Source of the DNA: an uncultured Cellvibrionales bacterium
Lineage (GTDB): Bacteria > Pseudomonadota > Gammaproteobacteria > Pseudomonadales > Cellvibrionaceae
NCBI GenBank assembly: GCA_963933095.1
Contig: CAWVSV010000001.1
Location: 1 to 60,108 of the forward strand
Direction of reading: 5' to 3'
Length of the DNA: 60,108 bases
Shown in pieces: positions 1 to 60,108 of this stretch (the first letter of the stretch is position 1; the number at the start of each line of letters is the position of its first letter). The position numbers and the translations under genes are program-made. The notes beneath the pieces are model-generated. The model was not told where the DNA came from. It was given only the letters and a program-made list of their open reading frames with translations, and ran no database searches.

Positions 1-200
1 GACCAATGAATATACACCGCTCCCTTATTCTGCCATCATTCAATTGGCTATATCCTGAGGGTCACGACAAGCCCTAACCCTCACCAATTTTCATTTAAAT
101 AACTGATACAGCTAAAATAAAGGTAATTAGATTACTGTGTATATAACACTTATCGGTTATTGACTTTAGTGCAACTGATACAATTTTATCGAGGATTATT

Positions 201-1043
201 ATGAATTTAAAAGCGTTTTTTATTACGGCTAGCCTGCTAACACTGATTGGCTGTGGAGATGGCCCCATGCAACAATATGAATCAGAAGATCAACCCACGG
301 TTAACAATCAAACATTAACTGGTGAGGTGACTTACCGCGAAAGAAAACTTTTACCTCCAGGCGTGACTTTGCATGTCACTCTTGAGGATGTGTCAAAGAT
401 GGATGTGGCCTCGGTGCTTATTGCTGAAACATCCTCTGTCATCACCGGGGCACCGCCTTATGCCTTCACGCTAGACTATGACAAGGCACTTATTAACAGC
501 AAAATACGCTACAGCTTAAGAGCTAAGTTATTGTTAAATGAGCAGCTTTTGTTCACCTCAACAGAGCAGTTAGATCCGTTCAAAACCGCTAGCGAAAACT
601 TAAATATAAATTTGACTATGGTGCAGCGCAGTCAACCTAAGGTTGACCATCATCCTGATAATGGCTTAGCCGTCGTGTCGGTGAATCCGTTGGCTGACCT
701 CGCAAATACGTATTGGAAGTTAACAAAAATTGGCGGCCAAGCGATAGTTATGTCTGAAAAGCAAAGTAAAGAGGCTTTTCTACAGTTGCAAGCTGATGGA
801 AAAACAAAAGGCTTTGGCGGTTGCAACATGTTTCATGGAAGCTATCAGCAAAAAGGCAATGATTTGATTTTTGGACCGAGTATGTCAACTAAAAAAGCTT
901 GTATGGATGGCATGGATACTGAAAGCAAATTTATGTCTGCATTAGGCCAGGTGCGCTATTACTCTATTCATAAAGAGATATTGTCTGTACTGAATGATAA
1001 GAAGCAGAAAATTGCCGAATTTAAAGCCATTTATTTTAATTAA
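201..1043 (+). CDS. Lipoprotein with a YbaY-like domain fused to a META (HslJ-like) domain
   Basis: 280-aa ORF. The signal peptide ends in lipobox LIGC. The N-terminal half resembles E. coli YbaY (GEVTYRERKLLPPGVTLHVTLEDVS). The C-terminal half shows the META/HslJ pattern (TYWKLTKIGGQ, GFGGCNMFHGSY, STKKAC). Confidence 0.7.
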   Translation: MNLKAFFITASLLTLIGCGDGPMQQYESEDQPTVNNQTLTGEVTYRERKLLPPGVTLHVTLEDVSKMDVASVLIAETSSVITGAPPYAFTLDYDKALINSKIRYSLRAKLLLNEQLLFTSTEQLDPFKTASENLNINLTMVQRSQPKVDHHPDNGLAVVSVNPLADLANTYWKLTKIGGQAIVMSEKQSKEAFLQLQADGKTKGFGGCNMFHGSYQQKGNDLIFGPSMSTKKACMDGMDTESKFMSALGQVRYYSIHKEILSVLNDKKQKIAEFKAIYFN

Positions 1044-1074
1044 ACACTGCTATTTATCTACTGACAGGTTTTCT

Positions 1075-3030
1075 ATGAAAAAATTATATACAGCAAGAAT
1101 AGTATTATTAGCGGCTATCGCTAATTTAATCGGTTGTGATATGCCGGAACAAGCCGTGGCTGTTAAACCAGCCGCTGTTTTACAAGCTGAGATAGCAGAT
1201 ACTATTTATTACAACGGTAAAGTAGTTACTGTTAATGATAAACAGCCTAAGGCTACAGTTGTAGCCGTTAAGGACGGAAAAATATTATATGTAGGCGATA
1301 TTCGAGGCAGTAAGCCATTAACCGCGGCAACTACACGGCAGGTTGATTTAGGCGGTAAAACTATGGTGCCAGGCTTTGTTGATGCGCATGGACACGTGGT
1401 TAATGCTGGTGTTCAAGCGGCAAGTGCCAATTTATTACCTATGCCGGATGGCAATGTAAATAACTTTAAAGAATTGGTCGATGCTATTTCAATCTGGAAA
1501 GAATCAGAGGGCGGTAAAACGTTTATTGATAATACGGGTTGGCTAGTGGGTTTTGGTTTTGACGATTCCCAATTATCTGAACAAATATTTCCAACAGCTG
1601 AGACGTTGAACGCAATCAGTGATGATAAACCTGTGATGATTATTCACCAGTCAGGTCATTTTGGCGTTTTTAACCAACAAGCTCTTAATAAAGCAGGGAT
1701 TGATGATTGTACTAAAAAGATTCCCGGTGGAGTTATTCGTTGTAAAGCCGATGGTGTTACCCCTAGTGGTGTATTAGAAGAGAATGCATTCTTTTCTGCC
1801 TTGGCTACTTTTGAGGCTAATGTCGATGATGCTTATAACCTTGATTTATTTGGTATGGGTATGCAAAGCTTTGCTCGATTTGGTTATACCACTGCACAGG
1901 AAGGTCGGGCTTTTGCGCCAACCTTAGCCGTTGCAGAAGAAAAAGCTAAGGGTATGAAGTTACCTATTGATGTGGCGCTTTACGTTGACTACACCTCAAA
2001 AGATGCATTAAAAACTTCTGAATATTATAGCGGTTCTGGTTATGACGGCATTACCTACACAAACGGTTTGCGTATTGCTGGTTTAAAAATGACACTAGAT
2101 GGATCACCACAAGGGAAAACCGCGTGGTTGTCTAAGCCTTACTTCGTGCCACCAGAAGGGCAAGATGCCAGTTATTTAGGTTACCCTGCGATGACTCAAG
2201 AGCAGGTTGAAACCGAAATAATGGATGCTTATGCACAGAACAGGCAAGTACTTGCTCATTGTAATGGTGATGCGGCTATTGACCGTTACTTAAATGCTGT
2301 TGAAAAAGCAGTTGAAAAGCACGGACTTAAAGATAGACGTATAGTGCTCATTCATGGCCAAACTTTGCGTAAAGATCAGATTAGCCGACTAAAAGAATTA
2401 CAGGTTATTCCGTCGTTATTTCCAATGCATACGTTTTATTGGGGCGAGTGGCACAAAACCTCTGTGTTAGGGCCTGAGCGCGCTGCTTATATCTCGCCAA
2501 CACGCGACGTATTAGATGCGGGCTTAATTTTTACTTCTCATCATGATGCTCCTGTTGCACTACCTGATTCAATGCGGGTTTTATCTTCAACGGTGACGCG
2601 AGTTACTCGTAGCGGTGAGGTATTAGGTCCGGACCAACGTGTCACTGCTTATGAGGGCTTAAAAGCTATTACGATTTGGCCTGCTTATCAGCATTATGAA
2701 GAAAAACAAAAAGGCTCGATTGAGGTCGGTAAGCAAGCTGACTTTGTTATATTGTCTGAGAATCCATTAACCGTAGATCCGCTAACTATTGCTGACATTA
2801 AAGTGCTGCAAACCATTAATGATGACAAAGTGGTTTTTACCTACAAAGAAGCAATTCCTAAAGTTGTCGGTGGTGATCGTGATGAGCATGGCTGCATTGG
2901 TTCAGCCGGTTATCAGTGGTGCGAAAGTATTGGGCAATGCGTTCGGCCTTGGGAGTTAGCAAAAGAACAAAACCTTAGTGATGTCTCGACAGGCAGTGTG
3001 GCTGCTTTTTGTGAAGCTAAAGCGCTCTAA
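1075..3030 (+). CDS. Amidohydrolase-family (YtcJ-like) metal-dependent hydrolase, lipoprotein, with a Cys-rich C-terminal tail
   Basis: The ORF track starts at 994, but those codons overlap the upstream gene. The ATG at 1075 gives MKKLYTARIVLLAAIANLIGC, which carries a lipobox. Amidohydrolase motifs are present: VDAHGHV, HCNGDAAID, SHHDAP. The protein is 651 aa from 1075. Confidence 0.8.
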   Translation: MKKLYTARIVLLAAIANLIGCDMPEQAVAVKPAAVLQAEIADTIYYNGKVVTVNDKQPKATVVAVKDGKILYVGDIRGSKPLTAATTRQVDLGGKTMVPGFVDAHGHVVNAGVQAASANLLPMPDGNVNNFKELVDAISIWKESEGGKTFIDNTGWLVGFGFDDSQLSEQIFPTAETLNAISDDKPVMIIHQSGHFGVFNQQALNKAGIDDCTKKIPGGVIRCKADGVTPSGVLEENAFFSALATFEANVDDAYNLDLFGMGMQSFARFGYTTAQEGRAFAPTLAVAEEKAKGMKLPIDVALYVDYTSKDALKTSEYYSGSGYDGITYTNGLRIAGLKMTLDGSPQGKTAWLSKPYFVPPEGQDASYLGYPAMTQEQVETEIMDAYAQNRQVLAHCNGDAAIDRYLNAVEKAVEKHGLKDRRIVLIHGQTLRKDQISRLKELQVIPSLFPMHTFYWGEWHKTSVLGPERAAYISPTRDVLDAGLIFTSHHDAPVALPDSMRVLSSTVTRVTRSGEVLGPDQRVTAYEGLKAITIWPAYQHYEEKQKGSIEVGKQADFVILSENPLTVDPLTIADIKVLQTINDDKVVFTYKEAIPKVVGGDRDEHGCIGSAGYQWCESIGQCVRPWELAKEQNLSDVSTGSVAAFCEAKAL

Positions 3031-3495
3031 GAGAGATACAGCTTTAAGATACAAGCGTTAGCGGCAGAAAAATTTAATAAAACATGTTTCATGTTGTCGC
3101 TTGCGCCTATTAATTTTATCCGGTTTGTGTGCTGTTACCCTTAAAGTAATACAGCGGGCTGTTTAAATGTTGGCAATACCTTTGCGAACACCTCTGCCGA
3201 TTCCTTCTGTTATTACTTTTCTTTTAACTCTAATCACAGTATCAAAGTGAGCGGAACCCAACGAGATAAGGTGCGATATGTCGGTCACTATTGTGTCGAT
3301 CTATCAAGGCACTGAAAGCGCTTAAGCGCTAACGCGGGATGTATTTGGGGATCTGTTAAAACACGCTATTATTATGTTTCATGCTAGGCCTTGGCGGTGT
3401 AAATAGCTGCCTCAATAACCGCCATTTTTCCTAAAGCCACTGAGGCATAGTCCTTCAGCCCGGTATCGAATTATTAACCGGTCGGTAGTGATTTA

Positions 3496-3538
3496 AATCC
3501 TATAAATTCAAATGGATGTTATTTGTATTTATAGGATT
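3496..3538 (-). terminator. 12-bp perfect hairpin spanning the stop codon of the 131-aa gene (possible terminator)
   Basis: aatcctataaat (3496-3507) is the exact reverse complement of atttataggatt (3527-3538). The 19-nt loop contains the TAA at 3519-3521. On the minus strand the hairpin is followed by TTTAAAT. Confidence 0.45.
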
Positions 3539-3914
3539 GTCGAATATCTTGCACGGGAAGTTGGTGTTGACGGCAAAACTCTAATAGCTGCTGATAAGAT
3601 GTTTCAGCACTTTGACGTGCAGCGCGTCGCAGCTCTACGCAACAGCTACGGTTGTGCGCCAGTGATAATATGTATTGGTGGGCCGTCTTAAGGTGTAGGC
3701 AGGCTTCATATGTTTGGTTGCTGTTTTGATAAAAGTCAGCTAAATTTCGATGGCTGCTAATAAAAGCCGCGACCGCGTCTTGCCTGTCTCTGCAATAGAC
3801 GAGCTGCCTTTCGGCCACCTCAAGTGCTTTGCAATAAAGCCGCTCGGCAGCACGCCACTGGCCACTGAAGTAGAGCTCGTTGGCGCGGCTAATTAATTGT
3901 TTCCATTCGTTCAT
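3519..3914 (-). CDS. Hypothetical small helical (TPR-like) protein with 6 Cys
   Basis: 131-aa ORF. A strong SD (GGGGAG) lies 5 nt upstream of the ATG at 3914. I recognise no family. The sequence looks helical and has six cysteines, including a CC pair. Confidence 0.5.
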   Translation of the reverse strand: MNEWKQLISRANELYFSGQWRAAERLYCKALEVAERQLVYCRDRQDAVAAFISSHRNLADFYQNSNQTYEACLHLKTAHQYILSLAHNRSCCVELRRAARQSAETSYQQLLEFCRQHQLPVQDIRQSYKYK

Positions 3915-3951
3915 ATTACTCCCCTTTTTTTTATAGCATAATCACGATTCT

Positions 3952-3980
3952 TATTTAATGCAAATGATTCTCACTATCAA
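3952..3980 (-). promoter_or_regulatory. Sigma70-like promoter with an overlapping Fur-box-like operator for the 131-aa gene
   Basis: The minus strand reads TTGATA (3980-3975), a 17-nt spacer, then TAAATA (3957-3952). The spacer region GATAGTGAGAATCATTTGC (3978-3960) matches the Fur consensus GATAATGATAATCATTATC at 15 of 19 positions. More AT-rich Fur-like hexamers flank it (3936-3958 and 3996-4012). Confidence 0.4.
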
Positions 3981-4461
3981 TTTTTGGGTGATTATAAATC
4001 ATATAGTTGACTTGCGTGTCGGCGGTAGTGCTGAACTATTAAAATACACTGCGACCAAAATTATAAGCTGGCACTGGCAAGTATTTTTGTATGCCTATAA
4101 ACCTACAGCTTTGGGCCTCAACCGAGTGACACCCATGCAGGGGTAAAATGATACTGAGGCTTTACCCTGACACTATGGGTAATGGTCTTAATACAGAGGA
4201 AGGTTAAGATGATACATAGAGACTAAGCATAGAGCTTTAATTGTTAAATATTAAATATGCCGATATTGATGCTAAATAAATAGTTACTTCGATTCTATAG
4301 GGCTTTTTTACGAATCTAGTAATTAATAAGTCGAGGAGAAAGCAGTCTGCATCGGTAAGGTATAGATGTGACAAGAGGCAGAGTGAGGTTTATACCCATA
4401 AATGAGTTGTTAGCATGCTACTTTATAGGCTAATACGTTGTGATTTGAACTGTGCACACAT

Positions 4462-4490
4462 AAAAAAACCGGGCAATGCCCGGTTTTTTT
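4462..4490. terminator. Bidirectional rho-independent terminator downstream of the sortase-substrate operon
   Basis: A7, then ACCGGGC-aat-GCCCGGT (perfect 7-bp stem, 3-nt loop), then T7. It lies 16 nt past the stop at 4506. Confidence 0.85.
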
Positions 4491-4505
4491 ATGTGTGCGT
4501 ATGTC

Positions 4506-5030
4506 TTATGTGCGTTTGCGCATACGGCGAGCAACACCTGCAAAGCCCAGAAGGCCCATGCCTATCAGAGCCATCCAATGCATGCTGCTGGCTGTTTCTG
4601 GCAGCATTGCTTGGTCGCTTGGGTCGGCCAAAACTTCAAAGCGGTCGTGCGGAAGATATACCGAGATATCTGTATTGGGACGAATGTCAGCAAAGTTAAC
4701 ACGCTTTCCATCAACCCAAGCACCGATCTTTGCACTTTTCTTAACATGATGAGTAGGACCGTAGCTGCCGTCGTTTAGTTTGATCTGAGTGCGGTAACGA
4801 CCACTGATTTTGCTGTCGCGAAGTTTCGCATCAACGCGGGTAAACAGCTCGCCATTATATTCAACGACTTCAACACAAGCATCGTTAATTTCAGGGAATT
4901 TTTCAGTAATACTGCTGTTGTAATTTACATCAGCGCAGCTTACAGAAGAGCTAGTAATCTGGGCCGAAGCTGAAGATGCAGCAGCAATAATGCCCGCGGC
5001 GATTAGTGTTTTCATTGTGTTGTTAATCAT
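4506..5030 (-). CDS. Small secreted protein with a C-terminal sortase-type sorting signal (LPETAS + hydrophobic helix + RRMRKRT)
   Basis: 174 aa. SD AAGGA lies 7 nt upstream of the ATG at 5030. The signal peptide is MINNTMKTLIAAGIIAAASSASA. The C-terminus is LPETASSMHWMALIGMGLLGFAGVARRMRKRT (nt 4509-4604). The gene starts 31 nt downstream of the sortase gene. I recognise no family for the roughly 120-aa mature domain. Confidence 0.75.
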   Translation of the reverse strand: MINNTMKTLIAAGIIAAASSASAQITSSSVSCADVNYNSSITEKFPEINDACVEVVEYNGELFTRVDAKLRDSKISGRYRTQIKLNDGSYGPTHHVKKSAKIGAWVDGKRVNFADIRPNTDISVYLPHDRFEVLADPSDQAMLPETASSMHWMALIGMGLLGFAGVARRMRKRT

Positions 5031-5061
5031 AATATCATCCTTAAATCATATGGGGGGTAGT

Positions 5062-5796
5062 TCAACTTTTATCCGTTAGCCGTACCGCCTCAACGATGAA
5101 TCGCTGCGGAGCACTGCCGACAAAATAAAATGGGTAACAAGTCACCAGTACCAGAGTGTGATCATCTCCGCGGAGTATCGCTACATCTGCTGGGGTGACT
5201 ATATGTGTTTTGTTAATTTGGTAGCGGCGGGTCTCAGTCAAGCTTTCTAACTCGATTATATCGCCAATTTTTATGTCTTTAAGCGGTCTAAACCAGCCGT
5301 CTCTGTGACCGGCTATACCGATTCGACCGTTACCGCTGACTGAATCTGTTGACAGAATTCGCGCGGCGCCACGATTAAGATTGTGTTTGTCTGCGCCATC
5401 AAACACCGCTACATCTAAATTGACGCTAGGTATTTTTAGCAAGGCAACAGCACTGTCGCCACCTTTATTGACAGCATTCTTATGGTGGCCGACAAATGCA
5501 CTGGACCAGAGCGACTTGTCGGTTTGTTCAGCTTCAACCTCAAAAGTATTTAGACTTGTGTTAACAAAGCCAGCATCTATTGTGGCATCGATATCGCTCG
5601 CAGTTAGAATAACTTTATTTGCAGCGCTGGGTTGAGCTGTTTTTAGTGCTTGTTTGGCTTGCATAAAATCATCATTTGCCTGACTTTGAGCAAGGCTATT
5701 TTGGCCCATTAATAGGAGATAGGCGGCTAGGATAGAAACCCCTAACAACCAGAAGGCATACTCCATTTTTTTTAGTAACCAATGACTGTCTGGCAC
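5062..5796 (-). CDS. Sortase-family cysteine transpeptidase (membrane anchored)
   Basis: 244 aa with an N-terminal TM helix (YAFWLLGVSILAAYLLLM). The catalytic His context is IGIAGHRDGWF. The catalytic Cys motif is TLVLVTCYPF, followed by a conserved Arg (QRFIV). The start is GTG at 5796 with AAGG upstream; an alternative ATG lies at 5766. Confidence 0.85.
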   Translation of the reverse strand: MPDSHWLLKKMEYAFWLLGVSILAAYLLLMGQNSLAQSQANDDFMQAKQALKTAQPSAANKVILTASDIDATIDAGFVNTSLNTFEVEAEQTDKSLWSSAFVGHHKNAVNKGGDSAVALLKIPSVNLDVAVFDGADKHNLNRGAARILSTDSVSGNGRIGIAGHRDGWFRPLKDIKIGDIIELESLTETRRYQINKTHIVTPADVAILRGDDHTLVLVTCYPFYFVGSAPQRFIVEAVRLTDKS

Positions 5797-5929
5797 GTAT
5801 TAAAACCTTAATATAAAGTACATAAGTTATGTTTTAAACTATAGATAGCTTGCCATTAAAGTGCAAGGTTGAGCTGCTTTAAAGTTAGTAAAAATTTATC
5901 GATTAAATCTCGTCAATAGAGAGTTGATT

Positions 5930-5965
5930 GGTCTAATGTTGAAAGTGGTTTTTCAACATTAGACC
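5930..5965. repeat. Perfect 15-bp inverted repeat (hairpin or operator candidate) upstream of the sortase operon
   Basis: GGTCTAATGTTGAAA (5930-5944), gtggtt, TTTCAACATTAGACC (5951-5965). There is no flanking T-run on either strand. It lies 134 bp upstream of the sortase start. Confidence 0.6.
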
Positions 5966-6194
5966 CTCAGTAATACTTGAGATAATTTTGTTAAGTATTC
6001 GGCTGAGGACTAAGTGAGTAACGATAACAATTGATTGCTAATGAAAAGAATTAATGCTGCCAATTTTGATCGTTATTTACCGATGGCTTAAGCAAGTAGC
6101 TTGCGGCATTAATTATGATATAGAAGTTTTTGAGAAATACTAAGTCTGGAAAAATCTTTATAATATAGAATATGGGGGAGTTAGAAGTCACTCC

Positions 6195-6235
6195 AAAAAA
6201 AGCGCTCATAATTAATATTGAGAGCGCTTTTTTTC
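6195..6235. terminator. Bidirectional rho-independent terminator in the intergenic region
   Basis: A7, AGCGCTC, a 14-nt loop, GAGCGCT, T7. It lies 177 nt downstream of the minus-strand OMP gene stop (6412). No annotated plus-strand gene lies upstream. Confidence 0.7.
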
Positions 6236-6411
6236 ATCAACTAAAGCTTATCGCTGGTAAATGACTTTACCTCTTGGATGCAATAAAATTGGAAAATATT
6301 ATTGCATTCGCTAGTGCATCATCAAATTAGTAGGCTGATAATATGAAGGACACGTTAAGTGACTCGGCAGCTTAAGTGAAGTCGGCATGGTAGTTCATGG
6401 TGGTATTGTAG

Positions 6412-7197
6412 CTATGATTTCGGCAGCATAGCCGTAATAGAAAAACGACCACCCCAGCCCTCGGCACCAGCATCCGGTGCGTCAGCCCAGTAACGTGCAC
6501 CTACAGCAAAACTGACCGGTAATTTACCTATGCGTACAACTTTAGATAGGACTCCATTAATAGGCACACTCCACTCTTCGCTTTCCCAGTCATAAGTACT
6601 TTCGGTTTGCAGAGTGTAGGTCCAGCCACGATTAGTATAGGACACAAAGGGTTGAATAAAGCTGGCATTGATATCGGCCCTGTCATGCTCACCGGCATAA
6701 TCCCAAAGGTGATTGGCGAGCATGCCATAAGTCCATGCATCATCCATTTTTAAAAGCACGGCTGTTGGGCCTGCGGCCCATTTCCCTGTGCCCAAAAGTT
6801 CATTGCTGGCGGTGGGGAATAGTAACGCTGGGCCAGCACCCCATATCCAGCCGTTTGAGGTAGGATCTTTGGGAGAGATGAATATGCTTTGTACGATATC
6901 GCCAGTGCCCGATTGAGAACCGCTGTTGCCGGCAATATTATGCTGTTCTATTAATGGTAAAATAGTACGGGAAATTAAATTCCACTCATCATTGATTTCA
7001 AGTGGGATAACAGGTTGTATATTAACTGCGAGTCGGTGGCCGTCTTTACTGCCAAAACCTGAGTCGTAATTGATTTGAACCGGCATGCTGATCAAATCAG
7101 CTAGCGGGTTGGTTAGCTGTTTGGCTAAGTCGTCTACATCAGAGTAAGCGCTAGTGCTTATTGTGATCAGTAACGTGGTCGCAAGTATATTTTTCAT
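6412..7197 (-). CDS. Outer-membrane beta-barrel protein (MetA-pathway/phenol-degradation-like OMP family)
   Basis: 261 aa. The signal peptide is MKNILATTLLITISTSAYS. The N-terminal plug-like motif LTNPLADLISMPVQINYDSGFG and NIQPVIP are typical of this family as I recall it. Alternating aromatic/hydrophilic strands run to the C-terminus. SD AAGGA precedes the ATG. Confidence 0.55.
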   Translation of the reverse strand: MKNILATTLLITISTSAYSDVDDLAKQLTNPLADLISMPVQINYDSGFGSKDGHRLAVNIQPVIPLEINDEWNLISRTILPLIEQHNIAGNSGSQSGTGDIVQSIFISPKDPTSNGWIWGAGPALLFPTASNELLGTGKWAAGPTAVLLKMDDAWTYGMLANHLWDYAGEHDRADINASFIQPFVSYTNRGWTYTLQTESTYDWESEEWSVPINGVLSKVVRIGKLPVSFAVGARYWADAPDAGAEGWGGRFSITAMLPKS

Positions 7198-7317
7198 TAT
7201 TATATCCTTATAACAATAGTCAGTTAATCGCTCGGCGCTCGGCCTTGCCGGCTTAGTGCTAGAACAATAAATGTGTATCTGTAACCGTTGGGTTATTTAG
7301 ATATTTTCATAAGGCGT

Positions 7318-7872
7318 TTACTTATATCCACCATCAAAACTAGCGGCGGTTAATCCGAGCTGCACTTGTGCCCTATTTATCAGTGGTTGAGGCAGTGCAA
7401 GTAACCCTCGATGAGCCAATTGCTGCTGACTTTGTTCAGAGTATAGGTATTGCAGCAGCGATAGCAAATTGTCGTTATTGTTGTTATCGCTAAAGTTGGT
7501 GTAGAGATACCAAGGGTGAATTATGGTCATTTCGCCGCTACTAATTTTTTTGAAGTTATTGCCAGCACTGTTTTCTGCACTAAATATTGTCATCAATAGT
7601 TTTTCGCCATAGCGCTGGGTCAGCTCGGCAATATTTTCATCGTTCCATTTATCTCGACTTATTGCCACCAGTGCATCGCCATTTAACAAGGCTTGTTGCG
7701 GGTTGCTTACACTAAGTAGCGACAACTTCTCAAAGTCTTGCAGTGTATTTGCCACATCTGCACTGACAGCAATAGATAGATCGGGAACATTGGCCGAGTA
7801 TTCTCGAAGTTGATTACTGCTGCAGGAGCAGATTAAGGTTAAACAGGATAATGCCAATAAGATAGTTTTCAT
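7318..7872 (-). CDS. Lipoprotein resembling half of a PstS/PBP-like-2 substrate-binding domain (last gene of the T1SS operon)
   Basis: The ORF track starts at 7935, overlapping the OmpA-like gene. The ATG at 7872 gives MKTILLALSCLTLICSC, which carries a lipobox, for 184 aa. The C-terminal part (IIHPWYLYTNF...LLQYLYSEQSQQQLAHRGLLALP) resembles the C-terminal lobe of phosphate-binding proteins. Confidence 0.5.
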   Translation of the reverse strand: MKTILLALSCLTLICSCSSNQLREYSANVPDLSIAVSADVANTLQDFEKLSLLSVSNPQQALLNGDALVAISRDKWNDENIAELTQRYGEKLLMTIFSAENSAGNNFKKISSGEMTIIHPWYLYTNFSDNNNNDNLLSLLQYLYSEQSQQQLAHRGLLALPQPLINRAQVQLGLTAASFDGGYK

Positions 7873-7889
7873 AGAATTCTCAGTTTGGT

Positions 7890-8501
7890 CTATTGCGATT
7901 TTTGGAGCAGTTTTTGCGCGCTGTAAATAGACCAACCGGTATTCACTTGGTTTTTACCTTGGTGGTGCAAAACCGCTCTGGTTCGGCGCTGGCGCTGATG
8001 GTTTAGCTCTTGGTTAACAAGTGCTGATTGTTCGGTGTAAATATGCCGATCAATGCGTTGCGATTTAATACTAAGGCGTATTAATTCTGCAGAGATACTG
8101 TTGACTCGGCGCAGTGCCAATGCTTGATTGTACTCGCTTGCCCCCTCGGTACTTGTGTCGCCAATTAATTCGACTCTTACTTCAGGGTACTGACTAAGTA
8201 CGGAAACCAATTCCAAGACGGTGGCGCGTTGGTCATTTCGAATTTCGGAACGATCGAAGTCAAAGTCGATACTGAAAACCTTGTTGTCGTTAACGGTATT
8301 CCATTCGCTGCAGCCTTTAACATCAACCTGAGATTCCAATGGCGTGTTTTTGCAATAATCACGCTGGTTGATAACGCCATCTTTATCTGTGTCAGCTATA
8401 TCGTCAAAGTGGGGGCGATCGACATTGGCATCGGGAATACCAGCGCAAGCACCGAGCAATAACACAGAGGTGCCGAATAACATTTTAAAAATACTTATCA
8501 T
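7890..8501 (-). CDS. OmpA-family peptidoglycan-binding lipoprotein with a thrombospondin type-3 Ca-binding repeat
   Basis: The ATG at 8501-8499 shares one base with the TolC stop codon (TAATG). The lipobox is LLLGAC. The TSP3-like motif is DTDKDGVINQRDYC. The OmpA_C-like region reads FDFDRSEI...VELIGDTSTEGASEYNQALALRRV. An alternative upstream start lies at 8519. Confidence 0.8.
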   Translation of the reverse strand: MISIFKMLFGTSVLLLGACAGIPDANVDRPHFDDIADTDKDGVINQRDYCKNTPLESQVDVKGCSEWNTVNDNKVFSIDFDFDRSEIRNDQRATVLELVSVLSQYPEVRVELIGDTSTEGASEYNQALALRRVNSISAELIRLSIKSQRIDRHIYTEQSALVNQELNHQRQRRTRAVLHHQGKNQVNTGWSIYSAQKLLQKSQ

Positions 8502-9814
8502 TAGTCTTTCTCCTGCCATTGGTTTGGATAATCGACGCGCAGCGAATAGAGTAATGAACCGACGGCGTTATTCACGCGGTAGTTGGCATATTTGTGATCA
8601 TACTTGGCGTTGATATAGTTGCGCCGAGCTAAGAATAGTTCAACTTGGGAGTCGAGAACGTCTAATAAAGTACGGCGGCCGAGGCGGAATTGTTGAATAT
8701 ATCCGGCATTTGCCTCGGTGCTGGCATCGACATTTTCTTTATATAAATTGATTTGCTTGGCGAGAAAGTTTTTTGCATTCCAGGCTAAACGCGTACCCTC
8801 GTCAACTTGTCGGCGTGTGCGTTTGGATATAGCCATGGCCTCATGATATCGCCAGCCAGAGGCTTCTGCTCTGTGTTTGTCACGGCCCCCGTTAAATAAA
8901 TCGTACTCTAGTCGCAGCATGAGTCGAGCGTCTTCATCGGGGCCAGGGAGTCCGCCGACATTGTCATTGTCATTGACGGCAAGTTCTACCGATAGGCGCG
9001 GGTAGTAGCCGTGCTTTGCTGCTCGCTGTTCTTGTTTGGCCGCTGCAATATCGGCGCGCGCGACAAGCAGTTCAGGGTGATGATCTTTTGCTTGCTGCAA
9101 TGCTGCGTTGAGGCTTTCAGGAAGCAGGCGGCTGTCTCCTACAGGATCGATTAAGTCGCGAGCTTCGATGCCCACTTCGCCGATAAACTCGGAGCGAAGA
9201 TCAAATAGGTTATTCTCAGAGGACATTAGCGAGGCCCGAGAACTGGCAAGGCGCGCTCTAACTTGGGCAAAGTCGGACTGACTCGACAGACCTTTTTCGG
9301 TGCGTTCGCGAATATCCTCAAAAGCCTTAATATGATCACGCACATTTTGTTGTGCTAGATTCGACGTTTGTTCCGCCTTAAGTAAGTTCAGATAAATACG
9401 ACATACCCTAAGGGCGGTATTTTCGGCACTGCTAATCAGTGCAAAGCGCTCTGATGCAGCTTCTTGGCCTAGGCGTTCGACATCCGCTTGAGTTTTAAAG
9501 CCATTAAACAACAGCTGAGATACCGTTAAACCCAACTCTTGACGGTCGAGCTCGATTTGATCAAAGTCTTGACCAGAGTTGTAGTCAGTACGCTCGCGAC
9601 CATAGCCGCCGCTAACTTTTACTTGAGGGTAATAATCGCCACGCGCACTACGTTGTAAACTGTTAGCAGTTTGATAGCGTGCGTATTGTTGTAGTACGTC
9701 GGGGTTACTATCCATAGCTGTGGCTACAGCTTCTTCTAGCGTCATAGCTTGGGCGCTGCCAGCGGTTCCAAGTGCTGCCAGTGATAGGCTCGCTGCAAAA
9801 AATAATCGTCGCAT
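8501..9814 (-). CDS. TolC-family type I secretion outer-membrane duct (LapE/AggA-like)
   Basis: 437 aa. The signal peptide is MRRLFFAASLSLAALGTAGSAQA, followed by the typical TolC N-terminus (TLEEAVATAMDSNPDVL). The protein has two-repeat coiled-coil/barrel organisation. It sits in the T1SS operon. Confidence 0.9.
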   Translation of the reverse strand: MRRLFFAASLSLAALGTAGSAQAMTLEEAVATAMDSNPDVLQQYARYQTANSLQRSARGDYYPQVKVSGGYGRERTDYNSGQDFDQIELDRQELGLTVSQLLFNGFKTQADVERLGQEAASERFALISSAENTALRVCRIYLNLLKAEQTSNLAQQNVRDHIKAFEDIRERTEKGLSSQSDFAQVRARLASSRASLMSSENNLFDLRSEFIGEVGIEARDLIDPVGDSRLLPESLNAALQQAKDHHPELLVARADIAAAKQEQRAAKHGYYPRLSVELAVNDNDNVGGLPGPDEDARLMLRLEYDLFNGGRDKHRAEASGWRYHEAMAISKRTRRQVDEGTRLAWNAKNFLAKQINLYKENVDASTEANAGYIQQFRLGRRTLLDVLDSQVELFLARRNYINAKYDHKYANYRVNNAVGSLLYSLRVDYPNQWQEKD

Positions 9815-9888
9815 TTAATATCGTTCCAATCGAGTCATTTAGTTAATGTGGTTTGACTTACGTTTGAGGCAAATCTATTTGGGTCTTT

Positions 9889-11208
9889 TTAGGGCTCCCG
9901 CATCGCGGTAGCTCTGGCCCGTAATAGTGGTTTAAGCCAGTAATTTAATACGGTTTTCTTGCCGGTTAAAATGTCTACGCCCGCCTGCATTCCTGGAATG
10001 ATGGGCATGCGGTGTAAACTTGCGTCATGAGTTTTAATGTGGACTTCGTAAAACGTCACGCCTTCTGGGTCTTGCTGGGCATCGGCACTGACATAAATGA
10101 CTTCGCCTTTTAAACCACCGTAAATCACAAAGTCATAGGCGGTGAATTTTACCGTAGCTTCTAATCCTTCGCGAACAAAAGCAATGTCCTGCGGGGCTAT
10201 GCGAGTTTCAACAATAAGCTGGTCATCAATGGGCACTATTTCCATTAGCGCTTCGCCAGGTTTAATAACACCGCCAACCGAACGGGTGGCGATATTTTTA
10301 ACTTTACCGAGTATCGGTGAGCTCAGCTGGGTACGGCGTAGCTGATCTTTTAATTGTGCATGGCGTTCGGCCAGTTGGGCCAGCTGACTATCGGTTTCGG
10401 CGAGTTGAGCTTGGGCCTTGGAGCGAAAATCACGTGCGGTATTGCTGTACTCGGCGATGGCCTGTTCACGTGCTGCCAGCAGCCGTTGAGTGGCAATACG
10501 TGATGCGGCAAGCTCGCCTTTGAGGCTACTTTGTTCGCGCTGTAATTGTAGTAGCTCAACTCGCGCGACCGCGCCATTTGCTACAACCAAGCGTGTTAGC
10601 TCAACTTCTTCGTCTACTAAGAGCAGATTGTGCGACAGTGTCTGGCTGCTATTACGGCTCTCCCCAAGTGACTGCACTTGTTGTTCTACCTGCTGGCGAG
10701 TTTGCTCTAGTTGAGCCATTAATTGCTCGATACGTGCGAGGTAGCTAGCGCGGGCATTGGCGAGTGCCGCCGGTGATATATCTTTATTACTGAGTACTTG
10801 TTCTTCAATGCTAATGCGTGCGCGCCAGTCACTCTGGCTTTTGTCGATGATAATGGTGGCGAGTTCTGCGATTAGGCGAGCGCGCCTAGCATACAGCGAA
10901 GTCTGTTCTTGCTCAGCTTCTTGATAGGTTGAGCGAAAACGCGTGTCGTCCAGTTTGGCTAGCTCTGCTCCGGCCTTGACTATTTCACCCTCATGTACCT
11001 GCATTAGCTGCAGAATACCGCCCTCAAGGCTCTGAATTTTTTGTACCGCATGGGCTGGCACAACTTTTCCTTCGCCCACGACAACTTCATCTAATTGTGC
11101 CAGCGAGGCCCAGATAAAAGTGAGCACAATTAAACCGCAGACCAGCCAAACCACTGAGCGTGCTTGGTAGGCGCGTTCGAGTTGCTGCCAGTACAGCCGA
11201 CTACTCAT
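9889..11208 (-). CDS. HlyD-family type I secretion membrane-fusion protein (LapC-like)
   Basis: 439 aa with one N-terminal TM helix and a long Q/A/E/L-rich coiled coil. The C-terminal barrel motif is typical of T1SS adaptors (PGMQAGVDILTGKKTVLNYWLKPL). Its ATG overlaps the ABC transporter stop (ATGA, 11205-11208). Confidence 0.9.
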   Translation of the reverse strand: MSSRLYWQQLERAYQARSVVWLVCGLIVLTFIWASLAQLDEVVVGEGKVVPAHAVQKIQSLEGGILQLMQVHEGEIVKAGAELAKLDDTRFRSTYQEAEQEQTSLYARRARLIAELATIIIDKSQSDWRARISIEEQVLSNKDISPAALANARASYLARIEQLMAQLEQTRQQVEQQVQSLGESRNSSQTLSHNLLLVDEEVELTRLVVANGAVARVELLQLQREQSSLKGELAASRIATQRLLAAREQAIAEYSNTARDFRSKAQAQLAETDSQLAQLAERHAQLKDQLRRTQLSSPILGKVKNIATRSVGGVIKPGEALMEIVPIDDQLIVETRIAPQDIAFVREGLEATVKFTAYDFVIYGGLKGEVIYVSADAQQDPEGVTFYEVHIKTHDASLHRMPIIPGMQAGVDILTGKKTVLNYWLKPLLRARATAMREP

Positions 11209-13463
11209 GGCTGCACCTTGTTATCGGTGAACTCAGGACTGTCATCAGTTTGTTTAGAGGTGTCCTTCCGGGTAACGGTGACAGAGCGCACACGATGCTT
11301 ATTATTTCTCGGGCTGGGATCATCGCTTGGGCCGCTCAAGTTATTTGACTGCTGTTGCGCCATTATCTGTGCGGTTGGCCCGTCGGCTATAACACGACCT
11401 TTTTCCAGTACAATGACGCGGCTGCATAGCTGCAATAATTTGGGTTTGTGGCTAGCGATAATCATGCCGCAGCTTTGAGGTTGTTGTCGCAGGCCTGCCA
11501 GCACTTGGTTTTCAAGTGTGCGGTCCATAGCGCTGGTGGGCTCATCCAATAGTAGCAGAGCTGGCTGGCGTACAAGTGCTCGCGCCAGTGCGACTGACTG
11601 GCGCTGACCACCCGATAAGCAGCGGCCCAGTTCGCCCACTTGAGTCTCCAGTCCGCTGTCGAGACGATCAGCAAATAGAGCAATGCCCGAGGCCTCAATG
11701 ACTTGAGCTAGTAGTGTTTTGTCGAGTTGCGTGGCACCGAAGGCAATATTGTCCAGAACCGAGCCAAACAGCAGTTGAGGCTGTTGGCCAACCCAGCCGC
11801 ATTGTTGGCGCAGAGCATTGACTGGCCATTGTTGCGCTTCGATACCATCAAAATAGATTGCGCCGCCACTACTACGGTATTGATAGGCGAGGAGAGCCAG
11901 TAGGGTGCTTTTCCCAGCGCCGGCGCTGCCGATTAGGCCCACGCGTTCACCAGGTTTAATTTTTACCGAGATATCTTCGAGTACCGCGGATTCTTTATCG
12001 GGGTAATTAAATATTACATTGCGCAGTTCTATAGCGCCGCTGAATTCCTTCTGTTCCATGGCTTGGGCGGGGTGCTGTTCCTGAGGGGTTTGCATCACGG
12101 TTTCTAGTCCAGCAATAGCTGTGCGGGTCTGCTCATAGCGTACTAAGAGCATCGATAGCTGATTGACAGCAGAGGCGGCGCGCCCAGACAACATGACAAT
12201 AGCGATCAAGCCGCCCATTGATAATAGCCCTTCTGAGATTCGGTACACGCCGCTGGTAATTAAGCCGATGGTAACAAAATGCTGAGCGTTCATTACCGTG
12301 TAGGAGAGCGTATTAGAATAGTCTCGGCCCTTCGTCTGCCAGTCGGACAGCGCGGCTACTGTCTGCTCCCAGCGCTGTTGCGATTGTCCTTCGGCGTTGT
12401 TTTGCTTGGTGTCTTCTAACAACTGCAGTTGCTCGAACAGTATCGCTTGGCGCTGAGTCGACAGCCGAGAGCTCTCCTCAATGGTGCCCTTGAGCTTTTT
12501 TTGCACCAGCCAAGATAAACCGATCAGTGACATGATGGCTATTATCGGCACCAAAACCATGGGGCCACCAAGCCAAAAGATCAGCAGTAAAAAAAGCCCA
12601 GTAAAGGGCAGGTCTATGGCGGTGTTAAGTGTGGCGGAGGTAAGAAAGTCTCGCACACTGTCGAATTCTTGAATTTGTTTGGCGAAGGCTCCCGAGGACT
12701 GGGGCCGATTTTCCAAGGTCATACCCAGTACTTTTGAGTAGAGGATGGACGAAATCTTGACGTCTATCTGTCGCCCAGCCATATCGGTCAGGCGTGACCG
12801 AGCCTTGCGTAGCAGCCAGTCGAACACTATGGCAATGGCAACCCCAGAGGACAGTACCCACAAGGTGTCGAAGGCCTGATTGGGCACGACGCGGTCGTAT
12901 ACATTCATGGTGAATAGCGGTACGGCCAGTGCCACTATATTTATTACCAATGAGGCGATCAACAGGTCACGATACCAAGGCTTGGCTTCGATAATGGCCT
13001 GCAATAGCCAGTGCTTCTGTTTGCTGGGCGCCAGATTTTCTGAGCGGGGATCAGTGACTTTGCTCGGGGCTAACCACCACAGTGGTGCCATGATAGCGTG
13101 TTCGAAAAGATCGCGGCTCAGTTGGCACTCACTCATGTTTGCACTGGCTTGTAAAAAGGTAACATTATTGGCGGTAAGTGCGGTCACAATAACCGGTTCA
13201 GCGGCCGAGTTTTCGTCACTGCCAGGCAGATGTATCTGAGCTAGAGCCGGTAGGGTGTCGGGTTTGAGTGCTGTGACGCAGGCACGATGACTGTCAAAGC
13301 CCGCTTGAGAGGCAGCTCGAGCGAAAATGTTGGCATCCAAGCAGCCGCCAACAAGCGGCAGCCCCGCCAGCAGTTGCTGGGGATGGCGCCGCAGTCCGTA
13401 GTGCTGACTGAACCAATAGAGGCTGGAGAGCCAAGGATCATTTTTAAGTAAGGCCTTATCCAT
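11205..13463 (-). CDS. Type I secretion ABC transporter (permease/ATPase) with an N-terminal C39-like domain (LapB-like)
   Basis: 752 aa. The N-terminal ~130 aa look like a C39 peptidase-like domain, and I see no Cys in a catalytic-Cys context. A six-TM block follows. Walker A is GSAGAGKST, the signature is LSGGQRQ, and Walker B is LLLLDEPTS. A roughly 55-aa low-complexity C-terminal tail follows. Confidence 0.9.
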   Translation of the reverse strand: MDKALLKNDPWLSSLYWFSQHYGLRRHPQQLLAGLPLVGGCLDANIFARAASQAGFDSHRACVTALKPDTLPALAQIHLPGSDENSAAEPVIVTALTANNVTFLQASANMSECQLSRDLFEHAIMAPLWWLAPSKVTDPRSENLAPSKQKHWLLQAIIEAKPWYRDLLIASLVINIVALAVPLFTMNVYDRVVPNQAFDTLWVLSSGVAIAIVFDWLLRKARSRLTDMAGRQIDVKISSILYSKVLGMTLENRPQSSGAFAKQIQEFDSVRDFLTSATLNTAIDLPFTGLFLLLIFWLGGPMVLVPIIAIMSLIGLSWLVQKKLKGTIEESSRLSTQRQAILFEQLQLLEDTKQNNAEGQSQQRWEQTVAALSDWQTKGRDYSNTLSYTVMNAQHFVTIGLITSGVYRISEGLLSMGGLIAIVMLSGRAASAVNQLSMLLVRYEQTRTAIAGLETVMQTPQEQHPAQAMEQKEFSGAIELRNVIFNYPDKESAVLEDISVKIKPGERVGLIGSAGAGKSTLLALLAYQYRSSGGAIYFDGIEAQQWPVNALRQQCGWVGQQPQLLFGSVLDNIAFGATQLDKTLLAQVIEASGIALFADRLDSGLETQVGELGRCLSGGQRQSVALARALVRQPALLLLDEPTSAMDRTLENQVLAGLRQQPQSCGMIIASHKPKLLQLCSRVIVLEKGRVIADGPTAQIMAQQQSNNLSGPSDDPSPRNNKHRVRSVTVTRKDTSKQTDDSPEFTDNKVQP

Positions 13464-13506
13464 TAAAGCCGCAGTTCCTTTGTCTAATATTAAATATCAC
13501 TGTGAC

Positions 13507-16500
13507 TTATCCGGTCACAAGCAGGTTGTTGTTGATCAGTTGTTGCAAGAAATCGCTTTCGTCACTGTAGTTGGCGACAAGGTCTGACATATTTAGCCCC
13601 TCTAATGTTATTTTTTGAGTGTTTCCAATAGCGCCATCTGGACGAATACTGAACTCGGTGTTAGCGCCATTGTCGGTGACATCGATTACTGTCGAGGCTG
13701 TGGTGCCATTAGTAATACTCAACCCCGCGAGTAACCCGGTAAGATCGAGAGCATCGCTTTCTGTGTCGCTATAGCTGCCTCCGCTGGAGTTGAAATCGAT
13801 AACCGTATCTTTTGCCGGAAATAGGATGTTGCCCTGATCGCCGGCGCTCCAAGTGAAGGTGTCGGCTAAGGTACCGCCTTCATAGCGGTCGTCACCCTCG
13901 GTGCCCACCAGTGTGTTTTCTCCTGCGGCTTGAATTTTTATGTCCATGTTGATACTTGTACCGGTAACGCTGTCGTCATTCAGTGTTGAGCGACCCTCTA
14001 AGGTTAGGCTGAAATCTTTAGTGTTCGTGGCTGTTAGCAGCTCTAAGTTGGGTATATCGGCCTCTGACACAACCCATCGGCCGCCCTCACGGGCGCCAAA
14101 ATTGAAATTAAATCCGCTGGGTAGGCCATGAATGACCAGCTCGTGAATCTCATCGGGGTGGCTGTTGGTGTTTGAAATGTCCAACGATAGATCCATAGGA
14201 ATACTGAGACCATCACTGGATATCAAACCGTCGAAGCGTGATACCACCATGCCTGCATCTGGCAGCGGGGCAATATCTACACTAAGTAGGACAATCTCAG
14301 GGGTAGAGATATTATCGGTTATGGTCCCTAGCACGGTATTGCTGTCGTAACTGGATATGGCGATTTGCAAATCTAGTTGGCCCCAAGCCAGATTACCAGT
14401 TAACAAGTCGAAGCTGGCAAGCGTTGCCGCATTAGTTATCACCGCGGCCGTATATGTGCCGTCGCCATTGTCTTTAAAGCGGCTCTGTACTCCATCGGCG
14501 ATGATACGGTTGAGTTTTTCAAGTGCAGTGCTATCGGAGCTTGCCAGTGCGGTAACAGTGATTTCGACGGTTTCGTTGGGGTTGGCTACTTCCTGTGTTT
14601 CAGCGTCTAGATTGATAGTAATAGCACTGCCTTCATCGCCACTGGCGCTGGGGTCAGCGTTTAATATTTGAATGCCGTCGGCTATGGGGTATACGGCCAC
14701 AATAAAATCGGCCGTAGTGGTGACAAAGTCAGCCGTGCCTTTTTCATTGGTGATGGCCTTCAGTGTGAGCTTCAAATCACCAGAAAAATCCTCCGGTGGC
14801 TGAATTTGCAGGGAGTCTATTTGGGCTTGAGTGACAGTAAAACTGTAAGTGGCGGCGCCGCTTAAATCACCGTCTAAGACACTGCCGCCGTCTGGGCCGT
14901 TATCAGGTAATGCTTCGCCGCCGGCAAACATGATGGCCCCCTCAGGTACGCCGCTAATTTGTACGCTAATGGTCTCTGATCCGTCTTGATCTATTAAATT
15001 GGCGCAGAAACCGCTTTCGAAACTAATTAAAGAGTCTTCATCTCCTGTGGAATCAACGACGCACAATTCGGCAGAGTCAGTGATTGGCTCTAATTCGAAG
15101 TCCAAGACTACGTTTTTCACTGCAGTCGCTAGATTACTTTGCGTGCTGCCGCCAGTAGTAATATCGGTAATAGTGATCGCGGCGTCTAAGCTAACGCTGC
15201 CATCGACATGCTGGGGCGGGCGAAAGAATACCAATGCCAGTTTACTGGGGTCGCTAAGCGTGAAGGTTCCGGTGGGCGCTTCAACTAGGTGGCCAAAGGG
15301 GTCAAAAAGTGTGGCGCCACCTAAGTTGCTAAAAACCAGCTGAGTAATGGTCTCGACGCCGCGTGTTGGCTCTGTATCAGCATCACCTAGTGCCAAGTCG
15401 AAGGTTAAATTAAATAACTGATCTTCTTGGCCTATGTTCGAGTCGATTGACAGTAACGGGTCCACGACAGGAAGAACATCAATACTCATCGTTTGATTTT
15501 TAGTAATAGTGTCGCCACTAGGGTCAGTGGCAATAACCATTATGGGCAGGCTGATGTCGCCAGCGAAATCTTGGTCGTCGCGTTGGTGTATTTTGAGGTT
15601 TGTCAGTGCGCTTTCATCGAAAACCCAAGCTATAACTGAAGTGCCATCTAGGGCGTAGTGAACTTGCATGCCTGTGCCGCTGAGCCAGGCGCCTGCAATA
15701 CCGGCGCTGGATAAATCGGCTGGGGTAACACGAAAGCTTATTTGATCAGTCCCAGAGTCATCGCCGATATTACGCAACCCTATATTAATATGCTCACTGA
15801 GCGTGATCACTTCATCTTCATCGCCATCAGCAATACTGGCTTCTAAAGTGTTAGGGTCGAATGCTATTGTCATAGCGCCTGGATCAGAGAAAGCCACGTT
15901 GATTTCGGCGGTAATCACATCGGCATCGTCGACAGGGGCGTTATCAGTGCCGTCAAGAACTCTGGCTTCTACTTCCAAAATACCGGTGAATACGTTGCGG
16001 CTGTGAATTAAAATATTGTCGAACAAGCTTAGGTTTTGTTCCATTAGCGTAGCGGAAGTACTGGGGGCAGGCAGCAACCAGTTGCCATAGCCGTCATGCA
16101 GCACTTGGCGGCCGTCGGTAGATTCTACAAACCAACTGAGGGCGTCGGGCATTTTGAGTAACACGTAATCGAGTCTTTCCGAGCCATCCATATCCGCCTC
16201 GAAAAAGCCCACTTGCCCAGTTAGGTCTATGGGATTGCCGCCACTGCTATTAAGTGTGGCTGTTGACGTCTCGATTCGCGTGTCATCTTCAGTGGTAGGC
16301 TCATTTTGTTCAACTCTAGCGACGACATTAATATCGACTTTACCGTTGAATGTTTTTACGTTATCGGGGCTTAAACTGCCGTTAGTGTCGGTTACTTCAT
16401 AACTGATATCGAAGCTGAAGAAACCGTGCTGGTCGACGGGTGCTTGAAAAGTGATGCGGTCGCTGGTGAGCAGAGCCGTTAAGTCACCGCCAGCCAGAGT

Positions 16501-19500
16501 GCTTAATTTTAAGCCGCTAGCGGGCACTAATAATTCGCTGCCATCTAGGTACAAAACGCCACTAAAACCCGGCAGAATAGTGAGTTCGGTAATACTTTCA
16601 CTGCCGTCCAGATCACCCCGCGTTGGCATTAAATTGATCGGTTTGGCTTGGTCTTCAATACCGTTAGCGCCCAAACTCTGATTGTCTTTAGTGTCAATAA
16701 TGGGGGCGACATTAAAGTCAATACGCAAGTCGAATTCAGCGCGATCACCGTCGGGTTCGGTGTTTATTTGGACCAGTGTTAGCTCTACTGCGCCACTAAA
16801 GTCTTGTGGTGGCTGAAACAGTAAGTCGGCTAGTTGAGCTTGTGTGACCGAATAGACGGGGTTGTTGGCGGCGCTGGCATCAAACACGGGTAAATATATT
16901 TCACTGCCAGCGTTGTTGAAAAACTCGCTGCCTGCAGGAACACCGGATAACAGCAAACTGACTGCTTCGGAGCCATCATCATCTTCAGTGCCTGCGGTAA
17001 AATCGAGCGCGATCAGACTGTCTTCGTCGAAGTCGACGTTGGCGACAATATGCCCAGGGTTATCCGCAACATAAGTCCAGTTGTTATTTCCCCCTGGGCC
17101 TATGTCTGGATCATCGGCTACGCCTTTTAATTTGATGGTGAAGCTTTTGCTGGGGCTGAAGGCTTCTTCTAAGCCTGCGGTTGGGGCAACACCGCTTTCT
17201 GTCGCTTCCACCGATATTGCTCGCACGCTAATGCTAGGCACTTCTGTTGTTTCGCTGAGGTCTTCTTTTGGGTTAAAGGTGGCACCTGCGAGGATGTCAG
17301 CCTCGGACACACGATAAACACCGCCGCCTTCATCGATGACTTGAGCATTTTCAATAGCCCAGCCTGAGGGTAGAGTAATTTCAAACCACAGAGTTTCGGA
17401 GCCGTCGAGGTCAGCCAATAGTCCTTCAATGGCATTTTTAATTTCGATAGGGACATCTTCGGTACCGTGAATATTACGCACCAGCAAGCTTGGCATATCC
17501 GCCTCGCCGGATACCTCTACAGTGAAAATTTGCGGGATTTCCGCAGTATCTTTGTTTTCAGTTTCGGTCGATATAGCGACGGCAGTGAAGTTAAAGCTGC
17601 CGGAGAGATTGGCATTGACACTAACCTGCAGACCAGCAAATTGGCTGGTGGTCAGAACAGTGCCATCTAATATGGTCTGATCACCGTTTGTTAGGGCTAT
17701 GCCCGCGTTAATGTTTTCGATCCGATAGCTCAGTGTCTCGGAGGTATCGGTGTCAAAGAGCGTGGCTTCGGTGGGGGTCAGCGCTTCGTTTGAAGCGTCT
17801 TCTTGAATATTAAAGGTATAGATGCCGGCAGCATCCCATTGCGGCGCGTCCGCCACAGAGTTTACTTTGATGTTAAATGTGTCGTCGACATCGTAAGGGC
17901 CGGTAAAAGAGCCAACCGTCATGGTGATATCCAACTGGACGTTCACGGTCTGGTTAGATGAGTTTAGCGCCGGGGTGAATATTAAATCGCCATTAGCGGT
18001 CATCTCGCCGGGCACACCGCTGCCAGTTAACTTCAGTAGGCTATTGGGGTCACCGTTGATATATTCCAAGAAGGGGTTGCCGTTGCTGTCGAGAGGCAGA
18101 TCTATTAAACCCAGTACCGGATGGTTTAAGGTCAGGCTGGCGCCGAATAGTTGAACGTTATCAAACGTGAAAAGCTGTATTTCTTCGCCGTTATCAATAT
18201 CGCCTGCGTTTCCGGTGAGAGCAACGGTGAAAGGAATATCTTCATCGGTTGTTCTCGGTGTCACATAAATTGAGCCAATCGAGTCTTTGACGTCAAAATT
18301 AAAGCGTACGTTTTTGATGGTGTCATTGTCCAAGTCCACCATGTCAAACAGTAGATGATCGGAAAAATCGGTATCCAACAAGTTAAATACTCGATCGGTG
18401 ACAAAGGTATAGTTGCCGTTGCTTTGTAAAGAGAGAGTGCCATAGTTCAGCAATGTACCTTCGCTGAGAGTGATATCGATCGAACCACCGTCAGGTATAG
18501 CGTAATCTGTCGACTTGTAATTGACTGAGATAATACGGCCGCTGTCTTCGCCAAAATTACCGTCAGTGATTAGGTTGTTACCGCTGAGTAAATTGCCGCT
18601 ATTGGTGCTGTATTCTTCAATGACTAATGTATTATTTGAATCGTAAATAGGCTCTAGTGGCACATCATCGGTTATGTCGATTAGCCATTGAACAGTATTG
18701 GAATCATCGCTGTCAGCATCGCTCGCGTAAACGGAGAAATCGAGTTGTTTGATGTTGGTGTCGATGCTAGCGGCGGGATCCGGGTGGGTAATCGATTCGA
18801 ATAACTCAAAATTAAAGTTGCCGGTAGTGTCGGCGGTAATTTCAAAGACTTTGATGGCGCCAGCCATGCCAGTCCAGAGAAAATCGCTGGATTGGCTTAG
18901 GGTAACAGCAACCCCTTCGCTGGTAGTGAGTCCGGTAGTATTAAGTGCAAGGTTAATGGCGGTTAGTTCGTCACTGCCTTTAGCACCAAATATTTTGCCA
19001 CTTGCGAAGCTAGTGCCAGTGGCTAAATCTGCTTCATTAACACTAAGTGCGGCGGGGGTATAAAGCACAAAGTCGTGTCCATCATCAATATTTAGACTAA
19101 CGGTAGCAGTCGACGCGGTGCCGTCTGAATCAATAAAATTTAGCGCCAGATCAATAGCGGCGGTGTCGGTAATGTTGGTGATGTGGTCGATGGGACCAAG
19201 AATATCTAGCTCAACCTTGATACTAGTGCTGCCGCCAGCACTGACATTAATACTATCGGGGACGGTTACAGTGAACATGGCGCCGCCGCCTGCCTTGGAG
19301 CCACTGCTCGAATTCAGCACAGCGTCTAAGGTGCCATCGCCGTTACTACGCCATAATAGCGCTACGCCGTTACTGGTTATAAAGTTGCCGCTGGTGTCTT
19401 TTACAGCGCTGCCGTCGACGACACCGTATTGCAGCGAAACGATTTTATCGCCGCCAGCGGTAATCGATATTACGCCTTCATCGTGTTCGCTTAAGTTGCT

Positions 19501-22500
19501 GTCGTCTTTGTTAGGAATTTCAGTGGCAGCAAGCGACAGGGGTGTTACTACTGGCGCCATTTGGTCGTTAACCACAATGTTCAACGTACTGGTCGCGGTA
19601 TCGCCATCAGAATCCGTAAATGTCACTGCGAACGGCAGGGCTAGCTCGGCGTTGTCACTGCCCGCAGTATTGGGCTGATCTAGCGCTCGAGTTAATATTA
19701 CAGTGTAAGAAATGTCGACGCTGGAGGGGTATGGGGGCGCACTATTATGGCTGGGTACAGAGTCGAGTACTACCTGAATCACTTCGCCTTCGGAGCTTGA
19801 ACCGGTGAGTGTTAGGCCATCGGCTGAAATCGTGTAGCTAAGCGTTTCGCCGTTACTGGTAAAGCTTGGCTGACCGCTGGCCTCATTAAACATGATTGCA
19901 TTGAGATAATCCGAGCCGAGTATTACTCTCAGTGTGCCGACTTGCTCTGTGGGGCTTAAATCATCTTCATCGAGTGCCACCTGACTAGTGGTTATGGCGT
20001 TAAGCAACTGACCGTCATTAAAATCGACCTCTACAGTCGCTGGGGCAATAGTTGTGCCATCAGAGTCTGTGGCGGTGACTAAATATACCGGCTTGAGTTG
20101 ATCGCCTGAGCCGTTGTCGTGATCTAATGGGCGATACCAAGTGGTGGTGCCGGTAACGTCTAGATCTTGGCCATTAGTATTTTGATTGTCGCTGATCACA
20201 GTAATAAAAACGTTATCGCCGTTATTAGTCATTGCGGTAATTGTTTTATTGTCGGCGCTGATTGCGTAGCTAAGTGCCTCACCATCACTCGTTAAATTTA
20301 GCGCTGCTAGTAAGCCGATTGTTTCCTGCAGGAATGTTGCCGAGTTTTCGGCTAGATTGTCCGACCCTGCTTCAATGCGGACGGTAGTGGCGGTGGTGCC
20401 CGGCAGGTTGCTAAGTAACTGTTCACTGGTGTTAAGGGCGATGTCGCCTAAGTAGCCTTCATCACCATCGGATATATTAAGCACAACGTCGGCAAAATCT
20501 TCATCACCATCGGCATCTTCGGCAACATAGGTAAACTCAAAGGTTGGGTTATTGCCGGAATGATCTTGATTGCGGGCGGCCGAGAAACTCCAACTGCCAT
20601 CTTGATTGACCGAGAGGGTGCCTTTAGAGGCGTCGATAATAACGGCGGGGCTGCCAAAGGCAACGCTGTATATGGTGCCAAGGTAATCAATGGTTTTTAT
20701 TTCTAAGGGGCCTTCAAGCCGATTGTCATTGTCGAACAGATTTCCAGTGGCATCTCTGTCTTCGGTGACCTGATAGCTATCATCTTCGGCAAATGTTAAA
20801 CCGTCACGCACAATAAAATTCAGGCGCGCTTCGACTACCTCGGCGCTGGTATCCGCAGATACATCGTTTTGTATCGCTTGTATCAGTATGCCGCTGCCGA
20901 TGCTTGCGGTGTTGCCAGCCTGTTCGATACTGCCATAAAGCGTCAGGGTAACGCTGGTGCTGGTGTCCTCAATAACACCCTCAATCACTACAAAACCATC
21001 GATATTGCGAATCAGCTGAATAGTTTTTCCATCGCCAGAAACACTAACGGTGGTGGTAATGTCTGAATTGACGCCATCGCTCGATGTAAGTTTGTCAAAA
21101 GCAGTTTGGCGGCTACTCTCACTAAAAATAAAAGGCGCGGTGTTAATTGCCGAGTCACCACCAATATCGATGCGCAGTTGCGATACTTCGCTATCGGGAG
21201 CGACGGTCAGTGCGCTTTCTGAAAGTATGATTCCAGAGGGGATATCTAATGTGGGGGTGTCGTCGACTGCGGAGTTGCCTGCTTGGTCGCTAACCTCGGC
21301 GTTGAACGTCCAGGCTAATAATGGATTTAGTCCCGAGGGAGCAATCGATGAGGTGGCCCACTCACCACTACTGTCTACGCTGGCTGTGGTTTGAAATTCA
21401 TTGCTGCCATCGGCAAACGTGAGCGTAACAACCTGATTTTCTTCTGCATCAGTTGTGCCACGGAAAATAGTTGGAGTACCAAATTTGATTTTTTCGATGT
21501 CAAGACCGTTGAGGCCGGTATCAATATCGATGTCTAAGACGACATCTTTGAGGGCGTAATTAATAGCATTAGCGGGGTTGTCCGAGGCGTCAGTTACCTC
21601 TGCGCTGACGGATAGAGAGCCGTCATTAAAGGCACTAAGATCGTAACTTGTCGGGGTCTCGTTAAGGCTGCTGTAACTGCCATCAGCTTGTACACTGGCA
21701 GTGAAATTGATGTCTGCAGCACCGCCGCCAGAAATGGTAAGGTTAACCGTTTGACCTGCTTCAACGTCAGTGGTGACACCGCTTATGGACACCTCGGCTA
21801 GCTCACTAACAGAGAGCTTGCCATCGCCATCGAATACTACGGTTATTGCCGCTAAAGTGTCTTTATGGATCACATCGGTGCCGATGGCGGTATTGCCCGC
21901 CACATCGGCGCCGGTAATAGTTACCTCTAAATCTCCATCGTTGAGGCTGGATATGTCGACGCCGTTGAGCGCGGTAATCCACTCTCCAGCGCTGGTATTA
22001 ATGCCACTGCCGGTGGCATTAACGACCGTGGTATTGACAATGACATCAGGATTTATGCCATCGGAAATGGTCACCAGTAACGGCTGGCCGTTTTCTATAT
22101 TGTCGGTGGTGCCCTGCAGTGTAATAGCCGAAGCCACCTCGGCGGCATTAAAAAGTTGATCTTGATCGCCGTCTTGATTGTCAAAGGCGCTGTCACTAAT
22201 GATAGCGATCGGGTCGTAAGCAATGGTCGCACTGGCGCTGGCGGGGTTGCCAGCTTTATCGGTAACATTAATAGTTAGAAATAATGTCTCGCCGCTGGCG
22301 GCTGACAGGTCTATGTCGTTAGCGACCCATAAGCCGCCGCTTTGCACCTGACCAATAGCCTGAATGCTTGTGCTGCCATCGCTGACGCTAATATAAACCG
22401 GCTGGCCGACTTCAATGTCGGTTACCACGCCACGCAGGCTGGCATGCATCGCTTCCAGATAGTTATAAATACTGTCGCTATTGGGGTCGACAAACTCGGC

Positions 22501-23820
22501 AGTGATGGCGGCGGTTTGGTCGAGGGTGCGATTGAGCGTGGCGTCAACCTGTGCACCGGCAAGATTGCTCACCCTAGCGGTAATAGTCAGTGGCCCATCT
22601 GCAAGGCCTGACGTATCTACCTCGTCAGCGCTCCAGGCGTTGTTGCTGGCAATGGTGGTGGCTGTAACGAGCATGCCAAAAGCATCGGTGATAGTGACGG
22701 TAATCTCTTGCCCGTCTTCGACATTAAACAGCGTGCCAAAATACAGTTGCTTGGATGATTCGAACTGGTTGTAAACGCCGTCGTCAAATTGGCCGTCACT
22801 GTCCGGATTTTCAAGGGTAATACGAGGGCTTAAGACCAGCTCAATTTGATTATCAATTTCGGCCGGGTTGCCCGCCCTATCAATGGTTTCGGCGTGAAGC
22901 TGTAACTGCCCCTCGGCTAGGTTGCTAAGGTCGGCGGTAATACTCCAGTTTCCAGTGGCGTCGAGATTGGAGGAGAAGTTTAGGCGTGTGCCAGCACTGT
23001 CGGTAATAGTGATCAGTATCTCGGCGCCGGATTGAACATACTCAAATTGTCCTGATAGTTTTGCAGCAGGAGCTTCAAATAGATCGATGAGAGTGTCGTT
23101 GCCGGTATCAAGAGCAATTTCAATGCCTTCGGCGAGGGTATCTTTAGTGCTGCTGCTGGTACTGGAAACAAAATTTCCGTAGATGTCGCGGGCGGTGGCG
23201 GTAGCGCTAAAAGGGCCTTCGGCTAGCGCAGACAAATTTTCGCTAGGTAGCAACCAAGCATTGTTAAAAGTGTTGCTCTGAGCGCTAAAGGTTTGTCCCT
23301 GACTGTCAGTGAGCAGTATCTCGATGAGCCAACCGTCAGCAAGGTTGGCAGTTATGCCGCTAAAACCAACGCTGAGATTTTCAAATCGGTTAACGTAGCT
23401 GTCTGTTAAATTGGCGTCGTCATCGATAACAATACTAACGCTAGCGTCGGGATCGATTCTACCAACTAACTCGTCAGTATATTGGGTGGAAGAGGTGGCG
23501 GGGGTGTCGGGTAGGCCAAAAGTTTGGAAGCCTGCGCTGGCAAGTGTTTCATCGCCAGTGCGGCCAATAGGACTAAAGATGTTGACCAAAGTGCTGCCGC
23601 TGCTTACTGCACTGGTGCTACTCATGTTGCTAGCCAGCGAGCTGTTACTCAGCAAGTGGCTGGGAAGTTGCACGGCATTATCAGTAGCATGGAAATCTTT
23701 GAGGCTAATAATTTCCACGCTATCAGGGATGATGCCTCCCTGTTGCAGGAGAGTCATTTTGCCGTCGGCAAACAGTTGCCAGATTTGGCCGTCAATCTCT
23801 ATGTAGGTAATGTCTGACAT
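13507..23820 (-). CDS. Giant T1SS-secreted repeat adhesin (3437 aa, LapA/Bap-like RTX adhesin class)
   Basis: A single uninterrupted ORF that is acidic and rich in T, S, D and N. It has an N-terminal beta-rich module, Ig-like repeats, ~145-aa repeats, DxDGSE modules, and a C-terminal T1SS target domain (GTEGDDRYEGGTLADTFTW...DTVIDF...SDALDLTGLL). It lies directly upstream of the ABC/MFP/OMF genes. Confidence 0.9.
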   Translation of the reverse strand: MSDITYIEIDGQIWQLFADGKMTLLQQGGIIPDSVEIISLKDFHATDNAVQLPSHLLSNSSLASNMSSTSAVSSGSTLVNIFSPIGRTGDETLASAGFQTFGLPDTPATSSTQYTDELVGRIDPDASVSIVIDDDANLTDSYVNRFENLSVGFSGITANLADGWLIEILLTDSQGQTFSAQSNTFNNAWLLPSENLSALAEGPFSATATARDIYGNFVSSTSSSTKDTLAEGIEIALDTGNDTLIDLFEAPAAKLSGQFEYVQSGAEILITITDSAGTRLNFSSNLDATGNWSITADLSNLAEGQLQLHAETIDRAGNPAEIDNQIELVLSPRITLENPDSDGQFDDGVYNQFESSKQLYFGTLFNVEDGQEITVTITDAFGMLVTATTIASNNAWSADEVDTSGLADGPLTITARVSNLAGAQVDATLNRTLDQTAAITAEFVDPNSDSIYNYLEAMHASLRGVVTDIEVGQPVYISVSDGSTSIQAIGQVQSGGLWVANDIDLSAASGETLFLTINVTDKAGNPASASATIAYDPIAIISDSAFDNQDGDQDQLFNAAEVASAITLQGTTDNIENGQPLLVTISDGINPDVIVNTTVVNATGSGINTSAGEWITALNGVDISSLNDGDLEVTITGADVAGNTAIGTDVIHKDTLAAITVVFDGDGKLSVSELAEVSISGVTTDVEAGQTVNLTISGGGAADINFTASVQADGSYSSLNETPTSYDLSAFNDGSLSVSAEVTDASDNPANAINYALKDVVLDIDIDTGLNGLDIEKIKFGTPTIFRGTTDAEENQVVTLTFADGSNEFQTTASVDSSGEWATSSIAPSGLNPLLAWTFNAEVSDQAGNSAVDDTPTLDIPSGIILSESALTVAPDSEVSQLRIDIGGDSAINTAPFIFSESSRQTAFDKLTSSDGVNSDITTTVSVSGDGKTIQLIRNIDGFVVIEGVIEDTSTSVTLTLYGSIEQAGNTASIGSGILIQAIQNDVSADTSAEVVEARLNFIVRDGLTFAEDDSYQVTEDRDATGNLFDNDNRLEGPLEIKTIDYLGTIYSVAFGSPAVIIDASKGTLSVNQDGSWSFSAARNQDHSGNNPTFEFTYVAEDADGDEDFADVVLNISDGDEGYLGDIALNTSEQLLSNLPGTTATTVRIEAGSDNLAENSATFLQETIGLLAALNLTSDGEALSYAISADNKTITAMTNNGDNVFITVISDNQNTNGQDLDVTGTTTWYRPLDHDNGSGDQLKPVYLVTATDSDGTTIAPATVEVDFNDGQLLNAITTSQVALDEDDLSPTEQVGTLRVILGSDYLNAIMFNEASGQPSFTSNGETLSYTISADGLTLTGSSSEGEVIQVVLDSVPSHNSAPPYPSSVDISYTVILTRALDQPNTAGSDNAELALPFAVTFTDSDGDTATSTLNIVVNDQMAPVVTPLSLAATEIPNKDDSNLSEHDEGVISITAGGDKIVSLQYGVVDGSAVKDTSGNFITSNGVALLWRSNGDGTLDAVLNSSSGSKAGGGAMFTVTVPDSINVSAGGSTSIKVELDILGPIDHITNITDTAAIDLALNFIDSDGTASTATVSLNIDDGHDFVLYTPAALSVNEADLATGTSFASGKIFGAKGSDELTAINLALNTTGLTTSEGVAVTLSQSSDFLWTGMAGAIKVFEITADTTGNFNFELFESITHPDPAASIDTNIKQLDFSVYASDADSDDSNTVQWLIDITDDVPLEPIYDSNNTLVIEEYSTNSGNLLSGNNLITDGNFGEDSGRIISVNYKSTDYAIPDGGSIDITLSEGTLLNYGTLSLQSNGNYTFVTDRVFNLLDTDFSDHLLFDMVDLDNDTIKNVRFNFDVKDSIGSIYVTPRTTDEDIPFTVALTGNAGDIDNGEEIQLFTFDNVQLFGASLTLNHPVLGLIDLPLDSNGNPFLEYINGDPNSLLKLTGSGVPGEMTANGDLIFTPALNSSNQTVNVQLDITMTVGSFTGPYDVDDTFNIKVNSVADAPQWDAAGIYTFNIQEDASNEALTPTEATLFDTDTSETLSYRIENINAGIALTNGDQTILDGTVLTTSQFAGLQVSVNANLSGSFNFTAVAISTETENKDTAEIPQIFTVEVSGEADMPSLLVRNIHGTEDVPIEIKNAIEGLLADLDGSETLWFEITLPSGWAIENAQVIDEGGGVYRVSEADILAGATFNPKEDLSETTEVPSISVRAISVEATESGVAPTAGLEEAFSPSKSFTIKLKGVADDPDIGPGGNNNWTYVADNPGHIVANVDFDEDSLIALDFTAGTEDDDGSEAVSLLLSGVPAGSEFFNNAGSEIYLPVFDASAANNPVYSVTQAQLADLLFQPPQDFSGAVELTLVQINTEPDGDRAEFDLRIDFNVAPIIDTKDNQSLGANGIEDQAKPINLMPTRGDLDGSESITELTILPGFSGVLYLDGSELLVPASGLKLSTLAGGDLTALLTSDRITFQAPVDQHGFFSFDISYEVTDTNGSLSPDNVKTFNGKVDINVVARVEQNEPTTEDDTRIETSTATLNSSGGNPIDLTGQVGFFEADMDGSERLDYVLLKMPDALSWFVESTDGRQVLHDGYGNWLLPAPSTSATLMEQNLSLFDNILIHSRNVFTGILEVEARVLDGTDNAPVDDADVITAEINVAFSDPGAMTIAFDPNTLEASIADGDEDEVITLSEHINIGLRNIGDDSGTDQISFRVTPADLSSAGIAGAWLSGTGMQVHYALDGTSVIAWVFDESALTNLKIHQRDDQDFAGDISLPIMVIATDPSGDTITKNQTMSIDVLPVVDPLLSIDSNIGQEDQLFNLTFDLALGDADTEPTRGVETITQLVFSNLGGATLFDPFGHLVEAPTGTFTLSDPSKLALVFFRPPQHVDGSVSLDAAITITDITTGGSTQSNLATAVKNVVLDFELEPITDSAELCVVDSTGDEDSLISFESGFCANLIDQDGSETISVQISGVPEGAIMFAGGEALPDNGPDGGSVLDGDLSGAATYSFTVTQAQIDSLQIQPPEDFSGDLKLTLKAITNEKGTADFVTTTADFIVAVYPIADGIQILNADPSASGDEGSAITINLDAETQEVANPNETVEITVTALASSDSTALEKLNRIIADGVQSRFKDNGDGTYTAAVITNAATLASFDLLTGNLAWGQLDLQIAISSYDSNTVLGTITDNISTPEIVLLSVDIAPLPDAGMVVSRFDGLISSDGLSIPMDLSLDISNTNSHPDEIHELVIHGLPSGFNFNFGAREGGRWVVSEADIPNLELLTATNTKDFSLTLEGRSTLNDDSVTGTSINMDIKIQAAGENTLVGTEGDDRYEGGTLADTFTWSAGDQGNILFPAKDTVIDFNSSGGSYSDTESDALDLTGLLAGLSITNGTTASTVIDVTDNGANTEFSIRPDGAIGNTQKITLEGLNMSDLVANYSDESDFLQQLINNNLLVTG
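13510..13920 (-). other. C-terminal type I secretion target domain of the adhesin (aa 3301-3437)
   Basis: One degenerate RTX-like nonapeptide pair (GTEGDDRYEGGTLADTF) is followed by W...GDQG......DTVIDF...G....SDALDLTGLL. This is the pattern of the T1SS C-terminal target domain found on giant adhesins. There is no Cys. Confidence 0.75.
13921..17853 (-). repeat. About 9 modules of 115-150 aa carrying a D-x-D-G-S-E motif, adhesin aa ~1990-3300
   Basis: Recurring motifs are DTDTSETLSY, ADLDGSETLWF, EDDDGSEAVSL, GDLDGSESITEL, ADMDGSERLDY and IDQDGSETISV. Each is preceded by a V.AD.P-type junction (SVADAPQW, GEADMPSL, GVADDPDI, YPIADGIQ). Each is followed by L.F.PP.DFSG...L.L (LLFQPPQDFSGAVELTLV, LQIQPPEDFSGDLKLTLK). 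Confidence 0.6.
18655..21234 (-). repeat. About five 140-160-aa repeats (first unit longer), resembling the T1SS-143 / VCBS-type repeat, adhesin aa 863-1722
   Basis: The units end in recurring motifs: EDADGDEDFADVVLNISDGDEG, TDSDGTTIAPATVEVDFNDGQ, TDSDGDTATSTLNIVVNDQ, IDSDGTASTATVSLNIDDGHD and SDADSDDSNTVQWLIDITDDVP. An internal motif S(D/N)GE(A/T)LSY.ISAD also recurs. Confidence 0.6.
21235..23439 (-). repeat. Seven divergent Ig-like (bacterial Big-type) repeats of about 100 aa, adhesin aa 128-862
   Basis: Each unit repeats ...G(Q/E).(I/V).(I/V)T(I/V)(T/S)D..G......(G/N).W......S.L.(D/E)G.L...A...D.AGN.A. Examples are TITDSAGTRL..TGNWSITADLSNLAEGQLQLHAETIDRAGNPA and LEVTITGADVAGNTA. Boundaries are approximate. 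Confidence 0.7.
23440..23820 (-). other. Adhesin N-terminal module (aa 1-127), possible periplasmic retention or plug domain
   Basis: MSDITYIEIDGQIWQLFADGKMTLLQQGGIIPDSVEIISL has the alternating beta pattern seen at the N-termini of LapA-like adhesins. It is followed by an S-rich linker and the motif TLASAGFQTFGLP. Confidence 0.4.
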
Positions 23821-24037
23821 GGCCCTAAATTTCCGTTGTTGATGCCAATGAACCGAGAGTTATCGTTGTCTTTATTATCCATCAGCTCGGTTATTCAATT
23901 ATTAGTATTATCGTGGGTGCTAGGTGTTTATTGTCCCTCAATAAACATGTGCATTCCACTGAATGGTTGCTCTTGTGCTAACGGCGTTGGAGTTATGCTA
24001 AACTAGCAGCCAATTTTAAGCTTAGAGCACGTCTTTC

Positions 24038-24502
24038 ATGCACTGCCCCTTCTGCAGCACTGATGAAACTAAAGTCATAGATTCGCGTCTGGTTGCCGAG
24101 GGCGAGCAGGTGCGGCGTCGGCGTCAGTGTACTGTGTGCAATGAGCGCTTTACCACCTATGAAATGGCCGAGCTGTTGATGCCCGCGTTGATTAAGCAAG
24201 ATGGTACCCGCGAGCCCTTTAACGAGGAAAAGTTACGTGCCGGTTTGACCCGTTCGCTGGAAAAACGCCCGGTAAGCCTTGATAAAATTGAAGCGGCAAT
24301 TGCTCACATTAAGCGCAAGCTTCAAGCCACTGGTGAGCGCGAAGTGAAATCGCTGCTGGTAGGCGAGACCGTGATGGAGCAGCTGCGCCTGCTTGACGAG
24401 GTCGCCTATGTGCGTTTTGCCTCTGTATATCGCAGTTTTCAGGATCTCGACGAATTCAGGGCAGAGATTGATAAACTTGAACGCAAGCCAGAAATTTCAT
24501 AG
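24038..24502 (+). CDS. nrdR: Transcriptional repressor NrdR
   Basis: 154 aa. [42 protein letters not shown] is the Zn ribbon, followed by an ATP-cone. Confidence 0.95.
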
Positions 24503-24512
24503 GGAGCAGTTG

Positions 24513-25655
24513 ATGTTTACGTTACCCAGAGCCAGTGACAACCAGTATATGGCTCGTGCCTTGCGCTTGGCCGAACGAGGCTTATACACCACTATGCCGA
24601 ATCCTCGGGTGGGATGCGTGTTGGTCAAAGACGATAAAGTAGTCGGTGCAAGCTGGCACGCGCGCGCAGGTGAGGGTCATGCTGAAGTGAATGCTCTAGC
24701 CGCTGCCGGCACTGACGCTAAGGGCGCCACCGCCTATGTGACCTTGGAGCCCTGCAGCCATACCGGTAAAACTGGCCCCTGCGCGCAGGCGTTAATCGAT
24801 GCTGGTGTTGTGCGGGTAGTTTACGGCATGGAAGACCCCAATCCGTTAGTGGCAGGTCGCGGTTTGGACTTGCTTGATGCGGCCGGTTTGGAAGTTTCTG
24901 GTGCGTTAATGGAGGAATCTGCCCGCGCCTTAAATCGCGGATTTATTCATCGCATGCATTGCGGCTTGCCGCGCGTCACCAGCAAATCGGCTATGAGTTT
25001 AGATGGCCGCACGGCTATGGCTTCGGGTGAAAGTAAGTGGATTACCAACCCTAAAGCGCGCGCTGATGTACAGCGCTTGCGCGCCCGCAGTTGTGCTCTG
25101 ATTACCGGTGTTGATACCATCTTGTTTGACCATCCGCAGTACACAGTCCGTGCAGCGGAGCTGGGTTTAGAGGCAGAAGAAGCCAAGCTTGCCGCTGCTA
25201 AACAGCCGTTGCGAGTCATTGTTGATTCCAATCTGCGCCTGCCGAAAAAATCCTTGATTTTGCAGGGCGGAGGTCCAATTTTGTTGGTGCATAATAATGC
25301 CGATATGACTTTGTGCGAGGGGTGGCCCGATCGGGTGGAGCTCTTATCGCTGCCAGGCAAGGGTCAGCACGAGGGTCGAGTTGATTTGCTCGCCCTGCTT
25401 AAAGCGCTGGCTAAACGCGAGTGTAATGAAGTGTTGTTGGAAGCGGGTGCTACCTTAAGTGGTGGCTTTATGCGCCGTGGGCTAGTCGATGAACTGGTCG
25501 TATATTTAGCGGCGACGCTAATGGGGAGCTCTGCGAGGCCTTTATTTGAATTACCGCTGGATACTATGGCGGGCAAGTTAGAGTTGAAAATTACCGATGT
25601 CAGAGCCGTGGGCGACGACTGGAAAATCACCGCTGTGCCCGATAAGGAGGCATAA
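24513..25655 (+). CDS. ribD: Bifunctional diaminohydroxyphosphoribosylaminopyrimidine deaminase / 5-amino-6-(5-phosphoribosylamino)uracil reductase
   Basis: The ORF track start (24393) overlaps nrdR. The ATG at 24513 is preceded by AGGGAG. The deaminase motifs are HAEVNAL and PCSHTGKTGPC. A reductase domain follows. Confidence 0.95.
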   Translation: MFTLPRASDNQYMARALRLAERGLYTTMPNPRVGCVLVKDDKVVGASWHARAGEGHAEVNALAAAGTDAKGATAYVTLEPCSHTGKTGPCAQALIDAGVVRVVYGMEDPNPLVAGRGLDLLDAAGLEVSGALMEESARALNRGFIHRMHCGLPRVTSKSAMSLDGRTAMASGESKWITNPKARADVQRLRARSCALITGVDTILFDHPQYTVRAAELGLEAEEAKLAAAKQPLRVIVDSNLRLPKKSLILQGGGPILLVHNNADMTLCEGWPDRVELLSLPGKGQHEGRVDLLALLKALAKRECNEVLLEAGATLSGGFMRRGLVDELVVYLAATLMGSSARPLFELPLDTMAGKLELKITDVRAVGDDWKITAVPDKEA

Positions 25656-25658
25656 AAA

Positions 25659-26315
25659 ATGTTTACTGGAATTATTGAAGCCGTTGGCACTTTAGTGGCT
25701 GTCGAACCTAAGAATGGCGACTTGCGACTGCGCATAAAAACTAATGATTTGGATTTACTGGATGTGCATCTAGGCGACTCTATTGCCACTAATGGTGTCT
25801 GTTTAACGGTGGTTAATCTGCCGGGCGACGGCTACTGGGCGGATGTATCGGTGGAAACTTTAGACAACACTACTCTGCGCGACTGGAAGATTGGCATGCG
25901 CATCAACTTAGAAAAAGCGCTGACGCCGCAGACGCGCCTCGGCGGTCATATGGTCTCGGGCCATGTCGATGGTGTCGGCGAAGTGATGTCCCGCTCTAAA
26001 GATGCTCGCTCTGAGCGTTTTCGTATTCGCGCGCCTGAAGCGTTGGCCAAGTATATTGCGCACAAAGGTTCAATCACTATCGATGGCACAAGCCTGACGG
26101 TTAATATTATCGATGGTGCCGAGTTTGAATTGAATATTGTGCCTCACACTATTGCCCACACCGTAATGGGTGGCTATTCATCGGGCTCAAAGGTGAATCT
26201 GGAGGTAGATTTAATTGCCCGCTATCTCGAACGTCTACTCTTGGGAGATAAGGCGGCGGAGCCCACTAAATCAGGCATGACTTTAGAGTTTTTAGCCGAA
26301 CATGGGTTTGGTTAG
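25659..26315 (+). CDS. ribE: Riboflavin synthase (alpha chain)
   Basis: 218 aa. It starts MFTGIIEAVG and has duplicated lumazine-binding repeats (GDSIATNGVCLTV and GSITIDGTSLTV). Confidence 0.95.
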   Translation: MFTGIIEAVGTLVAVEPKNGDLRLRIKTNDLDLLDVHLGDSIATNGVCLTVVNLPGDGYWADVSVETLDNTTLRDWKIGMRINLEKALTPQTRLGGHMVSGHVDGVGEVMSRSKDARSERFRIRAPEALAKYIAHKGSITIDGTSLTVNIIDGAEFELNIVPHTIAHTVMGGYSSGSKVNLEVDLIARYLERLLLGDKAAEPTKSGMTLEFLAEHGFG

Positions 26316-26431
26316 TTTAAAATACAGTTGATTACCTAGATTGAGCTGAGCACCAGAGAAAAGCTTATCGTTGGTGTCGTCGTTAAAGAATGCTAGGGGC
26401 TTACCTTGGCGTGTCGGAATGAGAGATAAGG

Positions 26432-27559
26432 TTGATGACCGAGATGAAGCTGAACACCGTCGAAGAGCTAATTGATGACATCCGTCAGGGCAAAATGGTT
26501 GTGCTGATGGATGACGAAGATCGCGAGAATGAAGGTGATCTGATTATGGCAGCCGAGCAGGTGCGCCCAGAAGATATTAACTTCATGGCCACCCACGCTC
26601 GCGGCTTAATCTGCCTGACCTTGAGCGAGGAGCGCTGCAAGCTGTTGGAGCTGCCGCTGATGGTGTCCGACAATAATGCCGCTCACTCAACTAACTTTAC
26701 TGTCTCTATCGAAGCGGCTGAGGGTGTGACCACTGGTATTAGTGCCGCTGACCGCGCGCGCACTATTCGCGCTGCCGTTGGGCGCGATGTTCAGGCGCAT
26801 GATATCGTTCAGCCAGGCCACATTTTTCCGCTGATGGCGCAGCCCGGCGGTGTTTTGAGCCGGGCTGGTCACACTGAAGCTGGCTGCGACTTGGCGCGCC
26901 TAGCGGGCTTTGATGCGTCGGCTGCGATTGTTGAAATTATGAACGAAGACGGTACCATGGCGCGCCGTCCTGACTTAGAAATTTTTGCTCGTGAACACGA
27001 TCTAAAAATTGGCACCATCGCCGATATGATTCACTATCGCTCGGTTAAAGAGAAAACCGTGGTGTGTATCAATCAGCGCAGCGTTGAGACCGAATTCGGT
27101 CCATTTGAGCTGCGCACCTATCGCGATGAAGCCCGTGGTGGGCTGCATTTTGTGATCAGCCGCGGTATTGTCAAGAGCGATGATGCCACGCTGGTGCGTG
27201 TGCATGTGCTCGACAGTGCTCGTGATTTACTAGCGCTTGAACGCCCTGAATCTGCCGGGGGCAAGTCTTGGACTTACCGCAGCGCGTTAAAAAAGGTCAA
27301 TGAAGAGGGCGCCGGTATAGTAGTGCTGATTTGCCATGGTCAGAGCAGCACCGAAATTGAAGAGAGTGTCGACTGGATGCTGAGCGGTAAAAAGAAGCGC
27401 CCATGCCAAGACTCAGTGTACAAACAAGTCGGTACTGGCTCCCAGATTCTTAAGGATCTGGGTGTTAAAAAGATGAAACTGATGTCGGCGCCAATGAAAT
27501 TTTCGGCGTTATCGGGTTTTGATCTGGAAGTGGTCGAACACGTTATTTGCGAAGATTGA
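26432..27559 (+). CDS. ribB: 3,4-dihydroxy-2-butanone-4-phosphate synthase fused to a degenerate GTP cyclohydrolase II-like domain (RibBX-type)
   Basis: The DHBP synthase domain contains [16 protein letters not shown] and [13 protein letters not shown]. The C-terminal domain aligns with GCH-II but lacks the Cys triad. The track start is TTG at 26432; an ATG at 26435 is equally possible. Confidence 0.9.
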
Positions 27560-27640
27560 GCACGCAAAGCCGAGTGGTAAAACGAAACATATTACCCGCC
27601 TCTGGCGGAAATTATAAATGTATAGAATTGAGAGCTAAAT

Positions 27641-28111
27641 ATGTCTAACTACACAGTAATTGAAGGCGATTTTGTTAATACCTCTGGCAAGTACGCACTG
27701 ATAGTTAGTCGCTGGAACAGCTTTGTAGTTGAGGCGCTCAAAGATGGCGCTCTCGATACTTTGCGTCGCCAAGGTGTAAAAGACCAAGATATCACGATTT
27801 ATTACGCCCCCGGCGCATTTGAATTTCCGCTGGTGGCCCAAAAAATCGCCTCCACCAAAAAGTTTGACGCCATTATTGCCCTTGGCGCGGTGATTCGCGG
27901 TGGTACTCCGCACTTTGAATACGTGGCGGGCGAGTGCACTAAAGGTTTGGCGCAAGTCTCTATGGATTCCGGTATCCCAGTCAGCTTCGGTGTGCTGACT
28001 GTTGATTCCATCGAACAGGCCATCGAGCGCTCTGGTACCAAGGCTGGCAACAAAGGCTGTGAAGCTGCGCATACCGCCCTAGAAATGGTCTCCCTTTTTT
28101 CTAAGGTATAG
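27641..28111 (+). CDS. ribH: 6,7-dimethyl-8-ribityllumazine synthase
   Basis: 156 aa. Motifs: [34 protein letters not shown]. Confidence 0.95.
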
Positions 28112-28275
28112 CCTGTCCTTTTCCCGTGAGCTTCGGCGATGCGGTGCTCGAATCATCGTGTATTACATATACGCGATAATTCTGCGCTCCCCGTCTTCTA
28201 ATTCACGGGAAGACGTCCTCGCTTCTCCCATTGGAAAATGGTGCTAGCAATCGAAATCGAAATCGAGATTAAACA

Positions 28276-28722
28276 ATGAACGTATCCCCCGCAATGCGCC
28301 GCAAGGCTCGCCACTACGCTATGCAGTCGCTGTACCAGTGGCATATGGCTGGTGCCAGCCTCAATGTAATCGAGAACGAGTACAAGAACGACAATGATAT
28401 GAGCAAGGTCGATGTCGGATACTTTCACGAACTGCTGCACAATACGGCCAAGAACTTGGGTGATATCGAAGCCTTATTTGGTCCGCATCTGCAGGAGCGC
28501 TCGATTGCAGAACTCGACCCGATTACTATGGCGCTTTTGCGCATGTCTACTTATGAACTTAAGTATCGCTTGGATGTGCCCTACAAAGTGGTGATCAACG
28601 AATCGGTCACTCTGGCGAAAAAGTTTGGTGCTACTGACGCGCACAAGTTTATCAATGGCGTGCTCGATTGTACCGCTGCGGATGCGCGTAAAGTTGAAGT
28701 GGCTGCTGATCGTAAGCGTTAA
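28276..28722 (+). CDS. nusB: Transcription antitermination factor NusB
   Basis: 148 aa. RRKARHYAMQSLYQW is the typical NusB N-terminus. The position after ribH is conserved. Confidence 0.95.
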   Translation: MNVSPAMRRKARHYAMQSLYQWHMAGASLNVIENEYKNDNDMSKVDVGYFHELLHNTAKNLGDIEALFGPHLQERSIAELDPITMALLRMSTYELKYRLDVPYKVVINESVTLAKKFGATDAHKFINGVLDCTAADARKVEVAADRKR

Positions 28723-28748
28723 CAGAGAGCTTCTTTCCCCATCAAAAT

Positions 28749-28771
28749 ACCCGGTTATTCCGGGTGTTTTT
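28749..28771 (+). terminator. Short intrinsic terminator or attenuator hairpin between nusB and thiL
   Basis: ACCCGG-ttatt-CCGGGT followed by GTTTTTGT. It lies 27 nt after the nusB stop and 24 nt before the thiL ATG. Confidence 0.55.
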
Positions 28772-28794
28772 GTATTATAAGAAAGGTTTTTTGA

Positions 28795-29754
28795 ATGGCA
28801 GTCGGTGAGTTTGATTTAATCAAACGTTATTTTGCACGCAGCGCGCACCGCCGAGGTGTGGCATTGGGCATTGGCGATGACTGTGCGCTGTTAGATATAC
28901 CTGCGGGCAAGCAGTTGGCGGTATCGATGGATACCTTGGTGGCTGGCGTACATTTTCCTGCCGACGCCAGCTCTCGGCTGATTGCCGAGCGCGCTTTGCG
29001 CGTGAATTTGAGTGATCTTGCTGCCATGGGCGCCGAGCCTCTGTGGTTTACTCTAGGGCTAACGCTGCCCGAGGCTAACCCTGATTGGTTAAAAGACTTT
29101 AGTGTCGGTTTGTTTGCCGCCGCCGATGAATTTAATTGTGTGTTGGTCGGTGGTGATACGACCCGCGGGCCGTTGAGCATGACTCTTCAAGTTCACGGCG
29201 CGGTCGACAGTAAACATGCTTTGCGTCGCTCGGGCGCCCGTATAGGTGACCTGGTCTGTGTCACGGGTTGTCTGGGAGACGGCGCCGCGGCGTTGGCCGT
29301 TATTCAGGATAAGTTGTGGCCCGGTGCGGCTGCACGTGAGTATTTACTCGACCGCTTTTACAGGCCGAGGCCACAATTGGTTGAAGGACAGCTGCTGCTA
29401 GGGTTGGCTTCAGCCGCGCTGGATATCTCCGATGGTCTTGTGGCCGATTTAGGACATATCTGTGAGTGCAGTAAAGTTGGCGCTGTAATTGATATGGAGC
29501 GCTTACCATTATCGAACGCCATGCGAGCCAATGTTGGCGTCGAGCAGGCCAAGACTTGGGCGCTGGCTGGCGGCGATGACTATCAGCTTTGCTTTACTTT
29601 GCCGCCTGCTAAGCAACTTGCTTTGCAGGCATTTATTGATAGCGGCCAGTTGCAGGCGACAATTATCGGCGAGATAGTCGCGGGTAGCGGCGTGATATGC
29701 CGTAGTGAGGGGGTCGAAGTTAATTTATCCACAACAGGTTACAATCATTTTTAG
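28795..29754 (+). CDS. thiL: Thiamine-monophosphate kinase
   Basis: 319 aa. Motifs: GEFDLIKRYF, IGDDCALL, MDTLVAGVHF, GGDTTRGPL (AIR-synthase-related fold). Confidence 0.93.
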   Translation: MAVGEFDLIKRYFARSAHRRGVALGIGDDCALLDIPAGKQLAVSMDTLVAGVHFPADASSRLIAERALRVNLSDLAAMGAEPLWFTLGLTLPEANPDWLKDFSVGLFAAADEFNCVLVGGDTTRGPLSMTLQVHGAVDSKHALRRSGARIGDLVCVTGCLGDGAAALAVIQDKLWPGAAAREYLLDRFYRPRPQLVEGQLLLGLASAALDISDGLVADLGHICECSKVGAVIDMERLPLSNAMRANVGVEQAKTWALAGGDDYQLCFTLPPAKQLALQAFIDSGQLQATIIGEIVAGSGVICRSEGVEVNLSTTGYNHF

Positions 29755-29777
29755 CCGCCTAAATTAAGAACATTATT

Positions 29778-30293
29778 ATGAGCTCAATTAATACCCCAAC
29801 CTTTAAACAGCTTTTTAGCCATCCGACGCATTTCTGGGCTTTCGGTTTTGGCTCTGGGCTTGTCCCCAAAGCGCCGGGCACATTTGGCACTTTGGCCGCC
29901 ATACCCATCTACTTGCTCATTCAGGATTGGTCACTGTGGCTATATTTACCTTTTTTGCTGCTCACCTACGCTGTTGGGGTATGGTTTTGCGATCGCTCCA
30001 GCAAAGACCTCGGGGTACACGACCACGGTGGTATTGTCTGGGATGAAATGGTCGGCTATTGGCTAACCATGTTATTAGCCCCCAAAGGATGGCTATGGAT
30101 TTTACTGGGTTTTGTGCTGTTTCGTATTTTCGATATATTTAAGCCTTGGCCTATAGGCCCAGTGGATGCCAAAATTCACGGTGGCATGGGTATTATGCTG
30201 GATGATGTGCTGGCGGCAGTTTATGCTGGTATTGGGTTACAGGCGCTAGCTTGGTATTTTCAAGCCGGTATATTTACTGTCCCTGTTTTTTAA
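29778..30293 (+). CDS. pgpA: Phosphatidylglycerophosphatase A
   Basis: 171 aa. Motifs: FGFGSGLVPKAPGTFGTLAAIP and IVWDEMVGYW...FRIFDIFKPWPI. Confidence 0.92.
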   Translation: MSSINTPTFKQLFSHPTHFWAFGFGSGLVPKAPGTFGTLAAIPIYLLIQDWSLWLYLPFLLLTYAVGVWFCDRSSKDLGVHDHGGIVWDEMVGYWLTMLLAPKGWLWILLGFVLFRIFDIFKPWPIGPVDAKIHGGMGIMLDDVLAAVYAGIGLQALAWYFQAGIFTVPVF

Positions 30294-30308
30294 ATAAAGG
30301 GCGATGGA

Positions 30309-30947
30309 ATGTTGCGAATTTTTTTTCTACTGAGTATTTTTTTACTGGCCACAGGGCTGCAAGCGGCGCCTTCTGTACAGGTTAAAGGTTTGATTGGCGG
30401 TAGCGCGGTATTACTGATTGATGGCCAACAACGTCTTTTAAAAGTGGGTAATACCAGTCCTGAGGGGGTGTCACTCATTAAAGCCGACACCAAGGGCGCA
30501 CTGGTTGAAATTGATGGAGAGCGTCATTTTTTGACCCTCTCTAATCGTATTGGCGGTAGCTATAAAAAGACATCGGCGGCTGAAGTGCGTCTAGCCAGTG
30601 GGCATGGCGGCCACTACATCACCCCTGCACGTATTAATAACCGCCCGGTGCAGGTCATGCTTGATACCGGCGCTACGTCGGTGGCAATGAATATGCAAAC
30701 CGCACAGCAGTTGGGTATAAATTATCGCGCTGGTCGCAAGAGCAGTGTATCTACTGCCAATGGTACGGCCGATTCTTTTGACGTTATGCTCGACCGCGTG
30801 ACGGTGGGTAACGTGCAGGTTCATCATGTGGCCGCCACCATAATAGTTGGCGACTCTCCTTCAATTATTTTGCTCGGAAATAGCTACTTAAGTCGTGTCA
30901 AAATGTGGCGCGATGAGGGTGTCATGGTATTGCAGTCTAAGTTGTGA
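30309..30947 (+). CDS. Retropepsin-like (clan AA) aspartic protease with an N-terminal signal or anchor
   Basis: 212 aa with a hydrophobic N-terminus. The active-site motif is MLDTGATSVAMN. The C-terminal part reads ILLGNSYLSRV, typical of bacterial retropepsin-like proteases. Confidence 0.75.
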   Translation: MLRIFFLLSIFLLATGLQAAPSVQVKGLIGGSAVLLIDGQQRLLKVGNTSPEGVSLIKADTKGALVEIDGERHFLTLSNRIGGSYKKTSAAEVRLASGHGGHYITPARINNRPVQVMLDTGATSVAMNMQTAQQLGINYRAGRKSSVSTANGTADSFDVMLDRVTVGNVQVHHVAATIIVGDSPSIILLGNSYLSRVKMWRDEGVMVLQSKL

Positions 30948-31124
30948 GCTTATTTTTTGGTGCTGGGTGAGTATTTTTATGTGTCCGTTGATAAGAATTA
31001 AGGGTACTGCCTTCAGGGCTGTAGTTTAGCCATACATCTCTGAACGCGCGTATAATCGATATTTTTCAAATTGAACTGTCCTATACTCCTCCGCAAATCC
31101 TGTTTTACTAAGTAGAATATTATT

Positions 31125-31727
31125 ATGCCAATCCGTTATGTTGAGTCCTCTAAGTTGCCTACCCCTTGGGGCATTTTTGAAATGCACGGCTTCGAGGACA
31201 GCGACAACGACAAAGAACACTTGGTGCTGTCGATGGGTGATTTACACGCCGATGAACCCTTGTTGGCGCGTATCCACTCTGAATGCCTGACCGGCGATGC
31301 ATTGTTTAGTCTGCGCTGCGACTGCGGCCCCCAACTGCAATCGGCCATGCACAAGATTGCTCAGTCCGGTCGCGGCGCTATTTTTTATCTGCGTCAGGAA
31401 GGCCGAGGCATTGGTCTGCTCAATAAGATCAAAGCCTATAAATTACAAGACAGTGGGGCTGATACTGTCGAAGCCAACGAGCAGTTGGGTTTTGGTGCGG
31501 ACATGCGAGATTATTCTATACTTAAGCCTATGTTCGAGCAGCTGGGCATTGGTGCACTGCAGCTTATGACTAATAATCCTAAAAAAATTCAAGCATTACA
31601 GGATATGGGAATCCCCATTTCTGAACGCTTGGCTCACGAAACTGGTCGCAACCCGCACAATACAAAGTACCTTGAAACCAAAAAAGGTAAATTGGGGCAT
31701 ATGCTTGACGGTGAAGACGGTAGCTAG
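31125..31727 (+). CDS. ribA: GTP cyclohydrolase II
   Basis: 200 aa. [21 protein letters not shown] contains the Zn-binding Cys triad. [15 protein letters not shown] is also present. Confidence 0.95.
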
Positions 31728-31738
31728 GAATAATCTAC

Positions 31739-32815
31739 ATGCTTTCAAATTGTGTCGCTGTATTAGTTGTTTTCCAGTTATGTATTTTTTCTGTTTCTGT
31801 CATAGCGCAACCAAAATGGGGTGACGAGCCTCTTTCAGCACAGTTCGACTGGATTAAGTTGACATCAGGCGAGTGGCTCAAAGGTGAACTCAAAGTTCTT
31901 TACGAAGCCGAGCTGGAATTTGACAGCGATAATCTCGGTTTACTGAGTATAGATTGGGAGGATGTGGCGGAAATTCGTTCTGCACGGGTATTGAGTGTTC
32001 GTTTTAACAATGGCAGTGAAGGCATTGGCAAAGTGTTGATGCGAGATGGACGAGTCAGCTTTAACGGTGAAAACGCTGAGGGTTACGATGCCAAGGGTAT
32101 TATGTCCATGGCCGCGGGCGGGCTCAAAGAGTCGAATTATTGGAGCGCTAAGATTGTCCTCGGCGGTAATTTTGCACGAGGCAATAGTCCGGAAAATATA
32201 CTTGATAGTAATATCGATGTTAAACGCCGCACCAATGAGAATCAGTTTCAATTTAATTATGCAGCCAACTTGCGTCAGATAAATGATGTAGAGACAGAAA
32301 ATAGTCACCGTATTAGCTCTAGTTACGACGTGTTTATCACTCAAAAACTTTTCTGGCGACCGATTTACGGCGGATATTACCGCGATAAAATTCAAAACGT
32401 TTCCAACCGAGTCACTATGGGTATGGGGGTCGGTTACCACTTAATTAATAATTCAAAAACGACGTGGAATGTAGCTGCCGGGCCAGGTTACCAGTACACT
32501 CGTTTTGTCAGTGTTAGCGACGGTGAAAATAACCCGGAAGGTTCCGGCTTGTTTATGTTTGAAACACAGTGGGATTATAAACTCAGTAAAACAATAGATC
32601 TTAACGCCCTTTATAATGTACAGATAACTAACGAGGAATTGGGCCGCTACAAGCATCACTCACTAATCGGTATAGATTACGAACTGACCGATGCATTGGA
32701 TTTTAATATCTCATTTACTTGGGATAGGACTCAAAGCCCGCAGCGTGATGAGGCCGGTGTGTTGCCCGAGCAAGACGATACTCGTATAACAGTGGGCGTA
32801 GGCTATGACTTTTAA
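31739..32815 (+). CDS. DUF481-family outer-membrane beta-barrel protein (YdiY-like)
   Basis: 358 aa with a signal peptide. Alternating beta-strand pattern ends in a terminal aromatic residue (GVGYDF). The segment GGNFARGNS...NYAANLRQ is typical of DUF481. Confidence 0.65.
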   Translation: MLSNCVAVLVVFQLCIFSVSVIAQPKWGDEPLSAQFDWIKLTSGEWLKGELKVLYEAELEFDSDNLGLLSIDWEDVAEIRSARVLSVRFNNGSEGIGKVLMRDGRVSFNGENAEGYDAKGIMSMAAGGLKESNYWSAKIVLGGNFARGNSPENILDSNIDVKRRTNENQFQFNYAANLRQINDVETENSHRISSSYDVFITQKLFWRPIYGGYYRDKIQNVSNRVTMGMGVGYHLINNSKTTWNVAAGPGYQYTRFVSVSDGENNPEGSGLFMFETQWDYKLSKTIDLNALYNVQITNEELGRYKHHSLIGIDYELTDALDFNISFTWDRTQSPQRDEAGVLPEQDDTRITVGVGYDF

Positions 32816-33170
32816 GAGGGGCGCCCCCTTGTGGCTGCTGCGCCTGCAGTTTCTGTTATGGCTGGCGATGGCTACCTACCTTTCTCTGATGGCTGTTGAA
32901 GGGACTATTGCCGAAGCGCTATGGGACAAACCTTTACATCTTTTTGGCTGGGGTGGGCTCTATATTTCACTGCAGTTAGCGTTTCGATTACAGGGGCCAG
33001 TTTTAATCGCGGCTGTGGCACTGCTAGCTTATTCTTTAGTGGTTGAAATTTTACAGGCGTCGGTTGGCCGTACCTTTTCGCTGTTAGATGTGTTGGCCAA
33101 TGGCTGCGGTATAGCCTTGGCATGCATATCTCTAGCGGCTTTAAATTGGTTTTTGAAAAAAAAGGCTTAG
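32805..33170 (+). CDS. VanZ-family membrane protein
   Basis: 121 aa with four hydrophobic helices. DKPLHLFGWGGL and EILQ....R.FSLLDVLANGCG match the VanZ-like pattern. It overlaps the upstream gene by 11 nt. Confidence 0.7.
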   Translation: MTFKRGAPLWLLRLQFLLWLAMATYLSLMAVEGTIAEALWDKPLHLFGWGGLYISLQLAFRLQGPVLIAAVALLAYSLVVEILQASVGRTFSLLDVLANGCGIALACISLAALNWFLKKKA

Positions 33171-33215
33171 CGTTATGTGGGCCTTGTGGGCAAAGTATGA
33201 GTGACGGAGGGGTTG

Positions 33216-33428
33216 ATGGGCTGGCGCTGTTTAGATTGTGGTAATAAAGCATCAAAAAAATTTCATGCTGGGCGCTGCCCCGCCTGTGATTCTTTTAATA
33301 TTCAAGGCAAGAGTAGCAAGGCCAAAGATCCAACCGAGCGCAGCGAGCGGCGTAAGAAAATTGATATTGTTGTTTTGGTAGTTTGCTGGGGTAGCTTGGG
33401 CCTATTGCTAGTAACTAAAATGTTTTAA
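33216..33428 (+). CDS. Small zinc-ribbon protein with a C-terminal TM anchor
   Basis: The ATG at 33216 is preceded by GGAGGGG; the track start GTG at 33201 sits upstream of that SD. The protein begins MGWRCLDCG...GRCPACDS, with two CxxC pairs. A basic linker and a hydrophobic tail (IVVLVVCWGSLGLLLV) follow. Confidence 0.5.
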   Translation: MGWRCLDCGNKASKKFHAGRCPACDSFNIQGKSSKAKDPTERSERRKKIDIVVLVVCWGSLGLLLVTKMF

Positions 33429-33464
33429 GCGGGGTTGCGCGGACACATTCATCCGCACATCTCG

Positions 33465-34940
33465 TTATTGCTTAGCAATAACCTCTTGGTAGAGCGCGAT
33501 GTAATCGTCTGCTGCTTTATTCCAACTAAAGTCCATGTTCATAGCGTTGCTTTGCAGCTGCTGCCACTGCTTTTTATCACTGTAAACGTCTGCGGCACGG
33601 TGCATGGCTGCAGCGAGTTCCTCGGCGTCGGCCTTGCCAAATACGAAGCCGGTTTGCAGTTTTCCATCCATACCTTCACTGACGCTATCTGCTAAACCTC
33701 CAGTGTGGCGCACCAGTGGCAGAGTGCCATATTTCAATGCATAAAGTTGAGTTAGTCCACAGGGCTCGAAGCGAGACGGAATTAACAAACAGTCACAGCC
33801 GGCTTGTAGCAAGTGTGAATAATTTTCATCGTAGCCGATAGTGACCGCAATTTGTTGAGGATGGCGCTGTGCTAATTCGAGGTATTGGGCTTCTAGCGCT
33901 TTGTCGCCACTGCCAAGCACAACCAATTGCGCGCCGCGTTCAAGTATTGACGGTAGCGCGTTAATAACTAGATCCAAGCCTTTTTGGCTGGTTAATCGAC
34001 TGACAATGCCAAATACCGGTGCAGTATTCTGTAGCGGTAAATTATTATGCTTAAGCAATGCACTGCGGTTAACGTTTTTAGCGCCAATATTGCGAAGGCC
34101 ATAATTCTTGGTAATGGCGCGGTCAGATTCTGGGTTCCAGATCGTGTAGTCGACGCCGTTTAGAATGCCGCGCAACTTATGCTTTTGTTTTTGCAGCAGC
34201 CCTTCCAAGCCGCATCCAAATTCTGTCGTCTGAATCTCATTGGCGTAGGTGGGGCTCACGGTGGTTATGGCATCGGCGTATTGGAGTGCTGCTTTTAGGG
34301 TTGAAAAATCACGATAGTATTCGAGCCCATCGACATTATAGAGTTCGGATGAAAGGCCTAGTCCGGCGTATTTCTCACCTTTGAATACACCGCTGTACAT
34401 CAAGTTGTGAATAGTAAATACCACCGGCGGACAGCGCTGCTGCCAAGTTTTAAAATAGGCAGGGATAAGACCGGCCTGCCAGTCGTGGGCATGTACCAAA
34501 TCAGCCTGCCAGCCCAGTAACTTACCGTGCAGACCTAAGGTGGCGCCGGCCCAAGACAAGACGGCAAAGCGTTGGTGGTTGTTGTCGTGGTCGCGACCGG
34601 AGGAATCTAAATAGGGGCCCGATTTTGTATCGTTCGGACTGCTATAAAGTTCAGGGCAGTCTAGTAGCCATATATCTAAGCCGTCATCGGTGTTACCGGC
34701 CAATAACGTAATCTCTCCGAAGCCAAAAGGATTGCCCAGCGCGCATACAGTATTAAGATTGTGCAGTTCACTGCTGATAAAGCTGCCGTTAGTAGTGCCC
34801 GGTATGGAGTAGTTCGGAAGTAGCAAGCGCACGTCAATATCGCTCTTTTTTAGAGCAATAGGCAGCGTTCCCGCTACATCGGCGAGGCCTCCGGTTTTAA
34901 TTAGGGGGTAGGCTTCGGAAGCGACGAAAAGAACTTTCAT
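33465..34940 (-). CDS. glgA: Glycogen synthase (ADP-glucose type)
   Basis: MKVLFVASEAYPLIKTGGLADV is the canonical GlgA N-terminus. The C-terminal motif is PSRFEPCGLTQLYALKYGT. The track start at 34955 adds 5 codons (MEITK), so the exact start is uncertain. Confidence 0.93.
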   Translation of the reverse strand: MKVLFVASEAYPLIKTGGLADVAGTLPIALKKSDIDVRLLLPNYSIPGTTNGSFISSELHNLNTVCALGNPFGFGEITLLAGNTDDGLDIWLLDCPELYSSPNDTKSGPYLDSSGRDHDNNHQRFAVLSWAGATLGLHGKLLGWQADLVHAHDWQAGLIPAYFKTWQQRCPPVVFTIHNLMYSGVFKGEKYAGLGLSSELYNVDGLEYYRDFSTLKAALQYADAITTVSPTYANEIQTTEFGCGLEGLLQKQKHKLRGILNGVDYTIWNPESDRAITKNYGLRNIGAKNVNRSALLKHNNLPLQNTAPVFGIVSRLTSQKGLDLVINALPSILERGAQLVVLGSGDKALEAQYLELAQRHPQQIAVTIGYDENYSHLLQAGCDCLLIPSRFEPCGLTQLYALKYGTLPLVRHTGGLADSVSEGMDGKLQTGFVFGKADAEELAAAMHRAADVYSDKKQWQQLQSNAMNMDFSWNKAADDYIALYQEVIAKQ

Positions 34941-35139
34941 TTTGGTGATTTCCATATAAAGAAAACTGCGCTATCTTAGTATCTGAGTAAGACGTTAATA
35001 ACGTCATTGACTTGGTGCGTGTTGACGGTGATATTACAGCTTGTTGACAATAAAATCGCGCTACAGAATTTTTAAGCCGCTGCCGAGCTATTTAATGATG
35101 GCAAGGTGACGTCAGTTAGCCGTATTACAGGGAATGATA

Positions 35140-36489
35140 ATGAAAGAAGAAGAATTAGGTAGACTCGATTTAAATACCGCACTCAATCAAACGCTTGCTA
35201 TTATTTTAGCCGGTGGTCGCGGTAGCCGTTTGAAGCAGCTTACCGATGACCGATCTAAGCCTGCTGTGCCCATTGCCGGTAAATTCAAGATTATTGATTT
35301 TCCCCTCTCCAACTGTGTTAACTCGGGTATCCGTCGCATTGGTGTGGCCACACAGTATCGCTCGCATACCTTGAATCAGCATGTGCAGCGCGGCTGGAAT
35401 TTTCTGCGCTCTGACTTTCATGAGTTTATTGAGCTTTGGCCTGCGCAGCAGCAGACCGATGAGGAGAGCTGGTACGAAGGTACTGCCGATGCGGTTTATC
35501 AAAACTTGTCGATTATCGGTGGTGTCGATCCCAAGTATATTTTGGTATTGGCCGGTGACCATGTCTATAAGCAAGACTACTCTTTGATGCTGAAGCAGCA
35601 CATTGAGTCAGAGGCGCAGATTACCGTTGGCTGTATTGAGGTCGACTCCTCCACCGCGCGTGAATTTGGTGTGATGGCAGCTGATACCGACAGCAACATT
35701 ACCGCTTTTGTTGAAAAGCCGAGCAATCCGCCAGAAATGCCAGGCAAGCCCGGCCGCAGCTTGGCCAGTATGGGTATCTATATTTTTAATGCCGATATGC
35801 TGCGTGAAGACTTGGTCAAAGATCACATGGACTCGGGTTCTACTCACGACTTCGGCAAGGATATTATTCCCTCTAGTGTTGGCAAACATAAGATTGTTGC
35901 GCACCACTTTAGCGATAGCTGCATACCTAATATTAATCACGATGAGCCTTATTGGCGCGATGTGGGCACCTTGGCGGCCTATTGGGAAGCCAATATGGAT
36001 CTGACTCGTCTGATTCCAAAGCTGGATTTGTACGATGAGCGCTGGCCGATTCGCACCGCTCATTATCAGCGCCCAGCGGCCAAGTTTAACTACAACCGTG
36101 AAGAACGTATCGGCACTGCTTTGAATTCGGTAGTGTCTGCTGGTTGTATCGTTTCGGGCGCCACCATTGAGCAGACTATTTTGTTCAATAATGTGCGCGT
36201 TAATTCATTTTGCCATCTCGAAGAATCAGTAATTCTGCCTAACTGTAACATTGGTCGTCACTGCCGGCTCAAGCGCGTTATTGTCGATGCCATGTGCAAT
36301 TTACCTGAAGGCTTAGTAATTGGTGAGGACGCCGAGCACGATGCCGAACGTTTCCATCTAAGTGCTGAAGGCATTGTTCTGGTCACCCAGAAAATGCTGG
36401 ATAAGCTCGCCGCTGACGATCTAGTGTCCACCAAGAGCGCCATGCGCCCAAAGTCTCCAGAGGAAAATAAGGTGCTGGCACAGATTTAA
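35140..36489 (+). CDS. glgC: Glucose-1-phosphate adenylyltransferase
   Basis: Motifs: [32 protein letters not shown], and a left-handed beta-helix C-terminus. ATGs lie at 35134 and 35140. SD AGGGA is spaced best for 35140. Confidence 0.93.
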
Positions 36490-36516
36490 CAGCAAGTATT
36501 CAGCGCATAACTAAAG

Positions 36517-36552
36517 CCCCGTACTTTGTTTTCAGAGTGCGGGGTTTTTTTT
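36517..36552 (+). terminator. Rho-independent terminator of glgC
   Basis: CCCCGTACT, a 10-nt loop, AGTGCGGGG (9-bp stem with one G-U pair), then T8. Confidence 0.85.
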
Positions 36553-36751
36553 AATGTATTTTTAAAGGCTCGATAGTATGTATTCTCACAGAGGAGCCAT
36601 ATTTATCAGGGATAGCGTTAACTGTTGGGTCTTGCTTAGTAGGTTAACTTCGCTTGCGCCTTGCTCATTTAGCCATTGGAATGTTCCACTACTAAATGGG
36701 TGTCAGTTGATGATTGCGTAGCAGGCGAAGGTTTGTGTTAATATCTGCGCC

Positions 36752-37606
36752 ATGAAAACGCCCAAAAGAATACTGCCTCTCATAGAAGACGGTTTAGTCG
36801 ATGAAGTTCTGCGCCCATTAATGAGCGGCAAAGAAGCGGAAGTCTTTGTTGTGCGCTGCGGAAACGAGATTCGCTGCGCTAAAGTTTACAAAGAGGCCGC
36901 TAAACGGAGCTTTAAAAAAGCGGTGCAATATCGCGAGGGCCGCAAAGTGCGCAATAGCCGTCGCGCTCGCGCCATGGAAAAAGGCTCCAAGTTTGGCCGT
37001 AAAGAGCAGGAAGATGTTTGGCAGAATGCCGAGGTCGATGCGCTCTATAAACTTGCCGCAGCAGGGGTGCGAGTCCCCAAACCCTACGGTTGTTTCGACG
37101 GGGTGTTGTTGATGGAGTTGGTTTGCGATGACGAGGGCCGTGTAGCGCCTCGCTTAAATGACGTATCCATGACCGCCGAACAGGCTCGCGATGACCACTA
37201 TGTGGTAATGGTATACGTTATGCGTATGCTCTGTACCGGTTTGATACATGGCGATTTGTCTGAGTTTAACGTGCTGGTTGATGATTACGGTCCAGTGATT
37301 ATTGACCTGCCGCAAGCGGTAGATGCAGCGGCCAATAACAACGCATACGCCATGCTAGAGCGCGATGTGGCTAATATGACTCACTATTACGGTCAGTATG
37401 CTCCCGACCTGCTTAAGACCCGCTATGCCGATGAAATCTGGGCGCTATTCGAAGATGCTGCTCTTGACCCCGATCTGGAATTGACCGGTGAGTTTGAAGA
37501 TAGCTCCGATCTGGCCGATGTCGACGGCGTACTGGAAGAGATCAAAGCTGCTTTTGCGGAAGAAGAAGAGCGTAAAGAGCGTATCCGAGAAGCAGAAGAA
37601 GGCTGA
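36752..37606 (+). CDS. RIO1-family atypical serine protein kinase
   Basis: 284 aa. Motifs: LMSGKEAEVFVV...AKVYK, HGDLSEFNVLV, IIDLPQAVD. The C-terminal tail is acidic. Confidence 0.85.
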   Translation: MKTPKRILPLIEDGLVDEVLRPLMSGKEAEVFVVRCGNEIRCAKVYKEAAKRSFKKAVQYREGRKVRNSRRARAMEKGSKFGRKEQEDVWQNAEVDALYKLAAAGVRVPKPYGCFDGVLLMELVCDDEGRVAPRLNDVSMTAEQARDDHYVVMVYVMRMLCTGLIHGDLSEFNVLVDDYGPVIIDLPQAVDAAANNNAYAMLERDVANMTHYYGQYAPDLLKTRYADEIWALFEDAALDPDLELTGEFEDSSDLADVDGVLEEIKAAFAEEEERKERIREAEEG

Positions 37607-37631
37607 TCATAGCCTGTGAGAGATAAATACT

Positions 37632-37850
37632 ATGAGCCAAGAACAGCCCAATGACCTTTTACACGGTATTACTTTAGAGCGGCTGCTTACTGAGTTGGTC
37701 GATGACTACGGTTGGGACGGTTTGGCTTATCGCATCGATATCCGCTGTTTCAGTAGTGATCCGAGTATTAAATCCAGCCTTAAGTTTTTGCGCCGCACGC
37801 CTTGGGCGCGCGATAAAGTGGAAGCTCTGTACTTGAATTGCAAACGCTAA
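37632..37850 (+). CDS. VF530 / DUF2132-family small helical (DNA-binding-like) protein
   Basis: 72 aa. [23 protein letters not shown]...[26 protein letters not shown] matches the DUF2132 pattern. Confidence 0.75.
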
Positions 37851-37874
37851 ACGCATAATAAGAGATTAATTGAG

Positions 37875-39155
37875 ATGAAAAAATTAGCCCTGCACTGGCA
37901 GATCTTAATTGCCATCGTTCTGGCCGTTGCAGCGGGTTTGCTCTCGGGTAAAGATACTAGTGTGCTGGGTGTGAGCCTCTATGCCAGCTACGCCTTTGTC
38001 GGTGCGCTATTTCTTAACGCCCTGAAGATGATCATTATTCCGCTAATTACTTCCTCGATTATTTCCGGTATCGCCGGTATTGGTGGCAGCGCCAATCTCG
38101 GTCGTCTGGGTGGCAAAACGATTTTGTTTTACGCCTGCAGCAGTTTGCTGGCGATCTTAATTGGCTTAACCACGGTGAATTTGATTCAGCCCGGCATCAT
38201 CGATGGCGAAGCCGCGGGTAAAAGCTTAAATCTCAATGTTAGTGAGGGACAGCTTGATTCAGTGTTGGCGAAGGTCGAGGGCCGCGGTGCCAGCGATATT
38301 AGCGATGTTTTTCTGCGTATGGTACCCACCAATGTTGTGGCGGCTGCAGCTGAGGGACAGATGTTGGGGTTGATTTTTTTCTGCCTGCTGTTCGGCTTTT
38401 TTATGACTCGCATTGATGATGAACGTGGTCAAATGCTAAAAACATTCTGGCAGGGAGTATTCGATGTAAGCATGTTAATCACTATGTGGGTGATGCGTTT
38501 CGCACCTATCGGTGTGTTTGGTTTGGTCGCTAAAACGGTTGCTGCAACTGGTTTTTTGGCTTTTATGCCGCTACTTAAATTTTTCTTCGCGGTTTTAATC
38601 GCACTGTTAGTACACGCTTTTATCGCCCTGCCGCTGTTGTTGCGTTTTGTCGGCGGTATCAACCCCAAGCGTTTTTTGCAGGCAATGTCGCCGGTAATGC
38701 TAACGGCATTTTCTACGGCGTCCAGCTCAGCAACTTTACCGCTGACCCTAAAAACGGTTGAAAATGAAGTGGGTGTTTCCAATGATGTTGGCAGTTTTGT
38801 TCTGCCACTGGGCGCCACTATTAATATGGACGGCACCGCTTTGTATGAGTGTGTAGCGGCGATGTTTATTGCTCAGGCCTACGGACTCGATCTCAGCATT
38901 GTGCAGCAGTTCACCATAGTTCTGGTGGCATTGTTGACATCAATCGGTGTGGCCGGGATTCCGGCGGCGAGCTTGGTGGCCATTACCGTTATTCTGGGAG
39001 TGATTGGTCTGCCGCTCGAGGGCTTGGGATTATTGCTGGTAACCGACCGCATTCTCGATATGATTCGAACAGCAGTGAATGTCTTTAGTGATGCTTCCGG
39101 CGCCGCTATTATTGCCCGCACCGAGGGCGAGCAGACCAATGTAGCCGTTGCATAA
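37875..39155 (+). CDS. Dicarboxylate/amino acid:cation symporter (DAACS family)
   Basis: 426 aa and polytopic. Motifs: SSSATLP and NMDGTALYE...AIFIAQ-like (NMDGTALYECVAAMFIAQ). Confidence 0.88.
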   Translation: MKKLALHWQILIAIVLAVAAGLLSGKDTSVLGVSLYASYAFVGALFLNALKMIIIPLITSSIISGIAGIGGSANLGRLGGKTILFYACSSLLAILIGLTTVNLIQPGIIDGEAAGKSLNLNVSEGQLDSVLAKVEGRGASDISDVFLRMVPTNVVAAAAEGQMLGLIFFCLLFGFFMTRIDDERGQMLKTFWQGVFDVSMLITMWVMRFAPIGVFGLVAKTVAATGFLAFMPLLKFFFAVLIALLVHAFIALPLLLRFVGGINPKRFLQAMSPVMLTAFSTASSSATLPLTLKTVENEVGVSNDVGSFVLPLGATINMDGTALYECVAAMFIAQAYGLDLSIVQQFTIVLVALLTSIGVAGIPAASLVAITVILGVIGLPLEGLGLLLVTDRILDMIRTAVNVFSDASGAAIIARTEGEQTNVAVA

Positions 39156-39879
39156 AACGGCCAGGTCACTGAATTTGTCCTAACAGCAGTTTGGCGGGCG
39201 AGCTGTTATAAACTCTGCTTTTGCTGAACCTTACACGCGAAGCAATGCGTTGTTGCTGGCTGGCTTCAGCGATGTGACGAGCATATTAATACCAACGCTA
39301 TTGTAAAACACTGCGCTTCATTGGTGTTTCGCCGATAAAATCTTTATCTGCGCCGGTTATATTTTGTCGCCATTGTTACATCATTAAACAATCAAATTAC
39401 TAAGGTCTTTATGCTTGGGTAGCACCATGTCGAGTGCGTGACTGGGCATGCTCAGCTCGTGGCGGCTGATGCGACTAAGGTGTGCTTTGCCTGACCTTTA
39501 GCCCTGACGACAGCGTCGCTGCAGTCCTTGGGCGTCTGTATAAACTGTCTGCACTGTTACATACTCGTCAGTTCTTGAGTCTGGTAATTTGCCTTGTCGC
39601 CAATGGCAGTGACTGAATGTTCAACTAGGGTGGCGAGGCCATGCAAGAGGCGGCCATTGACGCTTTGACCCAAGAGCGTGCAGCGCTTAAAGTATCGGCA
39701 ACTATTAAAAGGCGGTGCTAAGGCTAGTCAGGTGATTCTTTGTGCGCCGGAGCTGGCTTTACTGAATATCAGGTACAGCCCGCCAGCGTAGAGATTTAAC
39801 CTTTTATCTGGTATAAGCCTAAACATCTATAAAAAACACTAAAAAGTCGCCGTTAGGCCGCTTTTACACAGGAAGTCGT

Positions 39880-42144
39880 ATGTCTGAGGTTCTCAATCCT
39901 CCCGTCCTGCAAGATGCCGATGAGCGCATCTCACTGAAAGATTATTCCGAGAAGGCCTACCTGGATTATTCCATGTACGTCATTCTCGATCGCGCTCTGC
40001 CGCATATTGGTGACGGTTTAAAACCGGTGCAGCGCCGTATTGTATTCGCTATGAGTGAGCTGGGTTTAAAGAGTACCGCTAAATTTAAAAAGTCGGCGCG
40101 TACCGTCGGCGATGTTATCGGTAAATATCATCCGCATGGCGATTCCGCTTCTTATGAAGCCATGGTATTGATGGCACAGCCGTTCAGTTATCGCTATCCG
40201 CTGGTGGATGGTCAGGGCAACTGGGGCGCACCCGATGACCCAAAATCCTTTGCTGCCATGCGTTACACCGAATCGCGTTTGACTAAATATTCTGAGGCAC
40301 TGCTGAGTGAGTTGGGTCAGGGTACTGTCAATTGGTTGCCCAATTTTGATGGCACTTTAGAAGAGCCCGAAGTTCTGCCCGCGCGCGTACCTAATATCCT
40401 ACTCAATGGCACCACCGGTATTGCCGTGGGTATGGCCACCGATATACCGCCGCACAATCTGCGCGAACTCTGCGCTGCAGCGGTGCATATACTCGATCAC
40501 CCCAAGGCCACAGTACCGGACTTAATGGCGTTCGTTAAAGGCCCAGACATGCCCACCGAGGCGGAGCTGATTACCCCTGGGGCCGATTTGCAAAAGATGT
40601 ACGAGACGGGTCGTGGCAGCTTACGTATGCGTGCTATATGGCACAAAGAAGACGGCGACGTGGTCGTCACGGCACTGCCGCATCAAGTCAGCGGTGCCAA
40701 AATTCTGGAACAGATCGCCAGCCAAATGCAGGCCAAAAAATTGCCGATGGTTGCGGATTTGCGGGATGAATCAGACCATGAAAATCCGACGCGTTTAGTT
40801 ATTGTGCCACGTTCTAACCGTATCGACCTTGAACAATTGATGAGCCACCTGTTTTCCAGTACCGATTTAGAGCGCACTTACCGCGTCAATATGAATATGA
40901 TCGGTGTCGACGGCAAGCCCAAGGTTAAAGCCTTAAATACCATTTTGTCGGAGTGGATCAGTTTCCGTATTGGTACCACTCGCCGCCGACTAGAACATCG
41001 CCTCAGCAAAGTGGAAGAGCGACTGTTGCGATTGGCCGCCTTGATGGTGGTGTTCCTCAATGTTGATGAAGTAATTCGTATCATTCGCGAGGAGGAGCAC
41101 CCTAAGCCGGTATTGATGGAGCGTTTCGACTTAGTCGAGATGCAGGCTGAATATATTTTAGAAACTAAGCTGCGCCAGCTGGCACGTCTGGAAGAGGTGA
41201 AAATTCGCCAAGAGCAGGAAGCTTTAGAGAAAGAACGCAATCAGCTGGTACAACTTCTCGGCAGCGACCGCCGTTTAAAAACTCTCGTGCGCAAAGAGCT
41301 GATTGCCGCTGCGGAAGAGTTCGGCGATGACCGCCGTTGCCCTATAGTGATTCGCGGCGAAGCTAAGGCTCTGAATGAAATGGATCTGCTGAGCGTTGAG
41401 CCCATTACTGTTGTTATTTCTGAAAAGGGCTGGATTCGCTCGGCCAAGGGCCACGATATCGACCCCTCAGCGCTCAACTATAAAGCCGGTGATAGCTTTA
41501 AAATCGCGGTGCAGGGTAAGAGCAATCAGAACGTTCTGTTGCTCGATTCAACTGGTAGATCTTACGCCATCGCGGCTCACAGCTTGCCATCCGCGCGCGG
41601 TCAAGGCGAGCCGGTTACTGGCCGCGTCAATCCACCCTCGGGCTCAACATTTGAGGGCGCCTTGATGGGCCCAGACGATCAGCGCATATTGCTGGCGACC
41701 GACGCGGGCTACGGTTTTATCGCCAAACTTGGCGACCTCTACACCAAGAATAAGGCGGGTAAGGCGGCGTTAAGTCTGCCTAAGGGTGCCAAGGTGCTGG
41801 CACCACGATTACTCAATGTTAACCCTGCAAGTACGATACTGGCTGCGGTTAGCAATGAGGGCCGCCTGCTGGCTTTTCCGTTGACCGAGCTGCCAGAACT
41901 AGCCCGAGGTAAGGGCAATAAGATCATCAATATTCCCTCGGCACGAGTGCAATCGAGGGAAGAGTTTGTCGCCGGCTTAGCTTTAATCGGTCCGGGCCAG
42001 TATTTAACGCTCTATTCCGGCAAGCGGCATGTCAATCTTAAGGCTAGCGATATGGAACACTACTTGGGTGAGCGCGGAAGGCGCGGCAATAAGCTGCCGA
42101 GAGGTTTCCAAAAGGTGGACAAAATCGAAGTGACCGATAAATAA
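39880..42144 (+). CDS. parC: DNA topoisomerase IV subunit A
   Basis: 754 aa. Motifs: [24 protein letters not shown], and the active-site region AAMRYTE. It is shorter than GyrA and lacks a GyrA box, which is consistent with ParC. SD AGGAAG is present. Confidence 0.93.
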
Positions 42145-42481
42145 AGAGGTCTATTTATGCCCTGTGGATACTTCCACTTAAAGTAGTGGTTGTATGTCAC
42201 GCTTGCATAGATTTAAAGAGTGATTAGGTAAATTGTGTAGACAGCGAATCGTCCCGCTCTGACCACAGTAAAGTATGTGCTTGCACATTAAAGTAGATTA
42301 TTTAGAGGTTTTGATTAATCACTGAGTAGTGCGTTAAAAGCGAACACCGTTTCAAAACTAAATGAAAATTTGGCAGCATTCTAGCGACGAAACTTCGATC
42401 AAAGCCCGTTATATTTCAGATGGCGGCCGCGCAGATATTGACTACGAAAACCGCCGCAGAAAGATTTATTCTAGTAGGGTC

Positions 42482-45400
42482 TTATTTTAAGCCTGCTTTT
42501 TCTGGACCACCGATCTTTTCACGAGAGGTTTGAACCCACTGGTAAAAAATTGGAATTAAGAAGGTGCCGAGAATGGTGGCAGCTAACATGCCGCAAAGCA
42601 CGGTCATGCCGAGTGATACACGGCTAGCGGCGCCTGCGCCCGAGGCAAATACTAGTGGAAGTACGCCAAGAATAAATGACAGTGCAGTCATTAGTACGGC
42701 GCGAAAGCGTAAATGGGCGGCGTTGTAGGCGGCCTCAAAGATAGTTTTGCCTTCGCGTCGCTGTTCGATGGCGAATTCAACAATTAAAATGGCTGTTTTA
42801 GTGGCCATGCCGATCAATAGAATCATGCCAACTTGGGCGTAGATGTTGTTGGACATACCCACCGTATAGAGTCCTGCCAGAGCACCGAAAATTGCCAGCG
42901 GTACCGCAGCGATTACCGCTATCGGAATGGTCCAACTTTCGTATTGAGCCACTAAAAACAAGAACACGAAAATGATTGATAGAGTAAATAGAATCGGTGC
43001 CAGATTACCGGCTTCAATTTCCTGTTTAGTCTGACCGGACCATTCAAAGCTAAAACCGCCGGGGAAGTTGTCGGCCAGCTCGGTCATAGCGGCGATCGAC
43101 TCGCTCGAGCTGTACCCTGCAGCTGGTTGACCAGACACCTTAGCCGAGCGATAGAGGTTGAAGTGGGTGATGCTGGTCGGCCCCTGAATCGGGCTCAATT
43201 GCGCCAGCGTCATCAGCGGTACCATCTCATTGTCGACATTGCGGACATAGTAGTTCGATAAATCAGCGGGACCGCTGCGGTACTCGCCCTCGGCTTGAAT
43301 CATAACCTTGTAAGTACGCGAGAACTTATTGAAATCGTTGATGTAAAGGGAGCCGAGATTAGCTTGCAGAGTTTGAAAAACATCCGATAGAGCCACGCCC
43401 TGGGCTTTAGCTTTATCTCGGTCAACTTCCAAAAAGTACTGCGGTACATTCGCGCGGAAGGTGCTGAATACCTGATTCAGTTCAGGTCGTTGATTGGCGT
43501 CATAAATCAAGCCGTTCAGTACCTGAGCCAGATCTTTAGGTTCTTGGCCCTGCACATCTTGCAGCTGAAACTCGAAACCTGAACCTGTGCCCAAACCTGG
43601 AATTGGAGGTGGGTTAAACACCATTATCTGCGCGTCTGGCATGGCCCAAAGCTGTCCTTGAAGACGAGGAATAACCCCCCTTAAACTAAGCTCGGGGGTT
43701 GTGCGTTCGTCCCAGTCTTTCAGCATAACAATGCCTAGACCATTGTTGGGGCCTGCACCACCAATGAGACTGTAGCCGGAGACGGTAATAATGTCGGTGA
43801 CGGCGGGGTCATTTAAGGCAATATCGCTGATTTTCTCGATAACATTTTGTGTGCGCGCACCAGAAGCTGCATCGGGCAATTGAATATCGACAAAGACATA
43901 GCCTTGGTCTTCACCGGGAATAAATCCAGTCGGTACATTGACGCCGAGCCAAGCGGTAGCGACTAAGAGTAATATTACAAAAGCGCCGACGCGGGCGCCG
44001 CGTTTTAGGATCCAGCCGATAGCACCCTGGTATTTACCGGTTAGCTTTTCGATGCCAATTTCCACTGGTCGCAGCCAGCCTATGGGTTTTTGATTGGGTT
44101 TTAGCAATAGCGCACAGAGTGCCGGTGACAGGGTTAATGCGTTTATAGAGGAAATGAGTACGGCGCAGGAAATAGTTACCGAGAACTGCTTGTAGAGCTC
44201 GCCTGTTATACCCGGCATAAACCCGACTGGGCCGAATACCGCCAGTAATACCAGCGTAGTGGCAACAATAGGGCCGGTTACCTGTTGCATACTTTTAAGG
44301 GTCGCGTCGCGCGGCGACAATCCCTCTTCCTTCATGATGCGTTCGACGTTCTCGATCACAATAATGGCGTCATCGACCACAATACCAATGGCCAGTACCA
44401 AGCCGAATAACGTAATGAGGTTGATTGAGTAACCGAGCGCGGCCATGCAGGCAAAGGTACCGATTAGCGACACCGGTATAGCCACGATGGGAATAATAGT
44501 GGCGCGCCAGTTTTGCAAAAACAGGAACACCACTAAAATAACTAAGCCTACGGCCTGTAGTAATGTGATTACTACCTCTTCGATCGAGCGGTCAATAAAC
44601 TCGGTGGTATCGTAAAGGGCTTTGTATTCGAGTCCTTCGGGAAAGCTTTCAGACAGCTCCTTTATGCGCTGTTTAACTTGCTCGGCAACCGCGGTGGCGT
44701 TGGCGTCGGGCAGTTGGTAAATTACCAAAAAAGCGGTGGCTTGATTGTTGAGGCTCGCTTGAATGCCATAGGTCTCGGCACCCATTTCAATACGTGCAAC
44801 ATCTTTTAATCTTATGCTAGAACCATCCTCGCGAGCACGAATAATAATTTCGTCGAACTCACCTGCATCTGCCAAGCGGCCTCTGGCCTGAATGGAATAT
44901 TCAAATTGTTGATTGCTTGGCGCGGGCGCGGCACCAAATTTACCGGCGGCGACAATGAGGTTTTGTTCGTTAAGGGCGCTTTGCACATCGGTAACGGTAA
45001 CGCCGAGCGATGTCATGCGATTGGGGTTGAGCCATATGCGCATGGCATAGGTCATTTCCCCCATCACCTCGGCACTGGCAACACCGGGAATACGTCCCAA
45101 TGGTTCAGTCAGGTAGTTGGTCGCATAGTTCGACAGGTAGAGCTGATCAATTTGGTCCACTGTGCCGATAAGGTTAATACCCATTAGCATACTGGTGGAT
45201 TTCTTTTTGACCGTAATACCTTGGCGGCGAACTTCTTGCGGTAGTGATGGCTCTGCGATTGCAACGCGGTTTTGAACGTTGACCTGCGCCATGTTGTCGT
45301 CGGAGCCGGTGGCGAAATACACCATGATGACAGCTGAACCATCGTTGCTGGCCGTCGACTGTATATAAAGCATGTCCTCGACACCGTTGATCTGTTCTTC

Positions 45401-45598
45401 AATTGGGCGAATCACGGTTTCTTCAATGACTTGAGCGCTAGCCCCGGGGTAAACAGTGGTAATCTGTACTACTGGCGGGGTGATCTGCGGGTACATGTTG
45501 ACCGGCAGTACTCCGATGGCAAGGGCACCAGCAAGAGTAATTAAAATTGAAATTACGAAAGCGAACTTAGGTCGAAAAATAAAAAATTTGGAAATCAT
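42482..45598 (-). CDS. RND efflux transporter permease (HAE1, AcrB/MexB-like)
   Basis: 1038 aa with a 12-TM architecture and two large periplasmic loops. The conserved TM4 motif is AIGIVVDDAIIVIENVER. Confidence 0.92.
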   Translation of the reverse strand: MISKFFIFRPKFAFVISILITLAGALAIGVLPVNMYPQITPPVVQITTVYPGASAQVIEETVIRPIEEQINGVEDMLYIQSTASNDGSAVIMVYFATGSDDNMAQVNVQNRVAIAEPSLPQEVRRQGITVKKKSTSMLMGINLIGTVDQIDQLYLSNYATNYLTEPLGRIPGVASAEVMGEMTYAMRIWLNPNRMTSLGVTVTDVQSALNEQNLIVAAGKFGAAPAPSNQQFEYSIQARGRLADAGEFDEIIIRAREDGSSIRLKDVARIEMGAETYGIQASLNNQATAFLVIYQLPDANATAVAEQVKQRIKELSESFPEGLEYKALYDTTEFIDRSIEEVVITLLQAVGLVILVVFLFLQNWRATIIPIVAIPVSLIGTFACMAALGYSINLITLFGLVLAIGIVVDDAIIVIENVERIMKEEGLSPRDATLKSMQQVTGPIVATTLVLLAVFGPVGFMPGITGELYKQFSVTISCAVLISSINALTLSPALCALLLKPNQKPIGWLRPVEIGIEKLTGKYQGAIGWILKRGARVGAFVILLLVATAWLGVNVPTGFIPGEDQGYVFVDIQLPDAASGARTQNVIEKISDIALNDPAVTDIITVSGYSLIGGAGPNNGLGIVMLKDWDERTTPELSLRGVIPRLQGQLWAMPDAQIMVFNPPPIPGLGTGSGFEFQLQDVQGQEPKDLAQVLNGLIYDANQRPELNQVFSTFRANVPQYFLEVDRDKAKAQGVALSDVFQTLQANLGSLYINDFNKFSRTYKVMIQAEGEYRSGPADLSNYYVRNVDNEMVPLMTLAQLSPIQGPTSITHFNLYRSAKVSGQPAAGYSSSESIAAMTELADNFPGGFSFEWSGQTKQEIEAGNLAPILFTLSIIFVFLFLVAQYESWTIPIAVIAAVPLAIFGALAGLYTVGMSNNIYAQVGMILLIGMATKTAILIVEFAIEQRREGKTIFEAAYNAAHLRFRAVLMTALSFILGVLPLVFASGAGAASRVSLGMTVLCGMLAATILGTFLIPIFYQWVQTSREKIGGPEKAGLK

Positions 45599-45612
45599 CC
45601 TTCAAAGCTCTC

Positions 45613-46824
45613 TTAAATGTCGGTTTTAGCTGCAGGAGCCGTGTCTTTTATTACTTGGCCGAGCTCAACAACAGCTCCGGTCTGAGGGTCGACGGTTTTT
45701 TCTATTGGGTTAACTTCAACCCCAGATCGAACTTTTTGTAGTCCTTCGATAATGATTTTTTCGCCATTTTTGAGCCCTCCATTGACCACCCACATAGCAC
45801 CCATACGGCGGCCCATCTCAACATGGCGAGTGTTAACTTGATTCTTGTCGTTAATGACTAGTACAAAATTACCTAGCTGGTTCTCCTGCACGGCAGCCTG
45901 AGGTATCAGTGGCAACTGTTCTTTTTGCTGGCTTTCAACCAGTAGCGTCACATACAAGCCTGGGAGAATTAATCCTTCAGTGTTGGGGAAAATGGCGCGT
46001 AAATTAACCGAGCCTACAGTGCTGTCGATTTTAGTGTCGGCGAAATCGATTTTTCCTGCTTGGCCATACTCATCACCATTAGGAAGGCGAAGGCTTAAGT
46101 CGAGGGCGGGATCCTGTCCACTCTTGCCTTCGGCCGTACGTTTTTGCAGAAAATTAATGTAGGCGCTCTCTTCTAGCTGGAAGTTAATATAAATAGGATC
46201 GGAGGCCGATAGCGTCGCCAGTGATTCTGACGATGGGCCGACTAGAGTGCCAACATCATAGCGGCGCTTGCCGATTTTTCCGTCGAAGGGAGCAGTAATG
46301 TTTGTGTAGTCGAGGTTAATCCGTGCTGTTTCTAGTGCCGCTTCAGCACCTTTTACATTGGCATCGGCTTGGCTCGAAGCCGAACGTAATTTGCCCAAAT
46401 CGGACTGGCTGATATAACCATCGGGTGCCAATTCTTTACCTCGCTCGTAGTCTGCATCTGCTTGCAGTTCTTCTGCTTGGCGTGCAGCCAGATTGGCTTG
46501 CGCTTTATCTAGTTCGGCCTGATAGGGTCTGCGATCAATTTCAAACAGAAGATCCCCTTGTTTAACAAAACCGCCCTCGGTAAAATTTCGGTGAGTAATC
46601 TCACCCTCTATACGTGCGCGTAAATCGACTGTTTGTGAGGCTTCAGAGCGCGCCACAAACTCACGAAATTTACCTACAGGCGAGCTCTGTACGCTAAATA
46701 CAGATACCGCCGGCGCTGGCGGCGTTTGTTTGGGGACATCGTCACTGCAGGCACCTATGAAAAGAGCTGAGGCAATAACTGAACTGGCGGCGAGTGTTTT
46801 AAAGGCAGTGCGAGCGTTAGCCAT
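45613..46824 (-). CDS. RND efflux periplasmic adaptor (membrane-fusion protein), lipoprotein
   Basis: 403 aa. The lipobox is FIGAC. It has a coiled-coil hairpin and lipoyl and beta-barrel segments (ITAPFDGKIG). It lies 14 nt upstream of the RND gene. Confidence 0.9.
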   Translation of the reverse strand: MANARTAFKTLAASSVIASALFIGACSDDVPKQTPPAPAVSVFSVQSSPVGKFREFVARSEASQTVDLRARIEGEITHRNFTEGGFVKQGDLLFEIDRRPYQAELDKAQANLAARQAEELQADADYERGKELAPDGYISQSDLGKLRSASSQADANVKGAEAALETARINLDYTNITAPFDGKIGKRRYDVGTLVGPSSESLATLSASDPIYINFQLEESAYINFLQKRTAEGKSGQDPALDLSLRLPNGDEYGQAGKIDFADTKIDSTVGSVNLRAIFPNTEGLILPGLYVTLLVESQQKEQLPLIPQAAVQENQLGNFVLVINDKNQVNTRHVEMGRRMGAMWVVNGGLKNGEKIIIEGLQKVRSGVEVNPIEKTVDPQTGAVVELGQVIKDTAPAAKTDI

Positions 46825-46920
46825 TGATGAGTCCCTGAAAGTGTTGTGTTGACAAAAAGCTATTTCGATTATCGCATTGACGCTAAGTTGTTGCGAGAGA
46901 AGGGGAGGGAGTTTATGGTT

Positions 46921-47301
46921 TTACGATGGAATAAATTTAATAGCGGATATATTAGGCTCGCGATCTTTTCCTGCAGCGGCGAGTCTATTGATATATTGCT
47001 GCCAAAATTTATCCTGTTCCGTGCATAACTCGAACAGATAATTCCAGGTATAAATACCTGAATCATGGCCGTCATTGAAATAGATTTGTAGCGCATAGTT
47101 GCCGGCGGCGGCAACACTATTAATAGCAACGTCAGATTTGCCGAATTGCAGTACTTCTTGTCCAGGACCGTGACCTTTAACTTCGGCGCTGGGTGAGTGA
47201 ACGCGCAGCAACTCTGCGCTTAAGGTGAAAGATTCACCGGTTGTGTAGCTAAGTTCGAGAGAGCGGGACTTTTTGTGTAACTGAATTTTTATGGGCGTCA
47301 T
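46921..47301 (-). CDS. DUF971 (gamma-butyrobetaine hydroxylase-like N-terminal domain) protein
   Basis: 126 aa. Motifs: LRVHSPSAEV.GHG and GNYALQIYFNDGHDSGIYTWNYL. Its position downstream of hslU is conserved. Confidence 0.8.
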   Translation of the reverse strand: MTPIKIQLHKKSRSLELSYTTGESFTLSAELLRVHSPSAEVKGHGPGQEVLQFGKSDVAINSVAAAGNYALQIYFNDGHDSGIYTWNYLFELCTEQDKFWQQYINRLAAAGKDREPNISAIKFIPS

Positions 47302-47342
47302 AATTTTATCGCAAGACGCACGGGCGTCTTGCGTCTCGGCGA

Positions 47343-48662
47343 TTAAAGAATAAAGCGGCTCAGATCTTCATCTTGCGCCAGTTCGTCCAGTTGTTTATCT
47401 ACATAGGCGGCATCGATGACCAGTTCTCCGCCCGTGTCGGCGGCAGAAAAAGACACTTCTTCTAAAAGTCGTTCCAGCATGGTGTGCAGTCGTCGGGCGC
47501 CGATATTTTCTGTGCGTTCATTAACTTCAAAGGCGGTTTGGGCAATACGGCGAATGCCGTCGTCGCTAAAACTGATATTCAGGCCTTCGGTACCGAGTAG
47601 TGCACTTTGCTGTTCGGTCAGTGAGGCGGCAGGCTCGGTGAGAATACGCTCGAAGTCGTCGGCGGTGAGTGATTGAAGCTCAACTCGAATTGGCAAACGG
47701 CCCTGCAATTCTGGAATTAAATCTGACGGTTTGCAAACATGAAAGGCGCCAGAAGCGACAAACAGTATATGATCAGTCTTGATCATGCCGTGCTTAGTAC
47801 TAACAGTACAGCCTTCAATAAGCGGTAATAAATCGCGCTGCACGCCCTCGCGAGAGACATCGCCACCGCCACCGGAACCCTGACGCTTGGCGACCTTGTC
47901 GATTTCGTCAATAAAGACAATACCGTTTTGTTCTGCGGCGTCTATAGCGGTGGAGCGAATATCGTCTTCGTTGACCAGCTTTTCCGCTTCCTCGTCTTGA
48001 ACTTGCTTTAGCGCCTGCTTCACGGTCATCTTGGTAGTTTTGGTTTTGTCGTTCTTCATCGACGAAAACATACCCTGCAGCTGATTGGTCATGTCTTCCA
48101 TGCCCGGCGGCGCCATTATTTCTACGCCGATTTTAGCGGCGGCAATTTCGATTTCGATTTCTTTATCGTCGAGTTCGCCTTGGCGTAGCTTCTTGCGGAA
48201 CACCTGGCGGGTCGAGGATTCTTTTGCCTCGTTAACTTCTGAGCGCGCCGGTGGCAGCAGTACGTCAAGAATGCGCTCCTCGGCGGCATCGGCGGCGCGA
48301 AAAGCGACCTTTTGCATTTCTTGCTCGCGGTGCAGTTTAATCGAAACATCGACCAGATCGCGGATGATCGAGTCAACTTCGCGGCCGACATAGCCAACTT
48401 CGGTAAACTTGGTGGCTTCAACCTTAATAAAAGGCGCGTTGGCAAGTTTGGCCAGGCGGCGGGCGATCTCGGTCTTACCGACACCAGTAGGCCCAATCAT
48501 CAAAATATTTTTGGGCGTAACTTCATTGCGCAGTTCATCGCTGAGTTGCATACGGCGCCAGCGATTGCGCAGAGCAATTGCCACGGCACGCTTGGCTTCA
48601 CTCTGGCCGATTATATGTTGATCCAGTTCGTGGACAATTTCTTTGGGGGTCATGTTAGACAT
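47343..48662 (-). CDS. hslU: ATP-dependent protease ATPase subunit HslU
   Basis: 439 aa. Motifs: [39 protein letters not shown]. Confidence 0.96.
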
Positions 48663-48806
48663 AAATTTTTATTTGCACTCCGAGTTAGGAGGCTATAGAA
48701 GTTTTTCCACAGTCGAGAAAGCACCGCGCGCAGGGAAGGTGTGTACGAGAAGTACATGACCGACCGGGCACGGCGCTGACGAAAGATGCAGGAAAAAGAT
48801 CACAGC

Positions 48807-49349
48807 CTAGAATTCCAATTCTTCGATGGTATTAGTGTGGTTGGTATAGACGCATATATCTCCGGCCACTTTGAGTCCCGCCTGAACGATTTCTCGGGCG
48901 CTCATGTCGGGGTTATGATCGAGCAGGGCACGCGCGGCGGATTGTGCGTAAGGGCCGCCTGAGCCGATGGCGATCAGGTCGTCTTCGGGCTGAATCACGT
49001 CGCCGTTACCGGTAATAATAAGTGAAGCCTCTTCGTTGGCCACAGCTAACAGGGCTTCAAGTTTGCGCAGCGCGCGGTCAGAACGCCAGTCTTTGGCCAG
49101 CTCTACGGCGGCGCGCACTAGCTGACCGTTGTGGGCTTCTAACTTGGCTTCAAAGCGCTCGAACAAGGTAAAAGCGTCTGCGGTGCCGCCGGCAAACCCA
49201 GCGATGACAGTACCATTGTAGAGCCGACGGACCTTGCGGGCATTCCCTTTCATTATGGTATTGCCGAGAGAGACCTGGCCGTCGCCACCGATAACAACCT
49301 TGTTGCCTCGGCGCACGGAGAGAATAGTGGTGCCTCGATACTGTTCCAC
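48807..49349 (-). CDS. hslV: ATP-dependent protease subunit HslV
   Basis: 180 aa. [38 protein letters not shown]. The GTG start gives a short MEQYRG propeptide before the catalytic Thr, as in many HslV proteins. Confidence 0.95.
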
Positions 49350-49386
49350 AGAAAATTCCTTCGTTCATGTTTAATAGGTTAAAGAA

Positions 49387-49416
49387 ATAGTGGGGGGTTA
49401 AGGAGGAAAATTCAAG
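49387..49416 (-). promoter_or_regulatory. Sigma32 (heat-shock)-like promoter for hslVU
   Basis: The minus strand reads CTTGAA (49416-49411), a 15-nt spacer, then CCCCACTAT (49395-49387). The consensus is CTTGAAA-N13-17-CCCCATnT. The element lies ~40 nt upstream of the hslV start, and RBS GAAGGA follows. Confidence 0.5.
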
Positions 49417-49435
49417 TAAAGCTGAGGCTTTACTT
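49414..49435 (-). terminator. Hairpin downstream of the SPOR/FtsN-like gene (possible terminator overlapping the hslV promoter)
   Basis: AAGTAAAGC-tgag-GCTTTACTT is a perfect 9-bp stem. On the minus strand it is followed by GAATTTTCC. Confidence 0.45.
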
Positions 49436-49479
49436 GTGATAATGTGATTGCGAATTGTACGAATGATGTGCGGTGTTTA

Positions 49480-50079
49480 TTAGATATTGGTTTTACGTGT
49501 GATCACCCAAATGTCGATCTTATTATCGGCCAAAGTACTGCGATCTTTACTCATTTTAGTGCGATTAGGGTAAGGGCCAACCAGCACACGGTAGTAGCTG
49601 TCGTTATTACGTTTTTTAAACTGTTCGATATTGACATCCATATTCATCATCAGTAATTCTGCTCGCAGACGATCGGCGTCTTCAGTGCGCTTAAATGAGC
49701 CCACTTGCATTAGGTATTCAATAGGCTCGGCGCTGCTGAGGGCAGCGCTTTCGGTGGGCTTGGTGGCATTGCGCGGGACCTCAACTTTATCCTCTTCTAG
49801 TAATTGATAAAAATCAAAGCGTGGCTTCGGGGCAGCACGGTCTTGCCGAGCTGTGTGATTAGTGGCTGAGGTTAATTTTACCGGGGCTTCTGTAGCGGCA
49901 ATGGCGGTGCTCTCGCTACTGGGCAGCCCGCCTAAGTAAGTAAGGAACATGACAAAGGCGCCGACTGCTGTGCCGGTGAATAGCCATACCCAAGCGGGAA
50001 CCTGAGACTTAGGCTTGGGCTTTTTTTTGGGTGAGCGCGGAACCTTGCGGCGCGGCTTTTTGGCGAAGTCTTGAGTCAT
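49480..50079 (-). CDS. SPOR-domain cell-division protein (FtsN-like)
   Basis: 199 aa with a basic N-terminus, one TM helix, a linker and a C-terminal SPOR domain (YLMQVGSFKRTEDADRLRAEL...YYRVLVGPY). Its position between priA and hslV matches E. coli ftsN. Confidence 0.8.
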   Translation of the reverse strand: MTQDFAKKPRRKVPRSPKKKPKPKSQVPAWVWLFTGTAVGAFVMFLTYLGGLPSSESTAIAATEAPVKLTSATNHTARQDRAAPKPRFDFYQLLEEDKVEVPRNATKPTESAALSSAEPIEYLMQVGSFKRTEDADRLRAELLMMNMDVNIEQFKKRNNDSYYRVLVGPYPNRTKMSKDRSTLADNKIDIWVITRKTNI

Positions 50080-50153
50080 GGTTGCTATCTACGGTCGAAA
50101 GTCAGCATAAAAACTGCTGCCATTGTAAGGGCTGTTGGGTGTTGGGGAAAGAT

Positions 50154-52346
50154 TTAGGACATATCTTGTGGATCAACATCTATTGCCCAGCGAATTTTGC
50201 GGGCATTTTTATGGTTTTCCATGTGTTGCGCCAGCAGTTTTAGTAGCTGTTGTAAGGGGCCGCGCTTGGCCGCATTGATTTGTAGTTGAAAGCGGTAGCG
50301 GTCGTTGCGCCTCTCCATAATGGCGGGCAGCGGGCCTAAATAGTTGAGCTGGACGCTACTGGGGTGTAATTGCTCGGCCAGATTGCGCGCCTGCTGCAAA
50401 AAATTATTGGCGCTGTTGGCGAATTTTGATTCGGCTTTAATAATCGCTAAGTAGCGATAGGGCGGCAAATGGCCTATATGTCGCTCTTTTAATAGCATTT
50501 GGGCGAAGTGGTGGTAGTTGTAGTTAAGTAAGGTATCCATTAAGGGGTGGTCGATACAGTGCGATTGAATCACCACTCGACCGGATTTCTTGGCGCGCCC
50601 GGCACGCCCAGCAACCTGGGTGATTAACTGACCCATCCGTTCAGGGCCGCGAAAATCGGCACTAAAAAGTCCGCCATCGGCATCGATAATGGCTACTAAG
50701 GTGACGTCGGGGAAATGGTGCCCCTTGGCCAGCATTTGCGTGCCGACCAATATACAAGGATCGCCCGAGTGGATGATGTCTAACATATCGGCCATGGCGT
50801 TTTTTTTGCGAGTGGTGTCGCGGTCGATACGCAGCACTTTAGTGTTTGGAAATATCTGCTGTAGGTCGTCCTCGCTGCGCTCGGTGCCCTGACCCATGGG
50901 CTGTATATGAGGGCTTTGGCAGTCTGGGCATTGCTGTGGAACCGGTGCTTGGTGGTCGCAGTGGTGGCAGTGCAAATGAAAGGGGTGCTGGTGTACGGTC
51001 ATGCGTGCATCGCAATTACGACACAGCGCTTGCCAGCCGCAGTCATGGCACAGCAGGGTAGGGGCATAGCCGCGCCGGTTAATAAAAACTAGCGCCTGAT
51101 TGCCGCGGTCTAGGGTGTCAGTAATGGCATCCAGCGTTTCGCTGGCAAAACCGTTTTGTAGCGTCTGCTGGCGAATATCAATGGCGCTTAAAACCGGTGG
51201 CTTGGCATTGCCGGCGCGCTGCTTTAAATGCAAGTGCTTGTAGCGGCCCTCGAGTGCATTGTGCAGGGTCTCTAGTGCTGGCGTGGCTGTGCCGAGCACT
51301 AGTGGTACATTCTCGCGCTGGGCGCGTACGGCGGCAAAATCGCGGGCCGAGTAGCGAAATCCATCTTGCTGTTTAAATGAAGGGTCGTGCTCTTCGTCGA
51401 TAATAATAATACCGAGCTCTTTTAGCGGCGTGAACACCGCCGAACGAGTACCGATAATAATGCGAGCGATACCCTCCCGGGCGCGCAGCCATCCTTGTAA
51501 GCGCTCTTTGTCGCTGAGGCCCGAGTGTAAAGTGGCGATTGGTGTGTTGAATCGGCGGGCAAAGCGGCCAATGGTCTGCGGTGTGAGGCCGATTTCGGGG
51601 ATCAGCACTAGCGCCTGCTTGCCATCCTTTAATACCTGCTCGATGGCCTGCAGGTAGACCTCTGTTTTACCGCTGCCGGTAGTTCCCTCGAGTAGATAGG
51701 AGTTGTAGGTTTTTAAGTCAATGTGTTGGAGTGCATGTTTTTGTTCGATGTTCAGCGACAGCGGTGTTTCACTGAGCAGAGGCTGATGAGCATTGCTGTC
51801 GATGGTGTAGCTGGGTAAAAGGTCAAACTCTTCGATTAGGTTTTTATCGAGTAGGGCTTTTACGGTGGCGCGACTAATATTGCGTCGGCAGAGTTCGGTG
51901 CGGTTAATATGGCCTGACTGCAGCGTTTTTATGAGTTCTGCCTGTTTTTTGGCTCGTTTAAGCGCCCCCACTGGCAGGCCTTTACCGTCGGTGGAGAGAC
52001 GCCAGTGGGTCTCGCCGCTTAACACTGCGGCCGCGCCTTGACGCAATAATGTTGGCAAGGTGGCGAATAAAGCATCACCCTCGGGGGCCTGATAGTAGTT
52101 GGCGGCCCAGCGCAGTAGCTGAAGATGCTCGAGCGGAATCAGAGGTGCAGCATCGATTAGCGCCAGCGCCGGTTTTAACTTTTCAACGGGTAGGTTGGAG
52201 TGGTCTTTGACCTCAATTAATAGACCGCACAACTGCTGGTGACCAAAGGGGACGCTAAGTCGCATGCCCGGTTTAAGGTTGTTGGGGTCGGTATCTGCAG
52301 GCGGCAGGTAGTCAAAGCTGCGTCGCAGAGGTGTGGCCAGAGCCAT
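50154..52346 (-). CDS. priA: Primosomal protein N' (replication restart helicase PriA)
   Basis: The ATG at 52346 gives MALATPLRRSFDYLPP. The track start is a TTG 23 codons upstream. Walker A is GTTGSGKTEVY, the DEEH box is IIDEEHD, and a Cys-rich Zn-finger region is present (CHDCGW..CRNCD...CHHCD...CPDC). Confidence 0.93.
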   Translation of the reverse strand: MALATPLRRSFDYLPPADTDPNNLKPGMRLSVPFGHQQLCGLLIEVKDHSNLPVEKLKPALALIDAAPLIPLEHLQLLRWAANYYQAPEGDALFATLPTLLRQGAAAVLSGETHWRLSTDGKGLPVGALKRAKKQAELIKTLQSGHINRTELCRRNISRATVKALLDKNLIEEFDLLPSYTIDSNAHQPLLSETPLSLNIEQKHALQHIDLKTYNSYLLEGTTGSGKTEVYLQAIEQVLKDGKQALVLIPEIGLTPQTIGRFARRFNTPIATLHSGLSDKERLQGWLRAREGIARIIIGTRSAVFTPLKELGIIIIDEEHDPSFKQQDGFRYSARDFAAVRAQRENVPLVLGTATPALETLHNALEGRYKHLHLKQRAGNAKPPVLSAIDIRQQTLQNGFASETLDAITDTLDRGNQALVFINRRGYAPTLLCHDCGWQALCRNCDARMTVHQHPFHLHCHHCDHQAPVPQQCPDCQSPHIQPMGQGTERSEDDLQQIFPNTKVLRIDRDTTRKKNAMADMLDIIHSGDPCILVGTQMLAKGHHFPDVTLVAIIDADGGLFSADFRGPERMGQLITQVAGRAGRAKKSGRVVIQSHCIDHPLMDTLLNYNYHHFAQMLLKERHIGHLPPYRYLAIIKAESKFANSANNFLQQARNLAEQLHPSSVQLNYLGPLPAIMERRNDRYRFQLQINAAKRGPLQQLLKLLAQHMENHKNARKIRWAIDVDPQDMS

Positions 52347-52533
52347 TTCGAGTATTTTCAAGTTGCGGCTCTGCTCTATAATAGAATGTGGGTTAAGTGA
52401 TGCATAAATGCGCAAAGCGCTTGCGCGTTAACGGCTTAACACTTAAAATTCGCGGCCTAAATCTAACTACACTAACCGTTGTACGGTGCTCGGCACAAGA
52501 TCGAGTGGCGGTACACAAAGGCAAAGGTAAAAC

Positions 52534-52752
52534 ATGCAAAACGAAATCCACCCTAATTATACCGCTATTACTGCAACTTGCAGCTGTGGCAACATTGTTG
52601 AAACTAAGTCTACTATGGGCAAAGATATCAATCTTGATATTTGTTCTGCGTGCCACCCTTTCTATACGGGTAAGCAGAAGACTGCTGATACCGGTGGTCG
52701 TGTTGACCGCTTCCAGAAGCGCTTCGGCAGCCGCATTGGCGGTAAGAAGTAA
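52534..52752 (+). CDS. rpmE: 50S ribosomal protein L31 (Zn-ribbon type A)
   Basis: 72 aa. MQNEIHPNY...CSCG...[13 protein letters not shown]. Confidence 0.96.
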
Positions 52753-52778
52753 GCATTGCTTAACTTCTTCGAAGACAC

Positions 52779-52806
52779 AAAAAAAGCGCCTAAGGGCGCT
52801 TTTTTT
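52779..52806 (+). terminator. Rho-independent terminator of rpmE
   Basis: A7, AAGCGCC-taag-GGCGCTT, then a T-run ending at 52806. Confidence 0.85.
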
Positions 52807-53589
52807 GTGGGTGTTATTTGTGTGCTACTGACTATTTCGAGTACTGAGGCGAGCGATTGCGTTTTGTCCGGTGGCGAATGGGCAGATGTGGATTACGTAT
52901 ACGACGGCGATACTCTGCGTTTAAATGATGGTCGAAAAATTCGTTTGTTGGGAGTAAATGCGCCGGAGTTGGCCCGGCCAAAACGGTGGGGTGGTCGACC
53001 GTCACAGGCGCTAGCAGATGACGCTAGAATAGCGGTGACACAATTTTTCGCTGAGTCGCCACGCGTTCGATTGGTTTATGATGTTAAACGACGCGACCGC
53101 TACCAGCGCACCTTGGCGCATGTGTTTAACTCGCAGGGTGATAGTCTCGAAACTTTCTTGCTAAGGCGGGGTTTGGCTTTTCATATCGCTATACCGCCCA
53201 ACCTAGCTTTGGCTAAGTGCTTTGCTCTCAGCGCCGAGTGGGCGCGCTCAAAAAATTTAGGTGTTTGGTCGCACAAGGATTGGCGCCCGCTAGAGGGTCT
53301 TGATACCAAAGAAACCGGTTTTCGTCGAGTGCGCGGGCGGGTTGAAACCATCACTCAAAACGGCACTTGGTGGCTGGAATTGGATGTTCCTTTGGTGTTA
53401 AAAGTGACCGCGGCTGACCGTGCATACTTCCCTGATTATGACTGGGCGGGGCTTTTACGCAAGCGAGTGGAGGTGTCGGGCTGGTTAATCTACCGCTCTC
53501 AACAGGCCTCAATTAGACAGAAAAAACACGCTTACAAGCCTTATATAATGCGCTTGCGCACGCCCTATGCACTGCGTCTTCTAGATTGA
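52807..53589 (+). CDS. Secreted thermonuclease (staphylococcal nuclease-like)
   Basis: Motifs: DGDTLRL.DGRKIRLLGVNAPE...R..D.YQRTLAHV. The track start (TTG 52756) would place the rpmE terminator inside the gene. GTG at 52807 or 52822 gives a signal-peptide-like N-terminus (GVICVLLTISSTEA). The start is uncertain. Confidence 0.7.
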   Translation: MGVICVLLTISSTEASDCVLSGGEWADVDYVYDGDTLRLNDGRKIRLLGVNAPELARPKRWGGRPSQALADDARIAVTQFFAESPRVRLVYDVKRRDRYQRTLAHVFNSQGDSLETFLLRRGLAFHIAIPPNLALAKCFALSAEWARSKNLGVWSHKDWRPLEGLDTKETGFRRVRGRVETITQNGTWWLELDVPLVLKVTAADRAYFPDYDWAGLLRKRVEVSGWLIYRSQQASIRQKKHAYKPYIMRLRTPYALRLLD

Positions 53590-53609
53590 AGGAGCTGATT
53601 AATTCACGC

Positions 53610-56156
53610 TTAAAAGATCTCCTCCGGTAGCTCTTCGGTGACACTGTTGCCATCTATTGCCATCGCTTCGGTCTCGATCAGCTGTGGCTCATTACCTGCG
53701 CGAAAGATTTCAAAAATGGCATTGCTGCTACCGGGCTGGGCTCTCAGACCTGTTGCAGGGTCGATGCGAACTGTCACTAATCCGTCAGGTTGCTGCTTTG
53801 GGACTTCTGGGTGCTCAATTAGGGCCAGTTGCATATAATCGAGCCAGATCGGTAGTGCGGCCGAACCGCCGTATTCATTCCTGCCCAGTGGGGTGTTGCG
53901 GTCAAAGCCAAGCCATGTGGTTGTTATGACGCTGGGGCTGTAGCCTGAAAACCAGGCGTCACGAGGGCCATTGGTGGTGCCAGTCTTGCCTGCTATGTCA
54001 GTTCGACCTAAGGCGCGAGCACGGCGGCCGGTACCGTGCTGAACAACGTCTCGCAGCATAGAGTCAATAATGTAGGCGACCCGCGGATCAAGTACGCGAG
54101 GGGCGGAGGGCAGGTCTTTCCCCTGCGTAACAAATTCAATGTCTGCTGGAACGATGTTAATCGCTTCTTCTGTGGTCTCATTGTTCGCCAATTTTTCTAA
54201 TGTTTCGGTGTCAATAACTTCTACTGGGTTCTCTTCATAATTGCTCCGGTTATCGCAGTCACGACAAACGGTTAGCGGTTGGCTGAGGTAAATGCTTTTA
54301 CCATCGACATCTTCGATAGAGTCAATTAAAAAGGGTTTTACGCGGAAGCCACCGTTGGCAAACACAGCATAACCGGTGGCGATTTGGAGTGGTGTTAAAG
54401 CGTGACTACCAAGCGCTAAAGATAAGACACGGGGCATCTCACTGGTGTCAAAACCAAAGCGTTCGAGACCAGAGAGTGCGTTATCGATGCCGATGCCACG
54501 TAGCACGCGAATGGAGACAAGGTTGCGGGATTTGTAAAGCGCTTGACGTAAGCGAGTGGGGCCAAAGAATTTACCACTGGCATTTTCGGGGCGCCAGGCT
54601 GTTTCAAGGCCTGAGTCATCAAAGACAATCGGCGCGTCATTCATAATGGTGGCGGAGGTGAAGCCGTGCTCCAGTGCGGTGCTGTAAATAAAGGGTTTGA
54701 AGTTGGAACCCGGTTGGCGCGCGGCTTGAATGACGCGGTTAAAGTGACTTTGTTGGAAGTCGAAGCCACCGACCATAGACAGGATTGCTCCATTCTCAGG
54801 ATTGAGAGAAACTAAAGCCGCTTGCGCTGCTGGAATTTGTCGGAGTCGCCAAGTGTTTTCACCGTCACTGTCGGTTTGCTCTATGCGAATTATATCGCCA
54901 ACCGCAGCGATGTCGGCAGCGGTTTTAGGTGCTGCGCTGCGGCGATTTTCACTGAGGTAGCGGCGTGCAGTGGACAATCCGTCCTCCCAATTAAGGGTGG
55001 CATCGCTGCTGTCGGCAAGCAATACATCGATTGAATTGCTGTGCACTGCTGTTACAGCCGCCGCTTTAAGCCCCGCTACGTCAGGAAGTTTTTTCAGTTT
55101 TGCCAGCCACTCAGCGTAGAGTTGTGTTGCCTCCGCTGTGGACTCCGGTGACATGGTCAGTGGCGGCAGTGTTTCTTCAGGGCCGCGGTAGCCGTGGCGA
55201 TGATCATAATCTAAAAGACCGGTAACTATGCTACTTTGAGCCTTGTCTTGCAGGGTGCTATCAACAGTCGTGTAAACACGGTAGCCCTCGGTGTAGGCAC
55301 TTTTACCTAATAATTGAATAGCTTCTTTACGGGCTTGTTCGGCAATATAGGGCGCTTGTAAATCGAGCGGTGAGCCGTGATAGCTAGCGGTAACTGCTTC
55401 GGCCTTGGCGGCGTTGAACTCATCGCTGCCTATATAACCTAGCTCTAACATGCGATCGAGAATCCAGTCGCGACGAATCAGTGCGCGGCTTGGATTGGCT
55501 ATTGGGTTATAGGCCGAAGGCGCTTTAGGTAAACCGGCGATCATTGCTAGCTGGGCCAAGCTTAATTCATCGATACCTTTGCCATAGTAAACGTTAGCAG
55601 ATGCTTGAATGCCATAGGCGCGATTGCCTAAATAGATTTTATTGACGTAGAGTTCAAGAATTTCGGCTTTGCTGAGTTTTTGTTCGATTTGCAAGGCTAG
55701 CAAAATCTCATTGAACTTCCTGGCAAAGGTTTGATTGCGGGTGAGGAAGAAATTTCGCGCGACTTGCATGGTAATAGTGCTGCCGCCGGTTTGAATATGA
55801 CCCGATTGCAAGAGTTGTGAGGCGGCTCGCATAAGTCCCTTAATAGAAACTCCATTATGCGCGTAGAATTGATCATCTTCGGCGGCTAATATGGCGTCAA
55901 TATAATATTGCGGGATGTCTTTGTAGGCGATGGGGTAGCGACGCTTTTCGCCAAACTCACCGATTAGACGATCGTCGCGGGAATAAATGCGCAGCGGAGT
56001 TTGCAGTTTAACTTGGCGCAAAGTTTCAACAGCTGGTAATTTAGGGCTAAGGTAAAGATAAAGTCCGGCAAATAACAGGGTACTGCCACAGATACCTGCT
56101 AGGGATAGCCATGACAAGACGGAAATGTATTTGTTTTGAAATATGTATTTTCCCAT
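53610..56156 (-). CDS. mrcA: Penicillin-binding protein 1A (bifunctional transglycosylase/transpeptidase)
   Basis: 848 aa. GT51 motifs are AAEDDQFY, GGSTITMQ and RKFNEILLA. Transpeptidase motifs are SNFKP and KTGTT. It is divergent from pilM, as in Pseudomonas. Confidence 0.93.
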   Translation of the reverse strand: MGKYIFQNKYISVLSWLSLAGICGSTLLFAGLYLYLSPKLPAVETLRQVKLQTPLRIYSRDDRLIGEFGEKRRYPIAYKDIPQYYIDAILAAEDDQFYAHNGVSIKGLMRAASQLLQSGHIQTGGSTITMQVARNFFLTRNQTFARKFNEILLALQIEQKLSKAEILELYVNKIYLGNRAYGIQASANVYYGKGIDELSLAQLAMIAGLPKAPSAYNPIANPSRALIRRDWILDRMLELGYIGSDEFNAAKAEAVTASYHGSPLDLQAPYIAEQARKEAIQLLGKSAYTEGYRVYTTVDSTLQDKAQSSIVTGLLDYDHRHGYRGPEETLPPLTMSPESTAEATQLYAEWLAKLKKLPDVAGLKAAAVTAVHSNSIDVLLADSSDATLNWEDGLSTARRYLSENRRSAAPKTAADIAAVGDIIRIEQTDSDGENTWRLRQIPAAQAALVSLNPENGAILSMVGGFDFQQSHFNRVIQAARQPGSNFKPFIYSTALEHGFTSATIMNDAPIVFDDSGLETAWRPENASGKFFGPTRLRQALYKSRNLVSIRVLRGIGIDNALSGLERFGFDTSEMPRVLSLALGSHALTPLQIATGYAVFANGGFRVKPFLIDSIEDVDGKSIYLSQPLTVCRDCDNRSNYEENPVEVIDTETLEKLANNETTEEAINIVPADIEFVTQGKDLPSAPRVLDPRVAYIIDSMLRDVVQHGTGRRARALGRTDIAGKTGTTNGPRDAWFSGYSPSVITTTWLGFDRNTPLGRNEYGGSAALPIWLDYMQLALIEHPEVPKQQPDGLVTVRIDPATGLRAQPGSSNAIFEIFRAGNEPQLIETEAMAIDGNSVTEELPEEIF

Positions 56157-56280
56157 AAGAAATAATGGCTTAGCTCACAGTTTGGGGGTGGCCTGTATTA
56201 TACGACCTTTTTCAGGGTTTACATATTGTATAGTTTGGTGCAGTCTTCAGTTAAAGTGCTATAACATCAATAATACGTAA

Positions 56281-57371
<1,091 letters not shown>

Positions 57372-57372
<1 letters not shown>

Positions 57373-57947
57373 TGGCGAACATCAACCTATTACCTTGGCG
57401 CGAACAGTACCGCGCAGAAAAGAAGAAAGAGTTTTTTTCGCTGCTCGCCAGTGTGTGCCTGTTTGCAGGGCTGGCATCATTCCTTTGGGTTAGCGCGGTT
57501 GAAAGTTCTATTTCAGGCCAAAATGCTCGGAATGCTCTTCTTAATACTGAAATTGCAGTCTTGAGCAAGCAGGTTCGAGAAATCAAAGAGTTGAAAAAAC
57601 AAAAGGCTGAATTGCTTGATCGCATGAAGGTGATTCAGGATTTGCAGGGCACTCGGCCCGTGATAGTGCGTCATTTCGATGAAATGGTGCGGGCAATACC
57701 AGACGGAGTTTTCCTGACAGCACTGACTAGTCGCGGTAAGGTCCTTAGCCTTAAGGGCATTGCGGAATCCAATAATCGAGTTTCAAGCTTGATGCGCAAT
57801 TTAGATGAATCAGGCTGGTTTGCTACACCTAATCTAACGTCAGTGAAAGATGCTAGCGAGTATGGCGAACAAGCCAATGCATTTGTTATGACTGTTCAGA
57901 CTGAAGTACCTAAATCGCAGCAACAGTCCCAACAAGAGGAGCTTTAA
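57372..57947 (+). CDS. pilN: Type IV pilus inner-membrane component PilN
   Basis: MANINLLPWRE is the canonical PilN N-terminus. Its ATG overlaps the pilM stop (TAATG). It has one TM helix. Confidence 0.9.
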
Positions 57948-57948
57948 C

Positions 57949-58563
57949 ATGGCTCTAGCAGATGTAGTTGAGCAGATAAAAGATTTTGATGTCAATGATA
58001 TTGATATCGACCGTATAGGTGTGTGGCCGGCAGTGGCGAAAATGGCGGTATGTATCGTTGCGGTCGTCGTGATCGGGGCGCTAACATATTTTATGCTGGT
58101 GAAAGATTTAAATATTAATCTAGATCGAGTCGTTGCCAAAGAGGCTGAGTTGAGGCGTTCATTTGAGCTAAAGAGCTTTGAAGCGGCTAACCTGGATGCT
58201 TATCGCGCACAAAAAGAAGAGATGAAAAAATCCTTGGCAGCGCTGGTGTCTCAGTTGCCAAGTGATACTGAAGTGCCGGGTCTATTGGAGGATATAGATG
58301 AGCGCGGCGCCGAAAGTGGACTAGATATTAATAGTATCAAGTTGCTGCCAGAGCGAGCCAAAGAGTTTTATATTGAATTGCCAATTGATATTGATATGGT
58401 CGGTGGTTATCACGATATGGGGTCGTTTGTCAGTGGTGTTGCCGCTATGCCTCGTATTGTAACCTTGCACGATTACGACATTAAGCTGGATAAGGGTGGT
58501 TCGCTGCTGGCGATTAAGATTAAAGCCAAAACTTATCGATATAAATCACAGGACGAGGGTTAA
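57949..58563 (+). CDS. pilO: Type IV pilus inner-membrane component PilO
   Basis: 204 aa with one TM helix and a coiled coil. The C-terminal part reads YHDMGSFVSGVAAMPRIVTLHD. Confidence 0.9.
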   Translation: MALADVVEQIKDFDVNDIDIDRIGVWPAVAKMAVCIVAVVVIGALTYFMLVKDLNINLDRVVAKEAELRRSFELKSFEAANLDAYRAQKEEMKKSLAALVSQLPSDTEVPGLLEDIDERGAESGLDINSIKLLPERAKEFYIELPIDIDMVGGYHDMGSFVSGVAAMPRIVTLHDYDIKLDKGGSLLAIKIKAKTYRYKSQDEG

Positions 58564-58565
58564 GC

Positions 58566-59090
58566 ATGAATTGTAAACTGTTCGTGCTTTTTCCCGTACT
58601 ACTAGCCTTGGTAGCTTGTACCGGTAGTGGCAATCAGGACCTTCGAGATTACATTGCGGAGGTTAAAAAGCGCCCTAAGGGCACAATTGAGCCGATACCG
58701 ACTTTTCGCCCCTATGAAGCATTTAGCTACAGCGCGGTGACATTACGCAGTCCTTTTGAGGTGCCACTGCCTGAAGCAGAAAAAGTATATGTTGCTGCAA
58801 GTGAGAATGTTAAACCCGACTTAAATCGTGAGAAAGAGGTGTTGGAAAGTTTCAATATCGCCTCGCTAAGGATGGTGGGTTCATTAACTCAGGGTGGCGT
58901 GCTTTGGGCTCTGGTTGACGATGGTACTGGTGAGGTACACCCCGTAACCAATGGTAATTACCTGGGTAAAAATCATGGTCGTATTGTCGCCGCTAATGAC
59001 GGCAGCGTAGAAATTGTAGAAATTGTTTCCAATGGCCGCGATGGCTGGGTTGAACGTCCAAGAACTCTAAAGATTAAAGAGAAGGAATAG
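58566..59090 (+). CDS. pilP: Type IV pilus lipoprotein PilP
   Basis: 174 aa. The lipobox is LVAC. The C-terminal beta domain reads LRMVGSL......ALV......VH.V..G.YLG.N.G.I. Confidence 0.88.
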   Translation: MNCKLFVLFPVLLALVACTGSGNQDLRDYIAEVKKRPKGTIEPIPTFRPYEAFSYSAVTLRSPFEVPLPEAEKVYVAASENVKPDLNREKEVLESFNIASLRMVGSLTQGGVLWALVDDGTGEVHPVTNGNYLGKNHGRIVAANDGSVEIVEIVSNGRDGWVERPRTLKIKEKE

Positions 59091-59095
59091 ATAGC

Positions 59096-60108
59096 ATGCG
59101 AGCTCATTCACTGTTGTTATGTCTAAGTCGAAAAGTGGGCGCTCTGCTGGCCAGTATTATCTTGCTGGCCGCGCCGCTATCGGCTTTAGCCAATACTCTT
59201 GAGGATATTCGTTTTTCCGAATTGTCGGCCGAGCGTTTTGAAATTAAATTATCTTTCTCTGAGGCCCCAGAAGATCCTGCTGGTTATACCATCGAAAAAC
59301 CTGCGCGTATCGTGCTCGATTTTGCCGCTACCAACAGCGCCCTAGAGCAAAAGAAATTTCCATTATCTTTTGAGAATGCAAAAAGTGCCGTGGTTTTGGG
59401 TACCGATGAGCGCACCCGACTTATCGTCAATCTCGAGTCATTGACGACTTATAACGCTCGGGTAGAGGGGAATTTTTATATTGTCGAAGTGGGCAATAAG
59501 CACGTCGATAGTTACTTAAAAGAAACTGTTTCGCTGGTGGGTGCTGCTAGTAAAGAGCAAAAGCGCGGCGATATATCAGTGACTGATATTGATTTCCGCC
59601 GCGGGGAAGAAGGCGAAGGTAAAATTATTATTGCGTTGTCTGACAGTAATGTCGGTATCGATGTTGATCAAACCGCAGAGGGCGTTTTTGTCACCTTTTC
59701 CAATGCCTTTTTACCGCAAGAGTTGCGTCGCCGTTTGGATGTTATTGATTTCGCCACACCGGTTAGTTTTATTGATGCTAGTTATGATGGTGACCGTGTA
59801 GCTCTAAAAGTAGAAGTGGCCGGTGATTATGATTATTTAGCTTATCAGGCTGATAGTGAATATGTTGTCAGTATTAAACCTTTGTCGTTTGAGGAGCTGG
59901 AAGAGAAGAAAGCTAAATTTGCCTTTGTGGGTGAAAAATTATCGCTGAATTTCCAGGATATTGAAGTGCGTTCAGTGTTACAGCTGATCGCTGACTTTAC
60001 TGAATTAAACTTGGTTGCTAGTGATACGGTCTCTGGTCGCATTACTCTTCGCCTCGATAGTGTGCCTTGGGATCAGGCGCTGGATCTGGTGCTAAAAACA
60101 AAGGGTTT
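59096..60108 (+). CDS. pilQ: Type IV pilus secretin PilQ (3' end truncated by the window edge)
   Basis: It is absent from the ORF track because no stop is reached. I translated from the ATG at 59096: MRAHSLLLCLSRKVGALLASIILLAAPLSALA. Two AMIN-like domains follow (IVLDFAAT...; DIDFRRGEEGEGKIIIAL). The frame stays open to 60108 and ends ...VPWDQALDLVLKTKG, a conserved secretin N0 motif. Confidence 0.9.
   Translation, partial: MRAHSLLLCLSRKVGALLASIILLAAPLSALANTLEDIRFSELSAERFEIKLSFSEAPEDPAGYTIEKPARIVLDFAATNSALEQKKFPLSFENAKSAVVLGTDERTRLIVNLESLTTYNARVEGNFYIVEVGNKHVDSYLKETVSLVGAASKEQKRGDISVTDIDFRRGEEGEGKIIIALSDSNVGIDVDQTAEGVFVTFSNAFLPQELRRRLDVIDFATPVSFIDASYDGDRVALKVEVAGDYDYLAYQADSEYVVSIKPLSFEELEEKKAKFAFVGEKLSLNFQDIEVRSVLQLIADFTELNLVASDTVSGRITLRLDSVPWDQALDLVLKTKG

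Follow-up and report, generated by a model that had tools for sequence, protein, structure and literature searches.

What a Gram-negative cell does with a sortase and one small protein bearing a sortase sorting signal is the question raised by this locus, which lies in a window of 60,108 nucleotides, the whole stretch of DNA analysed here. The roles of Gram-negative sortases have been described as unknown or not well characterised, with no product characterised (bioRxiv 10.1101/2023.05.05.539549; PMC8225981), and our full-text literature search found no published description of this two-gene cassette, which hundreds of Gram-negative species share. The window encodes parC_Gneg, a TolC-like OEP, an RND pump, PilM and OmpA-like proteins, and its ParC is 78-79% identical to those of Cellvibrionales genera, which is the basis for relating the host, an uncultured marine gammaproteobacterium and thus a diderm, to Cellvibrionales. 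We find it somewhat probable that a dedicated class-D-like sortase here joins a small disulfide-bonded β-barrel domain to periplasmic peptidoglycan, as a self-contained two-gene diderm system.

An earlier note on this DNA had described two co-directional genes 31 nt apart followed by a strong terminator, a layout that the present analysis bears out:

4454..4498, bidirectional: intrinsic terminator hairpin, core CCGGGC-AAT-GCCCGG with A7/T7 flanks
4506..5030, minus strand: substrate gene, an ORF of 174 aa
5031..5061, minus strand: intergenic spacer of 31 nt, with a Shine-Dalgarno-like AAGGA 8 nt ahead of the substrate start codon (ATG)
5062..5796, minus strand: sortase gene, 244 aa, GTG start, PF04203 match
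5838..5866, minus strand: block resembling a promoter, TTGCAC-17 nt-TATAGT, which lies 42-70 nt ahead of the sortase start codon (GTG)

The hairpin sits 8-50 nt past the substrate stop codon and closes the operon, and since the 31-nt spacer contains no terminator, the two genes are expected to be co-transcribed. The block upstream of the sortase, a putative promoter, is retained in a relative with ~85% sortase identity, whereas the flanks diverge. A perfect 15-bp palindrome at 5930-5965, considered as an operator, is unique within the window but not conserved at locus L090, and the idea was set aside. The GC content of the cassette (45-47%) and its GC3 fall inside the range of its neighbours, giving no compositional signal of horizontal transfer.

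The upstream gene had been read as a sortase with a transmembrane (TM) anchor, a GHRD histidine and an LVTC cysteine, and profile searches agree. Pfam Sortase PF04203 matches it with an E-value of 3.1e-22 (79.1 bits against a cut-off of 26.6), and TIGR01076 is likewise above threshold (81.4 bits against 39.35). The N-terminal TM segment is YAFWLLGVSILAAYLLLMG, and the protein is laid out as a TM anchor plus long helix (~3-54), a disordered linker (~60-90) and a β-barrel (116-239) with the following catalytic residues:

5305-5307, minus strand: catalytic His164, within IAGHRDG
5137-5139, minus strand: catalytic Cys220, within LVTCYPF, a TLxTC-like Cys motif
5101-5103, minus strand: catalytic Arg232, third member of the triad

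Each of these residues is invariant across 16 aligned sortase homologues. Foldseek comparison of the AF2 model with solved sortases returned E-values of 5e-12 to ~1e-11, the best match being C. perfringens SrtD (4D70), with class C sortases also among the top structural matches. Judged by its sequence and predicted fold, the product is a true sortase, for which transpeptidase activity is predicted.

Among the NCBIfam class models, SrtD NF058671 (116.1 bits against 140) and class_D NF033746 (106.9 against 165) score best, yet the enzyme stays under the trusted cut-off of every sortase class model in the scan, class D included, so that class D chemistry for it is an extrapolation. Five other clade members tested in the same way also score best on these two models, with L082 (142) alone among the tested members reaching the NF058671 cut-off, and class D also outscores the class C model for the window sortase and for clade members. 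The best PDB sequence match is 2LN7 (E 2e-19), which we take to be the B. anthracis class D sortase. The substrate motif LPETAS, with Ala at P1', agrees with the LPxTA motif of class D. By these sequence comparisons the window sortase is closest to class D and is best called class-D-like.

The known class D systems (B. anthracis SrtC/SrtD with BasH and BasI, B. subtilis YhcS with YhcR, and C. perfringens SrtD) thus resemble the cassette in their class models, in the matches to 2LN7 and 4D70, in the LPxTA[SG] signal, and in having few substrates per enzyme, encoded nearby. The window enzyme scores below their trusted cut-offs, as given above, and the distributions differ: the known systems belong to Bacilli and Clostridia, the window clade to Acidobacteriota and Gammaproteobacteria. 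The window cassette lacks a sporulation link, its substrate comes from an unrelated small β-barrel family, and its diderm host would place the product in the periplasm instead of exposing it at the surface.

The other obvious comparison, the marine or class GN Pds system of Shewanella (SO2192-SO2196), combines a TIGR03784 sortase with a TIGR03788 VIT/vWA target, PdsO and an adjacent two-component system. Both systems are Gram-negative, dedicate one sortase to one adjacent LPXTG-type target and have no known function. Assignment of the window pair to Pds was nonetheless rejected, in line with the earlier expectation that the two are distinct: the sortase reaches 87.2 bits on TIGR03784, whose cut-off is 158.25, and the 174-aa substrate has no TIGR03788 match and neither a VIT nor a vWA domain. 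A nearby OmpA-like ORF (7890..8519), tried as a PdsO partner, scores 36.4 bits on TIGR03789 against 152.2, and no two-component system lies beside the cassette.

The downstream gene encodes a precursor of three parts, all on the minus strand:

4962..5030, minus strand: signal peptide, residues 1-23, MINNTMKTLIAAGIIAAASSASA followed by Q, SPase I type without a lipobox, read from the sequence
4605..4961, minus strand: mature domain, residues 24-142, of an uncharacterised family, with C32 and C52
4509..4604, minus strand: sorting signal, residues 143-174, comprising LPETA (nt 4590-4604) followed by S, 19 hydrophobic residues and RRMRKRT, matched by TIGR01167

The signal peptide ends in ASA before the Gln, and hydrophobic N-termini align throughout the substrate family; together with two invariant cysteines, the signal peptide marks the substrate as an extracytoplasmic protein. 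The mature domain is modelled as two short helices, a seven-strand small β-barrel and a short linker. The C-terminal tail, which the first reading had likened to a textbook cell-wall sorting signal, is matched by the LPXTG_anchor model TIGR01167 over residues 143-173 (24.9 bits, cut-off 15.9), with cleavage predicted between Thr146 and Ala147. It is not a chance resemblance, because a six-frame survey of the 60 kb window found no other ORF with such a tail and because conservation of the tail extends over the family. PEP-CTERM/exosortase, GlyGly-CTERM and MYXO-CTERM tags, considered as alternatives, gave no NCBIfam match on the substrate at E<=0.01, and the motif is LPETA.

That the mature domain could not be assigned to a family stands insofar as Pfam and NCBIfam yielded nothing consistent when the window protein was scanned together with 18 relatives under lenient E-value limits. 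A PDB profile search with the domain gave no match, and the best Foldseek hit of its model in the PDB (E 0.23) fell among OB/Mop-like small barrels, offering no functional clue. The protein is not an orphan, however: a profile search at E<=1e-3 gathered a sizeable unnamed family of 283 clusters at 50% identity, whose members RefSeq labels "hypothetical protein". A 7-sequence substrate alignment searched against metagenomes found only 3 loci. The family signature, shared by the window protein, consists of a signal peptide, Cys-x19-Cys and a β-barrel with a core of the form ...DG..V...DL..G..V.VY.P.DR.... Acidobacterial substrates have the core module in tandem copies. In a 60-sequence alignment only M1, C32, C52, P144 and T146 are invariant.

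The tails of the family are informative in both their constancy and their exceptions. Among the top 150 family representatives, 110 close with [LM]PxTA[SG], a TM segment and basic residues, and the P1' residue is Ala in 108 of these 110. Three members, P0225, P0238 and P0261, keep the Cys-x19-Cys domain but have an OmpA-like peptidoglycan-binding domain where the sorting signal would be (Pfam OmpA at 2.6e-17 on P0225 and 1e-20 on P0238; the P0261 cluster is named "OmpA-like peptidoglycan-associated protein" by JGI). Others are soluble and tail-less (P0148, P0161, P0175, P0209 and P0232) or have a TM-plus-basic tail without LPxT (P0203, P0230, P0234, P0240, P0264 and P0273). The function of the domain therefore does not strictly depend on covalent anchoring, and the OmpA-fused members indicate that it is held at peptidoglycan by a non-covalent route too. 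The substitution of OmpA-like tails for the sorting signal points towards the cell wall.

Sortases had been thought rare in Proteobacteria, a premise that does not extend to this clade: an alignment-based scan of a one-genome-per-species collection recovered at least 589 sortase-clade stretches, mostly from Acidobacteriota and Gammaproteobacteria, and named Gilvimarinus and Granulicella species carry homologues, with G. agarilyticus and G. chinensis among the cultured carriers. In the best 80 of these, which come from both groups, do not include the window's own species and reach at most 53% identity to the window sortase, a related substrate adjoins the sortase in 67, lying less than 100 nt downstream in 58 and in frame with the sortase in 4. 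The in-frame cases are acidobacterial and may be either true fusions or the result of nanopore indels. Conversely, loci found through the substrate have a sortase directly upstream in all cases except L003, whose substrate and a sortase (L004) in one lineage appear unlinked.

This unlinked pair, along with the members whose TM-plus-basic tail lacks LPxT, is what could be cited for the view that the tail is a mere C-terminal membrane anchor, that the sortase is inactive or acts elsewhere and that the adjacency is historical. We consider that view highly improbable, since the motif keeps its Pro and Thr without exception and its P1' Ala almost always across very divergent sequences, the catalytic triad is invariant, and the adjacency has been kept across two phyla.

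The cassette lies close to genes for other surface proteins, from which the earlier note had gathered that the region looks like a cell-surface island:

6412..7197: OMP-like gene, with its own terminator at 6195..6234
7318..23820: T1SS region, including a 3437-aa protein, the giant adhesin

Proximity of this kind could mean that the cassette is a working part of the island formed by the T1SS adhesin, OmpA-like and OMP-like genes, for example by anchoring or retaining the adhesin. Comparison across loci largely refutes this idea and leaves it very little likelihood. All-against-all ORF clustering of 18 proteobacterial loci and the window found only the sortase and the substrate as real common genes, the other recurring clusters in these 19 loci being antisense shadow ORFs inside the sortase gene and generic ABC-transporter similarity; the cassette neighbours in Gilvimarinus are different ones (AhpC/AhpF, glyoxalase, DUF3465 and DUF748). 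The OMP-like gene ends at its own terminator, the cassette is preceded by a conserved promoter-like block that belongs to it alone, and the six-frame scan of the window found no sortase-type tail on the adhesin. As only the two cassette genes are conserved, the adjoining T1SS adhesin operon appears to be coincidental.

Taken together, these observations are consistent with attachment to peptidoglycan by the following route, in which we infer the cleavage, the choice of acceptor, a periplasmic site for the product and the role of the anchored domain. The 174-aa precursor would be exported via Sec, lose its signal peptide after ASA23 and be kept in the inner membrane by the hydrophobic stretch near its C-terminus, with RRMRKRT as the stop-transfer tail. 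The membrane-anchored sortase, its catalytic domain reaching into the periplasm on a long flexible linker, would then cut LPETAS between Thr and Ala to form a thioacyl intermediate on Cys220, which an amine nucleophile would resolve. The likeliest nucleophile would be the free ε-amino group of meso-diaminopimelate (mDAP), carried by lipid II or by the stem peptides of peptidoglycan, Gram-negative peptidoglycan being typically of the DAP type. The ~120-residue disulfide-bonded β-barrel would thus end up tethered covalently to the sacculus by its C-terminus, inside the periplasm, where it may act as a peptidoglycan-associated binding or structural module. A class D precedent exists for such an acceptor, as B. 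anthracis SrtC attaches Thr to the DAP cross-bridge of peptidoglycan (PMC8225981), and a DAP acceptor is available in Gram-negative peptidoglycan as well. The linker between domain and LPETA in the window substrate is only ~15 residues long, an attachment geometry that weighs against this reading.

The tail could instead be processed by the sortase with an acceptor other than peptidoglycan, either water, so that a soluble periplasmic protein would be set free from the inner membrane in a regulated way, or another envelope amine, such as a Lys of an outer-membrane protein or lipoprotein or an amine of a lipid or polysaccharide. Where a nucleophile is lacking, sortases hydrolyse their substrates, which speaks for release, and the tail-less soluble members show that a free domain is viable; moreover, the literature gives no tested acceptor for any Gram-negative sortase (bioRxiv 10.1101/2023.05.05.539549; PMC8225981). 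The OmpA-fused members, on the other hand, point specifically to peptidoglycan, the combination of a class-D-like enzyme and LPxTA fits the known DAP-directed reaction, and a dedicated transpeptidase would be a costly means of merely cutting a membrane anchor. We therefore regard a non-peptidoglycan acceptor as unlikely, while taking it seriously.

Far less probable still is a minimal pilus or fibre, in which copies of the small protein would be joined head-to-tail by the sortase, each via a Lys side chain, in the manner of class C. The arrangement of a single substrate beside its own sortase recalls pilus islands, and both the class C structural matches and the tandem core modules of acidobacterial substrates could be taken the same way. 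Nevertheless, the 60-sequence alignment contains no conserved Lys, which argues against pilin-type polymerisation, the class C model scores below class D, and no route for fibre export across the outer membrane is seen in the sequence.

Attachment to peptidoglycan by a sortase would stand apart from the other systems that it recalls. The rhombosortase/GlyGly-CTERM and exosortase/PEP-CTERM systems (PMC3237569) share the tripartite tail of motif, TM helix and basic cluster, as well as a signal that acts as a suffix and is missing or replaced in some members, but the window enzyme is a true sortase (a cysteine transpeptidase) rather than a rhomboid protease or exosortase, and its motif is LPxTA, not GG or PEP. 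Braun's lipoprotein Lpp of E. coli, attached by L,D-transpeptidases, resembles the proposed product in being a small envelope protein linked C-terminally to peptidoglycan mDAP. There, the L,D-transpeptidase joins a Lys ε-amine, whereas here the sortase would transfer the carboxyl group of Thr through a thioacyl intermediate, and the window substrate, having no lipobox, would form no lipid bridge to the outer membrane.

Extended to the family, our tentative proposal, possible rather than probable, is that a widespread diderm sortase clade of Acidobacteriota and Gammaproteobacteria, of which our literature search found no description, links one dedicated small β-barrel protein per cassette to the meso-DAP of periplasmic peptidoglycan by class-D-like chemistry. 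If true, this would add a third, sortase-based route of covalent protein-peptidoglycan attachment in Gram-negatives and assign a first role to a Gram-negative sortase. Confirmation of the Thr-mDAP link would bring a new class of periplasmic proteins, joined covalently to the wall, into the diderm envelope, define a new domain family and provide a DAP-directed, LPxTA-specific Gram-negative sortase for protein engineering; a non-peptidoglycan acceptor would be no less informative. With two genes, one enzyme, one ~120-residue cargo and a sharply conserved LPxTA[SG] signal, the cassette may be the simplest handle on what sortases do in Gram-negative bacteria.

The cassette consists of two same-strand genes, a sortase gene and a substrate gene, separated by 31 nt and followed by a hairpin terminator, as the earlier note had read from the sequence. 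No terminator lies between the two genes, and a promoter-like block precedes them:

5838..5866, minus strand, promoter-like block TTGCAC-17 nt-TATAGT
5062..5796, minus strand, sortase gene, 244 aa, GTG start
4506..5030, minus strand, substrate gene, 174 aa
4454..4498, hairpin terminator past the substrate stop codon, core CCGGGC-AAT-GCCCGG with A7 and T7 flanks

AAGGA lies 8 nt ahead of the substrate ATG. The TTGCAC-17 nt-TATAGT block, which is kept in the related metagenome contig L090 while its flanks diverge, is probably the cassette promoter; its -35 hexamer fits the consensus at only three of six positions, which is why a consensus scan did not report it. A perfect inverted repeat with 15-bp arms (window 5930-5965; GGTCTAATGTTGAAA / TTTCAACATTAGACC, 6-nt spacer), situated about 135 nt ahead of the sortase start codon, occurs once in the window and is not kept in L090.

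The 244-aa protein matches Pfam Sortase at E 3e-22 with 79 bits (cut-off 26.6) and presents a TM segment, IAGHRDG (His164) and LVTCYPF (Cys220), as had been proposed. His164, Cys220 and Arg232 are invariant in a 16-homologue alignment, inside the blocks AGHRDGFFRPLKD and LVTCYPFYFVGSAPQRFIV. The best solved-structure match by sequence is 2LN7 (E 2e-19), a class D sortase from B. anthracis. In the AF2 model, a TM-plus-long helix (3-54) is followed by a disordered stretch (60-90) and a barrel (116-239); Foldseek matched the model first to C. perfringens SrtD 4D70 (E 5e-12), then to numerous sortases of classes C and A. Together, the profile matches, the invariant triad and the modelled fold identify the protein as a genuine sortase. 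It scored below the cut-off of every NCBIfam class model, namely SrtD (116 bits, cut-off 140), class_D (107, 165), marine/class GN (87, 158), class C (74, 160) and class E (50, 160), which places it, by sequence, nearest class D yet outside all curated classes. The two class D models were also top-scoring, in the same order, in five further clade members, and relatives, the Gilvimarinus agarilyticus protein among them, bear the RefSeq name "class D sortase". The marine Pds sortase is ruled out by its class GN score; the enzyme is clearly different, in agreement with the suggestion that the system is unlike the marine VIT/vWA type.

The 174-aa protein carries a signal peptide of the SPase I type (…ASA|Q), two Cys and a C-terminal stretch of 32 residues composed of LPETAS, 19 hydrophobic residues and RRMRKRT. 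The LPXTG_anchor model TIGR01167 scores this protein 24.9 against a cut-off of 15.9, confirming the textbook sorting signal described before, and a six-frame survey of the 60 kb window showed no other ORF with an LPETAS-type tail. Neither Pfam nor NCBIfam has a model covering the mature domain, and RefSeq names the Gilvimarinus members "hypothetical protein". In its AF2 model (pLDDT >90 at residues 30-130), two short helices accompany a small barrel of seven strands. The model has no significant fold neighbour in the PDB (best E 0.23), and a PDB sequence-profile search likewise gave no match.

A word-indexed search returned only four close substrate clusters, all metagenomic (three ENA, one Logan), one of them borne on contigs from a TARA marine assembly. 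Searched exhaustively by profile, a collection of 1.84 billion representatives yielded 283 clusters at E<=1e-3, nearly all of 150-230 aa; the stricter threshold of E<=1e-10 was reached by 56. In a 60-sequence alignment, C32, C52, P144, T146 and the start Met are invariant and A147 is nearly so. Among the best 150 of the 283 representatives, the C-terminal signature [LM]-P-x-T-A-[SG]-x-[LVWM]-P, followed by a TM helix and basic residues, is present in 110, and 108 of these 110 have Ala at P1', the residue following the predicted cleavage. Such conservation goes far beyond what a mere membrane anchor would need, making that reading of the tail very improbable. Pilin-like polymerisation of the substrate is equally hard to credit, the alignment having no conserved Lys. 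The other 40 representatives have varied architectures, including tail-less and TM-only-tail forms. In three of these 40 (cluster representatives P0225, P0238 and P0261), the sortase signal gives way to an OmpA-like peptidoglycan-binding domain after an intact Cys-x19-Cys domain; a lipobox makes the architecture of P0238 Pal-like.

When genomes were scanned with the sortase alignment, at least 589 stretches, among the 600 pattern matches listed, proved to encode relatives; 80 loci were kept (about 63 Acidobacteriota; 15 Gammaproteobacteria or other Proteobacteria). At 67 of these 80 the substrate profile matched an ORF: 58 on the same strand within 100 nt downstream, four in frame with the sortase and five within 1.6 kb. 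Gammaproteobacterial substrates match the profile over its full length (E 1e-40 to 1e-55). Those of Acidobacteriota, about 260-280 aa, match the β-core (profile positions 64-118), with a second, longer C-terminal match that overlaps the core and extends as far as an LPKT[AG]S tail. Among loci reached substrate-first, the sortase lies directly upstream in TARA contigs L001 and L002 and in metagenome loci L090, L091 and L092; in L005-L009, found via sortase homologues and including Gilvimarinus, the small protein lies directly downstream of the sortase. The earlier note asked whether homologues of the 174-aa protein always adjoin a sortase; nearly all do, the one substrate-first exception being L003:297-848, where the 296 nt preceding the 56%-identical substrate contain no sortase. 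At L004:799-1560, a 60%-identical sortase is followed by a GNAT acetyltransferase where the substrate would be; L004 derives from a run with an accession number near that of L003, and the two genes may be unlinked in this lineage.

Four Acidobacteriota MAGs have a single uninterrupted sortase-substrate ORF of 489-552 aa that keeps the substrate signal peptide internally (L034:4773-6365, L036:4914-6536, L052:4884-6542, L061:4857-6326), either a true fusion or read-through, or else a long-read assembly indel artefact. Acidobacteriota loci L022, L033 and L065 have sortase homologues without an adjoining substrate, flanked by a ~530-aa protein that is Ser/Thr-kinase-like by sequence alone and a ~430-aa multi-pass membrane protein, and may represent a different sub-system.

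Upstream of the cassette lie an OMP-like gene and a type I secretion locus (window 7318-23820, minus strand):

6195..6234, bidirectional terminator of the OMP-like gene
6412..7197, minus strand, OMP-like gene, 261-aa signal-peptide protein
7318..7935, minus strand, 205-aa ORF, 46-nt overlap with the OmpA-like ORF
7890..8519, minus strand, OmpA-like protein
8501..9814, minus strand, TolC-like OEP
9889..11208, minus strand, HlyD
11205..13463, minus strand, ABC transporter
13507..23820, minus strand, giant protein, 3437 aa

The 261-aa protein, probably an outer-membrane β-barrel, has no significant family match, the only one being a very weak Phenol_MetA_deg (E 0.24). Given its overlap, the TTG start of the 205-aa ORF may be miscalled. 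On the other side, a small DUF2753/TPR-like protein (window 3519-3914, minus strand), with amidohydrolase and YscW-META lipoprotein genes downstream, is syntenic with TARA contig L001 and absent at other cassette loci. All-ORF clustering of 18 proteobacterial loci plus the window left only the sortase and substrate genes as conserved neighbours, which does not support the proposed cell-surface island. This conservation of two genes, the OMP-like gene's own terminator and the conserved TTGCAC block argue that the cassette is an autonomous two-gene unit; its place beside the T1SS adhesin operon is, by the same comparison, a coincidence. A functional tie to the adhesin island, which lacks conserved synteny, has little to commend it.

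ParC of Gram-negative type, HslU, PriA, PBP1a and PilM, together with an RND pump and the TolC-like OEP, HlyD, T1SS ABC transporter and OmpA-like protein, are encoded in the window. The ParC sequence shares 78-79% identity with its counterparts in Cellvibrio, Aestuariicella, Pseudomaricurvus and Simiduia, and 97-99% with metagenome-contig proteins, Tara being among the sources of the closest. This gene content and these similarities identify the source as an uncultured, Cellvibrionales-related marine gammaproteobacterium with a diderm envelope. Every detail of the cassette observation in the earlier note held up, and the core of its interpretation, a genuine sortase with an adjoining LPETAS-tailed substrate in a diderm host, was right.

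By established sortase enzymology, Sec would export the precursor, the TM and basic tail would retain it, the sortase would cut between Thr146 and Ala147 to give a Cys220 thioacyl intermediate, and an amine would resolve that intermediate. The acceptor known for the class D sortase SrtC of B. anthracis is the DAP cross-bridge of peptidoglycan (PMC8225981). DAP-type peptidoglycan is typical of Gram-negatives, and an OmpA-like peptidoglycan-binding domain has repeatedly replaced the sorting signal in evolution, which suggests that the substrate domain is meant to sit at the sacculus; for these reasons, mDAP of lipid II or peptidoglycan is the favoured acceptor. Hydrolytic release, or an acceptor other than peptidoglycan, is a less probable outcome that deserves some weight. 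Since the substrate has no apparent outer-membrane translocation signal, the anchored product is expected in the periplasm, not on the cell surface.

PMC8225981 and PMC3237569 trace the pairing of one sortase with one adjoining substrate in Gram-negatives back to Pallen 2001 and Comfort & Clubb 2004, and Haft formalised this logic, which the cassette shares, as a "dedicated system" (PMC3237569). Full-text literature searches found no published description of the cassette. Judged against the searched profile libraries and literature, four aspects appear to be new: a class-D-like enzyme clade spanning Acidobacteriota and Gammaproteobacteria, a substrate family without a Pfam or NCBIfam model, a sharply conserved LPxTA[SG]xLP signature, and alternative-anchor architectures within that family. 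Compact, widespread and directly testable, the cassette bears on the role of sortases in diderm bacteria.
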